Part shown: positions 1 to 52,012 of the stretch, piece after piece
Numbering within the stretch: position 1 is the first letter of the stretch
Layout of the letters: every line of letters starts with the position of its first letter
Assembly (NCBI GenBank): GCA_017961145.1
Contig: JAGCXU010000054.1
Location: 1 to 52,012, forward strand
Origin: Bacteroidaceae bacterium
GTDB taxonomy: Bacteria > Bacteroidota > Bacteroidia > Bacteroidales > Bacteroidaceae
Length of the DNA stretch: 52,012 nt
Reading direction: 5' to 3'
Position numbers and translations under genes: made by a program
The notes under the pieces: generated by a model
The model's input: only the letters and a program-made list of their open reading frames with translations
What the model was told of the DNA's origin: nothing
Database searches by the model: none

Positions 1-3
1 GAA

Positions 4-621
4 ATGCCAGGATTATTAGGAAAGAAAATCGGAATGACATCCGTATTCAGTGCCGAGGGTAAGAATGTACCATGCACTGTTATCGAATTAGGTCCTTGTG
101 TTGTTACTCAAATCAAAAGCGAAGAGAAGGATGGTTATAATGCCGTTCAGCTCGGCTTTGAAGAGGCTAAGGAGAAGAACACTACTGCTCCTCTCATGGG
201 TCACTTCAAGAAAGCAGGAGTAACACCCAAGAGACACTTGGCCGAGTTCACAGGTTTCGAACAGGAACTGAATTTGGGTGACACCATCACCGTTGAGCTG
301 TTTGCTGACAGCGCATTCGTTGATGTAATCGCTACCTCTAAGGGTCGTGGTTTCCAGGGCGTAGTTAAGCGTCATGGTTTCGGCGGCGTAGGTCAAACTA
401 CTCACGGTCAGGACGACCGTCTGCGTAAGCCAGGTTCAATCGGTGCCTGCTCATATCCCGCTAAGGTATTCAAGGGAATGCGTATGGGCGGCCAAATGGG
501 CGGCGATCGTGTGACAACACACAACCTGCAAGTGTTAAAGGTAATTCCCGAACACAACCTCCTTCTCATCAAGGGTAGTGTTCCCGGATACAAAGGTTCA
601 ATCGTAAGCGTTTTGAAGTAA
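4..621 (+). CDS. rplC: 50S ribosomal protein L3 (uL3)
   Basis: ATG at 4. The 205-aa ORF begins [15 protein letters not shown], typical of uL3, and is first in the conserved S10-spc order. Confidence 0.97.
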
Positions 622-1250
622 TGGAATTAAATGTATTAAATATCAAAGGTCAGGAGACTGGACGCAAGGTCGCTCTCAATGATGCCATTTACGCTATTGA
701 GCCTAACGACCATGCAATCTATCTTGACGTGAAGCTTATCATGGCCAATCAGCGCCAGGGTACTGCTAAGTCAAAAGAAAGAAGTGAAGTAAGTGGTTCA
801 ACCCGCAAGCTCGGTCGCCAGAAAGGTGGTGGCGGTGCTCGTCGTGGTGATATCAACTCTCCCGTACTCGTAGGCGGTGGCCGCGTATTCGGTCCCAAGC
901 CTCGCGATTATAGTTTCAAACTCAACAAGAAGGTTCGTCAGCTTGCTCGTAAGTCTGCCCTCGCATACAAGGCTAAGGAGAATGCTCTGGTCGTTGTAGA
1001 GGACTTCACATTCGACGCTCCCAAGACGAAATCAATGGTTGAAATCTTAAAAAATCTTAAAGTTTCAGACAAGAAGACCCTCTTTGTCATGCCAGGTGCG
1101 GATAAAGTCGTATATTTGTCAGCTCGAAACATCGAACGCGTTCAGGTTATGGCCGCAACTGCACTCAATACCTACAAGGTTTTGAACGCAGATGTTATGG
1201 TCGTGGCTGAAAGCGCTCTCGCTGTCATCGATGGAAACTTAACCAAATAA
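621..1250 (+). CDS. rplD: 50S ribosomal protein L4 (uL4)
   Basis: 209-aa ORF directly after rplC with a 1-nt overlap. It has the GGGARRG-type loop and the expected position. Confidence 0.96.
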
Positions 1251-1265
1251 GTAGTCGAAACAGAT

Positions 1266-1556
1266 ATGGGATATATTATTAAACCTCTGGTCACTGAGAA
1301 GATGACCGGTATCAGCGAGAAGCAGAACAAGTTCGGCTTTATCGTTCGTCCCGAAGCTAACAAGATTGAGATTAAGAAGGAAGTGGAAGCACAGTACAAC
1401 GTTACCGTTACTGACGTCAACACTTGTGTCTATGGCGGCAAGAGCAAGAACCGCTACACTCGTTCCGGTCTCATCAAGGGACGTACTAACGCTTTCAAGA
1501 AGGCAATCGTAACCCTCAAGGAAGGCGATGTAATTGATTTTTATAGCAACATTTAA
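1266..1556 (+). CDS. rplW: 50S ribosomal protein L23 (uL23)
   Basis: 96-aa ORF between L4 and L2 with the KPLVTEK motif. Confidence 0.95.
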   Translation: MGYIIKPLVTEKMTGISEKQNKFGFIVRPEANKIEIKKEVEAQYNVTVTDVNTCVYGGKSKNRYTRSGLIKGRTNAFKKAIVTLKEGDVIDFYSNI

Positions 1557-1562
1557 TAGAAG

Positions 1563-2387
1563 ATGGCAGTACGTAAATTTAAGCCCACAACACCGGGCCA
1601 AAGACACAAGATTATAGGTACCTTCGAGGAAATTACTGCATCGGTACCTGAGAAATCTCTCGTTTGCGGTAAGCGCTCTACAGGTGGTCGCAACCATACA
1701 GGTAAGATGACCGTGCGCTATATCGGTGGAGGTCACAAGCAGAAGTTCCGCTTCATTGACTTCCGACGTGAGAAGGATGGTGTTCCCGCCGTCGTTAAGA
1801 CAATCGAGTACGATCCCAACCGCTCAGCGCGTATCGCACTCCTGTTCTACGCCGACGGAGAAAAGCGTTATATTATTGCTCCCAACGGACTGAAGGTGGG
1901 TGCCACTGTGATGAGTGGTGCCGAAGCAGCTCCCGAAATCGGTAATGCTCTGCCTCTGCAGAACATCCCCGTCGGTACTGTAATCCACAACATTGAGCTT
2001 CGTCCCGGTCAGGGCGCTCTGCTCGTTCGTTCCGCTGGCAACTTTGCTCAGTTGACTTCTCGTGAAGGTCGTTACTGTGTTATCAAGCTCCCTTCTGGAG
2101 AGACCCGTCAGATTCTCTCTGCCTGCAAGGCTACAGTGGGTAGTGTAGGTAACTCAGACCACGCTCTGGAGAGCTCCGGCAAGGCAGGTCGTTCTCGCTG
2201 GATGGGACGTCGCCCCCACAACCGTGGCGTTGTCATGAATCCCCACGATCACCCCATGGGTGGTGGTGAAGGTCGCCAGTCAGGTGGTCATCCTCGTTCA
2301 CGTAAGGGCTTGTATGCTAAGGGACTCAAGACTCGTGCTCCCAAGAAGCAGTCCAACAAGTATATTATCGAGAGATGTAATAAGTAA
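1563..2387 (+). CDS. rplB: 50S ribosomal protein L2 (uL2)
   Basis: 274 aa, beginning [15 protein letters not shown] with a C-terminal HPMGGGEGR motif. Confidence 0.98.
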
Positions 2388-2412
2388 ACAAAAAGTTAGC
2401 TAGAATAAAACT

Positions 2413-2682
2413 ATGAGTCGTTCATTAAAGAAAGGTCCGTATATTGAAGTCAGCCTTGAGAAGAAGATCGTCGCTATGAATGAAAGCGGTAAGAAGAACG
2501 TGGTCAAGACTTGGTCTCGCGCTTCGATGATTTCTCCTGATTTCGTAGGTCATACGGTTGCCGTTCACAACGGAAATAAGTTTATTCCTGTTTACGTTAC
2601 AGAGAATATGGTTGGACATAAGCTGGGAGAGTTCGCTCCTACACGCAAGTTCGGTGGCCATGCTGGTAACAAGAAGAAGTAA
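2413..2682 (+). CDS. rpsS: 30S ribosomal protein S19 (uS19)
   Basis: 89 aa, with [10 protein letters not shown] and [23 protein letters not shown]. Confidence 0.98.
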
Positions 2683-2719
2683 GCAGGCAATTAATCGTTA
2701 ATTATAGAGTAATAATATA

Positions 2720-3118
2720 ATGGGAAAAAGAAAGAAATTAGCTGCTGAAGCAAGAAAGGAAGCTCGCAAAGCGCAAAGTTTCGCAAAGCTGAGGAATGTG
2801 CCTTCTTCTCCCCGCAAGATGAGATACGTGGTTGATTTGGTTCGCGGTATGGAGGTCAACAGAGCATTGGGCACCCTGAAGTTCTGCGTTAAGGCAGCAA
2901 GTGAAGACGTCGAAAAGGTGCTTCGCTCAGCTATTGCCAATTGGGAACAGAAGAATGAGCGCAAAGCCGAAGAAGGTGAGCTCTATATCAGTAAGATTTT
3001 CGTGGATGAGGGTGCTACCCTCAAGCGTATGAGACCCGCTCCTCAGGGTCGTGGTTACAGAATCCGTAAGCGTTCTAACCATATCACATTGTTCGTTGAC
3101 ACCAAGAATAAAGATTAA
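2720..3118 (+). CDS. rplV: 50S ribosomal protein L22 (uL22)
   Basis: 132 aa in the position between S19 and S3, with basic uL22-like sequence. Confidence 0.94.
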
Positions 3119-3126
3119 GGAAAAGT

Positions 3127-3855
3127 ATGGGACAGAAAGTTAATCCAATAAGCAACCGCCTCGGTATTGTCCGTGGTTGGGATTCAAATTGGTACGGTGG
3201 CAAAGAGTTCGGAGAATCTATCCTTGAGGATAGCAAGATCCGTAAGTATCTCGGTGCCCGTCTCGGTGATGCAAGCATTTCACGCATTGTCATCGAACGT
3301 ACTCTCAAGATGGTGACTATCACTGTTTGTACTGCTCGTCCTGGTCTTATCATTGGTAAGGGCGGAGAAAAGGTTGATACTCTCAAGGAGGAGTTGAAGA
3401 AACTTACCCAGAAGGATGTTCAAATCAACATCTTTGAGGTTAAGAGACCTGAACTCGACGCAGTTATCGTTGCCAACAACATTGCTCGTCAGGTGGAAGG
3501 TAAGATTGCTTACCGTCGTGCTATCAAGATGGCTATCCAGAACACTATGCGTGCTGGTGCTGAAGGTATCAAGGTTCTGATCTCCGGTCGTCTCAACGGT
3601 GCAGAAATTGCTCGTTCTGAGATGTTTAAGGAAGGTCGTACTCCTCTGCATACACTTCGTGCAGACATTGACTATTGCCAGTCAGAAGCTCTGACAAAGG
3701 TAGGTCTGCTTGGTATCAAGGTATGGATTTGCCGTGGTGAGGTTTATGGCAAGAAGGATCTTGCTCCTAACTTCACTCAGCAGAAGGACAATGGTCGTGG
3801 TTTCGGCGGTGGTGACAGAAAGAACTTCCGTCGTAAGAAGAACAACAATCGCTAA
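3127..3855 (+). CDS. rpsC: 30S ribosomal protein S3 (uS3)
   Basis: 242 aa, beginning [13 protein letters not shown] with a KH-domain region and a basic G/R/K-rich C-terminal tail. Confidence 0.98.
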
Positions 3856-3867
3856 AATTAGATTATC

Positions 3868-4293
3868 ATGTTACAACCAAAAAGAACCAAATATCGCAGA
3901 CCGCAAAAAGGTCGTTGCAAGGGCAATGCCATGCGTGGCAACCAGTTGGCTTTCGGCTCTTTCGGTATCAAGTCTCTCGAGACTCACTGGATTACCGCTC
4001 GCCAGATTGAGGCTGCCCGTGTTGCTATGACACGTTACATGCAGCGTGAGGGACAGAGCTGGATTCGCATCTTCCCCGATAAGCCAATCACAAAGAAGCC
4101 CGCTGATGTTCGTATGGGTAAAGGTAAGGGTGACCCCGTAGGATACGTGTTCCCCATTACTCCCGGTCGCATCATTTTCGAGATTGAAGGCGTTTCTTAC
4201 GAGATCGCCAAGGAAGCACTTCGTCTGGCATCTCAGAAGCTGCCTGTTACAACGAAGTTCATTGTTAGACGTGATTACGACAAAAACGCATAA
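3868..4293 (+). CDS. rplP: 50S ribosomal protein L16 (uL16)
   Basis: 141 aa, with [16 protein letters not shown] and VRMGKGKG. Confidence 0.98.
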
Positions 4294-4295
4294 TT

Positions 4296-4490
4296 ATGAA
4301 GATTGCAGAAATTAAGGAGATGACTACTGCCGATTTGGCAGAGCGCATACAGACGGAGCAAGCTAACTACAAGCAGATGCTCCTGAACCATGCAGTATCA
4401 CCCTTGGCAAATAGTGCACAGATTAAGGCTGCGCGTCGTGACATTGCACGCCTCAAGACCGTGCTTCGCCAAAGAGAGTTGAACAAATAA
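4296..4490 (+). CDS. rpmC: 50S ribosomal protein L29 (uL29)
   Basis: 64 aa in the position after L16, with a helical uL29-like sequence. Confidence 0.93.
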   Translation: MKIAEIKEMTTADLAERIQTEQANYKQMLLNHAVSPLANSAQIKAARRDIARLKTVLRQRELNK

Positions 4491-4505
4491 TAAATGGTCT
4501 TAAAC

Positions 4506-4763
4506 ATGGAAGCAAGAAATTTAAGAAAGACGAGAACAGGTGTTGTCGTAAGCGACAAGATGGATAAGACCATTGTTGTAGCTGCGAAGTTTAAGGAGAA
4601 GCACCCCATCTATGGCAAGTTCGTTTCGAAGACTAAGAAGTATCATGCTCATGATGAGAAGAACGATTGCCATAAGGGTGACACCGTCCTGATTATGGAA
4701 ACCCGTCCCTTGAGCAAGACCAAGAGATGGAGAGTAGTAGAAATCGTAGAAAGAGCTAAGTAA
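4506..4763 (+). CDS. rpsQ: 30S ribosomal protein S17 (uS17)
   Basis: The ORF track starts at 4494, but the internal ATG at 4506 (MEARNLRK...) matches the usual Bacteroidales S17 N-terminus. The exact start is uncertain by 4 codons. Confidence 0.93.
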
Positions 4764-4765
4764 TT

Positions 4766-5131
4766 ATGATACAAGCAGAATCTAGATTAGTAGTTGCAGA
4801 CAATAGCGGTGCAAAGGAAGCTATGTGCATCCGTGTGCTTGGCGGTACCCGTCGTCGCTATGCATCTGTAGGTGATGTGATTGTTGTATCTGTGAAGAGC
4901 GCAATCCCCACTAGTGAAGTTAAGAAGGGTGCAGTATCAAAGGCCTTGATTGTACGTACTAAGAAGGAAGTCCGTCGTGCTGATGGCTCCTACATTCGTT
5001 TTGATGATAACGCTTGCGTTCTCCTGAACAATGCAGGCGAGTTGCGTGGTAGTCGTATTTTCGGTCCTGTCGCTCGTGAGTTGCGTGCCGCCAACATGAA
5101 GGTGGTTTCACTGGCACCCGAAGTTCTTTAA
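4766..5131 (+). CDS. rplN: 50S ribosomal protein L14 (uL14)
   Basis: 121 aa, beginning [17 protein letters not shown]. Confidence 0.98.
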
Positions 5132-5150
5132 TCAATTAATGATTTCAGTA

Positions 5151-5429
5151 ATGAGTAAGTTACACATTAAGAAAGGCGATACAGTTTACGTCAACTCTGG
5201 CAACTGCAAGGGTCAGACCGGTAAAGTGTTACAGGTGCTCGTGAAGGAGCAGCGCGCCATCGTGGAGGGAGTCAACATGGTCAGCAAGAGCCAGAAGCCC
5301 AGCGCCAAGTTCCCTCAGGGAGGTATTGTTAAGCAGGAAGCTCCCATTCAAGTTTCAAAGCTCAACCCTGTTGTGGACGGCAAGGCTGTCCGCTCCAACG
5401 GTAAGGCTATGAATGTAACTGTTAAATAA
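5151..5429 (+). CDS. rplX: 50S ribosomal protein L24 (uL24)
   Basis: KOW motif in [10 protein letters not shown]. The ATG at 5151 ([10 protein letters not shown]) is preferred over the track start at 5139. Confidence 0.94.
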
Positions 5430-5444
5430 TAGGAGATGTAAATA

Positions 5445-6002
5445 ATGGCAAATACTGCAAGCCTTAAGAAAGAATATGCCGAGCGTATTGCTCCTGCGCT
5501 GAAGAAGCAGTTCAACTACTCTTCAGCAATGCAGATTCCCGTTTTGAAGAAGATTGTCATCAATCAGGGCTTGGGAATGGCAACAGCTGACAAGAAGATT
5601 ATCGACGTTGCAATCAACGAGCTCTCTGCCATCACAGGTCAGAAGGCTGTTGCTACGGTTTCCAAGAAGGACGTCGCTAACTTCAAGCTTCGTAAGAAGA
5701 TGCCTATTGGTGTTATGGTAACATTGCGTCGCGAGAGAATGTATGAGTTCCTCGAGAAACTCGTGCGCGTTGCTCTTCCCCGTATCCGTGACTTCAAGGG
5801 TATTGAAAGTAAGTTGGATGGCCGTGGTAACTATACCCTCGGCATTCAGGAGCAGATTATCTTCCCCGAAATCAACATCGATACCATCGATCGCATCTTG
5901 GGTATGAACATCACGTTCGTTACCACAGCTAAGACTGATGAAGAGGGTTATGCTCTGCTCAAGGAGTTCGGTCTTCCCTTTAAGAACGCTAAAAACGACT
6001 AA
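5445..6002 (+). CDS. rplE: 50S ribosomal protein L5 (uL5)
   Basis: 185 aa in the expected position, with uL5-like sequence. Confidence 0.96.
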
Positions 6003-6007
6003 ACAAT

Positions 6008-6307
6008 ATGGCTAAAGAATCAATGAAGGCCCGCGAGGTCAAGAGAGCAAAACTCGTGGCTAAGTATGCTGAGAAGCGTGCAGCGTTGAAGAAGATTGTG
6101 AACAGCGGTGACCCCGTTGAGGCATTCGAGGCAGCTCAGAAGCTGCAGGCAATTCCTCGCAACGCCAACCCTATCCGTCTTCATAACCGTTGCAAGCTGA
6201 CCGGTCGTCCAAAGGGATACATTCGCCTGTTCGGCCTTTCACGTATTCAGTTCCGTGAGATGGCTTCAAGCGGTCTCATCCCTGGCGTTAAGAAAGCTAG
6301 CTGGTAA
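6008..6307 (+). CDS. rpsN: 30S ribosomal protein S14 (uS14), long non-zinc form
   Basis: 99 aa, with [11 protein letters not shown] and a C-terminal ASW. There is no CxxC pair. Confidence 0.96.
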
Positions 6308-6320
6308 GGTCTCCGTCGTG

Positions 6321-6463
6321 CCTCCGAAAGGGTTTTGAAGTGTAAGTGTGAAATGAAGCAAGTGTAAAAGGAAAACGTGGCACGTTAAGTTCGTCATCGT
6401 AACACGCCTAGTTTGCCAACACGACACGCCAAGTTTTCTAACCCTTCAATAAGCCTTCGGAAG
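6321..6463. repeat. Repeat element inside the rpsN-rpsH spacer: an inverted copy of the 22-bp-unit array, bracketed by imperfect inverted repeats
   Basis: The reverse complement of core 6372-6438 aligns at about 80 percent (by eye) with 14651-14700. The flanks CCTCCGAAAGGGTTTTGAAG (6321-6340) and ACCCTTCAATAAGCCTTCGGAAG (6441-6463) are imperfect reverse complements. Confidence 0.7.
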
Positions 6464-6537
6464 CGAGACAGCGAATAAGACACTATTTTAATTTTAATAT
6501 TGTCGGGAGAGTCCCGATCAATTAAATTCTAAATTAT

Positions 6538-6933
6538 ATGACAGATCCAATTGCAGACTATTTGACAAGATTGCGCAACGCAATTCAGGCCAAACACAGA
6601 GTAGTGGAAGTGCCTGCGTCAAATCTTAAGAAGGAGATCACTAAGATCCTCTTCGAGAAGGGCTACATCCTGAACTACAAGTTCGTGGAAGACGGTCCTC
6701 AAGGTACAATCAAGATTGCTCTGAAGTATGACGCCGTTAACAAGGTGAATGCTATCAAGAAGCTAATCAGAATATCCACGCCCGGTATGCGTAAGTACAC
6801 CGGTTACAAGGATATGCCGAGAGTTATCAACGGACTGGGTATCGCTATCCTTTCCACATCTAAGGGTGTAATGACGAACAAGGAGGCTGCCGACCTCAAG
6901 ATCGGTGGTGAGGTTCTTTGCTACGTTTATTAA
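6538..6933 (+). CDS. rpsH: 30S ribosomal protein S8 (uS8)
   Basis: 131 aa, beginning MTDPIADYLTRLRNA. Confidence 0.98.
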   Translation: MTDPIADYLTRLRNAIQAKHRVVEVPASNLKKEITKILFEKGYILNYKFVEDGPQGTIKIALKYDAVNKVNAIKKLIRISTPGMRKYTGYKDMPRVINGLGIAILSTSKGVMTNKEAADLKIGGEVLCYVY

Positions 6934-6951
6934 TTTAGGGAGGAATACGTT

Positions 6952-7524
6952 ATGTCAAGAATAGGTAAATTGCCCATAAGCATTCCTGCCGGAGTGACTA
7001 TCAATGTCAGTGATGACAACAAGGTTACCGTAAAAGGCCCTAAAGGTGAAATGGCTCAGACGGTTGATCCTTCTATCAAGATCAACATTTCTGACGGTGA
7101 GGTGACTTTCGAAATCGTAGAAGAAAACGACACTGTCGAGACAAAGCAGAAGCAGGCTTTCCACGGTCTCTATCGCTCTCTCATCAACAACATGGTTGTT
7201 GGCGTGTCTGAGGGTTACAAGAAAGAGTTGGAACTGGTAGGTGTAGGTTATCGTGTATCGAATCAGGGCAACCTCCTGGAGTTTGCACTCGGCTACACAC
7301 ACCCCATTCTTCTTCAGCTCCCCTCTGAAATCAAGGTAGAAACAAAGTCTGAGAGAAACCAGAATCCTCTGATTATCCTCGAGTCTTGCGACAAGCAGCT
7401 CCTCGGTCAAGTATGTGCTAAGATTCGTTCTTTCCGTAAGCCAGAGCCTTATAAGGGCAAAGGTATTTTGTTCGTAGGCGAGCAGATCCGCAGAAAGTCC
7501 GGTAAGTCGGCTGGTGCCAAGTAA
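6952..7524 (+). CDS. rplF: 50S ribosomal protein L6 (uL6)
   Basis: 190 aa, beginning MSRIGKLPI, in the expected position. Confidence 0.97.
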   Translation: MSRIGKLPISIPAGVTINVSDDNKVTVKGPKGEMAQTVDPSIKINISDGEVTFEIVEENDTVETKQKQAFHGLYRSLINNMVVGVSEGYKKELELVGVGYRVSNQGNLLEFALGYTHPILLQLPSEIKVETKSERNQNPLIILESCDKQLLGQVCAKIRSFRKPEPYKGKGILFVGEQIRRKSGKSAGAK

Positions 7525-7543
7525 CCTCTAAAACTGTAAGATT

Positions 7544-7885
7544 ATGACAACAAAATTAGAAAGACGAATCAAGATTAAGTACAGAGTTCGCAATAAGATT
7601 TCTGGTACTGCAGAGCGTCCCCGTATGTCTGTCTTCAGAAGCAACAAGCAGATATATGTACAGATAATAAATGATATGAATGGTACCACTCTGGTCAGCG
7701 CCTCTTCTCTCGGCATGGAAGCATGCCCCAAGAAGGAACAGGCTGCCAAGGTCGGCGAACTGGCTGCCAAGAAGGCTCTCGAAGCAGGCATCACCACAGT
7801 CGTATTTGACCGTAATGGTTACCTCTATCATGGCAGAGTGAAGGAAGTTGCTGATGCAGCACGTAACGGTGGACTTAAATTCTAA
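7544..7885 (+). CDS. rplR: 50S ribosomal protein L18 (uL18)
   Basis: 113 aa, with [26 protein letters not shown] at the C-terminus. Confidence 0.97.
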
Positions 7886-7891
7886 TGAACT

Positions 7892-8401
7892 ATGGCAAAT
7901 AAAGTTAAGATAAACAGCGAAATGGAGCTGAAGGATAGGCTCGTAGCAATCAACCGCGTAACTAAGGTTACAAAGGGTGGTCGCACGTTCACCTTCGCCG
8001 CTATTGTTGTTGTTGGTAACGAGAATGGTATCATTGGTTGGGGCCTCGGCAAGGCCGGTGAAGTCACCGCCGCTATTGCCAAAGGTGTAGAGTCAGCCAA
8101 GAAGAATCTGGTACAGGTCCCCGTCTATAATGGCACAGTTCCTCATGAGGCAGCTGCCAAGTTCGGTGGTGCCAATGTGCTCATCATGCCTGCTTCTCAC
8201 GGTACTGGCGTTGTTGCCGGCGGTGCTATGCGTGCCGTCCTCGACAGCGTAGGCATCACGGACTGTCTGGCTAAGTCTAAGGGTTCTTCCAACCCCCACA
8301 ACTTGGTTAAGGCAACCATCGCAGCTCTCTCACAGATTCGCGACCCCAAGACCGTTGCTGCCAACCGTGGTATCAGTGTAGAAAAAGTATTTAGAGGATA
8401 A
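7892..8401 (+). CDS. rpsE: 30S ribosomal protein S5 (uS5)
   Basis: 169 aa, with [13 protein letters not shown] and GTGVVAGG motifs. Confidence 0.97.
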
Positions 8402-8412
8402 GGAGGTAAAGT

Positions 8413-8589
8413 ATGGCAACTATCAAAGTACAACAAGTAAGAAGCCGCATTCATGCTCCTCGCACTCAGAAGGCCACATTGGATACTCTGGGTCTGAGAA
8501 AAATGAATCAGGTTGTCGAGATTGAAGATAATGCCTCTAATCGTGGCTTGATTAAAGCAGTTCATCATCTGGTGAAGGTGATTGACTGA
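8413..8589 (+). CDS. rpmD: 50S ribosomal protein L30 (uL30)
   Basis: Not in the ORF track (58 aa). Manual translation gives MATIKVQQVRSRIHAPRTQKATLDTLGLRKMNQVVEIEDNASNRGLIKAVHHLVKVID. It sits in the expected slot between S5 and L15. Confidence 0.93.
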   Translation: MATIKVQQVRSRIHAPRTQKATLDTLGLRKMNQVVEIEDNASNRGLIKAVHHLVKVID

Positions 8590-8618
8590 TAGTATGAACA
8601 ATTAACTTCGATTATATT

Positions 8619-9065
8619 ATGAAATTGAATAATTTGAAACCTGCTGCCGGATCAACTCATAGTCGTAGAAGACTTGGTCGTGGTCCCGGTTCTGGCTTGG
8701 GTGGCACTTCTACCCGTGGCCATAAGGGTGCCAAGGCTCGTTCCGGTTACAAGAGAAAGATCGGTTTCGAGGGTGGTCAGATGCCTCTGCAGCGTCGTCT
8801 GCCTAAGTTCGGCTTCAAGAATATCAACCGTGTAGAATATCAAGTGGTAAATCTCTCTTCTATTCAGAAACTTGCAGAAAAGAAGAATCTGGAGAAGATT
8901 ACCATTGAAGACATGGTCGTAGCAGGATTGGTTTCTCCCAAAGGTCTGGTTAAGGTTCTTGGTAACGGTACTCTGACCGCAAAGGTTGAGGTTGAAGCCA
9001 ATGCCTTCTCCAAGACAGCAGAGGAAGCTATCCAGAATGTAGGTGGTACCGCAACTAAACTTTGA
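8619..9065 (+). CDS. rplO: 50S ribosomal protein L15 (uL15)
   Basis: 148 aa with a G/R-rich N-terminal region (GRGPGSGLGGTSTRGHKG). Confidence 0.97.
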   Translation: MKLNNLKPAAGSTHSRRRLGRGPGSGLGGTSTRGHKGAKARSGYKRKIGFEGGQMPLQRRLPKFGFKNINRVEYQVVNLSSIQKLAEKKNLEKITIEDMVVAGLVSPKGLVKVLGNGTLTAKVEVEANAFSKTAEEAIQNVGGTATKL

Positions 9066-9070
9066 TCCTG

Positions 9071-10420
9071 ATGAAGAAGTTTATTGAAACATTAAAGAAC
9101 ATCTGGCACATTGAGGATCTGCGCACCAGACTCCTCATCACGCTGGCATTTGCTGCAATGTATCGATTTGGATCAGTCATTGTCCTTCCCGGTATCAATC
9201 CGGAGGCATTGACCGCTCTGAGGGAGCAGACCAGCACGGGACTTATGTCTCTGCTGAACATGTTCTCTGGTGGCGCATTCTCTAATGCATCCATCTTTGC
9301 ATTGGGTATCATGCCCTATATCTCGGCATCCATCGTCATCCAGCTCTTTGCTTTCGTTGTGCCTTATTTCCAAAAGATGCAGCGCGAAGGCGAAAGCGGA
9401 CGTCGCAAGATGAATCAGTACACACGTTGGCTGACAATGGCCATCCTGCTCGTACAGGCTCCATCATACTTGGTGAATCTGAATGTTCAGGCAGGTGGTG
9501 CAATCAATCCCAACATAGATCATACTCTGTTCTTCATCGCAAGCACAGTCATTCTCGCAGCTGGTAGCATGTTCATCCTCTGGATTGGCGAGCGTATCAC
9601 TGACAAGGGTATAGGTAATGGCGTATCACTCATCATTATGTTGGGTATCATAGCTCGTCTGCCGACCGCTCTTAAGCAAGAACTTGTTTCTCGTCTGAGC
9701 AATATGGCAGGTGGTGGCTTGATTATGTTCATCATCGAACTGGTGCTCCTCTTTGCTGTCATCCTCGCAGCTATCATGCTCGTTCAGGGTGTCCGTAAGG
9801 TGCCTGTACAGTATGCCAAGAGAATGGTCGCAGGTCAGCAGGTAGGTGGCGTTCGTCAGTATATTCCTCTCAAGGTGTTTGCTGCTAACGTGATGCCTAT
9901 CATCTTCGCACAGGCCATCATGTTTATCCCCATCACTCTGCTTGGTCTTGTTGCCCCAGGTGGTCAGGCTGCATCGCCTGTCCTCATGGCACTCTCCGAC
10001 CATACAAGTTGGGCATATAACATTGTCTTCGCTCTGCTGATCATTGCCTTTACATATTTCTATACTGCCATTACCCTGAACCCTGTTCAGATGGCAGAGG
10101 ATATGAAGCGCAACAACGGTTTTATCCCTGGCATCCGTCCTGGTAAGGAAACCGCAGACTTCATCGACAAGATAATGGACCGCATCACGCTACCTGGTTC
10201 TCTGTTCCTGGCGGCTATTGCATGTATGCCTGCTTTTGCAGGATTGCTCAATGTCAAGCCTGAGTTCGCTCAGTTCTTTGGCGGAACATCTCTGCTCATC
10301 CTCGTCGGTGTAGTTCTCGATACGCTCCAGCAGATTGAGAGTCATCTGCTCATGAGGCACTATGATGGCTTGTTGAGCTCCGGCCGCATACATGGCCGCT
10401 CTGGTATATCTTCACGTTAA
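9071..10420 (+). CDS. secY: Preprotein translocase subunit SecY
   Basis: Polytopic membrane protein after rplO. The track start at 9062 is a TTG, and the ATG at 9071 (MKKFIETLKNIW) is preferred. Confidence 0.96.
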   Translation: MKKFIETLKNIWHIEDLRTRLLITLAFAAMYRFGSVIVLPGINPEALTALREQTSTGLMSLLNMFSGGAFSNASIFALGIMPYISASIVIQLFAFVVPYFQKMQREGESGRRKMNQYTRWLTMAILLVQAPSYLVNLNVQAGGAINPNIDHTLFFIASTVILAAGSMFILWIGERITDKGIGNGVSLIIMLGIIARLPTALKQELVSRLSNMAGGGLIMFIIELVLLFAVILAAIMLVQGVRKVPVQYAKRMVAGQQVGGVRQYIPLKVFAANVMPIIFAQAIMFIPITLLGLVAPGGQAASPVLMALSDHTSWAYNIVFALLIIAFTYFYTAITLNPVQMAEDMKRNNGFIPGIRPGKETADFIDKIMDRITLPGSLFLAAIACMPAFAGLLNVKPEFAQFFGGTSLLILVGVVLDTLQQIESHLLMRHYDGLLSSGRIHGRSGISSR

Positions 10421-10437
10421 GGAATAGTCACCAGCGG

Positions 10438-11223
10438 ATGATATTTCTTAAGACAGAAGACGAGATAGAATTAATGCGAGCTGCCAACCAGCTTGTTGCC
10501 AAGACACTGGCCGAAGTGGGGAAACATATCAGGCCAGGAGTTACGACAAAGGAGTTGGACAGGGTAGCGGAAGAGTTTATACGCGACAATGGTGCGGTGC
10601 CTACCTTCAAAGGTTTTCCTAATCCTTGTGGAGGCACACCGTTTCCCGCGTCGATTTGCACCTCAGTCAATGATGTTGTGGTGCATGGTGTCCCCAACGA
10701 CACGCCGTTAGCGAACGGAGATATCGTGTCGGTGGACTGCGGAGTACTTCTGAATGAATTCAACGGAGATTCTTGCTACACATTCTGTGTGGGTGAGGTA
10801 ACGGAAGAAGTTGCTCAGTTGCTCGATGTCACGAAGAAAGCCCTCTATGAGGGAATCGCCAGTGCCCAGCAGGGCAAGCGCATCGGTGACATTGGTTATG
10901 CAGTGCAGACACTTTGCGAGTCTCATGGCTACGGAGTCGTTCGCGAGTTCGTTGGTCATGGCATAGGGCGCAAGATGCATGAAGACCCTCAGGTTCCCAA
11001 TTACGGGAGGAAAGGTAATGGTCCGATGATAAAGAGCGGACTTTGCATCGCGATAGAGCCTATGATATCGATGGGCAGTCCGAAGATATATATGTGTGAT
11101 GACAACTGGACCATCAAGACGCGCGACGGAAAACCTTCAGCCCACTTCGAGCACACTATTGCAGTGCATAAGGGCAAGGTTGAAATTCTGTCTTCCTTCG
11201 AAGATATAGAAAAGACTAAATAA
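10438..11223 (+). CDS. map: Type I methionine aminopeptidase
   Basis: 261 aa with an M24A-like sequence (VVHGVP, FVGHGIG, IEPM). It follows secY directly, as in Bacteroidota. Confidence 0.95.
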   Translation: MIFLKTEDEIELMRAANQLVAKTLAEVGKHIRPGVTTKELDRVAEEFIRDNGAVPTFKGFPNPCGGTPFPASICTSVNDVVVHGVPNDTPLANGDIVSVDCGVLLNEFNGDSCYTFCVGEVTEEVAQLLDVTKKALYEGIASAQQGKRIGDIGYAVQTLCESHGYGVVREFVGHGIGRKMHEDPQVPNYGRKGNGPMIKSGLCIAIEPMISMGSPKIYMCDDNWTIKTRDGKPSAHFEHTIAVHKGKVEILSSFEDIEKTK

Positions 11224-11229
11224 ACAAGT

Positions 11230-11448
11230 ATGGCAAAACAAGCTGTTATAGAACAAGATGGTGTGATTGTGGAATCGCTATCGAATGCGATGTTCCGAGT
11301 TGAACTTGAGATTGGACAGAAGATAATCTGTAACATCTCTGGCAAAATGAGGATGCATTACATCAAGATACTTCCTGGTGATAAGGTTAAAGTGGAGATG
11401 AGTCCGTATGACCTGACGAAAGGACGTATCGTATTCAGATACAAATAA
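11230..11448 (+). CDS. infA: Translation initiation factor IF-1
   Basis: 72 aa with an S1-like fold sequence ([35 protein letters not shown]). Confidence 0.97.
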
Positions 11449-11458
11449 AAACATCAAT

Positions 11459-11575
11459 ATGAAAACAAGAGCTTCTTTAAAAAAACGTACCCCAGACTGC
11501 AAAATAGTTCGTCGCAAGGGCCGTTTGTATGTTATTAACAAGAAAAACCCTAAGTACAAGATGCGCCAGGGTTAG
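11459..11575 (+). CDS. rpmJ: 50S ribosomal protein L36 (bL36)
   Basis: Not in the ORF track (38 aa). Manual translation gives [38 protein letters not shown]. It sits in the slot between infA and rpsM. Confidence 0.92.
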
Positions 11576-11605
11576 TCATTATTGCAAATTAGAAAAGTAT
11601 AGTAT

Positions 11606-11986
11606 ATGGCAATTAGAATTGTTGGTGTAGATTTACCTCAGAACAAACGAGGTGAAATCGCTTTGACCTATATTTTCGGTATAGGTCGTAGTAGCTCCGC
11701 CAAGATCCTTGAGAAGGCTGGCGTGGACAAGGACAAGAAGGTTACTGAATGGACTGATGACGAGGCAGGAAAGATTCGTGAGATTATCGGTGCCGAGTAT
11801 AAGGTTGAGGGTGACCTCCGCTCTGAAATTACAATGAATATTAAGCGCCTTATGGATATAGGCTGCTATCGTGGAGTTCGTCATCGTAATGGTCTTCCCG
11901 TTCGTGGTCAGAGCACTAAGAATAATGCTCGCACACGTAAGGGTAAGAAGAAGACTGTTGCAAACAAGAAAAAGGCTACTAAATAA
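11606..11986 (+). CDS. rpsM: 30S ribosomal protein S13 (uS13)
   Basis: 126 aa, beginning [11 protein letters not shown]. Confidence 0.97.
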
Positions 11987-11994
11987 TAATTGAT

Positions 11995-12384
11995 ATGGCA
12001 AAGAAAACAGTTGCTACAAAGAAGAGAGTAGTGAAGGTTGACGCAATGGGTCAGCTCCACGTACACAGCTCGTTCAACAATATCATTGTCTCTTTGGCCA
12101 ATAGCGAAGGTCAGGTTATTTCTTGGTCTTCTGCTGGAAAGATGGGTTTCCGTGGCTCTAAGAAGAACACTCCTTATGCTGCACAGATGGCTGCTCAGGA
12201 TTGTGCAAAGACTGCATACGATCTGGGTCTGCGCAAGGTGAAGGCATACGTCAAGGGTCCAGGCAATGGTCGCGAGTCAGCAATCCGCACTGTTCATGGT
12301 GCAGGTATCGAAGTGGTTGAGATTATCGACGTTACTCCACTTCCTCACAATGGCTGTCGCCCTCCAAAGAGAAGAAGAGTTTAA
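11995..12384 (+). CDS. rpsK: 30S ribosomal protein S11 (uS11)
   Basis: 129 aa, with the C-terminus [18 protein letters not shown]. Confidence 0.98.
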
Positions 12385-12420
12385 TATGATTTTTAGGTCA
12401 AACATAAATAGTTAGATAAA

Positions 12421-13026
12421 ATGGCAAGATATACAGGACCTAAGTCAAGGATTGACCGTCGCTTCGGCGAGGCTATCCTGGGAAATCCGAAAGTACAGGC
12501 TAAGCGTAACTTCCCTCCTGGTCAGCATGGTAACAACCGTCGTCGTAAGACTTCTGAATATGGCATCATGCTTGCAGAGAAGCAGAAGGCTAAGTACACC
12601 TATGGTGTTCTGGAGAAGCAGTTCCGCAATATGTTCGAAAAGGCTGCTCGCACTAGTGGCATTACTGGTGAGATCCTCCTTCAGAACCTTGAAAGTCGTC
12701 TTGACAACATCGTTTACCGTCTGGGCATTGCTCCCACTCGTCGTGCTGCTCGTCAGCTTGTTAACCACAAGCACATTGTAGTTGACGGACAAGTGGTAGG
12801 TATCCCTTCTTATAGTGTTAAGCCCGGTCAGGTAGTAGGTGTTCGCGAGCGCAGCAAGAGCCTTGAGGTTGTAGAGAATGCTCTGGCAGGCTTCAACCAC
12901 TCCAAGTATCCTTGGATTGAGTGGGATGAGAGTCAGAAGGCAGGCAAGTATCTTCACAAGCCTGACCGTGCAGACATTCCCGAGACTATTAAGGAACAAT
13001 TGATCGTTGAGTTGTACTCTAAATAA
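12421..13026 (+). CDS. rpsD: 30S ribosomal protein S4 (uS4)
   Basis: 201 aa, beginning [10 protein letters not shown] with an S4 domain. Confidence 0.97.
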
Positions 13027-13035
13027 AATATAAGA

Positions 13036-14028
13036 ATGGCGATATTAGCATTTCAAAAACCCGATAAGGTTATAATGTTGGAGGCGGATGACAAGTACGG
13101 TAAGTTCGAATTCCGCCCCTTGGAAGGTGGTTTTGGTACTACCATTGGTAATGCTTTACGCCGCATCCTTCTCTCCTCGCTTGATGGCTTTGCTATCAAC
13201 ACAGTATCTATTTCTGGTGTAGAGCACGAGTTTGCTACTGTGCCTGGAGTTAAGGAAGATGTCACCAACATTATATTGAACCTGAAGCAGGTAAGATTCA
13301 AGCAGGTTGTAGAAGACTTTGAGACAGAGAAAGTTGCCATCACAGTCGAGAACGTTACTGAGTTCAAGGCTGGTGACTTCAACAAGTATCTTGTTGGCTT
13401 CGAAGTGTTGAACCCCGAATTGGTGATTTGCCATCTGGACCCCAAGGCGTCCTTGCGTATGGAAATCAATATCAATAAGGGTAGGGGCTATGTCCCTGCA
13501 GACGAGAACCGTCCCTTCTGCACCGATGTGAATGTTATCCCTATCGATTCAATTTACACTCCAATCAGGAATGTCAAGTACGCAGTAGAAAACTTCCGCG
13601 TAGAGCAGAAGACTGACTACGAGAAACTTGTGCTTGAGATTACTACTGATGGTTCCATTCACCCGAAGGATGCGCTCAAGGAAGCTGCTCGCATCCTCAT
13701 TCACCACTTCATGTTGTTCTCCGACGAGAAGATTACGCTCGAGAACAGCGAGATGGACGTGAATGAGGAATTCGACGAGGAGGTTCTGCACATGCGTCAA
13801 CTCCTGAAGACGAAGCTGGTGGATATGGACTTGTCTGTACGCGCACTGAACTGCCTCAAGGCAGCCGACGTCGATACACTCGGCGACCTCGTACAGTACA
13901 ACAAGACCGACCTGCTTAAGTTCAGGAACTTCGGCAAGAAATCGCTCACGGAGCTTGATGATTTGCTCGAGAGTCTGAATCTGTCGTTTGGAACGGATAT
14001 TTCTAAGTATAAATTAGATAAAGAATAA
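13036..14028 (+). CDS. rpoA: DNA-directed RNA polymerase subunit alpha
   Basis: 330 aa with a C-terminal domain HhH-like region ([14 protein letters not shown]) in the alpha-operon position. Confidence 0.97.
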
Positions 14029-14034
14029 AAAGTC

Positions 14035-14556
14035 ATGAGACATAATAAGAAATTCAACCATTTGGGTCGTACTGCATCCCACAGAGCAGCTATGTTGAGC
14101 AACATGGCCGTGTCTCTGATCATGCACAAAAGAATCACTACGACCCTCGCCAAGGCAAAGGCCTTGAAGAAGTATGTAGAGCCTCTTATCACTAAGTCGA
14201 AGGAGGATACTACCAATTCACGTCGTGTCGTGTTCAGCTATTTGCAGGACAAGCACGCCATCACGGAACTCTTTACGGTAATCTCTCAGAAGGTTGCTGA
14301 CCGTCCTGGTGGCTACACTCGCATCATTAAGACGGGTTTCCGTGCAAGTGATGCTGCTCCCATGTGCTTCATCGAGCTTGTTGACTTCGATGAAAACATG
14401 GCTAAGACTGCTAAGAAGGCAAAGCGCACACGTCGTTCTTCTAAGAAGGCTACTACTGCTCCTGCAGCTGAAGAGGCTGCTCCAGTAGCTGAAGCTGAGG
14501 CACCTGCAGAAGAAGTTGCAGAGACTGCAGCTCCTGCAGAAGAAGCTCAAGAATAA
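14035..14556 (+). CDS. rplQ: 50S ribosomal protein L17 (bL17) with an acidic Ala/Glu/Pro-rich C-terminal extension
   Basis: Begins [17 protein letters not shown]. The last ~50 residues are low-complexity K-rich then A/E/P-rich sequence. Confidence 0.96.
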
Positions 14557-14574
14557 TTCTAAATTGCAATAATG

Positions 14575-14612
14575 AAGCCGCTTCGTCCGTGAAGGATGGA
14601 GCGGCTTTTTGT
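14575..14612 (+). terminator. Rho-independent terminator of the r-protein/alpha operon
   Basis: AAGCCGCT (14575-14582) pairs with AGCGGCTT (14600-14607) and is followed by a T-run. Confidence 0.75.
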
Positions 14613-14636
14613 TATATCGATAGTCATGGGCAGGGG

Positions 14637-14718
14637 CGTTAGCAAACGTGACGTGTGTCGTTGGCCAACGTCACGTGTTACGATTGCCAACTTAACGTGC
14701 CTAGTTTGCAAACTTGAC
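14637..14718 (+). repeat. Array of three clear 22-bp units (ACGTGnnnnGnTTGCCAACnTn) plus a partial unit
   Basis: The units are 14651-14672, 14673-14694 and 14695-14716, read directly. The first contains the 12-bp palindrome CGTTGGCCAACG. Confidence 0.8.
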
Positions 14719-14827
14719 TGCATGCTATCGGATGTGCCTTGATGTGCTTCTGCAAGTTCAGGTAATGAAAAAGGTTTTCGAGATAAAGAATTATGCCGGA
14801 TGACTTGGGCCTTTCGTTTCTTTTTCG

Positions 14828-14835
14828 TACCTTTG
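14828..14835 (+). promoter_or_regulatory. Bacteroidetes-type -7 box (TACCTTTG) upstream of the GH92 gene
   Basis: Matches TAnnTTTG 34 nt upstream of the ATG at 14869. No clean -33 TTTG was seen. Confidence 0.4.
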
Positions 14836-14868
14836 TCCCAAATTTTCTACTATAAACAAGCTATAACG

Positions 14869-17034
14869 ATGAAAAGTAAATTTTTCCTTCTTGGCCTGAT
14901 GTTTGCCGTTACGGCTCAGGCTGAAAACTTTGCGCAGTACGTTAATCCTGTCATTGGCACGGGCGACCACGGACATGTCTTCGTGGGTGCTAATGTGCCT
15001 TTTGGTATGGTGAATGCTGGTCCGACGCAGATTGAGACGGGTTGGGACTGGTGTTCCGGCTACCATGAAAGTGGCAAGAAGATTATCGGTTTTGCCCAGA
15101 TGCATTTGAGCGGAACTGGTTGTGGCGACTTGGGAGACATCGGTCTGATGCCTGTCTATGAGGACGTGGAACTCACTCGCGAGGGTATTGCCAGTGAATA
15201 CCGTCATGAAACGGAAATCTTAGCACCTGGCTATTACCGTGTTATCCTCGACCGTTTCCACATTCAGGCAGAGGTGACAGCCACTGAACGTACCGCTCTC
15301 TATCGCTTCACTTTCCCTCGTGGCAGTAACAACGCTCGCATCATCATCGACTTGGAGAATACCATTGGCGATGATGCCCGCGACACTCGCGTAGTTCCTG
15401 TCGACGACTACACTTTGATGGGCTATCGTCGCAGCCATGGTTGGGCAAACGATCAGATTGTTTACTTCTGCATGAAGTTCAGCAAGCCCATCCACAACTG
15501 GCTGAGTGAAGGGCCAGATGCGAAGTATGGGATAGCGACTTTCGAAGTTGGACCTGGTGACGACGTGATGGTCAAAGTGGCTCTCTCACCCACAAGCGAG
15601 GCAAACGCACTTCTCAACATGAATGCCGAGCAGCCTAATGGCTTCGACTTCGATGGTGTTGCCGAGGCCGCTACTGAGGCTTGGAATCAGCAACTCTCTC
15701 GCATCAAAGCCACTTTCCGTACTGAACGCGAACGTACTATCTTCTACACGGCAATGTATCACTATATGGTAGCGCCCCAACTCTGGAACGATGTAACGGG
15801 TGATTATATGGGTGCGGACCTGAAGGTTCATCGTGGAGCCGATTATAATACGCTCACAACTTGGAGCCTTTGGGACACTTATCGTGCTGCCCATCCTCTG
15901 GCAACCATCATCATGCCTGACCGTATGCGCGACTATGCCAAGACGATGCTTGCCATCTATCGCGAATGGGGCGAGTTGCCAGTATGGCATCTTGTAAGTA
16001 ACGACACCTATTGCATGGTGGGCGAGCCTGCCGTTCCAGTTCTGGCAGATATCATTCTGAAGGGTGAAGCAGGCGATATCGACATCGATGAAGCCTACGA
16101 AGCAGTTTGTGCAAGCATGCTTCCCACAGAATATGCAAAGGTTCGTCGAGTTCCTCTTCGTGGTAAAGACTATCTTGCAGAACTCGGTTATCTGCCTTAC
16201 GACGGTCGCGAAGGTGAAGTCGTTGGCAAGAGCATGGAGTACTTCATCGCATCTTGGGCAGCAGCTCAGCTCGCAGGAAAACTTGGTCACAAGGAAGACA
16301 GCGTTCGTTTCTACGAGATTAGCATGAACTACAAGAAACTCTACGACCGTCGTGTCAACGTAATGCGTGCACTCGATATGAAAGGAGAGTTCCGTCCGTT
16401 GCCTCCCAACTTCAATCCAAATCAGCAGACACGCGACTATACCGAAGGCAATCCCTGGCAGTACACGTTCCTCGTACCTCATGATGTGAAAGGACTTGCT
16501 GAGGTGATGGGTGGAGATAAGGCTCTCGACAAGCGTCTGGACGACTTGCTGGCAGCCAGCAGCGACCTTGGTGCAGGTGCTGCACCCGACATCTCAGGCC
16601 TTATCGGTCAGTATGCTCATGGCAATGAACCCAGCCATCACATCCTCTATATGTACAATTATGTAGGTCAACCTCGTAAGGCGCAGAAGTGGATTCGTCA
16701 GGTAATGGATGAACTCTATACTGACCAGCCAGCAGGTCTTTGCGGCAATGAGGACGTCGGCCAGATGTCGGCTTGGTACATCCTCTCAGCCCTTGGCTTC
16801 TATCAGGTTGAGCCTTGTGGTGGTGTTTATCAGCTTGGTTCGCCCATCGTGGAAGAGGCTGTTATTCCTGTCGGCGAGGGTAAGACTTTCACCATCCGTA
16901 CTCACGACGGCAGCGACAAAGCCATCTATGTCAAGAAGTATGTGCTGAACGGCAAACCGCTCAAGGGCACAACGATCACTCACGAGCAGATTATGGCTGG
17001 TGGTACGCTGGATGTGTATATGACAGCGAAGTAA
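14869..17034 (+). CDS. GH92 family alpha-mannosidase (secreted)
   Basis: The ATG at 14869 gives the signal peptide MKSKFFLLGLMFAVTAQA. GTGDHGHVFVGANVPFGMVNAGPTQ and the later HGNEPSHH motif are typical of GH92. The track start at 14800 is judged an upstream extension. Confidence 0.9.
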   Translation: MKSKFFLLGLMFAVTAQAENFAQYVNPVIGTGDHGHVFVGANVPFGMVNAGPTQIETGWDWCSGYHESGKKIIGFAQMHLSGTGCGDLGDIGLMPVYEDVELTREGIASEYRHETEILAPGYYRVILDRFHIQAEVTATERTALYRFTFPRGSNNARIIIDLENTIGDDARDTRVVPVDDYTLMGYRRSHGWANDQIVYFCMKFSKPIHNWLSEGPDAKYGIATFEVGPGDDVMVKVALSPTSEANALLNMNAEQPNGFDFDGVAEAATEAWNQQLSRIKATFRTERERTIFYTAMYHYMVAPQLWNDVTGDYMGADLKVHRGADYNTLTTWSLWDTYRAAHPLATIIMPDRMRDYAKTMLAIYREWGELPVWHLVSNDTYCMVGEPAVPVLADIILKGEAGDIDIDEAYEAVCASMLPTEYAKVRRVPLRGKDYLAELGYLPYDGREGEVVGKSMEYFIASWAAAQLAGKLGHKEDSVRFYEISMNYKKLYDRRVNVMRALDMKGEFRPLPPNFNPNQQTRDYTEGNPWQYTFLVPHDVKGLAEVMGGDKALDKRLDDLLAASSDLGAGAAPDISGLIGQYAHGNEPSHHILYMYNYVGQPRKAQKWIRQVMDELYTDQPAGLCGNEDVGQMSAWYILSALGFYQVEPCGGVYQLGSPIVEEAVIPVGEGKTFTIRTHDGSDKAIYVKKYVLNGKPLKGTTITHEQIMAGGTLDVYMTAK

Positions 17035-17073
17035 AAGAATAAAAGGTAAAAAGACAATAAATACTATACGACT

Positions 17074-18504
17074 ATGAAGAAACTCATATTTGCCCTGTTG
17101 ATGAGCGCGCCAATGTCCGCCTTCAGCAATACGAACTACACTATACCTGAGCCTGCAAAGAAGCAGCAAGTGGCAGTACAGAGCACCATCAAGGACCTCC
17201 GTCCTGCGCCTGAAAAGCGTCTTTTCCGTAGCGAATCAGTCGAGAAGCAAATCCTTGACCTCAAGCAGAAACTTACTTCTATTGATCCTAAATTGTATTG
17301 GATGTTCGTCAACTGCTTCCCAAATACGCTCGATACGACTGTTTGGTACAGCAATGAAAGTGGTGACGACGACACATTCGTCATTACAGGCGATATCGAG
17401 GCAATGTGGCTTCGCGATAGTGCCGCACAGGTTTGGCCCTATCTGCGCTATGTGAATCAGGACGAGCCGCTGCGTCATCTTATTCGTGGCGTTATCCGTC
17501 GTCAGTTCGCTTGCATCCTTATCGATCCCTATGCCAATGCCTTCAACATTAAACCAAAAGATGGCGAATGGCAGAAGGACGAGACAGACATGAAGTTGGA
17601 ACTGCATGAAAGGAAGTACGAAATTGACTCTCTATGCTATCCCTTGCGCCTTGCTTACGCTTATTGGCAGAAGACTGGCGACAGCAGCATCTTTGACGAG
17701 ACTTGGCTCAAAGTGGTGCGTGCCACACTCGATGTGTTCCGCGACCAACAGAACTGGAATGGATATAAGACGAACTATCACTTCCGTCGTCAGACAAAAG
17801 CTTATCACGACACTCGAAGCAACGCGGGTTATGGCCATCCGGGCAAGGCTTGTGGCCTCATTGCCAGTGCTTTCCGTCCCAGCGACGACAGCACAATCTT
17901 CCCTTACCTTGTGCCCTCGAACTTCTTTGCAGTAAGTGTTTTGCGTAAGGCAGCAACCATCTTGCGTTCTGTGAACAAGGAGAAGGTGCTTGCAGGCGAG
18001 TGTGAGCAGATGGCAAGCCAAGTGGAAACTGCCTTGAAGGAATATGCCGTAGTGGAACATCCCAAGTATGGTCCCATCTATGCCTTCGAGGTTGATGGTT
18101 ACGGAAGCTATCTCCTTATGGACGACAGCAATGCTCCCAGCTTGCTCTGCCTGCCTTATTTGACCGACGTCGACATTGACGACCCCATTTATCAGAATAC
18201 GCGCAAGTTCGTTTGGAGTGAGGACAATCCCTACTTCTTCAAAGGAAAGGCCGGCGAAGGCATTGGTGGTCCTCATTGTGGCCTTGATAAGCCTTGGCCC
18301 ATGTCATTGGTTATGAAGGCTTTCACCACTAATGATCGTGCAGAGAAGGAGTGGTGTGTGCAGGAAATCCTTAAGACCGACGGCGGCAAAGGCTTCATGC
18401 ACGAGTCCTTCAACAAGGACGATGCAACGGACTATACACGCAGTTGGTTCGCATGGGCCAATACAATCTTTGGCGAACTCATCGTAGATATGTATGCAGA
18501 ATAA
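17074..18504 (+). CDS. GH125 family exo-alpha-1,6-mannosidase-like protein (formerly DUF1237)
   Basis: Has a signal peptide. TGDIEAMWLRDSAAQVWPY and the overall ~475-aa size are typical of GH125. Confidence 0.85.
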   Translation: MKKLIFALLMSAPMSAFSNTNYTIPEPAKKQQVAVQSTIKDLRPAPEKRLFRSESVEKQILDLKQKLTSIDPKLYWMFVNCFPNTLDTTVWYSNESGDDDTFVITGDIEAMWLRDSAAQVWPYLRYVNQDEPLRHLIRGVIRRQFACILIDPYANAFNIKPKDGEWQKDETDMKLELHERKYEIDSLCYPLRLAYAYWQKTGDSSIFDETWLKVVRATLDVFRDQQNWNGYKTNYHFRRQTKAYHDTRSNAGYGHPGKACGLIASAFRPSDDSTIFPYLVPSNFFAVSVLRKAATILRSVNKEKVLAGECEQMASQVETALKEYAVVEHPKYGPIYAFEVDGYGSYLLMDDSNAPSLLCLPYLTDVDIDDPIYQNTRKFVWSEDNPYFFKGKAGEGIGGPHCGLDKPWPMSLVMKAFTTNDRAEKEWCVQEILKTDGGKGFMHESFNKDDATDYTRSWFAWANTIFGELIVDMYAE

Positions 18505-20989
18505 CGGAAGAAAGATCTTGCATGGAGCCCTCATCGTGGGGCTCTTTGCTTTTATAAATGTGCTGACCGCTTGTACAGACGGTCTGAAGCAAGAGGAACA
18601 GGATGCACTCGACTTCCTTTATGCGGGAATGCCGCTGTCCGACAGTGTGGATTATCCACGTGAATTCTGGGAAGCTAACGTGAGAGTTGCGCTGAAAGCA
18701 CGCCATGAAATGCCTTGGGGCGAAAAGGTTCCTGGCCGAGAATGGCGTCATTTTGTACTTCCTTTGCGTGTCAACAATGAGGACCTCGACTCGTTCCGCA
18801 TCGCCTATTACGATGAGTTGAAGGCGCGTGTCGAAGGTAAGACGATGTATTCAGCCGTGCTTGAGGTGAACCATTGGTGTCATGAACATGTCAGCTACCA
18901 ACCCAGCGACAGCCGTACTTCCTCGCCGATGAACACACTTCGCTCTGCCATAGGACGTTGTGGAGAAGAGAGTACTTTCACGGTTACTGCTCTTCGCACC
19001 ATCGGCATCCCTGCCAGACAAGTTTATACACCTCGCTGGGCACACACGGATGACAACCATGCTTGGGTGGAAGCATGGGTCGATGGAAGGTGGTACTTCT
19101 TAGGCGCTTGCGAACCAGAGCCGGTGCTGAACCTCGGTTGGTTCAACGAATCGGCCAGCAGAGGCATGCTCATGCACACGAAAGTCTTTGGTGATTATAC
19201 GGGACCAGAGGATGTGGTGAACAAGACGGCGTGTTACACGGAGATAAATGTCACGAAGAACTATGTCGATGTGGCTTCCATCATAGTTACTGTGCTTGGC
19301 CAGGACAGCCTTCCTGTCGAGGGTGCAACGGTCGATTACCGACTTTATAACTACGCAGAGTTCTACCCAATCGTGTCGAAACAGAGTGATGTGAAGGGGC
19401 AGTCTTCGTTGACTTGCGGCAAGGGCGACCTGATTGTCTGGGCAAGCAAGGACGGCAAGTTCGGTTTCAAGAAAGTGAGCGTTGGCAAGGAAGCCTTGGT
19501 GACTGTTGTCCTCGACAAGGATAGCACGTACACGGCATCGCTTGAACTCGACCTGAATCCACCTTATGGAAAAGACAACAAGCCTGAGGTAAGCCCTGAA
19601 GCCATTCGTGCCAATCGCAAACGTCTTGCTGAAGAAGACAGCATTCGCATCGCCTATATGAAACAAGCTTTCTGTCAAGATGGCGAACAGAACAGCCCTG
19701 AAGTTTTGGCACGAGCCAATTGGCAAACCATCGAAGCCTTCAAGAAGAGCGATGCTGCCAAGAAATGCAAGGGCGATGTCCTCAAGACACTTGCCCGCAA
19801 GGACTATCGTGATGTCACACTCGAAGTGCTTCTGGATGTGGCAAAGAACACGAACTACTCCGAAAGTCCGCTTTGGAATCGCTATGTGCTTTGCCCACGC
19901 GTCAGCAATGAACGTCTCACTCCTTGTCGTGGAGCGCTTTCCGAGAGGTTCCAGGGCATGACGGCAGAACAGCTTTTGCAGTGGGTGACGGACAGCATAA
20001 CGGTCGATGATACACGCAATCCGCAGCATCTTTGCATGAGTCCGCTTGGTGTGTTGCGTCATCAGACATGCGATGCTCACAGTCGCGACATTTTCTTTGT
20101 CTCAGCGGCTCGTAGCATAGGCATTCCCGCTCGCATCGACGAAGTGACGGGCAAAGTGCAATGGGCTGACATCACGACTGATGAGTGGCACGATGTAGCC
20201 TTTGGCTCCGCTCAAGAACAAACGGCTCCTCAAGGCTCTTTGCGCTTCACATATACGGACCAGAAGATAAAGGAGGACCCTTCCTATTATTCGCATTTTG
20301 CGCTTTCGCGTATCGAAAATGGTCGTCCGAAAGTGCAGGAGTTCCCAGAAAACGCGACTTGGAGAGGGACTTTTGCTGATGGCGTGAACGTCGATGCAGG
20401 GCAGTATATGCTTCTTAGCGGCACTCGTCTGGCGAATGGAGGTGTTTGGGCAAACCTCGAGATATTCGGCGTTGAGGCTCAGAAGCAGAAGAGTGTTCCT
20501 TTGCGACTGCGTGCTGATGAAGAGCACCTGCATGTCATCGGCAACTTTAACTGCGAGAACTACTTCACGAATGCAAGAGGTGTCCACAAGAAGATACTCG
20601 AAACGACTGGTCGAGGCTTTTATATGATTGCCCTTATCCGCAGTGGACACGAGCCAAGCACGCACCTTCTCCATGACATGGAGGCAGCCAACATCCATCT
20701 CTCGCAGTGGTCGCAGTGCTATCTCATGCTTTTCCCAAGCCAGGAAGATTATGCTAACTTCGACCGCAAAGAGTTCGATGGCCTGCCAAGCAACGTGCTC
20801 TTCGGAGTTGCAGACCCTGAAACAATCGAGGCGATGCACATCGAGGAACTCACTCACGGCAACCAGGAACTGCCTCTCCTCTTGCTTTGCGACACTTTCA
20901 ACCGCGTCGTCTGGTATCGTCAGGGCTACAACATCGGCCTTGCTGACCAGTTGATGGACGCGCTTCGAAAGATCATCCTGAAAGAGTAA
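18494..20989 (+). CDS. Large lipoprotein with two transglutaminase-like (papain-fold Cys-His) modules
   Basis: Lipobox LTAC at residues 24-27. Module 1 is GRCGEESTFTVTALRTIGIPARQVYTPRWAHTDDNHAWVEAW and module 2 is TCDAHSRDIFFVSAARSIGIPARIDE...EWHD. The start overlaps the GH125 stop by 11 nt. Confidence 0.8.
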   Translation: MQNNGRKILHGALIVGLFAFINVLTACTDGLKQEEQDALDFLYAGMPLSDSVDYPREFWEANVRVALKARHEMPWGEKVPGREWRHFVLPLRVNNEDLDSFRIAYYDELKARVEGKTMYSAVLEVNHWCHEHVSYQPSDSRTSSPMNTLRSAIGRCGEESTFTVTALRTIGIPARQVYTPRWAHTDDNHAWVEAWVDGRWYFLGACEPEPVLNLGWFNESASRGMLMHTKVFGDYTGPEDVVNKTACYTEINVTKNYVDVASIIVTVLGQDSLPVEGATVDYRLYNYAEFYPIVSKQSDVKGQSSLTCGKGDLIVWASKDGKFGFKKVSVGKEALVTVVLDKDSTYTASLELDLNPPYGKDNKPEVSPEAIRANRKRLAEEDSIRIAYMKQAFCQDGEQNSPEVLARANWQTIEAFKKSDAAKKCKGDVLKTLARKDYRDVTLEVLLDVAKNTNYSESPLWNRYVLCPRVSNERLTPCRGALSERFQGMTAEQLLQWVTDSITVDDTRNPQHLCMSPLGVLRHQTCDAHSRDIFFVSAARSIGIPARIDEVTGKVQWADITTDEWHDVAFGSAQEQTAPQGSLRFTYTDQKIKEDPSYYSHFALSRIENGRPKVQEFPENATWRGTFADGVNVDAGQYMLLSGTRLANGGVWANLEIFGVEAQKQKSVPLRLRADEEHLHVIGNFNCENYFTNARGVHKKILETTGRGFYMIALIRSGHEPSTHLLHDMEAANIHLSQWSQCYLMLFPSQEDYANFDRKEFDGLPSNVLFGVADPETIEAMHIEELTHGNQELPLLLLCDTFNRVVWYRQGYNIGLADQLMDALRKIILKE

Positions 20990-20997
20990 ATGTGTTT

Positions 20998-21075
20998 CAT
21001 AGCCAGTACTCCCATGGTGGTACTGGAGTACTCCCACGGTGGTACTGGAGTTTTCCCACGGGAGTACTGGCTATG
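20998..21075. terminator. Long imperfect palindrome / three 22-bp tandem units between convergent genes (probable bidirectional terminator)
   Basis: CATAGCCAGTACTCCCATGG (20998-21017) pairs with CCACGGGAGTACTGGCTATG (21056-21075) with 1 mismatch. The internal units are 21005-21026, 21027-21048 and 21049-21070. Confidence 0.6.
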
Positions 21076-21106
21076 TCCTTAGGTTTGTTGGAATCTTCTC
21101 CGTGGA

Positions 21107-22525
21107 TTATCGTCGAACGATACCTTCCTTCTTGCAGATGATGGCTGCATAGACGAGGATGAGCAAAGTGCTGATGGCGAGGTAGCAATACATCGGCCAA
21201 TCGGTCGGAACGAGCGACATCACCCAGTAGAAAAGGGCTGCGATGAAGATGTAGGCAGCTATCGAACGGATAGGATAGGGGATGGGATTGATTCGCTGCC
21301 CTACGAAATAGCTCAGAAGCATCGATGTTCCGTATCCCGCAACACCTCCCCAGGCACAAGCCATATAGCTGTAATGGGGAATGCCCCACAAGTTGATGGC
21401 AAGAAGCACGATGCATCCGGCCAGGGAGAACAGGGCGCCGTAGTAGGTTTTGTCAATCAACTTGTACCAGAAGGAAAGGTTGAAGTAGATGCCCATCATG
21501 ATTTCTGCAGCCATTACTATGGGAATGACGCGCAAGCCGTCCCAGTAATCGGAGCCAATCATATAGCGAAGAACGGGCAGCCAACCCATCACACAAAGGA
21601 ACGCAAGCAGGGTGAAGATGATGAAGTACTTCATTCCCAGGGCGTAATACTCGTCTTTGTCGGCATCTTTAGCCTTTGAGAAGACGATGGGCTCGTAAGC
21701 AAATCGGAAGGCTTGGGTAATCATGGCCATAATCATGGCAATCTTCACGCAACTGCCATACACGCCAAGTTCGACGTTGGCCTGTGCTTCGTCGGGATAA
21801 ACCTTTGGGAAAAGTATCTTATCAGCCACTTGATTCAGGATGCCCATCACGCTCAAAAGGAGTATCGGCCACGAGTAGGAAAGCATCCTTCGAAGCAGTC
21901 CTGCATCGAACTTCCAATGTATCTTGAACAGATCAGGAATGAAGAAAAGGGTGATGAAGCTCGTGCAAAGCAGGTTTATGAAGAAGACATAGAACACGCT
22001 TGTCTTGCCAAGAAGGACGAAATATATGAGGTTGAGCGCGATGTTGAGGAAGATGAAGAGCATCTTCAGCGACATGAAACGAATGGGGCGATGCTGGAAA
22101 CGAAGGAAACAGAAAGGCAAAGCCTGCAAAGCATCCAGGGCAACCACCGTCGCCATCATCATCAAGTATTCCGGGTGAGCTGCGTATCCGAGGTAGTTCG
22201 AAATGGGCGAGATGAAACCGAAGACCATCAAAAGGAAGAAGACGGACAGGCTCCCAACCATCGTAAAGCCGGTAGAGAAGACCGTATCGGGAGTCTCTCG
22301 TTCATCGTTGGCAAATCGGAACATCGTCGTTTCCATGCCAAATGTCAGTATGGCGAAGAAGAGAGCCGTGTATGCATACATGTTCGTGTTCACGCCATAG
22401 TCGCCTGAAGCCTTGGGCATGTAGTGTGTGTAGAGCGGCACGAGCAGGTAGTTGAGGAAACGACCCACGATGCTCGAGAGCCCGTAGATGGCTGTATCTT
22501 TCGCTAAAGCCTTGAAGTTTGCCAT
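21107..22525 (-). CDS. Polysaccharide/oligosaccharide flippase (MOP/Wzx-like) family membrane protein
   Basis: Polytopic, ~472 aa. The N-terminus MANFKALAKDTAIYGLSSIVGRFLNYLLVPLYT is typical of Wzx-like proteins. The track start at 22534 is a TTG, and the ATG at 22525 is preferred. Confidence 0.65.
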   Translation of the reverse strand: MANFKALAKDTAIYGLSSIVGRFLNYLLVPLYTHYMPKASGDYGVNTNMYAYTALFFAILTFGMETTMFRFANDERETPDTVFSTGFTMVGSLSVFFLLMVFGFISPISNYLGYAAHPEYLMMMATVVALDALQALPFCFLRFQHRPIRFMSLKMLFIFLNIALNLIYFVLLGKTSVFYVFFINLLCTSFITLFFIPDLFKIHWKFDAGLLRRMLSYSWPILLLSVMGILNQVADKILFPKVYPDEAQANVELGVYGSCVKIAMIMAMITQAFRFAYEPIVFSKAKDADKDEYYALGMKYFIIFTLLAFLCVMGWLPVLRYMIGSDYWDGLRVIPIVMAAEIMMGIYFNLSFWYKLIDKTYYGALFSLAGCIVLLAINLWGIPHYSYMACAWGGVAGYGTSMLLSYFVGQRINPIPYPIRSIAAYIFIAALFYWVMSLVPTDWPMYCYLAISTLLILVYAAIICKKEGIVRR

Positions 22526-22526
22526 G

Positions 22527-23279
22527 TTAATCAAGAATTAAGGAGACGGGACAATGGTCGCTTCCCATGATATCGTCACATATCTCAGCCGATTGTAAAC
22601 GCGACGCAAGCCGTTCAGACACAAGGAAATAGTCGATACGCCAGCCCACGTTCTTCTCTCTGGCATGGAATCGGTAGCTCCACCAACTGTAGCGATCGGT
22701 CGCGTCGGGATAGAAGTGGCGGAACGTATCGATGAATCCGCTGCCAAGCAACACAGTCATCTTCTCCCTCTCCTCATCCGTGAAACCTGCGTTCATGCGG
22801 TTCGTCTTCGGATTCTTCAGGTCAATCTCTTCGTGAGCCACATTCATGTCGCCACACACAACGACTGGCTTCTTCTTGTCCAACTCAAGAAGATACTGGC
22901 GGAAGGCATCCTCCCAAGTCATTCTGTAGTTGAGCCGACGCAATCCATCCTGGCTGTTTGGCGTATAGACGCACACCAGATAGTGGTCCGCCATCTCGAG
23001 CGTGATGACACGTCCCTCGTGGTCGTGCTCCTCGATGCCCAGTCCGTAAGTCACTTTGACAGGTGTGTGTTTGGTGAAGATAGCGGTTCCAGAGTAACCT
23101 TTCTTCTCTGCGTAGTTCCAATAGGACTGGTATCCTGGGAAATTCAGGTCGAGTTGTCCTGCTTGCAGCTTAGTCTCTTGAAGGCAGAAGAAGTCGGCAT
23201 CGAGCTGAGCAAACACTTCGCCGAAGTTTTTGCCTACAACTGCACGAAGTCCGTTGACGTTCCAACTGATGTATTTCAT
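22527..23279 (-). CDS. xth: Exodeoxyribonuclease III
   Basis: 250 aa, with [19 protein letters not shown] and SDHCPV motifs. Confidence 0.93.
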
Positions 23280-23302
23280 AGTGAATAATGCGTTATTATG
23301 CG

Positions 23303-23310
23303 CAAAGTTA
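23303..23310 (-). promoter_or_regulatory. -7 box TAACTTTG for xth
   Basis: The reverse complement of CAAAGTTA lies 24 nt upstream of the xth ATG. Confidence 0.45.
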
Positions 23311-23354
23311 CAAAAAAACTACGAACTATGAGCTATGAACTATGAACTTTTTCG

Positions 23355-23362
23355 TATCTTTG
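23355..23362 (+). promoter_or_regulatory. -7 box TATCTTTG for the ResB-like/ccsA pair
   Basis: TAnnTTTG match 20 nt upstream of the ATG at 23382. Confidence 0.45.
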
Positions 23363-23381
23363 CACAAACAATTATGCGAGT

Positions 23382-24266
23382 ATGAGCAAAACTTGGGGAA
23401 TGACAATGGGCTGTCTTGTTTGCTGCGGATTGGTTGCCGTCGGCATGTTGTTACAACTGACGACAGGGCCAGTCAGGTGGGATGCAATGGCTTCTCCAGT
23501 CAATATCATTGTGCTGACAGTACTGCTGCTTGGCATCCTGACGATGCATCTGTGTAGAGGCAAAGTTCGTCTGTTCCGCTGGATGGCAACACTCCAGGCA
23601 GGCATTCCGGCAATGGTGGCATGCGCTATGCTGACCGTCCTGATGGGAGTTACAAGGCAAGTTCCATCAGGACACCAGCCTACGGAACCCTTTGGCATTT
23701 CCTCCATGCTCACTTTTTGGCCGTTCGTCCTCTCATATACATGGCTTGTGGTGCTCGTCGGAATGGTGTGCATGACGCGATTACTTCAGCCATCTTGGCG
23801 AAACATTCCTTTCCTGCTCAATCACTTGGGACTCTTCATCGCCCTTGTTGCCGGCACGCTTGGCAACGCGGACATGCAGGACTTGCGAATGGTGGTGCAG
23901 GAAGGAAAGACGGAATGGCGGGCTGTTGACTCAAAGCACAGAGTGCTTCAGATGCCCATAGGCATAGAACTTCATGATTTTTCCATGGAGCTTCATGAGT
24001 CTTCCCTCGCTCCGAAGAGCTTCTCGTCAGCCGTTTCCGTATATACTAAGCGTGGAGTTGTGGTCAGCGACACCATTCGCGTGAACAAACCTCTCACGGT
24101 TCGTGGGTGGAAGATATACCAGTACAGCTACGACGAGGCACGTGGCAACGAGAGCGATATCAGCGTCTTCGAACTTGTTCGCGACCCTTGGTTGCCCTTC
24201 GTATATATAGGTATTTTCATGATGTTGGCAGGTGCATTAAGTATTTTTGTTTGTAAGAAATGGTAA
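23382..24266 (+). CDS. Short ResB/CcsB-like membrane protein (tentative)
   Basis: 294 aa with several TM helices. It overlaps the downstream ccsA by 7 nt. The call rests mainly on this pairing, not on recognised motifs. Confidence 0.4.
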   Translation: MSKTWGMTMGCLVCCGLVAVGMLLQLTTGPVRWDAMASPVNIIVLTVLLLGILTMHLCRGKVRLFRWMATLQAGIPAMVACAMLTVLMGVTRQVPSGHQPTEPFGISSMLTFWPFVLSYTWLVVLVGMVCMTRLLQPSWRNIPFLLNHLGLFIALVAGTLGNADMQDLRMVVQEGKTEWRAVDSKHRVLQMPIGIELHDFSMELHESSLAPKSFSSAVSVYTKRGVVVSDTIRVNKPLTVRGWKIYQYSYDEARGNESDISVFELVRDPWLPFVYIGIFMMLAGALSIFVCKKW

Positions 24267-25036
24267 CTTGGAATGATCTTTGGCTTTTTGCTCTGCCCGC
24301 CTTGGTGTGTTGGACAGTTGCAGCATTGCTTTCGCTTCGTGGTGGAAAGAGAGGTTATGTTTATCTATTGACCATTTGCGGCTTGCTCATCTTCGGCTCG
24401 TATATTGGTTTGATGTGGATTTCGCTGGAGCGTCCGCCCATGCGAACAATGGGTGAAACGCGACTCTGGTACTCCTTCTTCCTCCCCCTCGTAGGTTTGA
24501 TTACCTATAGCCGCTGGCAATATCGGTGGATTCTTTCTTTCAGTACATTGCTCAGCGCAGTCTTTCTTTGCATTAACATCCTGAAACCCGAGATACATAG
24601 CAAGGAGATGATGCCAGCTTTGCAGAGTCCTTGGTTCGCTCCACACGTCATTATCTATATGTTTGCCTATGCCACGACGGGTGTCGCAACACTGATGGCC
24701 CTGTGGCAACTCTTTAGGAAACAAGATCAATTGGCTGCCATCGATAACCTGACCAGAGTGGGTCTGTCGTTCCTTACCATCGGTATGCTCTTCGGAGCAT
24801 TGTGGGCCAAGGAGGCATGGGGCACATATTGGTCGTGGGACCCAAAGGAGACGTGGGCTGCTGCAACGTGGTTCTGCTACCTCATCTACGTGCATTTGCG
24901 CAAGAGTCGTCCTGCAGCAATCACTCCAGCATTGTTGTGGCAGGTAATTTGTTTCCTGTGCCTACAGATGTGTTGGTGGGGAATAAACTATCTTCCTTCT
25001 GCTCAAGGCATAAGTGTTCACACATATGGGAGTTGA
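24260..25036 (+). CDS. ccsA: Cytochrome c assembly protein CcsA-like (heme handling, W-rich motif)
   Basis: Polytopic membrane protein with the WGTYWSWDPKETWA tryptophan-rich motif characteristic of CcsA/CcmC/CcmF. Confidence 0.8.
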   Translation: MVTWNDLWLFALPALVCWTVAALLSLRGGKRGYVYLLTICGLLIFGSYIGLMWISLERPPMRTMGETRLWYSFFLPLVGLITYSRWQYRWILSFSTLLSAVFLCINILKPEIHSKEMMPALQSPWFAPHVIIYMFAYATTGVATLMALWQLFRKQDQLAAIDNLTRVGLSFLTIGMLFGALWAKEAWGTYWSWDPKETWAAATWFCYLIYVHLRKSRPAAITPALLWQVICFLCLQMCWWGINYLPSAQGISVHTYGS

Positions 25037-25075
25037 TTTTAACCTGTGAAATTTGCAGATGTCGGCAAATCATAT

Positions 25076-25083
25076 TATCTTTG
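25076..25083 (+). promoter_or_regulatory. -7 box TATCTTTG with a -33 TTTG (25052-25055)
   Basis: TTTG-N20-TATCTTTG lies 32 nt upstream of the ATG at 25115. Confidence 0.55.
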
Positions 25084-25114
25084 TAGCACGTTTACACATT
25101 ATTTATAATATATT

Positions 25115-25426
25115 ATGGTAAAGCACATCATACTTTGGAAGTTGAAAGACGACCTTTCAGAAGAAGAGAAGCAGCGTGTCAAACAGGACATTAAGGCAGG
25201 TCTGGAGGGCTTGGCTGGCCGCATTCCCGGTCTGTTAAACATTGTTGTGAATGTTGACGGACGACTTGATTCTTCCAATGCAGACGTGATGCTCGACAGC
25301 ACTTTCACAGATGAGGCTGCGCTGAAAGCCTATGCTGTGCACCCAGAACATGTGGCTGTGGCAGACGGAAAGGTGCGTCCCTTTACCTGCCTTCGCACGT
25401 GTCTTGACTACATGACTAATGACTAA
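25115..25426 (+). CDS. Dabb (stress-responsive dimeric alpha-beta barrel) family protein
   Basis: 103 aa, with [12 protein letters not shown]... and a later HPEHV pattern typical of Dabb. Confidence 0.7.
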
Positions 25427-25436
25427 ATCTACGAAT

Positions 25437-26345
25437 ATGAAAGGAATTGTTCTTGCCGGAGGCTCCGGCACTCGGTTATATCCCATTACGAAAGGCATCA
25501 GCAAACAGCTCATGCCTATCTACGACAAACCGATGATTTACTATCCCATCAGCGTGCTTATGCAGGCAGGGATACGCGAGATTCTCATTATCTCCACGCC
25601 TTTCGACCTGCCAGGCTTCAAACGTTTGCTTGGCGACGGCAGCGACTACGGCGTTCATTTCGTGTATGCCGAACAGCCTTCGCCTGATGGATTGGCACAA
25701 GCCTTTACCATCGGAGCAGACTTTATCGGAGATGATTGTGCATGCCTCGTGCTTGGAGATAACATTTTCCAAGGAAATGGTTTCAGCGAAATGCTGAAGG
25801 AAGCTGTTCGCACAGCAGAGGAAGAGAAGAAAGCGACAGTCTTCGGCTATTGGGTAAATGACCCTGAACGCTATGGTGTGGCAGAGTTCGACAAACAAGG
25901 GAACTGCCTTTCCATCGAAGAAAAGCCGGCAAATCCTAAAAGTAACTATGCCGTCGTAGGTCTTTACTTCTATCCTAACAAAGTTGTTGACGTGGCAAAA
26001 AACATCAAGCCAAGTGCCAGAGGAGAATATGAGATAACGACTGTCAACCAGCGTTTCCTTGAGGATGGCGAACTGAAGGTGCAGACCCTTGGCAGAGGCT
26101 TTGCCTGGCTCGACACAGGCACCTTTGATTCTCTTTCCGAAGCCTCTACCTATATTGAGGTTCTCGAGAAGCGTCAGGGCTTGAAGGTCGGTTGTCTCGA
26201 GGGAATAGCCTATCGTAAGGGATGGATTGACGAAGAGCGCATGCGACAATTAGCCCAGCCGATGCTTAAGAATCAATATGGTCAGTATCTGCTTAAGGTT
26301 ATTGAAGACGTAAAGCGCTTCGGCAAGGAAGGTGTCGATTTATAG
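25437..26345 (+). CDS. rfbA: Glucose-1-phosphate thymidylyltransferase
   Basis: [18 protein letters not shown]... is a strong RmlA signature. The ATG at 25437 is preferred over the track start at 25419. Confidence 0.93.
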
Positions 26346-26360
26346 TCTTCAGTATTAAAC

Positions 26361-26414
26361 AAAACATAGGGTGTTGATTTCTATGCTATTGCATAAGCCA
26401 ACACCCTATGTTTT
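26361..26414. terminator. Bidirectional terminator (perfect 16-bp stem)
   Basis: AAAACATAGGGTGTTG (26361-26376) pairs with CAACACCCTATGTTTT (26399-26414). It has flanking A/T runs and lies between convergent genes. Confidence 0.85.
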
Positions 26415-26431
26415 TTAGCCTAACATTTATC

Positions 26432-27649
26432 CTATTGAGTTTGCCAAGTCAAGCCACTGACACTTACAGAAGCCTCTGCCGACTTAATACAAGTGCCACC
26501 TACTTTACCTCCTTTTGAGCCATAGTTTCTCTGCGAAACGAAAAGTCTGCCGGCAGTCACAGTCAGGTTCCCCTTTATTTTGAGTCCATAGCAAAACGAA
26601 TCATCCTCATTCTCGTCTTCATAAACGCCACCAGTGGCGTGAATTGTTATTGTGGTTATGTTGGAGTCCTGATTCACTAACATGTCTTGGTCGACGGAGA
26701 TGCCTTTACTTCCTGCACCTGAAGCATAAATATCGAGCGTGCCACCAGTGATGATTAGGTCGACAGGTGCTTTGATAGCCTTCGTGGTAACTGCTTTAGC
26801 GGTGATGTTAAGGGTGCCTCCATTGATGAACATCATGCCGTTGTCTTCCTTGTCAGGATCGGGCGTGACGTCATCGTCGAGCGTCTTTATCTCTACCTGT
26901 ACGCCTTCGCCACCCTGTCCGCTGATGTCCAAGGTGCCACCGTCCATAAGGAAATACTGACCGATGTGCATGCCATCGGATACTGCTTTGTTGACGGTTA
27001 TGCTGCCTGTGCTTTTCTTTATCTGCAGATATTCCTTCGTAGCGATAGCGTGTTTGGTGTTGCCTGAAACAGTAAGCGAACCACTGCCTGATACCTCGAG
27101 GTGTCCCTTGCAGTAGAGGGCTGCCTTTTGTTCGCCGCCAGGAGCGTCGACAAGGAAGTTTTCGGTGCCTGGGTTGAGAATGAGGTCGACGCGTTTACCG
27201 CATTGGATGTCGATGGCAGCGCCTTCGTCGCTTGTCAAGTTGAGTCCGTTCAGGTAGAACTTACACTTGAGAGCTCCTTCGTATACTAACGAGCCTTGAG
27301 TACTTTCGCCCTGCAAGACGAACTCCAATTCGCTTTTTGTGTTAGTGCTGATAATGTTGACGTGAGCCCCTTCGACGGTGTATGTGACGTTTGGCGTATG
27401 GCCAAGGTCGACGTAAGCCGTGTCTCCTGCAAAAGTGACAGAAACTGTGTGAACTACTGTTATGCTATCAATTTGGATGCATTCGTATGTTGAATCGGCA
27501 ACAGAGAAGGTTTCTCCATCTTCGGAGAACAGAATTTCTGAGGTGGTAAAGCGTTTGCTCTCGCCTTCTTTCCAGACGCGAATCTGTTCTTGGGCCTGCA
27601 TGACGGAGGCAAAGAGCATGAATGAAAATATAAGATAAAGTTTTTTCAT
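26432..27649 (-). CDS. Secreted Cthe_2159-like beta-helix (carbohydrate-binding domain-containing) protein
   Basis: Signal peptide from the ATG at 27649 (MKKLYLIFSFMLFASVMQA). The repetitive LNGLNLTSDEGAAIDIQ...SGSGSLTVSGNTKHAI...DGGTLDISG pattern is typical of this family. Confidence 0.7.
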   Translation of the reverse strand: MKKLYLIFSFMLFASVMQAQEQIRVWKEGESKRFTTSEILFSEDGETFSVADSTYECIQIDSITVVHTVSVTFAGDTAYVDLGHTPNVTYTVEGAHVNIISTNTKSELEFVLQGESTQGSLVYEGALKCKFYLNGLNLTSDEGAAIDIQCGKRVDLILNPGTENFLVDAPGGEQKAALYCKGHLEVSGSGSLTVSGNTKHAIATKEYLQIKKSTGSITVNKAVSDGMHIGQYFLMDGGTLDISGQGGEGVQVEIKTLDDDVTPDPDKEDNGMMFINGGTLNITAKAVTTKAIKAPVDLIITGGTLDIYASGAGSKGISVDQDMLVNQDSNITTITIHATGGVYEDENEDDSFCYGLKIKGNLTVTAGRLFVSQRNYGSKGGKVGGTCIKSAEASVSVSGLTWQTQ

Positions 27650-27664
27650 TATCTTGTTTAAGTT

Positions 27665-27746
27665 TAATAGTTTCAAACATCCCTAGTGATGTTGTCAAAC
27701 TTCACACGTGAAGTTTGCCAATTACCCTAGTGATGTTTTGCGATGA
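27665..27746 (+). repeat. 22-bp-unit family copy (three degenerate units)
   Basis: CCCTAGTGATGTT occurs at 27681 and again at 27725 (44 bp apart). The central unit is CACGTGAAGTTTGCCAATTA. Confidence 0.65.
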
Positions 27747-27766
27747 CCTGTGCAATTCGTCCGAAG

Positions 27767-28213
27767 TTACTTCCTGACCTTGATGGCCTTGCCGTTCATG
27801 TTGACAACATATACGCCGGCAGGCAGGTTGTCGAGGCTGATATTCGCTCCTTCTTTAACTTGTGCAATGCTGACGAGAGCGCCATTCATGCTATGGATGC
27901 GCAACAGTCCGTCGCCTTTGACTGCAAGTGTGCCATCCTTATAGGTAAGGTTCTCTTCCTGCTCAGGCAAAGCCTTAATGGCATCGGGCGAATCTGTGAA
28001 TGTGATTTTCTCAAGGCCGGATAGAGCAAAGGAGTGTGTCTCTCCGTTAGTGGTAGTCACCTTGATGCAGTCGTCCTGGAAGAAGATTCTCTTTACGATA
28101 GGCAGCGAAATGTTCTGTTCTGTGTTGCTATAGGTAATGGTAAGGGATTTGTCCGCCATCATTCCTGTGCTGAAAGCGAGCAGTAAAACTGCGAAAAAGA
28201 TCTTTGTCTTCAT
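27767..28213 (-). CDS. Small secreted protein with a T9SS (Por) type-A C-terminal sorting domain
   Basis: Has a signal peptide. The C-terminal ~70 aa (...IHSMNGALVSIAQVKEGANISLDNLPAGVYVVNMNGKAIKVRK) matches the T9SS CTD pattern. Confidence 0.75.
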   Translation of the reverse strand: MKTKIFFAVLLLAFSTGMMADKSLTITYSNTEQNISLPIVKRIFFQDDCIKVTTTNGETHSFALSGLEKITFTDSPDAIKALPEQEENLTYKDGTLAVKGDGLLRIHSMNGALVSIAQVKEGANISLDNLPAGVYVVNMNGKAIKVRK

Positions 28214-28254
28214 AATTCTGTTATGTTTTTATGCTTTTATATGCTTGTTATTGT

Positions 28255-29130
28255 TCAGAAGCTGTATTTGTAGCCGATGTTGATAGCGTGCAGCCTGTCG
28301 TGGAGCCGAACGGTCTCTCGCACGTTTTCGTCCTCCTCGATGTCGTACATGTCGAACGTAATCAGGTATGAGAGCGACACTTCGTTGTGCTTGCGGAACT
28401 TATATCCGCATCCAACGGCAGTACGAATCTTCTGCAAGAGCATGTGGTCGCCCACGCTGATACTGTTGTGGAACTCAGCCGAAACGAACGGAGAGAAGGG
28501 GCAACGCTTCTTGTCATACTCAAGTTTAAGGCGTGAACGCAATACCTGATCGGTAAGAGTCGGATAATTCTTCATCTCCGTTTTGTCTATTATATATGTT
28601 GCCTCCTCAATGATAGGATTCCAATCTTCGTCCCAATCGACAATCTCCTTCATGTGGTTCTCGAGATGAACGAGCCTTTCGACGTTCCTTTCTCTGCGAT
28701 GTGTCAACTGATAACGTTCTCTAAGGGAAATCTTGAGCCATTGCCAGAGTTTTATGCTGCCAGTAGCCTCTGCACTAAAACGATGGCGAGGATACCAGTT
28801 GTCGGTAAGGAGTTTATAGCCTCGAGTCCAATCGTCGGAGCCGACTTCTCCTTCACTCTTGTCTTTGAATGCGTTCTTCTCAGAGTAGAGGAAACTGTAG
28901 TTGAGGCCAAACTTGAGGTACTTGTTCAACTTGTAACTCGTGCCAAGTCCTGCGGAGAAACGTGCTTTGTTCTGGGCACGATACTCCAAGTCCAGGCCGA
29001 CATCCCAGTTCTTCGTGATGGCTTTCTCTATGCCTATCTCCGACCAGATGCCGACTTCATCGTTCTCTTGCGCAAACAGAGGAATCGCAAGGAGCAACGA
29101 GAGAATAAGTGTGGTTTGACGCAATTTCAT
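28255..29130 (-). CDS. DUF2490-like outer-membrane beta-barrel protein
   Basis: Has a signal peptide, alternating amphipathic strands and a terminal aromatic residue (YKYSF). It resembles the DUF2490 family from memory. Confidence 0.55.
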   Translation of the reverse strand: MKLRQTTLILSLLLAIPLFAQENDEVGIWSEIGIEKAITKNWDVGLDLEYRAQNKARFSAGLGTSYKLNKYLKFGLNYSFLYSEKNAFKDKSEGEVGSDDWTRGYKLLTDNWYPRHRFSAEATGSIKLWQWLKISLRERYQLTHRRERNVERLVHLENHMKEIVDWDEDWNPIIEEATYIIDKTEMKNYPTLTDQVLRSRLKLEYDKKRCPFSPFVSAEFHNSISVGDHMLLQKIRTAVGCGYKFRKHNEVSLSYLITFDMYDIEEDENVRETVRLHDRLHAINIGYKYSF

Positions 29131-29840
29131 GAACGAGGCATTTTAATCATTCCTTCTATGCTGCTGCCGCGGTCGAAAGGATAGTCATAGAAGATGCGAA
29201 TCATGCACGAATCCTTCAGGAAATCGATAGTACCTACCTCCAGGCGTTCTATCTTCAGACCAGTGCGCTTCTCCAAGTCTGCTTTCAACTCTTCGCGTTT
29301 ATCTGGAGTGACGAGAGAGATGTTATCGTAAAGAATATATTTGCTGCAGTTTGAGCTGACCAGCCTACTGCTCTCGAAGAGCCATGCCATGCCCAAGAAG
29401 ACAAGGTTGACGAAGACTATCGTCACCAGGCCGAAGCCATCCCAATAGTCGGCCTTAGGATGATACTCGGCACGACTCAGGGCGTTCACGACACTTACAG
29501 CAATAAGCATGAAAAGATATGTCATCTCGCGAATGGGCACGGCTTCCGTGCGGAAACGCATAATGCCGAAGATGGCAAAGAGACCCATGGCAGCTCCAAG
29601 GTTCATGCCGTCGCCTTCCATTAAGCTAACCAAGAGGAAGATGCTCACGGACATTAGGATAAAGATGAACATATAATCGCGGCGTCGGCTGCGAGGGTAA
29701 TAATAATAACGCGCTATCACTGTCACAACAATCAAGTTGATGATGAAGCGCATTACCAGTGAAATGAAGTGCTGGGGGTCGAGCAGTGTCAAACCTATCG
29801 CATTACCCAGCTGATAGTTAATGTCGTTAAGGAATTCCAT
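29127..29840 (-). CDS. DUF4956-like integral membrane protein
   Basis: 237 aa with 4-5 TM helices, the motif FGIMRFRTE and a soluble C-terminal domain. There is a 4-nt ATGA overlap with the downstream gene. Confidence 0.6.
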   Translation of the reverse strand: MEFLNDINYQLGNAIGLTLLDPQHFISLVMRFIINLIVVTVIARYYYYPRSRRRDYMFIFILMSVSIFLLVSLMEGDGMNLGAAMGLFAIFGIMRFRTEAVPIREMTYLFMLIAVSVVNALSRAEYHPKADYWDGFGLVTIVFVNLVFLGMAWLFESSRLVSSNCSKYILYDNISLVTPDKREELKADLEKRTGLKIERLEVGTIDFLKDSCMIRIFYDYPFDRGSSIEGMIKMPRS

Positions 29841-29867
29841 ATAAATGATGTTTAGTTTTTATTTTTC

Positions 29868-30659
29868 TCAATTAGCTTGCAACTTCCGTCCTGCCAGTTT
29901 GCTGAGCTTGACCAGTCGCAGTTTGAACCTGTTTTGTTTGAGGCCTTTGTTCGTCAAAACCGAGCCGATGCAATACTTGCTGAAGCCAAGCGGCTTGATG
30001 CGAAGCTGGCGAAGGATGTCGAGTACAGGACTATAGACGTTACCATCGCGCTTGAGTTCGATGATGACTAGAGGTCCGACATTGGCATCCTTGTCTGTCT
30101 CAAAGTTGTGGAAGTGCACATCGTAGTCAATAGTCAGGCGTTCAGTCTTGCCGTAGTTTACAAGCGTAATGCGGTGGAACTGGTTGCGAACCGTAGGATG
30201 TATGTCAGCCAAACCAAGGTGCACTTTCTCCTGCAAGAACTCTTCGTTTCCATTTTCGCCTGTTATCTCTTGACTGGGAACGGCCACGCGTTTCTTCTTT
30301 GTTCTGCCGTGATTGTTCTTCGTCTTAACCTCCAAGAAGGTATCGTCGCTATCCATGTAAGTCCTGACACGAACCTTCTGCCTTGGGGCACGGCCGTTAT
30401 GATGCTCCAGATAGAACAGATGTCCGTCAGTATCCCAATAGGTTGTCATGTAGTTTGCAATCTTAGCACCGAAATGAAACTGCGCATAGTATTTCCCTTG
30501 AGCCATTTCCAATAGGCGGGCAAGGGTTTCCTTGTTCGTCACGAACTTGGTGTCCGTGCGATTCATAAGACGAATCTCCTTCATCTCGTCCAATGTGATT
30601 GGCTTCAGATTGGCTAGTAATTCGTCTATGCGAGCATCAATATCCATACTTTTTTGCAT
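29868..30659 (-). CDS. VTC-domain (polyphosphate polymerase domain / CYTH-like triphosphate tunnel) protein
   Basis: RTDTKF, RVRTY, LEVKTK and IIELKRD are charged beta-strand motifs typical of bacterial VTC-domain proteins. The track start at 30671 is a TTG. The ATGs at 30659 or 30647 are more likely, so the start is uncertain. Confidence 0.7.
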   Translation of the reverse strand: MQKSMDIDARIDELLANLKPITLDEMKEIRLMNRTDTKFVTNKETLARLLEMAQGKYYAQFHFGAKIANYMTTYWDTDGHLFYLEHHNGRAPRQKVRVRTYMDSDDTFLEVKTKNNHGRTKKKRVAVPSQEITGENGNEEFLQEKVHLGLADIHPTVRNQFHRITLVNYGKTERLTIDYDVHFHNFETDKDANVGPLVIIELKRDGNVYSPVLDILRQLRIKPLGFSKYCIGSVLTNKGLKQNRFKLRLVKLSKLAGRKLQAN

Positions 30660-30730
30660 TCTACGCGACAAATATAGGCTTTTTTATGCAAATATCGTTG
30701 CGTAACGATGTGTTTTTAACAAAAAATCAC

Positions 30731-30738
30731 TACTTTTG
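30731..30738 (+). promoter_or_regulatory. -7 box TACTTTTG upstream of frr
   Basis: TAnnTTTG match 52 nt upstream of the ATG at 30790. Confidence 0.45.
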
Positions 30739-30789
30739 CTAAACAAAAGCGTTTTAGTGCACATTATACATTAATAAATAGAATAGAAT

Positions 30790-31350
30790 ATGGTAGAAGT
30801 AAAAGAAATCCTTGGCAAGGCTGAGGAAAAGATGGAAGAGGCCGTGTTGTACCTCGAGGAAGCTTTGGCACATATTCGTGCTGGAAAGGCTAACGTAAAG
30901 ATTCTGGATGGTATTCGTGTCGACAGTTATGGCAGCATGGTGCCTTTGAATCAGGTTGCAGCAATCAACACTCCTGACGCTCGTACCATTGCCATCAAAC
31001 CTTGGGACAAGAGTATGTTCCGCCCCATCGAAAAGGCCATCATGGACAGCAATGTGGGCATTACTCCTGAGAACAATGGCGAGATTATCCGCTTGGGCAT
31101 TCCTCCTTTGACAGAGGAAAGGCGTAAGCAACTCGCTAAGCAATGTGGAAAGGAAGGCGAACAGGCAAAAGTAAGCATTCGCAATACTCGTCGCGAGATT
31201 ATCGAGAAGCTTAAGAAGAGTATCAAAGAAGGCCTTTCTGAGGACTTGGAGAAAGATGCTGAAGGCGATATGCAGAAGATGCATGACAAGTTCATCAAGA
31301 AGGTGGACGAGTTGCTTGCTGCCAAGGAGAAGGAAATCATGACCGTTTGA
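30790..31350 (+). CDS. frr: Ribosome recycling factor
   Basis: 186 aa with the typical RRF sequence ([17 protein letters not shown]..., LTEERRKQL). Confidence 0.95.
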
Positions 31351-32285
31351 TGCGCGGCCTCATTGTCAGGAATACGGGAAGCTGGTACACCGTCAAGACA
31401 GACGATGGTCAGTTGTTCGATTGTAAAGTCAAAGGAACGTTTCGCCTGAAAGGTATCAGAAGCACAAACCCTGTTGCTGTAGGCGATATGGTGACTATTA
31501 CGCCAAGTCCTGACGGGCAAACTGCCTTGATTGAGGACATTGAGAATCGTCGCAACTACATCATCAGGAAGGCTTCCAACCTCTCGAAGCAAAGCCACAT
31601 CATAGCTGCCAATGTCGATATGGCGGCTCTTGTCGTCACAGTTGCACATCCAGAGACAAGCACAACTTTCATCGATCGCTTCCTTGCAAGTGCAGAAGCT
31701 TATCGAGTGCCTGTTCTCATCATCTTCAACAAGACAGATCTTTATGACGAAGACGAGTTAGGGCAGATGAATGAACTCGTTGCCCTCTATCGAAGCATTG
31801 GATATACTTGTCTGACTTGTTCTGCTGAAAAAGGCGATGGCATCGACGAGTTGCTGGTAGAGCTTCAAGGCAAGACGACCTTGCTCAGCGGCAATAGTGG
31901 TGTGGGCAAGAGCACTTTGCTCAACCTGCTTGTTCCTGATGCAGATGCAAAGACTGCCGAAATAAGCGTAGCGCATGACTCAGGAATGCATACCACGACT
32001 TTCTCCCAGATGTTCTTCTTGCCTCAAGGAGGAGCATTGATTGACACTCCTGGAATCAAGGGTTTTGGCACATTCGATATGGAAAGGGAGGAAGTATCGC
32101 ACTACTTTCGCGAGATATTCAAGACTTCGGCAGATTGTCGCTTCGGCAATTGCACCCATACTCACGAACCAGGTTGTGCCGTGCTGAAAGCCGTTGCAGA
32201 AGGAAGTATTGCGGAGAGCCGTTTCAACAGTTATCTCTCGATGCTTGAGGATAAAGACGAGGACAAATATAGAAGCGCGAACTAA
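31350..32285 (+). CDS. rsgA: Ribosome small subunit-dependent GTPase A
   Basis: [13 protein letters not shown]-loop and [16 protein letters not shown] zinc motif. The ATG at 31350 overlaps the frr stop by 1 nt. Confidence 0.93.
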
Positions 32286-32290
32286 AGAAG

Positions 32291-33091
32291 ATGAAAGAAA
32301 CGCTTAATATAATAAAGGTAGGAGGTGGTGTCGTTGAGGATGCCGCTTCGCTTACTTCGTTGTTGAGTCAGTTTGCTGCGATGCAAGGCCGTAAAGTGCT
32401 TGTGCATGGTGGAGGCCGATTGGCAACGGCAATGGCAACAAGTTTGGGCATTGAGAGCCGAATGGTTGGTGGCCGTCGCATTACTGACGAAAAGATGCTC
32501 AAGGTCGTGACGATGGTTTATGGCGGTTTGGTCAACAAGAATATTGTGGCAGGATTGCAAACAAAGGGTGTGAAAGCAGTCGGTTTGACTGGTGTCGATG
32601 GAGATGTTATCCGCAGTCATAAGCGTCCACCCAAGCGTGTCAAGATGGATGATGGCACAGAGCAAATGGTGGACTTCGGCTTTGTGGGTGATGTTGATAA
32701 GGTTGATGCTCAGTTCCTTGCCTCGCTAATCGAAGGCGGAATTGTGCCTGTGATTGCTCCCTTGACTCATGATGGAGAGGGCCACATCCTCAACACCAAT
32801 GCCGATACCATCGCTTCGTCTGTGGCTCAAGCCCTTTCCGAGCATTATGAGGTCACTCTGACTTTCTGTTTTGAGAAGGCGGGAGTACTTCGCGATGCCA
32901 ATGATGACAATAGTGTCATTCCCTTTATAGATGAGCAAGAGGCTGGCAAACTTATTGCCGAAGGTGTTATTGCTGGTGGTATGATTCCGAAGATAGAGAA
33001 CGCCTTCGATGCCATCCATAAAGGTGTGAGGCAAGTCATTATCACACACTCCAATAACATTGACGGCTCAAGGGGTACAACAATAAAATGA
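32291..33091 (+). CDS. argB: Acetylglutamate kinase
   Basis: 266 aa from the amino-acid kinase family (IIKVGGGVVED..., HGGG, NTNADT). Confidence 0.85.
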   Translation: MKETLNIIKVGGGVVEDAASLTSLLSQFAAMQGRKVLVHGGGRLATAMATSLGIESRMVGGRRITDEKMLKVVTMVYGGLVNKNIVAGLQTKGVKAVGLTGVDGDVIRSHKRPPKRVKMDDGTEQMVDFGFVGDVDKVDAQFLASLIEGGIVPVIAPLTHDGEGHILNTNADTIASSVAQALSEHYEVTLTFCFEKAGVLRDANDDNSVIPFIDEQEAGKLIAEGVIAGGMIPKIENAFDAIHKGVRQVIITHSNNIDGSRGTTIK

Positions 33092-33103
33092 AAAATTTTT
33101 GCT

Positions 33104-33128
33104 CAGGGCTGTAACATTTGCAGCCCTG
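33104..33128 (+). promoter_or_regulatory. Hairpin between argB and the ECF sigma gene
   Basis: CAGGGCTG (33104-33111) pairs with CAGCCCTG (33121-33128). There is no T-run, so its function is unclear. Confidence 0.3.
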
Positions 33129-33150
33129 AATCGTCTTCATAAATAGAGAG

Positions 33151-33639
33151 ATGGAAAACGTCAGCTTCCGAACCACGGTTTTGCCGTTGAGCGATAAGCT
33201 CTTCCGACTTGCTCTCCGCATTACAATGAACAAGGCAGAGGCCGAAGATGTGGTGCAAGACACGCTTCTGAAAGTGTGGGAGTGTCGCGAAGAATGGGAG
33301 CAGATAAACAACCTCGAAGCCTTTGCAATCGCGACTTGCAGGAACAGGGCTCTCGATGTCGTGAAACGAGCTGGCCGTAACACTGAGAAACTCGATGAAA
33401 TGGTTCATTTTAGCAGCCGGACACCTCATGAACAAATGGAGGCTCACGAGCAAATCTCTCTCATAAATCGTCTCATGGATGACTTGCCCGAAGTGCAGCG
33501 AACCATCATGTTGCTGCGAGACATAGAAGGCAAAACTTACCAAGAGATAGCACAAATGCTCGACATCAGCGAGACACAAGTTAAGGTCTATCTGCATAGA
33601 GCCAGAACAAAGATAAAAGGATGGATTACAAATATATAG
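33151..33639 (+). CDS. ECF-type RNA polymerase sigma-70 family factor
   Basis: 162 aa with region 2 (DVVQDTLLKVW) and region 4 (YQEIAQMLDISETQVKVYLHRAR). Confidence 0.88.
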   Translation: MENVSFRTTVLPLSDKLFRLALRITMNKAEAEDVVQDTLLKVWECREEWEQINNLEAFAIATCRNRALDVVKRAGRNTEKLDEMVHFSSRTPHEQMEAHEQISLINRLMDDLPEVQRTIMLLRDIEGKTYQEIAQMLDISETQVKVYLHRARTKIKGWITNI

Positions 33640-34103
33640 AGCAACTGCTGGAGCGCTACTGGGAATGCCAGACTAGCCTTGAAGAGGAAGCTATCCTGCG
33701 CAACTTCTTCCGTCAGGAAGATGTGCCTGCAAGTCTGCTCCCTTATCGTCAGTTCTTCAATGAACAAGACGAAATGGCAGAGGAACATCTGGACAAAGAC
33801 TTCGCCGACAAGATGCTTCGACTGGTTGGAGAAGATGCTCCCGTTCATGTCTGCAAGGCTCGTCGCTTAACCTTTGTGCGTCGCCTCCGTCCTTTCTACA
33901 GGGCTGCAGGACTTATCGCAATCCTTCTGACCATCGGTAATGCAGCTCATCAGAGTTTTACCGATGAAGATGAAGTTGCTCCTCAAATGGCAGATGGCAT
34001 TGTTGTGGACAGTTTGCAGCAAATCACTATCGGTCAGCCAGAACAGCAGTCTGCTGAACTCACAACACAACCAATCGACACAATCAATACACTTCCAAGA
34101 TAA
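33621..34103 (+). CDS. Putative membrane-anchored anti-sigma factor
   Basis: Overlaps the sigma gene by 19 nt and has a single TM helix (FYRAAGLIAILLTIGNAA). The call is by context. Confidence 0.55.
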   Translation: MDYKYIEQLLERYWECQTSLEEEAILRNFFRQEDVPASLLPYRQFFNEQDEMAEEHLDKDFADKMLRLVGEDAPVHVCKARRLTFVRRLRPFYRAAGLIAILLTIGNAAHQSFTDEDEVAPQMADGIVVDSLQQITIGQPEQQSAELTTQPIDTINTLPR

Positions 34104-34173
34104 TTATTTCTTCTTTTTAAATATTGCTTATTAAAACAATCAATTCTCTCAAAACGACTAATCTAACGACAGA

Positions 34174-34201
34174 AAAGGGGCAACCGTGAGGCTGCCCCTT
34201 T
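34174..34201. terminator. Terminator hairpin between convergent units, with the better T-run on the minus strand
   Basis: AAAGGGGCA (34174-34182) pairs with TGCCCCTTT (34193-34201). An A-run precedes it on the plus strand, which reads as a T-run after the stem on the minus strand. Confidence 0.65.
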
Positions 34202-34225
34202 CCTATTCCATAATAGAAGTGCTAC

Positions 34226-34304
34226 GATGGCAAACTAAGCGTGTTATGTTTGCAATTATAACGTGTTATGTTTGCAAATTAAGCGTGTCACGTTTTCAAA
34301 CTTT
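34226..34304 (+). repeat. 22-bp-unit family copy (three units)
   Basis: The units are 34239-34260, 34261-34282 and 34283-34304 (GCGTGTTATGTTTGCAATTATA / ACGTGTTATGTTTGCAAATTAA / GCGTGTCACGTTTTCAAACTTT). The last unit supplies the MFS stop codon. Confidence 0.8.
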
Positions 34305-35453
34305 CCTGCCTTGAAGCCAGAAGCCGAGCAGATAAAGAATGCCGACAGCCATGACGAGTACGGCTCCGACTTGTCCCATTGCATCGCTTGCAAAGCCCAT
34401 CAAGAGCGGGAAGACTGTGCCGCCAAAGATGCCCATAATGAGTAGGCCGCTGACTTCGTTCTTCTTCTCTGGAACTGCTTGCATGGCTCTCGCAAAGATG
34501 ATGCTGAAGGGGTTGCCATTGCCGAAGCCCATCAGGGCTACGCTTGCATAGATGGTGGCAGTGTCTTGGCCAAAGATCAGGCCAAAAGCGGCCAATGCCA
34601 TCAGCAAAACACTTAGGAGCAGGAATGCCCAGTCCTTAATGTAGTTCATGATGAAACTGCCAGAGAAACTGCCTATCGCCTTGGCTATGAAGTAGATAGT
34701 GCAGACGAAAGCGGCATTGTTAAGCTCCATGCCAGTCCGTTCCATCAGTATCTTTGGGGCAGTCACGCTGGTTCCCACATCAATGCCAACATGGCAAATG
34801 ATGGCGAGGAAACAGAGCAAAATGAAGGGGTTGCCCAGCAAAGCAAAGGCTCCAGCAAACTGCTCGCCAACAGATTTCTGCTCTTGAGAGGCTGGTTCCT
34901 CGTTGATACGAGTGCCGAAAAGCAGCAGCGTTGCCACAATTCCTACACATAAATATATAGGATAGAGTGCTTGCCAGCCTAAGCCGAAAGCATTTGTGGT
35001 GGCACCCCAAGAAGCTATGATGGGAGCCAGGAACGATGCGATGCTCTTGATGAACTGCCCAAAAGTCAGGGTGCTTGCTGATGCTCCGCCTTTCATCACG
35101 CTGTCAACCAATGGGTTAAGCGAGGTCTGAAGGATGGCATTGCCTATTCCCAAAAGGGAGAAGGAGAGCAGCAACATGGTGAAATCGAGGGTGAATACGG
35201 GAATCACCATTGCTACAAGCGTCATCAAAAGACTCAGCAGAACCGTGTTCTTTCGGCCAATCTTGTTCATCAGCAGACTTGTGGGGATGCTGAAAATGAG
35301 GAACCAAAGGAACACAAGCGAAGGAAGTGTGTTGGCCATCGAGTCTGAGAGATTCAAATCGGCCTTTACATAGTTGCTTGCTATGCCAACCATATCCACG
35401 AAACCCATCGTGAAAAAGCATAGCATGACAGGTATAAGCTTCTTATAGTTCAT
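34296..35453 (-). CDS. Sugar MFS transporter (FucP / glucose-galactose transporter-like)
   Basis: 385 aa with ~12 TM helices. The N-terminus MNYKKLIPVMLCFFTMGFVDMVGIASNYVKADL is typical of this subfamily. Confidence 0.8.
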   Translation of the reverse strand: MNYKKLIPVMLCFFTMGFVDMVGIASNYVKADLNLSDSMANTLPSLVFLWFLIFSIPTSLLMNKIGRKNTVLLSLLMTLVAMVIPVFTLDFTMLLLSFSLLGIGNAILQTSLNPLVDSVMKGGASASTLTFGQFIKSIASFLAPIIASWGATTNAFGLGWQALYPIYLCVGIVATLLLFGTRINEEPASQEQKSVGEQFAGAFALLGNPFILLCFLAIICHVGIDVGTSVTAPKILMERTGMELNNAAFVCTIYFIAKAIGSFSGSFIMNYIKDWAFLLLSVLLMALAAFGLIFGQDTATIYASVALMGFGNGNPFSIIFARAMQAVPEKKNEVSGLLIMGIFGGTVFPLLMGFASDAMGQVGAVLVMAVGILYLLGFWLQGRKV

Positions 35454-35490
35454 AGTTCATAGGTATGAGTTCTTAGTTTGGAGGAGGGTT

Positions 35491-36585
35491 TTACTTGCCT
35501 ATCTGATTGATTGCGAAGTTGTAAGCACCCAGATTGATAGCCTTGCTTGCACCAAGTTCAGATACCAAGACAGCAACTTTTCGCTGTGCACAATAGAGCA
35601 CCTTTTGGTCTGTGTGAGGCACATCGACAAAGACATCTTTGTCTTCGAGGAAGGCTGTGCGCTGCTCTGGGTCTTCGAAGTTATAGACTTCCGACTGAAG
35701 AGTTGGGAGCAGATTGCCCGAGAAGGTTCCAACAGGACGATTGAACTCTTCCATCATGCCTGGCAGAATCCATCTGGCATTGCCTGTCAAACCACCACCA
35801 ATAACGACGATGCCGTCCACAATGTTCAAGACATTCACCAAAGCAGCAGCCGTGACTTGTCCCAATTGGCGGAAACTTTCCTGAGCAGCCTTAGCGTTGC
35901 CAGGACGAACACCATTGGCTATGTCGCCGATGTCCTTTGGTGTGAGGTCGCCAATGTCTTCGTGAGACATCTCAGCATACACTCTTCTGACGGCTCTGAT
36001 GCTGACACTTTCCTCGGCTATGACGAAAGGATACATGCCATTTCGCATACACCAAACATCGCCACCACAGCCATTGTCACCAGTCAGCAAGACCTTGTCG
36101 ATAACCACACCACAGCCAAAACCTGTGCCAAGGGTGATGCCTATCAGGTTCTTGTAACGACGCAAGCAACCACTCTCCTCGAGGGCTTTATTGACGCGGG
36201 GTAGAGCACCTGCCAAAGCCTCGCCATAAGCGAAGAGGTTGCCATCATTGTTCACGAACACAGGAATCTTGAAAACGCTCTCCAGATAAGGGCCGAGAGC
36301 CACACCTCCACGGAAAGAAGGGAAGTTGGGCAAGTCCCCAATCACGCCTCTGGCATAGTCGGCAGGACCAGGGAAAGCAAAACTGATGGCGACAGGCTCA
36401 GCTCCGAGTTTCTCTTTGACTGTAGTGAAGCCCTGAACTAGGGTAGCCAAGCAACCTTCTGTATCGGTTGTGACAGCCTTCAAGCGCACTGGTTCCACGA
36501 TTTCCTCGTTGTTACAAATCGCTGAGAACACAAAGTTTGTGCCTCCTGCATCCAGGGTCAGCACGATTTTCTTGTCTTTACTCAT
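35491..36585 (-). CDS. ROK-family sugar kinase
   Basis: LTLDAGGTNFVF and GITLGTGFGCGVV motifs. The ATG at 36585 (MSKDKKIV) is preferred over the track start at 36666. Confidence 0.8.
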   Translation of the reverse strand: MSKDKKIVLTLDAGGTNFVFSAICNNEEIVEPVRLKAVTTDTEGCLATLVQGFTTVKEKLGAEPVAISFAFPGPADYARGVIGDLPNFPSFRGGVALGPYLESVFKIPVFVNNDGNLFAYGEALAGALPRVNKALEESGCLRRYKNLIGITLGTGFGCGVVIDKVLLTGDNGCGGDVWCMRNGMYPFVIAEESVSIRAVRRVYAEMSHEDIGDLTPKDIGDIANGVRPGNAKAAQESFRQLGQVTAAALVNVLNIVDGIVVIGGGLTGNARWILPGMMEEFNRPVGTFSGNLLPTLQSEVYNFEDPEQRTAFLEDKDVFVDVPHTDQKVLYCAQRKVAVLVSELGASKAINLGAYNFAINQIGK

Positions 36586-36617
36586 AATAGTTGTTTTTAT
36601 TGTTTTGATTGTTCTGG

Positions 36618-38363
36618 TTATTTTAATTGCTCTGAAGTTCTCACATAGGCTTTGATTGTCATGCATTCTCCTTGCAAAGGTTTGATGGTGTAGCGACCGA
36701 TGCAGGCTGGTATGATGAAGGTCTCGGCATAGTGCACCTCGAATGGTTCGAACTTGCCTTCTGGACTCTCAATGAGGGCTGCTTCGCCATCAACGAGGTT
36801 GAGGACGTTTACGCCACCATTTGTGTTGTGTTCAACAGGTTGGCTGAAAGTGTGCCTTCGTGTCTCGATGAACTCGTTTGGGTGTAGTCCGGTCCTTTCC
36901 TCTTTGATGCCATTCTCGTCGCTCAGTACTTCGAAGTGATTGGCAATCTGCGACTTGACGAAAGGTGTGGTGCGGTCCCATTGAATGACATACTTGCCGC
37001 GCTCTACATTGATGGGACGGGGTTTGCCGTCGAGTCCGAGTCGTGCCCAGTCCCAAAGTTTGAAGGTAAAGATACTGGGCGTAGAACTTATCTCGAGCAC
37101 CATGCTGTCGTGGCCGGAACAATGAATGGTACCTGCAGGAATAAGGTAGTGGTCGTGCTTCTTGGCTGGCAATTTGTTGACGTACTTTTCTGCATCAAAC
37201 AGTATCTCGCCTCTTTGAGCAGCTCGCAAGTCTTCAATCATCTGCACCTTGTCAACGCCTTCCTTCAAGCCGAGATAGACGACTGCGTTCTCGGCTGCAT
37301 CGAGCAGATAATAGCTCTCATCCTGAGTGTAAGGCAGCCCGAACTCTCTTTGAGCAAACTCGTTGGTGGGGTGCACTTGCAGGCTGAGGTTGCCGCCCTG
37401 CATAGTGTCGAGGAAGTCGAAACGAATGGGGAAACTCTTGCCAAAGCGATGCCAAACCTGCTGACCAAGCAATTCGCGAGTGTGAGCCAGGACAACATCT
37501 TGCGATGGCAACTCGAAGAGTGTTCCATCGGCTTCGAGATAAAGGCTGTTCTCTTCTGGTACGCAATCGAAGCACCAGCCATAGTTCTGCTCTTCTCGAG
37601 GCAGGTCGCACACCTCCTTCATCCATTGTCCACCCCAAGGTGCGGGGTCGAAGAAGGGAACGACGCGGAAAGGCTTGTGAGCAGTCCGCTCCAGTCCTTG
37701 TCGCATTTGGGCATCGGTAATCATCTTGGGCTCATTTCGCTGGTTCGAGTCAATCCAGAACTGGATGCGACCCTGCTGCATCAGCTCGTCTTTGTAGTGG
37801 TCGATGATGTTCCAGTCGTTGAAGTAGCCGCGTTTATATTGAACGGAAGGACTGTCCTCGCGATTGTCAATGCCGAGAGCCTTCACTTCGTGCCTGCGAA
37901 AGCGCTGCTGGATTTCCCAACGAGCCATGTCGGCGTAAGCCATTGACCATTGACCATTGACCATTGACCATTTTTCGGCCACGAAGGCTGCTCCTGTGCC
38001 TATGATAACGACGGGCTCCCCGATTTTGGATTTTGAATTTATTAATTTTGAATTATCAAAATATTCGTGAAGACGAATGTTCGACATGTATCCGAAGAGC
38101 ACATCATCCGTCATAAATCGCTCGGTGAGTTGCCGAATTTCCTCTTCCGGTCGCATCAAAGAGCGGGTTTCGATGACCTTTCTGCCTGTTTTTGCAAAGG
38201 CATTGATGAAATCTTCCTCGTAAGTGCCCGGGTAGAGGTCGATTGCCCAGACTGGTTCGTCGGCCCAAGCCTCGGAAAGTGTGCTGATAATGTTGTCCCA
38301 GCCACAAATAATGTTGCCTTCTATGTGTGTAGAGGGCTTTTTGTCGTAGTTGCTTTTTCTCAT
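36618..38363 (-). CDS. Long (581 aa) class I mannose-6-phosphate isomerase-like protein
   Basis: PAPWGGQWMKE and FPIRFDFLDTMQGGNLSLQVHP are cupin/PMI motifs. It is first in an operon with the ROK kinase and the MFS transporter. Confidence 0.75.
   Translation of the reverse strand: MRKSNYDKKPSTHIEGNIICGWDNIISTLSEAWADEPVWAIDLYPGTYEEDFINAFAKTGRKVIETRSLMRPEEEIRQLTERFMTDDVLFGYMSNIRLHEYFDNSKLINSKSKIGEPVVIIGTGAAFVAEKWSMVNGQWSMAYADMARWEIQQRFRRHEVKALGIDNREDSPSVQYKRGYFNDWNIIDHYKDELMQQGRIQFWIDSNQRNEPKMITDAQMRQGLERTAHKPFRVVPFFDPAPWGGQWMKEVCDLPREEQNYGWCFDCVPEENSLYLEADGTLFELPSQDVVLAHTRELLGQQVWHRFGKSFPIRFDFLDTMQGGNLSLQVHPTNEFAQREFGLPYTQDESYYLLDAAENAVVYLGLKEGVDKVQMIEDLRAAQRGEILFDAEKYVNKLPAKKHDHYLIPAGTIHCSGHDSMVLEISSTPSIFTFKLWDWARLGLDGKPRPINVERGKYVIQWDRTTPFVKSQIANHFEVLSDENGIKEERTGLHPNEFIETRRHTFSQPVEHNTNGGVNVLNLVDGEAALIESPEGKFEPFEVHYAETFIIPACIGRYTIKPLQGECMTIKAYVRTSEQLK
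37940..37972 (-). repeat. In-frame heptanucleotide tandem repeat, (CCATTGA) x4.7 on the plus strand, inside the PMI-like CDS
   Basis: Read directly. It encodes KWSMVNGQWSM at about residues 131-141. Confidence 0.9.
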
Positions 38364-38383
38364 AAATGTTCCTTATTCTTTTG

Positions 38384-38391
38384 CAAAGATA
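38384..38391 (-). promoter_or_regulatory. -7 box TATCTTTG for the PMI-ROK-MFS operon
   Basis: The minus strand reads CACTATCTTTGCAAAAG, 21 nt upstream of the ATG at 38363. Confidence 0.5.
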
Positions 38392-38455
38392 GTGAAAAAC
38401 AATCGAGAAGGCAAAAGAAAGATGGAAATATGTGAGAAAATAAATTCTTTTTACC

Positions 38456-38463
38456 TATCTTTG
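38456..38463 (+). promoter_or_regulatory. -7 box TATCTTTG for gpx
   Basis: ACCTATCTTTGCAAAGC lies 33 nt upstream of the ATG at 38496. It shares the CTATCTTTGCAAA core with the divergent promoter. Confidence 0.5.
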
Positions 38464-38495
38464 CAAAGCAAAACAACCAAAACCACCCATTCATT

Positions 38496-39119
38496 ATGCG
38501 ACACAAAACATTTTTCTCAATCTTAGCAGTCGTTTTTTGCCTGCTATCTTGTAAAACCAGCTCGACGAACACGATTTATCAATTCAGCGCTCTTTCGAAC
38601 AAGGGGCAGGAAGTGAACTTTGCCGACTACAAAGGCAAGGTGCTTCTCATCGTCAATACAGCCTCTAAGTGTGGTTTCACGCCTCAATACGACGGACTGG
38701 AGGCGCTCTATCAGAAGTATGTGGACCGCGGACTGGTCGTTATCGGCTTCCCTTGCGACCAGTTTGGGCATCAAGAACCGGGTACGAATGAGGAAATCGA
38801 GGAGTTCTGCCGTGTAAATCATGGCGTCACCTTCCCCCTTATGTCGAAGATTGAAGTGAACGGCGAGAATGCTCATCCCATCTACAAATGGCTGGAGAGT
38901 CAGGCTGGTTTTGCCGGCTTCGCAGCCGACCATCCGCTCTCGAATCTGATGGACCAGATGCTTTCCAAAGGTGATCCCGATTATGCGTCGAAGCCCGATA
39001 TCAAGTGGAATTTCACGAAGTTCCTGATTGACCGAAAGGGCAAAGTCGTGGGCCGTTTCGAGCCGACAGTTGAGCCTGCTCAGTTGGAAAAACCGATAGA
39101 AGAACAATTGCAGGAGTAA
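38496..39119 (+). CDS. Glutathione peroxidase-family protein with a lipoprotein-type signal
   Basis: NTASKCGFTPQY (Cys-type active site), FPCDQFGHQEPG and WNFTKFLIDRKG. The N-terminal signal ends in LLSC. Confidence 0.9.
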   Translation: MRHKTFFSILAVVFCLLSCKTSSTNTIYQFSALSNKGQEVNFADYKGKVLLIVNTASKCGFTPQYDGLEALYQKYVDRGLVVIGFPCDQFGHQEPGTNEEIEEFCRVNHGVTFPLMSKIEVNGENAHPIYKWLESQAGFAGFAADHPLSNLMDQMLSKGDPDYASKPDIKWNFTKFLIDRKGKVVGRFEPTVEPAQLEKPIEEQLQE

Positions 39120-40223
39120 ATGGACAGAAGTCAGGAAATCATTCGTACCAGTTGGATAGGCATCGCAGCCAATGTCCTGCTGGCAGGTTTCAAGGCCGGA
39201 GTGGGCATTCTTGCCAGTTCGGTAGCCATCGTGATGGATGCCGTCAACAACCTGAGCGATGCCTTGTCGAGCGTCATTACCATTGTGGGCACAAAGCTCT
39301 CGCAGCGACCTCCCGACCGCAAACATCCCTTTGGATTCGGAAGAGTGGAGTACTTCAGCGCCATCATCATCGCAGTCATAGTCTTGTCGGCAGGTATCAC
39401 CTCGCTCATCGAGTCTGTCAAGAAGATTTTTGCCCCGACAGAGCCGACCTACACGACCTTGACACTTGTGGTCATCGTGGTGGCTATCGTGGTAAAACTC
39501 GCTCTCGGACAATATGTTAAGCGCAAAGGTGAGCAGTTGAAGAGCGATGCCCTGATAGCTTCTGGCTCCGATGCTTTGTTCGATGCTGTCATCACATTGG
39601 CAACGCTTGTCTCAGCAGGAATTATGCTGATTTGGGGTGTCTCTCTCGATGGCATTCTCGGTGCCTTGATTTCCGTCGTCATCATAAAAGCGGGTATTGA
39701 GATGCTTGCCTCGCCTGTCAATGAGTTGCTTGGCACGAGCATTTCTGCAGAACTCACCAGCCAAATCAAGAAGGAGGTGTCGGAGTTCGAGGGCGTGCAT
39801 GGCGTTTACGACTTCATCCTGCACAATTATGGTCCGGACATGATGATTGGTTCGCTCCACATCAATGTCTATGATACGATGTCGGCTCACGAAATACATG
39901 GACTGACACGAAAAATCACCATGCAAATGATTGAGCGCCACAACATAATCATGACTGTTGGCGTGTATGCCATTGCTACTGGCGAGAATCGTCGGGCAGA
40001 ACTGCAGACAAAGGTGATGCAGATGCTTGCCGCTCATCGGGAAATCGTCCAAGTGCATGGTTTTTACTATTCCGAGAAGGACAATATGCTCTCTGTTGAC
40101 GTCGTTCCCGACATTTCCGTCCACGATGATGCCGCTCTTGTAAGTCAACTTGCTGCCGAACTCCAACCTCTGGTGCCCGAAATGCAGGTTGTCATCGTAG
40201 TAGATCACAATTATAGCGAATAA
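39120..40223 (+). CDS. Cation diffusion facilitator (CDF) family metal efflux transporter
   Basis: Six TM helices plus a C-terminal cytoplasmic domain, with a typical CDF N-terminus (IGIAANVLLAGFK...DAVNNLSD). Confidence 0.85.
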   Translation: MDRSQEIIRTSWIGIAANVLLAGFKAGVGILASSVAIVMDAVNNLSDALSSVITIVGTKLSQRPPDRKHPFGFGRVEYFSAIIIAVIVLSAGITSLIESVKKIFAPTEPTYTTLTLVVIVVAIVVKLALGQYVKRKGEQLKSDALIASGSDALFDAVITLATLVSAGIMLIWGVSLDGILGALISVVIIKAGIEMLASPVNELLGTSISAELTSQIKKEVSEFEGVHGVYDFILHNYGPDMMIGSLHINVYDTMSAHEIHGLTRKITMQMIERHNIIMTVGVYAIATGENRRAELQTKVMQMLAAHREIVQVHGFYYSEKDNMLSVDVVPDISVHDDAALVSQLAAELQPLVPEMQVVIVVDHNYSE

Positions 40224-40235
40224 AACTTATATATT

Positions 40236-40418
40236 ATGAAGTACCCCTGTGAGAATTGCAAGCTTCGAGCTCAGTATGACAAGAATCCCAAGTCGCTAAT
40301 CGGCCGTTTTTGGCGTTGGCAAATCAATTTCTGCCCCAGTTGGCGTGGCTATTTCAAGTCTTTGCCACCTGAAAAGCAGGAAGAACTCCGCAAGAAATAC
40401 AATTTCCATAAGTATTGA
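40236..40418 (+). CDS. Small Cys/Trp-rich hypothetical protein (60 aa)
   Basis: ATG-initiated ORF filling the gap between the CDF and flavoprotein genes, with CxxC ... FCPSW. No family was recognised. Confidence 0.45.
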   Translation: MKYPCENCKLRAQYDKNPKSLIGRFWRWQINFCPSWRGYFKSLPPEKQEELRKKYNFHKY

Positions 40419-40436
40419 ACCCCAACGATAAGAACC

Positions 40437-40973
40437 ATGAAAAAGGTAATTGTAATCTCAACGAGCCTGCGTCGTGGCTCGAACAGCGACATGCTCGCTG
40501 ACAAGTTTGTCGAGGGAGCCAAGGCTGCCGGAAACGATGTCGAGAAGATTTCCCTCGTGGGAAAGAATATCGGGTTTTGCCGAGGTTGTCTGGCTTGCCA
40601 GAAACTGGGACGATGCGTCATCAACGACGATGTGAACGACATCATGGCTAAGGTGCTTCAGGCCGATGTGGTGGCTTGGGCAACACCCATCTACTACTAT
40701 GAGATGAGCGGGCAGATGAAGACTCTCATAGACCGCATGAATGCGATGTATGAGCAGGACTATCAGTTCCGAGACATCTATCTTCTGACCACTGCTGCCG
40801 ACGAAGATGAGCAGGCTCCGAAGCGCGCTGAAACGGGGCTGACGGGCTGGCTGGACTGCTACCCGAAGACACGTTTGGCTGGCTCGATTTTCTGTGGCGG
40901 TGTGAACGACCCTCGCGAGATTGAGGGCAATCCGAAACTGCAAGAGGCTTGCGAGCTGGGGAAGGGGATTTGA
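40437..40973 (+). CDS. Flavodoxin-like NAD(P)H-dependent FMN reductase / iron-sulfur flavoprotein-like
   Basis: Begins MKKVIVISTSLRRGSNS, with the cysteine cluster CRGCLACQKLGRC. Confidence 0.75.
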   Translation: MKKVIVISTSLRRGSNSDMLADKFVEGAKAAGNDVEKISLVGKNIGFCRGCLACQKLGRCVINDDVNDIMAKVLQADVVAWATPIYYYEMSGQMKTLIDRMNAMYEQDYQFRDIYLLTTAADEDEQAPKRAETGLTGWLDCYPKTRLAGSIFCGGVNDPREIEGNPKLQEACELGKGI

Positions 40974-41056
40974 GCGAGTTCATAGTTGACTATCGTCGAG
41001 CTAAAGCTTCACAGTTGTAAATTCAACATTATAGACTTCAATTTTCAATTCTCAAC

Positions 41057-41680
41057 ATGAAAGTATTACTAATAAACGGAAGTCCTCGCAAAAGTGGCAA
41101 CACGTTTTTGGCATTGAGCGAGGCAGCAAAGACACTCGAGAAGAACGGCATCGAGACTGAAATCGTGCAGATTGGCGTGAAGCCTGTCCGTGGATGTATC
41201 GCTTGCGGGCAATGCCTGACAAAGCAGTTGGGGCGTTGTGCCTTCGACGATGACATCTGCAATCGCATTTCCGAGAAACTCGACGAGATAGATGCCCTTA
41301 TCATCGGCTCACCCGTCTATTACGGACAACCCAATGGCAGCGTCCTCTCGCTCGTCCAGCGCATGTTCTTCTCAGCAGGCAAGAAGGTGCAGAACAAGCC
41401 TGCAGCAGCCGTCTGCGTATGTCGCAGAGGTGGTGCGACAGCCGCTTTCGAGACCATGAACATGCCTTTCCAGATGATGAACATGCCCGTTGTCACTTCG
41501 CAGTATTGGAATATCGTCTATGGCCGTGAGGAAGGGCAGGCAGCACTCGACAAAGAGGGCATGCAGACCATGCGAACCCTTGCAAACAACATGGCTTGGC
41601 TCCTGAAGAAGATTCATGCAGACGGCAATCCCGGCTATCCCCAGCGAGAACAGTGGGAACCGATGCACTTCATCAGGTGA
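41057..41680 (+). CDS. Iron-sulfur flavoprotein-like flavodoxin family protein (paralog of the upstream gene)
   Basis: Begins MKVLLINGSPRKSGNT, with the cysteine cluster GCIACGQCLTKQLGRC. Confidence 0.75.
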   Translation: MKVLLINGSPRKSGNTFLALSEAAKTLEKNGIETEIVQIGVKPVRGCIACGQCLTKQLGRCAFDDDICNRISEKLDEIDALIIGSPVYYGQPNGSVLSLVQRMFFSAGKKVQNKPAAAVCVCRRGGATAAFETMNMPFQMMNMPVVTSQYWNIVYGREEGQAALDKEGMQTMRTLANNMAWLLKKIHADGNPGYPQREQWEPMHFIR

Positions 41681-41785
41681 AAAAGGGCATTTTTAAGCAC
41701 CATTTTTCGAGTAGAAAAGAGCAGAAAAAAGTCCAAATTTCTCGATGAAATGGGCGATTTTTGAACTTTTTCGGACTGGTAAACG

Positions 41786-41968
41786 ACAAAATGCAACAAA
41801 TGCAACAAATGCAACAAGCAAAAAAGAGACACAAAGCATCGTGCATATATAATTATATTATATCAATAATTACACTTATTCAACTATAATATACATATAA
41901 ATGCACCCTTTCTTCTCTCAAAAACAGGTGTTGCTTTTGTTGCTTTTGTTGACTTTGTTGATTTTTTT
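41786..41968. repeat. Inverted arrays of 9-bp units flanking an AT-rich core
   Basis: The left arm is (CAACAAATG) x3 at ~41786-41826. The right arm is GTTGCTTTT GTTGCTTTT GTTGACTTT GTTGATTTT at ~41929-41968, which is the reverse complement of CAACAAAAG-type units. The ~100-bp core is very AT-rich. Confidence 0.8.
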
Positions 41969-42160
41969 TGAAGTTTGCCGATGAGGCGTACTAACTTTGT
42001 CAACTTCACACGTGAACTTGCTCAACTTCGCTGCCTTCGTTGGCAAACTTAACGTGTCATGTTTGCAATTTTAACGTGTGATGTTTGCAATCTTTGCCTG
42101 TGAAGTTTCTCGATATCGCCTGAAATGGTGCGCGTTTTGCTATGTGCAGTTTGCAATCCG
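41964..42160 (+). repeat. Largest array of the 22-bp-unit family (about seven phased units)
   Basis: Phased units start at 41986, 42008, 42030, 42052, 42074 and 42096. The best are ACGTGTCATGTTTGCAATTTTA and ACGTGTGATGTTTGCAATCTTT. A further GCAGTTTGCAATCC lies near 42147. Confidence 0.8.
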
Positions 42161-42235
42161 AATACTTTAATAAAAATTTTTATTTTACGTTGTAAAATAA
42201 TTGTCAAATTATTTGGAATTTCATGAGAAATGTTG

Positions 42236-42243
42236 TATCTTTG
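42236..42243 (+). promoter_or_regulatory. -7 box TATCTTTG with a -33 TTTG (42212-42215) for pepC
   Basis: TTTG-N20-TATCTTTG lies 31 nt upstream of the ATG at 42274. Confidence 0.55.
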
Positions 42244-42273
42244 CACTCGAAATAATAAATAAATAAAATAGCA

Positions 42274-43641
42274 ATGAAAAAGGCAATTATCTACACATTG
42301 GCAATGATGTTCTGCATGCTGGCAAGTGCGCAGACAAGCATTACTCCCGAAGTGCTCAAGCAGCTCGAAGGCAGCTATACCGGTACGCCTGCCGAGAAGG
42401 CTCTGCGCAATGCCATCAGCAACGTTGGCATCGCCAAGATGGCCATCAACCAGGAGAATGCAGGTGCCAAGGATAAAAACTTCGGTATCGAAGTGAAGAA
42501 TACGGGTATCACCGACCAGAAGAGTAGTGGTCGCTGCTGGCTCTTTACGGGGCTTAATGTGCTGAGAGGCAGGGCGATGAAGGAGCTCGACACGAAGAAT
42601 TTCGTCCTCAGTCAGTGCTACCTCTTCTTCTTCGACCAGCTCGAGAAGAGCAACCTCTTCCTGCAAGGCATCATCGACACCCGCAAGCAGCCCATCGATA
42701 GCGAGATGGTACGCTGGCTCTTCCAGCATCCGCTCTCCGACGGCGGCACCTACACTGGTGTGGCCGACCTTGCCACAAAGTATGGCGTCGTACCTGCCGA
42801 CATTATGCCCGAAACCTATGTCAGCAACAGTACAAGCGAGTTCTGCGGTCACCTGAAACGGAAACTGCGCGAGTTTGGCATCACCCTTCGCGAAAAGGGC
42901 GAGGCAGGCATGAGCGAGAAGCAGTTGCAAGCCCTCAAGGTGGAGCAATTGGGCACCGTCTACAAGATGCTCGTCATGGCCTACGGTGTGCCTCCCACAA
43001 AGTTCACTTGGAAAGACAAGACCTATACGCCGCAAGAGTTCTTCAAGGCTTACTGCATCGAGGATGGCGAGGATCTCAACAAGGACTATGTCATGCTCAT
43101 GAACGACCCCAGCCGCCCCTTTGGTAAGGTCTATGAGATTGACTACGACCGCCATGTCTATGATGGGCACAACTGGCTCTACGTCAACCTGCCCATCGAG
43201 GAGCTGGAGAGCATCGCCATCGCTTCGCTGAAGGACAGTTGCCAGATGTATTTCAGCTGCGACGTTGGCAAGTTCCTCGATCGCAGTGTGGGCATTGCCG
43301 ACATCAACAACTTCGACTACGGAAGCCTCCTCGGAACGACCTTCGGCATGAACAAGAAGCAGCGCATCCAGACCTTCGACAGCGGCAGCACCCATGCCAT
43401 GACCTTGATGGCGGTGGACCTCGATGGCGAGGGCAAGGCGAAGAAGTGGAAGGTGGAGAACAGCTGGGGTTCGGACAGCGGACAGAACGGCTACATCATC
43501 ATGACCGACGAGTGGTTCCGCGAGTACATGTTCCGCGTCGTAGTGAACCGCAAGTTCTGTCCTGAATCTGTCCTCGAGTTGCTCAAGCAGAAGCCAGTTC
43601 GCTTGCCGGCATGGGACCCGATGTTTAGCGAGGAGGATTAA
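42274..43641 (+). CDS. pepC: Aminopeptidase C / bleomycin hydrolase-type C1B cysteine peptidase
   Basis: 455 aa, with the active-site context QKSSGRCWLFTGLNVLR and HAMTLMAVD ... ENSWG. Confidence 0.88.
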   Translation: MKKAIIYTLAMMFCMLASAQTSITPEVLKQLEGSYTGTPAEKALRNAISNVGIAKMAINQENAGAKDKNFGIEVKNTGITDQKSSGRCWLFTGLNVLRGRAMKELDTKNFVLSQCYLFFFDQLEKSNLFLQGIIDTRKQPIDSEMVRWLFQHPLSDGGTYTGVADLATKYGVVPADIMPETYVSNSTSEFCGHLKRKLREFGITLREKGEAGMSEKQLQALKVEQLGTVYKMLVMAYGVPPTKFTWKDKTYTPQEFFKAYCIEDGEDLNKDYVMLMNDPSRPFGKVYEIDYDRHVYDGHNWLYVNLPIEELESIAIASLKDSCQMYFSCDVGKFLDRSVGIADINNFDYGSLLGTTFGMNKKQRIQTFDSGSTHAMTLMAVDLDGEGKAKKWKVENSWGSDSGQNGYIIMTDEWFREYMFRVVVNRKFCPESVLELLKQKPVRLPAWDPMFSEED

Positions 43642-43642
43642 T

Positions 43643-44008
43643 ATGGAAACAACCAGACAAAACAAGATAGCACGCCTCATTCAAAAGGAGCTGAGCGACA
43701 TCTTCCAGAAGCAGACAAGTGCGATGAGAGGCGTTTTGGTGAGCGTCAGTGCTTGTCGCATCAGCCCGGATCTGAGCGTCTGTCGCGTCTATCTCAGCGT
43801 CTTCCCAAGCGAGAAGGCCGAAGAGATAGTGCAGAACATCAATACTAACCAGCGACAGGTTCGCTACGAGCTTGGCACAAGAGTCGGCAAGCAGCTTCGC
43901 ATCATCCCTGAACTCAAGTTCTTCGTGGACGATTCATTAGACTACGTTGAGCATATCGACGAACTGCTGAAAGCCTCTCCTGGCCCCTCTCAGGGAGAGG
44001 AAAACTAA
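43643..44008 (+). CDS. rbfA: Ribosome-binding factor A
   Basis: 121 aa, beginning METTRQNKIARLIQKELSDIF. The last ~12 codons run into a G/C hairpin element. Confidence 0.88.
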   Translation: METTRQNKIARLIQKELSDIFQKQTSAMRGVLVSVSACRISPDLSVCRVYLSVFPSEKAEEIVQNINTNQRQVRYELGTRVGKQLRIIPELKFFVDDSLDYVEHIDELLKASPGPSQGEEN

Positions 44009-44020
44009 AGTGGCAAGCGG

Positions 44021-45289
44021 ATGAATACTGGAAGCGGTTCGCCCCTCTTTTGGAGGGGATGGGGGAGGCTCGAACTTTTCATAGCTCGTCGTTACCTTTT
44101 CACCAAGAAGAGCCATCATGCCATCAACATCATCAGTGGCATTTCGGTGCTTGGTGTGGCTGTGGCTACGATGGCGATGGTGGTCACGCTGAGCGTCTTC
44201 AACGGCTTCCAAGACCTTGTGGCCGACCTCTTCACTGCTTTCGACCCCGAGTTGCTGGTCATTCCAAAAGATGGGCAGACCGTCAGCACCAAGGATGCTG
44301 CCCTGCTGGGGCTCAAGAAGAATGGTGCAGTAGCAGTCTATACCCCAGTCCTCGAAGGTCAGGCTCTCGTCGTTCAAGGTGGCAAACAGCAAGTCGTGAC
44401 CATCAAGGGCGTGGCTGATAATGTCACAAAACAGGGCCACATCGAGGACATCCTTTATGGCGACGGACATTTCTGCCTTCATGCCGACATCTTGGAGTAC
44501 GGCATCTTGGGCATTCAGTTGGCTCAGCAACTCGGCCTTCCCGCTTTTTTCGAGAACCCGCTTCAAGTCTATGCTCCCAAAAGAGGTGAGCGCGTCAATA
44601 TCGGCAACCCCCTCTCTTCCTTCAATCACGATGAATTGCAGAGTCCTGGTGTCGTCTTTATGGTGAGGCAGGCCAAGTACGATGCCAACTACATTCTCAC
44701 CAGTCTTGGCTTTGCTCAACGACTTTTCGACCGAGAGGGCAGGGTGTCGGCTGTGCAACTGAAACTCAAGGATGGTCTCAAGGCCGACAAGGTCAAGGAG
44801 CAACTGATGGCTGAGTTGGGTGAACGCTTCAAGGTGGAGGACCGCTTTGAGCAGCAGAACGATGTCTTCCGAGTGATGCGCATCGAGAAACTCATCTCCT
44901 ATCTCTTTCTCTCCTTTATATTATTAGTCGCTTGCTTCAACATCATCGGTTCGCTCTCGATGCTGATGATAGACAAGCGGCAAGACATCCAAACGCTTCG
45001 CAGTCTCGGAGCTAACGACTCGCAGATTTGCACCATTTTCCGACTCGAGGGCCACATCATCAGTCTGGCTGGTGCTTTGCTCGGCTTGTTTTTGGGTGGT
45101 ATTCTTTGCTGGGTTCAGCAAGAGTACGGCATAGTGAAGATGGGTGGCAGCGAAGGCAGTTTTATCATCGACACCTATCCCGTCAGTGTCTATTGGACCG
45201 ACATCTTGCTTGTCCTCGTCACCGTTCTTGCTGTAGGTTGGATAGCAATTTGGTACCCCGTCCGTTATCTCTCGAAGAAGATACTATGA
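44021..45289 (+). CDS. FtsX-like ABC transporter permease (LolC/E-like)
   Basis: LELFIARRYLF start region and four TM helices with a large periplasmic loop. The first ~17 codons are encoded by a G/C hairpin element, so the true start is uncertain. Confidence 0.8.
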   Translation: MNTGSGSPLFWRGWGRLELFIARRYLFTKKSHHAINIISGISVLGVAVATMAMVVTLSVFNGFQDLVADLFTAFDPELLVIPKDGQTVSTKDAALLGLKKNGAVAVYTPVLEGQALVVQGGKQQVVTIKGVADNVTKQGHIEDILYGDGHFCLHADILEYGILGIQLAQQLGLPAFFENPLQVYAPKRGERVNIGNPLSSFNHDELQSPGVVFMVRQAKYDANYILTSLGFAQRLFDREGRVSAVQLKLKDGLKADKVKEQLMAELGERFKVEDRFEQQNDVFRVMRIEKLISYLFLSFILLVACFNIIGSLSMLMIDKRQDIQTLRSLGANDSQICTIFRLEGHIISLAGALLGLFLGGILCWVQQEYGIVKMGGSEGSFIIDTYPVSVYWTDILLVLVTVLAVGWIAIWYPVRYLSKKIL

Positions 45290-46494
45290 GCACCGTTTAT
45301 CCCTTTGCTCGTCCGCTTTATGTAATGGCCAAACCTGCAGGAGCGAAGTGCAATCTGCGGTGCCGGTATTGCTATTACTTGGAGAAGCAGCATCTTTCTG
45401 AAAGGCAACAGGCTGGCATGACGGACAAGCTTCTTGAGCAATACATCCGCTCCTATATAGAGGTTCAGCAAATGCCCGATGTGCTCTTTGCTTGGCACGG
45501 AGGAGAGCCCATGCTCAAACCCCTCAGTTTCTACAAGCAGGCAGTCCGACTGCAACGCTACTATGGCAGAGGCAAGCGCATCAGTAACAGCATTCAGACG
45601 AACGGACTTTATCTCACTCCAGAATGGTGTCAGTTCCTTCATGACGAAGGTTGGCTCGTTGGCATCAGTATCGACGGAACTCAGGAGCAACACGATGCTT
45701 ATCGGCTTGATGCTCAGGGTAATGGCACTTGGGAAAGGGTGGTGCAAAGCATCAAGATGCTGAACGAATATGGTGTGGAATGGAATGCGATGGCGACTGC
45801 CAATCACTTTAATGCCCAAGACCCGCTTGCTTTCTACAAGTTCTTTCGCGACGAATTGCATTGCAAGTTCCTGCAAATCAGTCCTGTAGTGGAACGCATC
45901 AAAGAGCATAGTGATGGCCGACATCTTGCCCAGCTTTTCGACGAGGATTGTCCGATTGCGCCCTTCAGTATTCGACCGGAAGAGTGGGGAAGGTTCATGT
46001 GTGCTATTTTTGATGAGTGGGTGAAGCACGATGTCGGCGAAGTCTTTGTGCAGCTTTTTGATGCCACTCTTGCAGGTTGGATGGGCATGGAACCTGGTGT
46101 TTGTGTCTATGCTGAGGAATGCGGTCATGCAGCAGTCATGGAGCAGAATGGCGACGTTTATTCCTGCGACCACTTTGTCTTTCCAGAGTACAAACTTGGA
46201 AACATCAGGACGAATGGTTTGCCACAGATGCTTTATGGTACGAAACAGAATCGCTTCAGTCGCTTGAAGAAGGAAGCGCTCCCTCGTCAATGTCGTGAGT
46301 GCCAATGGCTTAAGGCTTGTCATGGCGAGTGTCCTCGTTTGCGATTCCTCAAGACAGCCGATGGAGAGCCTGGTCTCAATTATCTTTGTGCGGGCTATCA
46401 AATCTTTTTTCATCACGTTGCCCCTTACATGGATTTTATGCGACAGGAATTGCTTTCAGGTCGTCCTGCCAGTAGTGTGATGAAGCGCTTCTGA
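45286..46494 (+). CDS. Anaerobic sulfatase-maturating enzyme-like radical SAM/SPASM protein
   Basis: The ATG at 45286 (MSTVYPF...) has a 4-nt ATGA overlap with the upstream stop. It carries the CNLRCRYCYY radical-SAM motif and a C-terminal Cys-rich SPASM region (CRECQWLKACHGECP). The track ORF from 45028 is an upstream extension. Confidence 0.82.
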   Translation: MSTVYPFARPLYVMAKPAGAKCNLRCRYCYYLEKQHLSERQQAGMTDKLLEQYIRSYIEVQQMPDVLFAWHGGEPMLKPLSFYKQAVRLQRYYGRGKRISNSIQTNGLYLTPEWCQFLHDEGWLVGISIDGTQEQHDAYRLDAQGNGTWERVVQSIKMLNEYGVEWNAMATANHFNAQDPLAFYKFFRDELHCKFLQISPVVERIKEHSDGRHLAQLFDEDCPIAPFSIRPEEWGRFMCAIFDEWVKHDVGEVFVQLFDATLAGWMGMEPGVCVYAEECGHAAVMEQNGDVYSCDHFVFPEYKLGNIRTNGLPQMLYGTKQNRFSRLKKEALPRQCRECQWLKACHGECPRLRFLKTADGEPGLNYLCAGYQIFFHHVAPYMDFMRQELLSGRPASSVMKRF

Positions 46495-46641
46495 TTCTTC
46501 TTTGTCATATTTTTCATTGATTCTTATCTTTTTTTGCCCGAAACTTGTATTTTTTGATAAAAAAGTGTAATTTTGTGGCGCGAAAAAGGATATAACAAAA
46601 ACCGAAACTATTTTTTTTACCTTAAAGCTTCAACAAAAACT

Positions 46642-47520
46642 ATGACTGACAAAGTATTTACTGAGGTCACGCCATTGGGAGAGAAGGATTGTTTCCTAAT
46701 GGTCGATCGTGACAAAGACGCGTTCACTTACCCTCTTCACAAACACGAAGAGATGGAGTTGAACTTCGTGGAACATTGTGATGGTGCTCGTCGCATTGTT
46801 GGCGACAGTATCGAAGTGCTTGGCAAGTACGACCTTGTACTTGTGGGCAGCGGACTGGAACATATGTGGGACCAGTACGATTGCCAAAGCCATTCCATCC
46901 ACGAAATCACCATCCAGTTTCCCCCTGACTTGCTTGGTGAGCAGTTCCTCCAGAAGAACCAGTTGAGTAGCCTTCGTGCTCTTTTCGAGAATGCAAAACG
47001 AGGAGTTGCCTTTGAGCTTCCTGCCATTATGGAGCTGTATGGCAAGATTACTGCCATCACTTCGGCTCAGCCTGGCTTCTACAGGATGCTCTCGCTTTTG
47101 GAGATTCTCTACGAACTCTCTCTTCAGGATAACTACCATCTCTTGGCAAGTAAGTCGTTTGCCAATGTGAAGAACCAGCCCGAGAGCCGTCGTGTCCGTG
47201 CTGTCGAGGAACATATCGACCAGAACTTCAAGAGGGAGATTCGCCTGAAGACTTTGGCTGATATTGCTGGCATGACTCCTGCTGCTTTCTCGCGTTTCTT
47301 CCGTACTCGCACTGGCAAGACTGTGAGCGACTACATTATCGACATCCGTCTTGGCTATGCAGCCCGTCTTCTTGTCGATACACATACCAGCGTGGCAGAG
47401 ATTTGCTATAGTTGCGGCTTCAACAACATCAGCAACTTCAACCGCATCTTCAAGAAGAAGAAGGGTTGTTCGCCAACTGCTTTCCGCGATAACTACCATA
47501 AGAGCAAAATCATCATTTAG
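46642..47520 (+). CDS. AraC-family transcriptional regulator (cupin N-domain plus HTH)
   Basis: The ATG at 46642 gives MTDKVF. It has a cupin-like HKHEEMELNFV and a C-terminal AraC HTH (ICYSCGFNNISNFNRIFKKKKGCSP). Confidence 0.85.
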   Translation: MTDKVFTEVTPLGEKDCFLMVDRDKDAFTYPLHKHEEMELNFVEHCDGARRIVGDSIEVLGKYDLVLVGSGLEHMWDQYDCQSHSIHEITIQFPPDLLGEQFLQKNQLSSLRALFENAKRGVAFELPAIMELYGKITAITSAQPGFYRMLSLLEILYELSLQDNYHLLASKSFANVKNQPESRRVRAVEEHIDQNFKREIRLKTLADIAGMTPAAFSRFFRTRTGKTVSDYIIDIRLGYAARLLVDTHTSVAEICYSCGFNNISNFNRIFKKKKGCSPTAFRDNYHKSKIII

Positions 47521-47543
47521 TTCATAATTCATAGTTCATAGTT

Positions 47544-48866
47544 ATGAAACATCTCCAGTCTCTTCTCGCAATGTTTGCTGTGACGTTGCTCATTTCCTGC
47601 AGTGAAAAAGTCCAACAACACAGCAGTAATTTCGTGACGACCCGCGACGGAAAGTTCTATCGTGGCGATGCAGAGTACAAGTTCATTGGCGCAAACTTCT
47701 GGTATGGCGCAGTCTTGGCCAGCGAAGGTCAAGGTGGTGACCGTGAACGCCTTCAGAATGAGCTCGACTTGATGCAGGAAGTCGGCATCAACAATGTGCG
47801 TGTCCTCGTTGGTGGCGAAGGCCCGGATACGGTGGCTTCCCATGTCGTTCCAGTCCTCCAGCCTGAGCCAGGCGTCTATAACGACACCATTCTGCAAGGC
47901 TTGGACTACTTGATTGCAGAACTCGAAAAGCGCGAGATGACGGCTGTCCTCTTCCTGAACAATGCTTGGGAATGGAGTGGGGGATATGGTGCATATCTCG
48001 AGTGGGCAGGATGTGGTCCTGTACCCGATTGGTCGGACTGGACCATCGCTCAGAACTACCATTGCCAATTCGTCAAGAACGATAGTGCAAAAGCTATGGC
48101 CGAGCGTCATGTCCGCTACATCGTTTCTCGCACCAATACTGTTACCGGTAAGCCTTATAGCGAGTCGCCAGCCATCATGGCTTGGGAGCTTGCCAACGAG
48201 CCTCGTGCCTTTGCTCGCGACTCTGTGACGAAAGCTTGCTTTGCCAATTGGGTTGAGACGCAGGCCAAGCTCATCAAGAGCCTCGACAGCAATCACTTGG
48301 TAACGACTGGTAGCGAAGGTCTGGAAGGTTGTGAGTACGATCCTGACCTTTTCCGTCAGGTTCATGCTTTCCCCGAGATTGACTATGTCTGCATCCACAT
48401 CTGGCCCTACAACTGGCATTGGCTTGGCCCGGCCAGTGGTCCTCTGGAAGTTGGTCTGGCAAAGAACGGCGAAGCCTCCACTCTGGACAGCGTTCCTTTT
48501 GCAGCCCGCAAGACTCGAGCCTATTTGGATACTTGTTGGGACATCGTGAAAGACTTGAACAAGCCGATGGTTTTGGAGGAGTTTGGCTATCCTCGCGACG
48601 GATATCGCATCGAGCCAGGCTCGCCCACTCAAGGTCGCGACATCTATTATGCCTTTGTCTTTAGTCTGCTGACCGAAGGCAAGTTGCAAGGTTGTTGCTT
48701 CTGGGCTTGGGGAGGTTATGCTCAGCCAAAGCATGTGCGTTGGCAGCGTTGGGACGATTATGTAGGCGATCCTGCTCAGGAAGAACAGGGCCTCAATGCC
48801 GTCTTCGCTTGTGACACGATGACTCTCGGAATCATTCACCTGGCTTCAGAAAGCTTAAAACGATAA
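47544..48866 (+). CDS. GH5 family glycoside hydrolase lipoprotein, probably a beta-mannanase
   Basis: Lipobox LLISC. WELANEPR is the acid/base motif and VLEEFGYP the nucleophile motif. The mannanase assignment is from remembered similarity only. Confidence 0.72.
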   Translation: MKHLQSLLAMFAVTLLISCSEKVQQHSSNFVTTRDGKFYRGDAEYKFIGANFWYGAVLASEGQGGDRERLQNELDLMQEVGINNVRVLVGGEGPDTVASHVVPVLQPEPGVYNDTILQGLDYLIAELEKREMTAVLFLNNAWEWSGGYGAYLEWAGCGPVPDWSDWTIAQNYHCQFVKNDSAKAMAERHVRYIVSRTNTVTGKPYSESPAIMAWELANEPRAFARDSVTKACFANWVETQAKLIKSLDSNHLVTTGSEGLEGCEYDPDLFRQVHAFPEIDYVCIHIWPYNWHWLGPASGPLEVGLAKNGEASTLDSVPFAARKTRAYLDTCWDIVKDLNKPMVLEEFGYPRDGYRIEPGSPTQGRDIYYAFVFSLLTEGKLQGCCFWAWGGYAQPKHVRWQRWDDYVGDPAQEEQGLNAVFACDTMTLGIIHLASESLKR

Positions 48867-48868
48867 CC

Positions 48869-50233
48869 ATGCTATTTGACAAACAGACATATATTGAGCG
48901 CAGAAGACTGCTCAAGCAGAGAATCGGCTCCGGCATCATCTTGCTGATGGGCAACAACGATTCGCCAGCCAACTATCCCAACAACGTCTATCGCTTCCGT
49001 CAGGACAGCTCGTTCCTCTATTTCTACGGCTTGCATCGTGAAGGTCTTGCTGGCGTTATCGATGTGGATAACAACCAGGAGTACCTTGTCGGAGATGATA
49101 TTGACATCGAGGATATCGTTTGGTTCGGCTCCGTAGATAGTGTTGCCGATATGGCAGCCGAGATTGGAGTCGGGAAAACCTTGCCCATGAAGAGCCTTTC
49201 GGACTTCATCAAGAAAGCCAAGCAGAGTGGTCAGCGCATCCATTTTCTGCCACCTTATCGCCATGACCATCAAATCCAACTCATGGACATGCTCGGCATC
49301 CATCCCTCCAAGCAAAGAGAGGCTGCCAGCGTGGAACTCATCAAGGCTGTCGTGGACCAAAGAGCCGTGAAGAGTGCAGGCGAGATAGCCGAGATAGAGC
49401 GCGCTTGTGCCATCGGTTACGAGATGCACACCACAGCCATCAAGATGTGTCGCGAAGGTGTGACGGAGCAGGAGATAGCAGGCGTGATCAGCGGTATTGC
49501 AAGCAGTCGTGGCTGCATGGTCAGTTTCCCAAGTATCGTCACGATGCATGGCGAAATCATGCACGGCTATCCCAGCCCTCGTCCTCTCGAAGCAGGACGG
49601 CTCCTCCTTTGTGATGCAGGGGCTGAGACCAACGAGAACTATTGCAGCGACAATACCCGCACAACACCCATCAGCGGACAGTTTACGCAGCGTCAGAAAG
49701 AGATTTACGACATCGTCAAAGAGTGTCACGACTATGCTCTCACCCTTTCTGCTCCAGGTGTGAAGTGGTGGGACGTGCACTTTGGAGTGTGCCGACTCAT
49801 GACCGAGCGGCTTAAGGAACTTGGCTTGATGAAGGGCGACACAGACGAAGCCGTTCGGGCTGGAGCGCATGCCATGTTCATGCCTCACGGACTTGGACAC
49901 ATGATGGGCATGGATGTTCACGATATGGAAGGCCTCGGCCAGACCTATGTCGGCTTCGACGATGAGGTTCGACCTAACCTCGAGCAGTTTGGAACGAATT
50001 GTCTGCGTTGTGGTCGTCGTTTGCAAGAAGGCTTCGTCATGACCGATGAGCCCGGCATCTACTTCATTCCTGCCCTCATCGACGATTGGCGCTCTACGGG
50101 CCATTGTGCGGAGTTCCTCAACTTCGACCTGCTCGAGACCTACAAGGACTTCGGAGGCATCCGCATCGAGGACGACATCCTCATCACGAAGGACGGTTGC
50201 TGCTTCCTCGGAAAAGACAGAATTCCATATTAA
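48869..50233 (+). CDS. M24B Xaa-Pro aminopeptidase family protein
   Basis: 454 aa with the HGLGHMMGMDVHD motif and a pita-bread fold pattern (IRIEDD). Confidence 0.85.
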   Translation: MLFDKQTYIERRRLLKQRIGSGIILLMGNNDSPANYPNNVYRFRQDSSFLYFYGLHREGLAGVIDVDNNQEYLVGDDIDIEDIVWFGSVDSVADMAAEIGVGKTLPMKSLSDFIKKAKQSGQRIHFLPPYRHDHQIQLMDMLGIHPSKQREAASVELIKAVVDQRAVKSAGEIAEIERACAIGYEMHTTAIKMCREGVTEQEIAGVISGIASSRGCMVSFPSIVTMHGEIMHGYPSPRPLEAGRLLLCDAGAETNENYCSDNTRTTPISGQFTQRQKEIYDIVKECHDYALTLSAPGVKWWDVHFGVCRLMTERLKELGLMKGDTDEAVRAGAHAMFMPHGLGHMMGMDVHDMEGLGQTYVGFDDEVRPNLEQFGTNCLRCGRRLQEGFVMTDEPGIYFIPALIDDWRSTGHCAEFLNFDLLETYKDFGGIRIEDDILITKDGCCFLGKDRIPY

Positions 50234-50272
50234 TTCAAAATTGATAAATTCAAATTTCAAAATTATTAATAA

Positions 50273-51493
50273 ATGAAAAAACTAATCGCATTAGCGGCAG
50301 TTGCTCTGCTCATCATGCCGGCAACTGCTAAGGACAAGAAGGAGAAGAAGGTGGACAACGACAGCCTCGTCTTCACAACCATCGTGGAACAGCCCGTGAC
50401 AAGCATCAAGAACCAGAACAGTTCGGGCACTTGCTGGGCTTATTCTTCGCTCGCATTCCTGGAGAGTGAGGCCATCAAGAAGAATCCCGCTCTGAAGGAC
50501 GACCTCGACCTCTGCGAATCGTTCCTCATCAGCAAGACCTACGTGGACCGTGCCGACAAGCATGTCCGCACCCATGGTGACGCCAGCTTCAGCCAGGGCG
50601 GCTCGTTCGAGGACGCCATCTATTGCATGGAGCACTACGGCCTCATTCCCGAAGGGCTGATGCCTTATCCCATCACCGAATACGGTGACTCCCTCTTCAA
50701 CTTCGGCCAGCTCTTCCCACCGATGACCGCTTATCTGCAGAGCATCAGCAAGAGTGGCGCCAAGAAGATTTATCCGAAGGCTTGGAAAGGCGCTCTCCAG
50801 AGCATGCTCGACGGCTACTTCGGCAAGTGCCCCGACGAGTTCGAATACAAAGGTGTGCGCTACACACCACAGAGCTTCGTCAAGGACTACCTCAAGCTCG
50901 ACCCCAACGACTACGTCAGCCTCACCAGCTACACGCACCATCCCTACTGGAGCAGCTTCATCCTCGAGATTGAAGACAACTGGCGCTGGGCAAGCAGCTA
51001 CAACCTGCCCCTCGACGACCTGATGCGCGTCATGCTCGAGTCGGTCAAGAACGGCTGGACATTTGCTTGGGGAGCCGACGTCAGCGAGGACGGATTCAGC
51101 CGTCGCAGTGGCAAGAACAAGAGCGTAGCCATGGTGCCCGACACCAAGTTCAAGGCAGGCGTGGGTAGCGACCAGGCACGCTGGACTGGTGAGCAGGTAT
51201 CGGAGAAAGTGGAAATCGTCAAGGCCAATGCCGAGAAGACCATCACTCCCGAAATGCGCCAAGAAGCCTACGACAACTGGGAGACCACCGACGACCATGG
51301 CATGCAGATCTACGGCTTGGCCAAGGACCAGTTCGGCAAGGAATACTTCATGATGAAGAACTCGTGGGGCGAGAGCGGTCCCTACAAAGGCTTCTGGTAC
51401 GTCAGCCCAGCCTATGCCGCCTACAAGACCATGAACATCGTCATCAACAAGAACGCCGTTCCCTCCGACATCCGCCAGAAACTCGGCTTCTAA
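50273..51493 (+). CDS. Secreted C1-family (aminopeptidase C-like) cysteine peptidase
   Basis: Has a signal peptide, the active-site context NQNSSGTCWAYSSLAFLESE, and HGMQIYG ... KNSWG. Confidence 0.82.
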   Translation: MKKLIALAAVALLIMPATAKDKKEKKVDNDSLVFTTIVEQPVTSIKNQNSSGTCWAYSSLAFLESEAIKKNPALKDDLDLCESFLISKTYVDRADKHVRTHGDASFSQGGSFEDAIYCMEHYGLIPEGLMPYPITEYGDSLFNFGQLFPPMTAYLQSISKSGAKKIYPKAWKGALQSMLDGYFGKCPDEFEYKGVRYTPQSFVKDYLKLDPNDYVSLTSYTHHPYWSSFILEIEDNWRWASSYNLPLDDLMRVMLESVKNGWTFAWGADVSEDGFSRRSGKNKSVAMVPDTKFKAGVGSDQARWTGEQVSEKVEIVKANAEKTITPEMRQEAYDNWETTDDHGMQIYGLAKDQFGKEYFMMKNSWGESGPYKGFWYVSPAYAAYKTMNIVINKNAVPSDIRQKLGF

Positions 51494-51514
51494 AAGAACA
51501 GGTCACACCCGCAC

Positions 51515-51548
51515 AAAAGCCCCCGTCATCTCGGCGAGGGCTTTTTTT
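51515..51548. terminator. Rho-independent terminator after the C1 peptidase gene
   Basis: AAAAGCCC (51515-51522) pairs with GGGCTTTT (51538-51545), with a T-run after the stem. Confidence 0.7.
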
Positions 51549-51557
51549 AGTTTAGAA

Positions 51558-51667
51558 GACCCCCTAGCCCCCTTTAGGGGGAATTGGACACCCCAAGGGG
51601 CCTAATTTCTTATTCTCTTATTCTCTTATTTTTCTCCCCCTTCAGGGGGAGTCAGAGGGGGTCTTTT
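51558..51667. repeat. Composite G/C-tract hairpin element with an internal 8-bp tandem repeat
   Basis: The outer stem is GACCCCCT (51558-51565) / AGGGGGTC (51656-51663). Inner hairpins are CCCCC-TTTA-GGGGG (51668-51681), CCCC-AA-GGGG (51591-51600) and CTCCCCC-TTCA-GGGGGAG (51634-51651). (TCTTATTC) x3 lies at 51608-51631. Confidence 0.8.
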
Positions 51668-51770
51668 ACGATTGCCATTGTATAGTGTTAAATTGGCCAC
51701 TTTAACGTGTTACGTTGGCCATCGTAACGTGTTACGTTTGCATTTTATCTGTGCCTCGTTTGCCCTTGTC
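51661..51770 (+). repeat. 22-bp-unit family copy (about five phased units)
   Basis: The units start at 51661, 51683, 51705, 51727 and 51749. The best are ACGTGTTACGTTGGCCATCGTA and ACGTGTTACGTTTGCATTTTAT. Confidence 0.8.
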
Positions 51771-51873
51771 TGCAGCTAAGGACTCACCTCTCGATTGGAT
51801 TCCTGAGCGTCAGTTCATGCAGCGGAAACGGGCCCTGTTTTCGATGCCTTGAACCTCTGTTCTAAATCCACTA

Positions 51874-51881
51874 CAAAGGTA
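51874..51881 (-). promoter_or_regulatory. Orphan Bacteroidetes-type promoter on the minus strand (-33 TTTG, N20, -7 TACCTTTG)
   Basis: The minus strand reads AAATTTGGTAGTGTCGGAAAATTTTCGTACCTTTG. There is no CDS downstream on that strand before the convergent peptidase gene. Confidence 0.4.
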
Positions 51882-52012
51882 CGAAAATTTTCCGACACTA
51901 CCAAATTTCGGGCCTCGATTTAGGCCGATTTTCAGCAGCATTTTGAGCGATTTTTTATTTGACGGTTGCAGGTTGCATAATTGTGCAACCAAAAAATATG
52001 ACACCATCCTCA

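Follow-up and report, generated by a model that had tools for sequence, protein, structure and literature searches.

A five-gene operon on the minus strand of a 52,012-nt stretch of contig JAGCXU010000054.1 (here called the window), from a Prevotella-like Bacteroidaceae bacterium of the rumen, is a candidate means by which bacteria might produce polyphosphate and move it out of the cell. Polyphosphate synthesis and export is the best reading that we can offer, a tentative one, and with the same reserve we regard the operon as a possible bacterial equivalent, split into separate proteins, of the eukaryotic VTC polyphosphate synthase/translocase, extended across the Gram-negative envelope. We propose that the soluble VTC-domain protein would dock onto the five-helix DUF4956 protein from the cytoplasmic side, probably via the C-terminal alpha/beta domain of the latter, and would use a nucleoside triphosphate as phosphate source to build polyphosphate or some similar condensed phosphate. 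The chain would pass through the DUF4956 assembly into the periplasm and exit via the DUF2490 barrel, which would be lined by conserved basic inward-facing residues. At the surface, the product would meet a beta-helix of the Cthe_2159 family, which a T9SS-anchored mini-protein would hold in place by means of their common N-domain; in other lineages the beta-helix would be a surface lipoprotein, or a T9SS-secreted CotH kinase would serve as the partner.

Layout of the operon

All five minus-strand open reading frames are present in the 26432-30671 region, in the operon-like layout that an earlier note on this DNA had described, and profile-HMM searches placed its VTC, DUF4956, DUF2490, T9SS type A tail and Cthe_2159 assignments above curated cut-offs. 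The VTC and DUF4956 genes are separated by 27 nt rather than the 28 nt first given; the other spacings stand, with a 4-nt ATGA overlap between the DUF4956 and DUF2490 genes (29127-29130), 41 nt between DUF2490 and the mini-protein gene, and 117 nt from there to the ATG of the beta-helix gene at 27649 (90 nt to an upstream TTG at 27676).

The putative Bacteroidota-type -7 promoter box claimed upstream was found at 30669..30676 on the minus strand. This sequence, TATATTTG, is the sole intergenic TAnnTTTG within the operon, precedes the VTC start codon by 10 nt and, from its match to the consensus, may act as a promoter. Since the TTG start listed at 30671 falls inside TATATTTG, the VTC gene really begins with the ATG at position 30659 (or 30647). 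The perfect 16-bp distal terminator was also recovered, as a predicted bidirectional intrinsic terminator (26361..26414) with arms at 26399-26414 and 26361-26376 and a 22-nt loop, lying between the beta-helix gene and a convergent rmlA-like gene. It folds with -34.4 kcal/mol on the minus strand and -27.9 kcal/mol on the plus strand, where TTTTTT follows, so it would also serve the rmlA-like gene. The gap between the mini-protein and beta-helix genes holds an insertion (27681..27736, minus strand) in which two copies of a 12-nt direct repeat, ACATCACTAGGG, surround a 22-nt near-palindrome (27696-27717). This lineage-specific insertion was not found in the closest relatives (L007-L010), so it is unlikely to belong to the core of the system.

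Conservation of the VTC-DUF4956 core

Among 65 related Bacteroidales loci with enough downstream sequence to be counted, 57 keep the order VTC-DUF4956-DUF2490-(mini)-beta-helix, at VTC identities of 51-91%, which bears out the expected co-conservation. This order is also found in L087 at 33% VTC identity. Because the order recurs while the flanking genes differ between related loci, the arrangement is far beyond chance. DUF4956 adjoins VTC in 9 of 10 sufficiently long distant VTC loci from Bacteroidota, Deinococcus and Aminobacter, the exception being L098, which has no DUF4956 neighbour. The pair was found independently with a Cthe_2159 query in four loci (L118-L121) and confirmed by Pfam in L120. 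Two-component systems flank distant loci.

The partners of the pair vary. In an independent lineage, from sediment, the genes run VTC-DUF4956-Cthe_2159 and DUF2490 is missing. L091 lacks the beta-helix and carries an unrelated Omp85-type barrel at the DUF2490 position, a replacement suggesting that an outer-membrane barrel as such is needed. DUF2490 is kept without the beta-helix in L092, L093, L095, L096 and four Bacteroidales loci, and the outer-membrane barrel, or any partner, is missing from some VTC loci. In L095 (Bacteroidota) a T9SS-tailed CotH kinase and DUF2490 stand beside VTC-DUF4956; the Deinococcus locus has CotH next to the pair, and the Aminobacter locus a secreted S8 peptidase and a secreted phytase-like esterase. 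The partners all appear to be exported. Of 40 long loci surrounding Cthe_2159 genes of Firmicutes type, 36 have no VTC, and the family's founding gene, from Clostridium thermocellum, is one of these. What recurs of the five-gene system first proposed is thus a VTC-DUF4956 core, usually joined in Bacteroidota by an outer-membrane barrel; the beta-helix is optional.

A VTC-domain protein with Vtc4-type residues

The VTC-domain protein (29868..30659, minus strand; 263 aa) matches Pfam PF09359 with E = 1e-28, the match covering 231 of the model's 235 positions, and neither a signal peptide, a TM segment nor an SPX part was found in it. From its sequence it has the triphosphate-tunnel fold of Vtc4 type and is a candidate polyphosphate polymerase. 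Its family comprises 3,613 clusters at 50% identity, and 20 residues of tunnel type, charged or aromatic, are invariant across 114 diverse relatives; the family profile matches the Vtc4 structure 3g3q with E = 1.7e-5. K38 pairs with Vtc4 K200, R97/R99 with R264/R266, K112 with K281, F161-x-R163 with Y359-x-R361, E201 with E426 and S227-K228 with S457-K458, the alignment of the C-terminal half being weak by score. Invariant family residues thus align with Vtc4 K200, R264, R266, K281, R361, E426, S457 and K458, each needed for polyphosphate in yeast, and K458 is present in catalytic Vtc4 and missing from inactive Vtc2/3 (bioRxiv 10.1101/2023.01.27.525886; PMC9911596). The K458 equivalent is invariant in the bacterial family, and the analogy drawn earlier to yeast VTC is upheld by this conservation.

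Two features point elsewhere. The family has Phe at the position of Vtc4 Y359, and Y359F reduces polyphosphate in yeast (bioRxiv 10.1101/2023.01.27.525886). The second feature is an Asp that the family retains two residues ahead of the catalytic Lys (R34-x-D36-x-K38). This pattern resembles ExExK, the motif of CYTH hydrolases, and with the Phe it means that the protein may act as a hydrolase. None of the papers that we found assays a bacterial VTC-domain protein.

The membrane proteins and the direction of transport

The DUF4956 protein (29127..29840, minus strand; 237 aa; Pfam PF16316, E = 4.5e-49) has five TM helices predicted from hydropathy, with a positive cytoplasmic loop, RYYYYPRSRRRD, and a C-terminal beta-alpha-beta-beta domain (residues 165-218; window 29187-29348) that is predicted to be cytoplasmic. 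Conserved residues R95, R97, R104 and E105 sit in the motif GLFAIFGIMRxRTExVPIREMTYLF. The recurrence of this neighbour, together with the lack of TM and SPX parts in the VTC protein, counts for the need of a membrane partner. DUF4956 may itself form a channel. Its AF2 model is poor (pLDDT 55), the secondary structure being usable.

The DUF2490 protein (28255..29130, minus strand; 291 aa; Pfam PF10677, E = 4.5e-20) is a predicted outer-membrane beta-barrel that starts with a signal peptide and ends in YKYSF. Its family is listed as TC 1.B.81, with no established function (PMC4827864). In the AF2 model (pLDDT 82, ~14 strands), almost every conserved residue that faces inward is basic (R51, R57, K67, K73, R115, R117, R137, R139, R198, R200, K234, R236 and K244), E219 being the sole acid. 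Foldseek returned generic outer-membrane barrels only (TM 0.37-0.48). The top target-normalised match was the acidic-sugar porin NanC (TMt 0.55), the lowest-rmsd matches were the autotransporter barrels NalP (TM 0.44-0.47, rmsd ~8 A) and AaaA, and CdiB and AlgE were also among the weak matches.

A basic lumen suits uptake and export alike, and none of our results fixes the direction of transport. The apparatus might conceivably run inward and scavenge extracellular polyphosphate, triphosphate or phytate-derived condensed phosphates; it seems unlikely, in the same degree, that the beta-helix captures the anion, DUF2490 and DUF4956 import it and the VTC protein cleaves it in the cytoplasm as a tunnel hydrolase. 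Among bacterial triphosphate-tunnel enzymes, most of those characterised are hydrolases, and Asp36 in the beta-1 motif, the Phe at the Y359 position and the Aminobacter phytase-like esterase would all fit uptake. Against it, the lysine that marks catalytic Vtc4 never varies in the family, the repeated association with secreted CotH kinases is better explained by phosphoryl-donor supply, and neither phosphate-regulon genes nor TonB-dependent transporter or SusCD-type uptake genes adjoin the operon. TonB-dependent transporters are the usual route of polymer import in Bacteroidota.

The mini-protein and the beta-helix

The mini-protein (27767..28213, minus strand; 148 aa) had been taken for little more than a sorting signal, which proved wrong: between its signal peptide and its T9SS type A tail lies a conserved N-domain of ~55 residues (~27989-28153). 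The tail (~27770-27919) scores 27.6 bits against TIGR04183 (cut-off 23) and 22.5 against Pfam Por_Secre_tail, under its cut-off of 27. TIGR04183 matches 41 of 58 orthologues and Dockerin_1 takes its place in 3, so the tail can be swapped between T9SS and dockerin. The N-domain matches that of the beta-helix protein (~27425-27589) with an hhalign probability of 87.6% (E = 3.5e-6), whereas shuffled controls did not exceed 0.6%; the two are homologous.

The beta-helix protein (26432..27649, minus strand; 405 aa; Pfam PF14262, E = 9.6e-40) carries its parallel beta-helix at ~26531-27340 and is closest to the solved structures 4peu/4phb (E = 2.6e-10). A type I signal peptide is its sole export signal; with no lipobox at its N-terminus and no T9SS tail, it has no anchor of its own. 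The claim of a surface-anchored beta-helix thus fails for the window protein taken by itself and survives as a probable surface site, suggested by the mini-protein and by lipoprotein variants in other species. We know of no route for a tail-less beta-helix across the outer membrane. In species that lack the mini gene, the beta-helix is a lipoprotein whose Cys precedes an acidic motif, a pattern that fits a lipoprotein surface-export signal (PMC5080379). The two forms are almost mutually exclusive (53/55 versus 11/13, Fisher p = 3.7e-9), and anchoring by mini-protein is exchanged for the lipoprotein form between species. The predicted series of locations from cytoplasm through inner and outer membrane to surface was supported.

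The beta-helix protein is net acidic (K+R 31, D+E 50), so that polyanion binding would require bridging cations. Its relative in C. thermocellum, Cthe_2159, the protein of structures 4peu/4phb, reportedly binds calcium. The two share a Pfam family and the parallel beta-helix; they differ in that the founding gene and most of its Firmicutes relatives are not beside VTC-DUF4956, and in the extra N-domain that the window protein has in common with the mini-protein.

Comparison with known systems

The operon shares with the eukaryotic VTC complex (Vtc4/Vtc3 or Vtc2/Vtc1) the Pfam VTC triphosphate-tunnel domain, the triphosphate- and metal-binding residues, including the Vtc4-specific lysine, and the use of a multi-helix membrane component. 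Unlike Vtc4, the bacterial protein stands alone at 263 aa, lacking the SPX sensor and fused TM domain, and has Phe for Tyr359. In place of a Vtc1-type three-helix subunit, its putative membrane partner is the DUF4956 protein, which combines five predicted helices with a small alpha/beta domain, and the operon adds a predicted outer-membrane barrel and predicted surface proteins.

The statement in the earlier note that no such bacterial system had been characterised is nearly right. CotH, VTC and DUF4956 genes adjoin Gram-positive pel loci (PMC7112168), and in Streptococcus intermedius deletion of DUF4956 or CotH lowered aggregation and altered the Pel level, whereas deletion of the VTC gene had no reported phenotype (PMC12345266). 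This cluster (SIR_1592-1594), the only relative of the operon with any genetics, likewise joins the VTC-DUF4956 pair to an exported partner. The exported protein there is a secreted CotH kinase, and an exopolysaccharide operon is linked to the cluster, whereas the window operon has neither CotH nor pel genes; its hosts being monoderm, the cluster has no outer-membrane barrel. L095, with T9SS-tailed CotH and DUF2490, links the two forms. Weighed against polyphosphate synthesis and export were the Phe at Y359, Asp36, the low-scoring C-terminal alignment to Vtc4, the lack of an assay in the papers found, the poor DUF4956 model, the acidic beta-helix and its missing route across the outer membrane, the direction of transport that our results leave unfixed, the Firmicutes-type Cthe_2159 loci with no VTC, the loci with no barrel or no partner and the S. 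intermedius VTC deletion.

The genetics bear on an alternative slightly less probable than inward transport, that VTC-DUF4956 is a regulatory or sensing module tuning envelope or exopolysaccharide processes and not a polymer exporter; it is just as improbable that DUF2490 and the pectate-lyase-like beta-helix handle an acidic polysaccharide, from the cell's own matrix or pectin-like from the diet. The pel-side position and mutant phenotypes, the NanC match and the flanking two-component systems favour such a role, as does Cthe_2159 itself, described in PMC6712302 as binding cellulose and polygalacturonic acid and resembling PL9 lyases. However, a sensor would not be expected to conserve the full polymerase residue set so strongly, no glycosyltransferase, lyase-pathway or PUL genes lie inside or adjoin the operon, the core persists with non-glycan partners (CotH, S8 peptidase, phytase-like esterase), and the MgtC similarity claimed for DUF4956 was not recovered by Pfam.

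It is very improbable that DUF2490 serves specifically to carry the beta-helix across the outer membrane, with only a loose coupling to VTC-DUF4956, or that it works by analogy with two-partner or autotransporter secretion of beta-helical passengers: the window beta-helix has no export signal beyond Sec, NalP, AaaA and CdiB appear among the fold matches and an Omp85-family barrel replaces DUF2490 in L091, yet TM-scores are low, no POTRA or TPS domains were found, DUF2490 persists in the eight loci without a beta-helix listed above, L091 itself has none, and lipoprotein forms have their own surface-export motif.

For polyphosphate export, two further comparisons concern the barrel. The porins OprP/OprO (phosphate, pyrophosphate) and KdgM/NanC (acidic sugars) are anion-selective, and DUF2490 resembles them as a small predicted barrel with many conserved inward-facing Arg/Lys; it has no sequence relationship to them. 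Alginate (Alg8/Alg44-AlgE) and PNAG (PgaCD-PgaA) exporters combine a cytoplasmic-face polymerase on an inner-membrane component with a dedicated outer-membrane barrel. The operon would follow the same logic, and AlgE is a weak DUF2490 fold match; the proteins are unrelated, the operon has neither a glycosyltransferase nor a periplasmic TPR scaffold, its barrel is smaller and the proposed polymer is inorganic.

Results

Layout and surroundings of the operon

The five minus-strand open reading frames of the operon (VTC, DUF4956, DUF2490, mini-protein and beta-helix, 26432-30671) lie exactly at the coordinates claimed for them in the earlier note. The operon-like spacing it described holds for the 4-nt ATGA overlap, the 41-nt gap and the 117-nt gap before the beta-helix gene (counted from the ATG at 27649), while the first gap is 27 nt and not 28. 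The sole intergenic match in the operon to the Bacteroidota -7 consensus TAnnTTTG is TATATTTG, at 30669-30676 on the minus strand. The mechanically listed VTC start, a TTG at 30671, sits within this box, so the ATG at 30659 is the most likely start codon, one that fits the length of 259-263 aa typical of most VTC homologues. At the distal end, the reported terminator was present as a perfect 16-bp inverted repeat downstream of the operon (26361-26376 and 26399-26414, fold -34.4 kcal/mol), and because TTTTTT follows it on the opposite strand, it is predicted to be the terminator of both the operon and the convergent rmlA-like gene.

On the rmlA side the flanking genes encode GH92 and GH125 mannosidases, cytochrome c biogenesis proteins and RmlA (by Pfam), and on the other side lie frr, rsgA, an amino-acid kinase and an ECF sigma factor; these neighbours are unrelated, and the operon is a self-contained unit. 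Rfam identified no known RNA elements in or around it. The top genome matches, at 90-91% identity, were MAGs from uncultured rumen Prevotellaceae or Bacteroidaceae. Between the mini-protein and beta-helix genes, two copies of the 12-nt direct repeat ACATCACTAGGG flank a 22-nt near-palindrome (27681-27736), forming an insertion of ~60 nt without counterpart in the closest relatives. We rejected it as a conserved operon element since it is missing from close relatives; the insertion may represent a mobile or repetitive element of small size, or else a regulatory site specific to this lineage.

Family assignments

All five families named in the earlier note were confirmed with curated HMMs. The VTC protein matched Pfam PF09359 (E = 1e-28; 101 bits, cut-off 23) over 231 of 235 model positions, and the DUF4956, DUF2490 and beta-helix proteins matched PF16316 (E = 4.5e-49; 166.9 bits, cut-off 30.6), PF10677 (E = 4.5e-20; 72.6 bits, cut-off 29.8) and the Cthe_2159 model PF14262 (E = 9.6e-40; 136.9 bits, cut-off 25.8), respectively. 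The nearest solved structure to the window beta-helix was Cthe_2159 itself (4peu, E = 2.6e-10). The tail of the mini-protein scored 27.6 bits against TIGR04183 (cut-off 23) and 22.5 bits against Pfam Por_Secre_tail, which is under the cut-off of 27.

Conservation of gene order

Conservation was sampled in 80 species-level genomes whose VTC proteins are 51-91% identical, together with six metagenome contigs. DUF4956, DUF2490, an optional mini-protein and the beta-helix occurred with order and strand preserved in 57 of the 65 loci with enough downstream sequence, while the flanking genes varied across the lineages carrying the operon. Three of the related contigs, titled Opitutae (L012), Methanomethylophilaceae archaeon (L057) and Christensenellaceae (L062), carry a Bacteroidales-type operon at 51-76% VTC identity, most likely through contamination during MAG binning. 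In one Prevotella-like lineage (L001-L004 and L006), a cysteine-rich lipoprotein of 145-160 aa, read in L001 as CCNKCDKKEGCACDTCKCDPCECGK..., follows the beta-helix gene at ~14123-14605; it does not occur in the window.

Loci were searched for with a 25-sequence subset of a 114-sequence VTC alignment. The order VTC-DUF4956-DUF2490-Cthe_2159 persisted in a locus with just 33% VTC identity. The universal core is VTC plus DUF4956, with variable partners: of the 10 distant VTC loci that were long enough to examine, 9 had DUF4956 next to VTC, as did four loci retrieved with a Cthe_2159 query. A Deinococcus plasmid (L088) carries CotH, VTC and DUF4956, and Aminobacter plasmids carry an S8 peptidase, DUF4956, VTC and a phytase-like esterase. 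Within Bacteroidota, locus L095 encodes a T9SS-tailed CotH, a small lipoprotein, VTC, DUF4956 and DUF2490, and is a diderm form of the Gram-positive CotH cluster that bridges both architectures; its CotH kinase (within 3760-9131), 904 aa long and carrying LTD and fn3 domains besides the T9SS tail, is encoded directly upstream of the small lipoprotein. In L091 an Omp85-family barrel replaces DUF2490; there, within 6575-11321, this 449-aa barrel and a 467-aa SPOR-domain protein stand in place of DUF2490 and the beta-helix. Loci L092, L093 and L096 have DUF2490 and lack the beta-helix, L097 is reduced to the VTC-DUF4956 pair and L098 to VTC. In Bacteroidota an outer-membrane barrel of some kind is usually found alongside VTC-DUF4956. 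The partners of the pair are all exported, and several transfer phosphate or act on phosphate esters. Unlike the CotH-VTC-DUF4956 accessory cluster, which has CotH in relatives such as L088 and L095, the window has none, Pfam having detected no CotH among the 5 operon proteins or the 19 flanking ORFs scanned.

With Cthe_2159 of C. thermocellum as query, 4 of 40 long loci had VTC-DUF4956-Cthe_2159 without a barrel, beside a two-component system. The founding Cthe_2159 gene has no VTC-DUF4956 neighbours, so the link is recurrent and was rejected as a general one. One of these operons (L120, 6136-11245) is flanked by a HisKA protein and an OmpR-type regulator, and a distant VTC operon (L087, 5943-13641) is flanked by His_kinase/LytTR and LiaF-like/LytTR genes, which hints at envelope-stress or phosphate-type regulation.

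Genes for small exported proteins (120-141 aa) abut the VTC start in L091 (6575-6997), L092 (6572-6997), L093 (6634-6996) and L095 (6599-6997), and overlap it in L096 (6622-7044). The sequences from the first four are of two kinds: one is a repeat protein that carries a signal peptide, and the other is a lipoprotein containing a carboxypeptidase-regulatory-like beta-sandwich. They were rejected as relatives of the mini-protein (hhalign probability 0.2%).

The VTC protein retains residues of catalytic Vtc4

An exhaustive search placed the VTC relatives in 3,613 clusters at 50% identity. Twenty positions are invariant among 114 diverse relatives, nearly all of them Arg, Lys, Glu, Asp or Tyr. A PDB search with the single sequence gave no match and Vtc4 was reached only by the family profile, the 114-member alignment matching the catalytic domain of yeast Vtc4 (3g3q) at E = 1.7e-5. 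In window numbering, K38, R97, R99 and K112 align with K200, R264, R266 and K281 of Vtc4, E201 with E426, and S227-K228 with S457-K458; F161-x-R163 aligns with Y359-x-R361 via Vtc2. The C-terminal half of this alignment scores weakly, yet its motifs agree (iiElK with vlEvKl, fSKyc with fSKfi). K38, R97, R99, K112, R163, E201 and K228 are invariant in the 114 relatives, and S227 nearly so. In yeast, K200, R264, R266, K281, R361, E426, S457 and K458 are each needed for polyP accumulation, and K458 is the single residue separating catalytic Vtc4 from inactive Vtc2/3 (bioRxiv 10.1101/2023.01.27.525886); the standard dead Vtc4 mutant is R264A/R266A/E426N (PMC9911596). Because the residues needed for yeast polyP are kept, the bacterial family looks, by prediction, like the catalytic subunit. 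Unlike Vtc4, the window protein has neither an SPX sensor domain nor a fused Vtc1-type transmembrane domain: Pfam gave no domain besides VTC, and no hydrophobic segment was found.

The DUF4956 and DUF2490 membrane proteins

Five helices are predicted for DUF4956, along with a cytoplasmic loop of strongly positive charge (RYYYYPRSRRRD) and, at the C-terminus, a beta-alpha-beta-beta domain; this topology agrees with the description of a streptococcal homologue as '4 TM plus ACT-like domain' (PMC12345266). The best-conserved stretch of DUF4956 includes R95, R97, R104 and E105 at a membrane interface, and these four residues are shared by homologues as distant as those of Deinococcus and Aminobacter. 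Pfam gave no sign of the similarity to MgtC reported in the same paper, even with the threshold relaxed to E <= 1, and a single-sequence PDB search gave chance matches only. The AF2 model, built from close homologues only, was poor (pLDDT 55) and was left out of the fold search.

DUF2490 carries a signal peptide and the C-terminus YKYSF, with an aromatic end residue, and is predicted to form a 14-strand barrel (AF2 model, pLDDT 82). Foldseek returned only generic outer-membrane barrels (FadL, OmpG, NalP and NanC, TM 0.37-0.48). When each strand was divided into hydrophobic and polar faces, the inward-facing, well-conserved residues comprised 13 Arg or Lys and one acid, E219. A lumen as basic as this modelled one is the pattern that would be expected of an anion- or polyanion-conducting pore.

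The mini-protein and proposed surface display of the beta-helix

The 148-aa mini-protein (27767-28213, minus strand) had been described as little more than a T9SS sorting signal, but it also has a conserved N-domain of ~55 residues. At loci missed by phmmer, a gap of 400-550 nt still codes for a mini-protein of 120-165 aa with the same N-domain and a variable C-terminal module. Among 58 orthologues, 41 have the T9SS type A domain (TIGR04183) and 3 a type I dockerin in place of the T9SS tail (L051, 12371-12778; L052, 12507-12935; L057, 12507-12908); the dockerin was identified by Pfam in L051 (E = 4.6e-10) and L052 (E = 8.4e-11) and by motif only in L057, and it implies a cohesin-type anchoring partner in those three related Bacteroidales genomes. 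No T9SS component genes were identified among the ORFs scanned within the 52-kb window.

The window beta-helix (26432-27649, minus strand) has a type I signal peptide followed by a domain homologous to the mini-protein N-domain (hhalign probability 87.6%, E = 3.5e-6; maximum 0.6% in 30 column-shuffled control runs). The signal came from profile-profile comparison only, direct BLASTP between the two proteins not being significant. Longer beta-helix paralogues (560-980 aa) have no T9SS tail and so give no evidence of fusion between the two. Where the mini-protein gene is present, the beta-helix carries the N-domain but lacks a lipobox (53 of 55 loci), and where it is absent, the beta-helix is a lipoprotein with an acidic run after the Cys (11 of 13 loci), such as CQNDDTD, CISDDSD or CGKEETE. 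The two arrangements are nearly exclusive (Fisher p = 3.7e-9). Such acidic runs are consistent with the lipoprotein export signal of Bacteroidota, which drives surface exposure (PMC5080379). The simplest reading of these patterns is that the beta-helix acts at the cell surface, where it would be anchored by its own lipid or, through the common N-domain, by a T9SS- or dockerin-anchored mini-protein.

Discussion

The earlier interpretation, of an envelope-spanning polyanion system, stands as to its families, operon and co-conservation, while the mini-protein can no longer be regarded as a mere sorting tail. The best-supported model, which we hold tentatively, is a split bacterial VTC machine. 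A cytoplasmic VTC polymerase would be docked on a DUF4956 conduit, the basic DUF2490 barrel would be the exit for its polyP product, and what is exported would be bound or used by a surface module.

Two caveats attach to the catalytic reading. An Asp lies two residues ahead of the catalytic Lys, an arrangement that recalls the motif of hydrolytic CYTH enzymes. The position of Vtc4 Tyr359, a triphosphate contact, is Phe161 in the window and Phe in at least 90% of the family, and Y359F in yeast Vtc4 leads to less polyP (bioRxiv 10.1101/2023.01.27.525886). The same parts might work in the inward direction to scavenge condensed phosphates, with VTC acting as a hydrolase; both caveats would suit such an enzyme, the retention of the residues needed for yeast polyP points the other way, and we consider it unlikely. 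Our literature searches turned up no bacterial VTC-domain protein that had been studied biochemically.

The trio of CotH, polyP polymerase and DUF4956 has been noticed beside Gram-positive pel loci (PMC7112168). In S. intermedius, aggregation in sputum medium fell by more than 50% when DUF4956 or CotH was deleted, and deletion of VTC had no reported effect (PMC12345266). The silent VTC mutant counts against the split VTC machine, as do the Tyr-to-Phe change and the net acidic charge of the beta-helix. A rival reading, which we judge quite unlikely, makes VTC-DUF4956 a regulatory module for a barrel and beta-helix that handle acidic polysaccharide. The split VTC machine gives the tail-less beta-helix no explained route across the outer membrane; that DUF2490 is its translocator is nonetheless highly improbable, as Pfam found in the barrel and beta-helix proteins no POTRA domain, TPS domain or barrel-fused passenger of the kind that marks two-partner and autotransporter secretion.

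The production and release of polyP outside bacterial cells is an open question, and to our knowledge all bacterial polyP biology to date is based on PPK1 and PPK2. According to a 2026 preprint, the Bacillus cereus group has extracellular polyP that does not depend on PPK, its synthase and export route being unsolved (bioRxiv 10.64898/2026.08.04.742738). If the split VTC machine is real, a VTC enzyme with an inner-membrane partner, a barrel and surface proteins is a concrete candidate for such a source. The fuller proposal is possible but somewhat doubtful: this would be the first bacterial VTC-type polyP synthase and exporter, PPK-independent and running from the inner membrane through a basic barrel to the surface, where interchangeable modules (beta-helix, CotH kinase or phytase-like esterase) would bind or use polyP, possibly as an extracellular phosphoryl donor. 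If true, it could explain how secreted CotH-type kinases are supplied with a phosphoryl donor, and would give functions to three large families, bacterial VTC, DUF4956 and DUF2490. The system is uncharacterised so far and is widespread in gut and rumen Bacteroidota. For the study of surface-protein display in Bacteroidota, the exchange of a T9SS-anchored adaptor for a lipoprotein is of interest too. In the genetically tractable Bacteroides thetaiotaomicron, DUF4956 and DUF2490 genes lie side by side (BT3498-BT3499), and a table on iron limitation lists them with a change that was not significant; we found no further data on BT3497-BT3499 in the literature.

Elsewhere in the window, two minus-strand ORFs of 581 aa (36618-38363) and 543 aa (42049-43680) had no Pfam match at E <= 1e-5. 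The same holds for a 160-aa ORF (33621-34103, plus strand), which shares 19 nt with the end of the ECF sigma-factor gene and probably encodes the cognate anti-sigma factor. Upstream of the operon, at 14800-18504, adjacent GH92 and GH125 alpha-mannosidase genes are followed by one for an 831-aa transglutaminase-like protein, which suggests an N-glycan or mannan degradation cluster.
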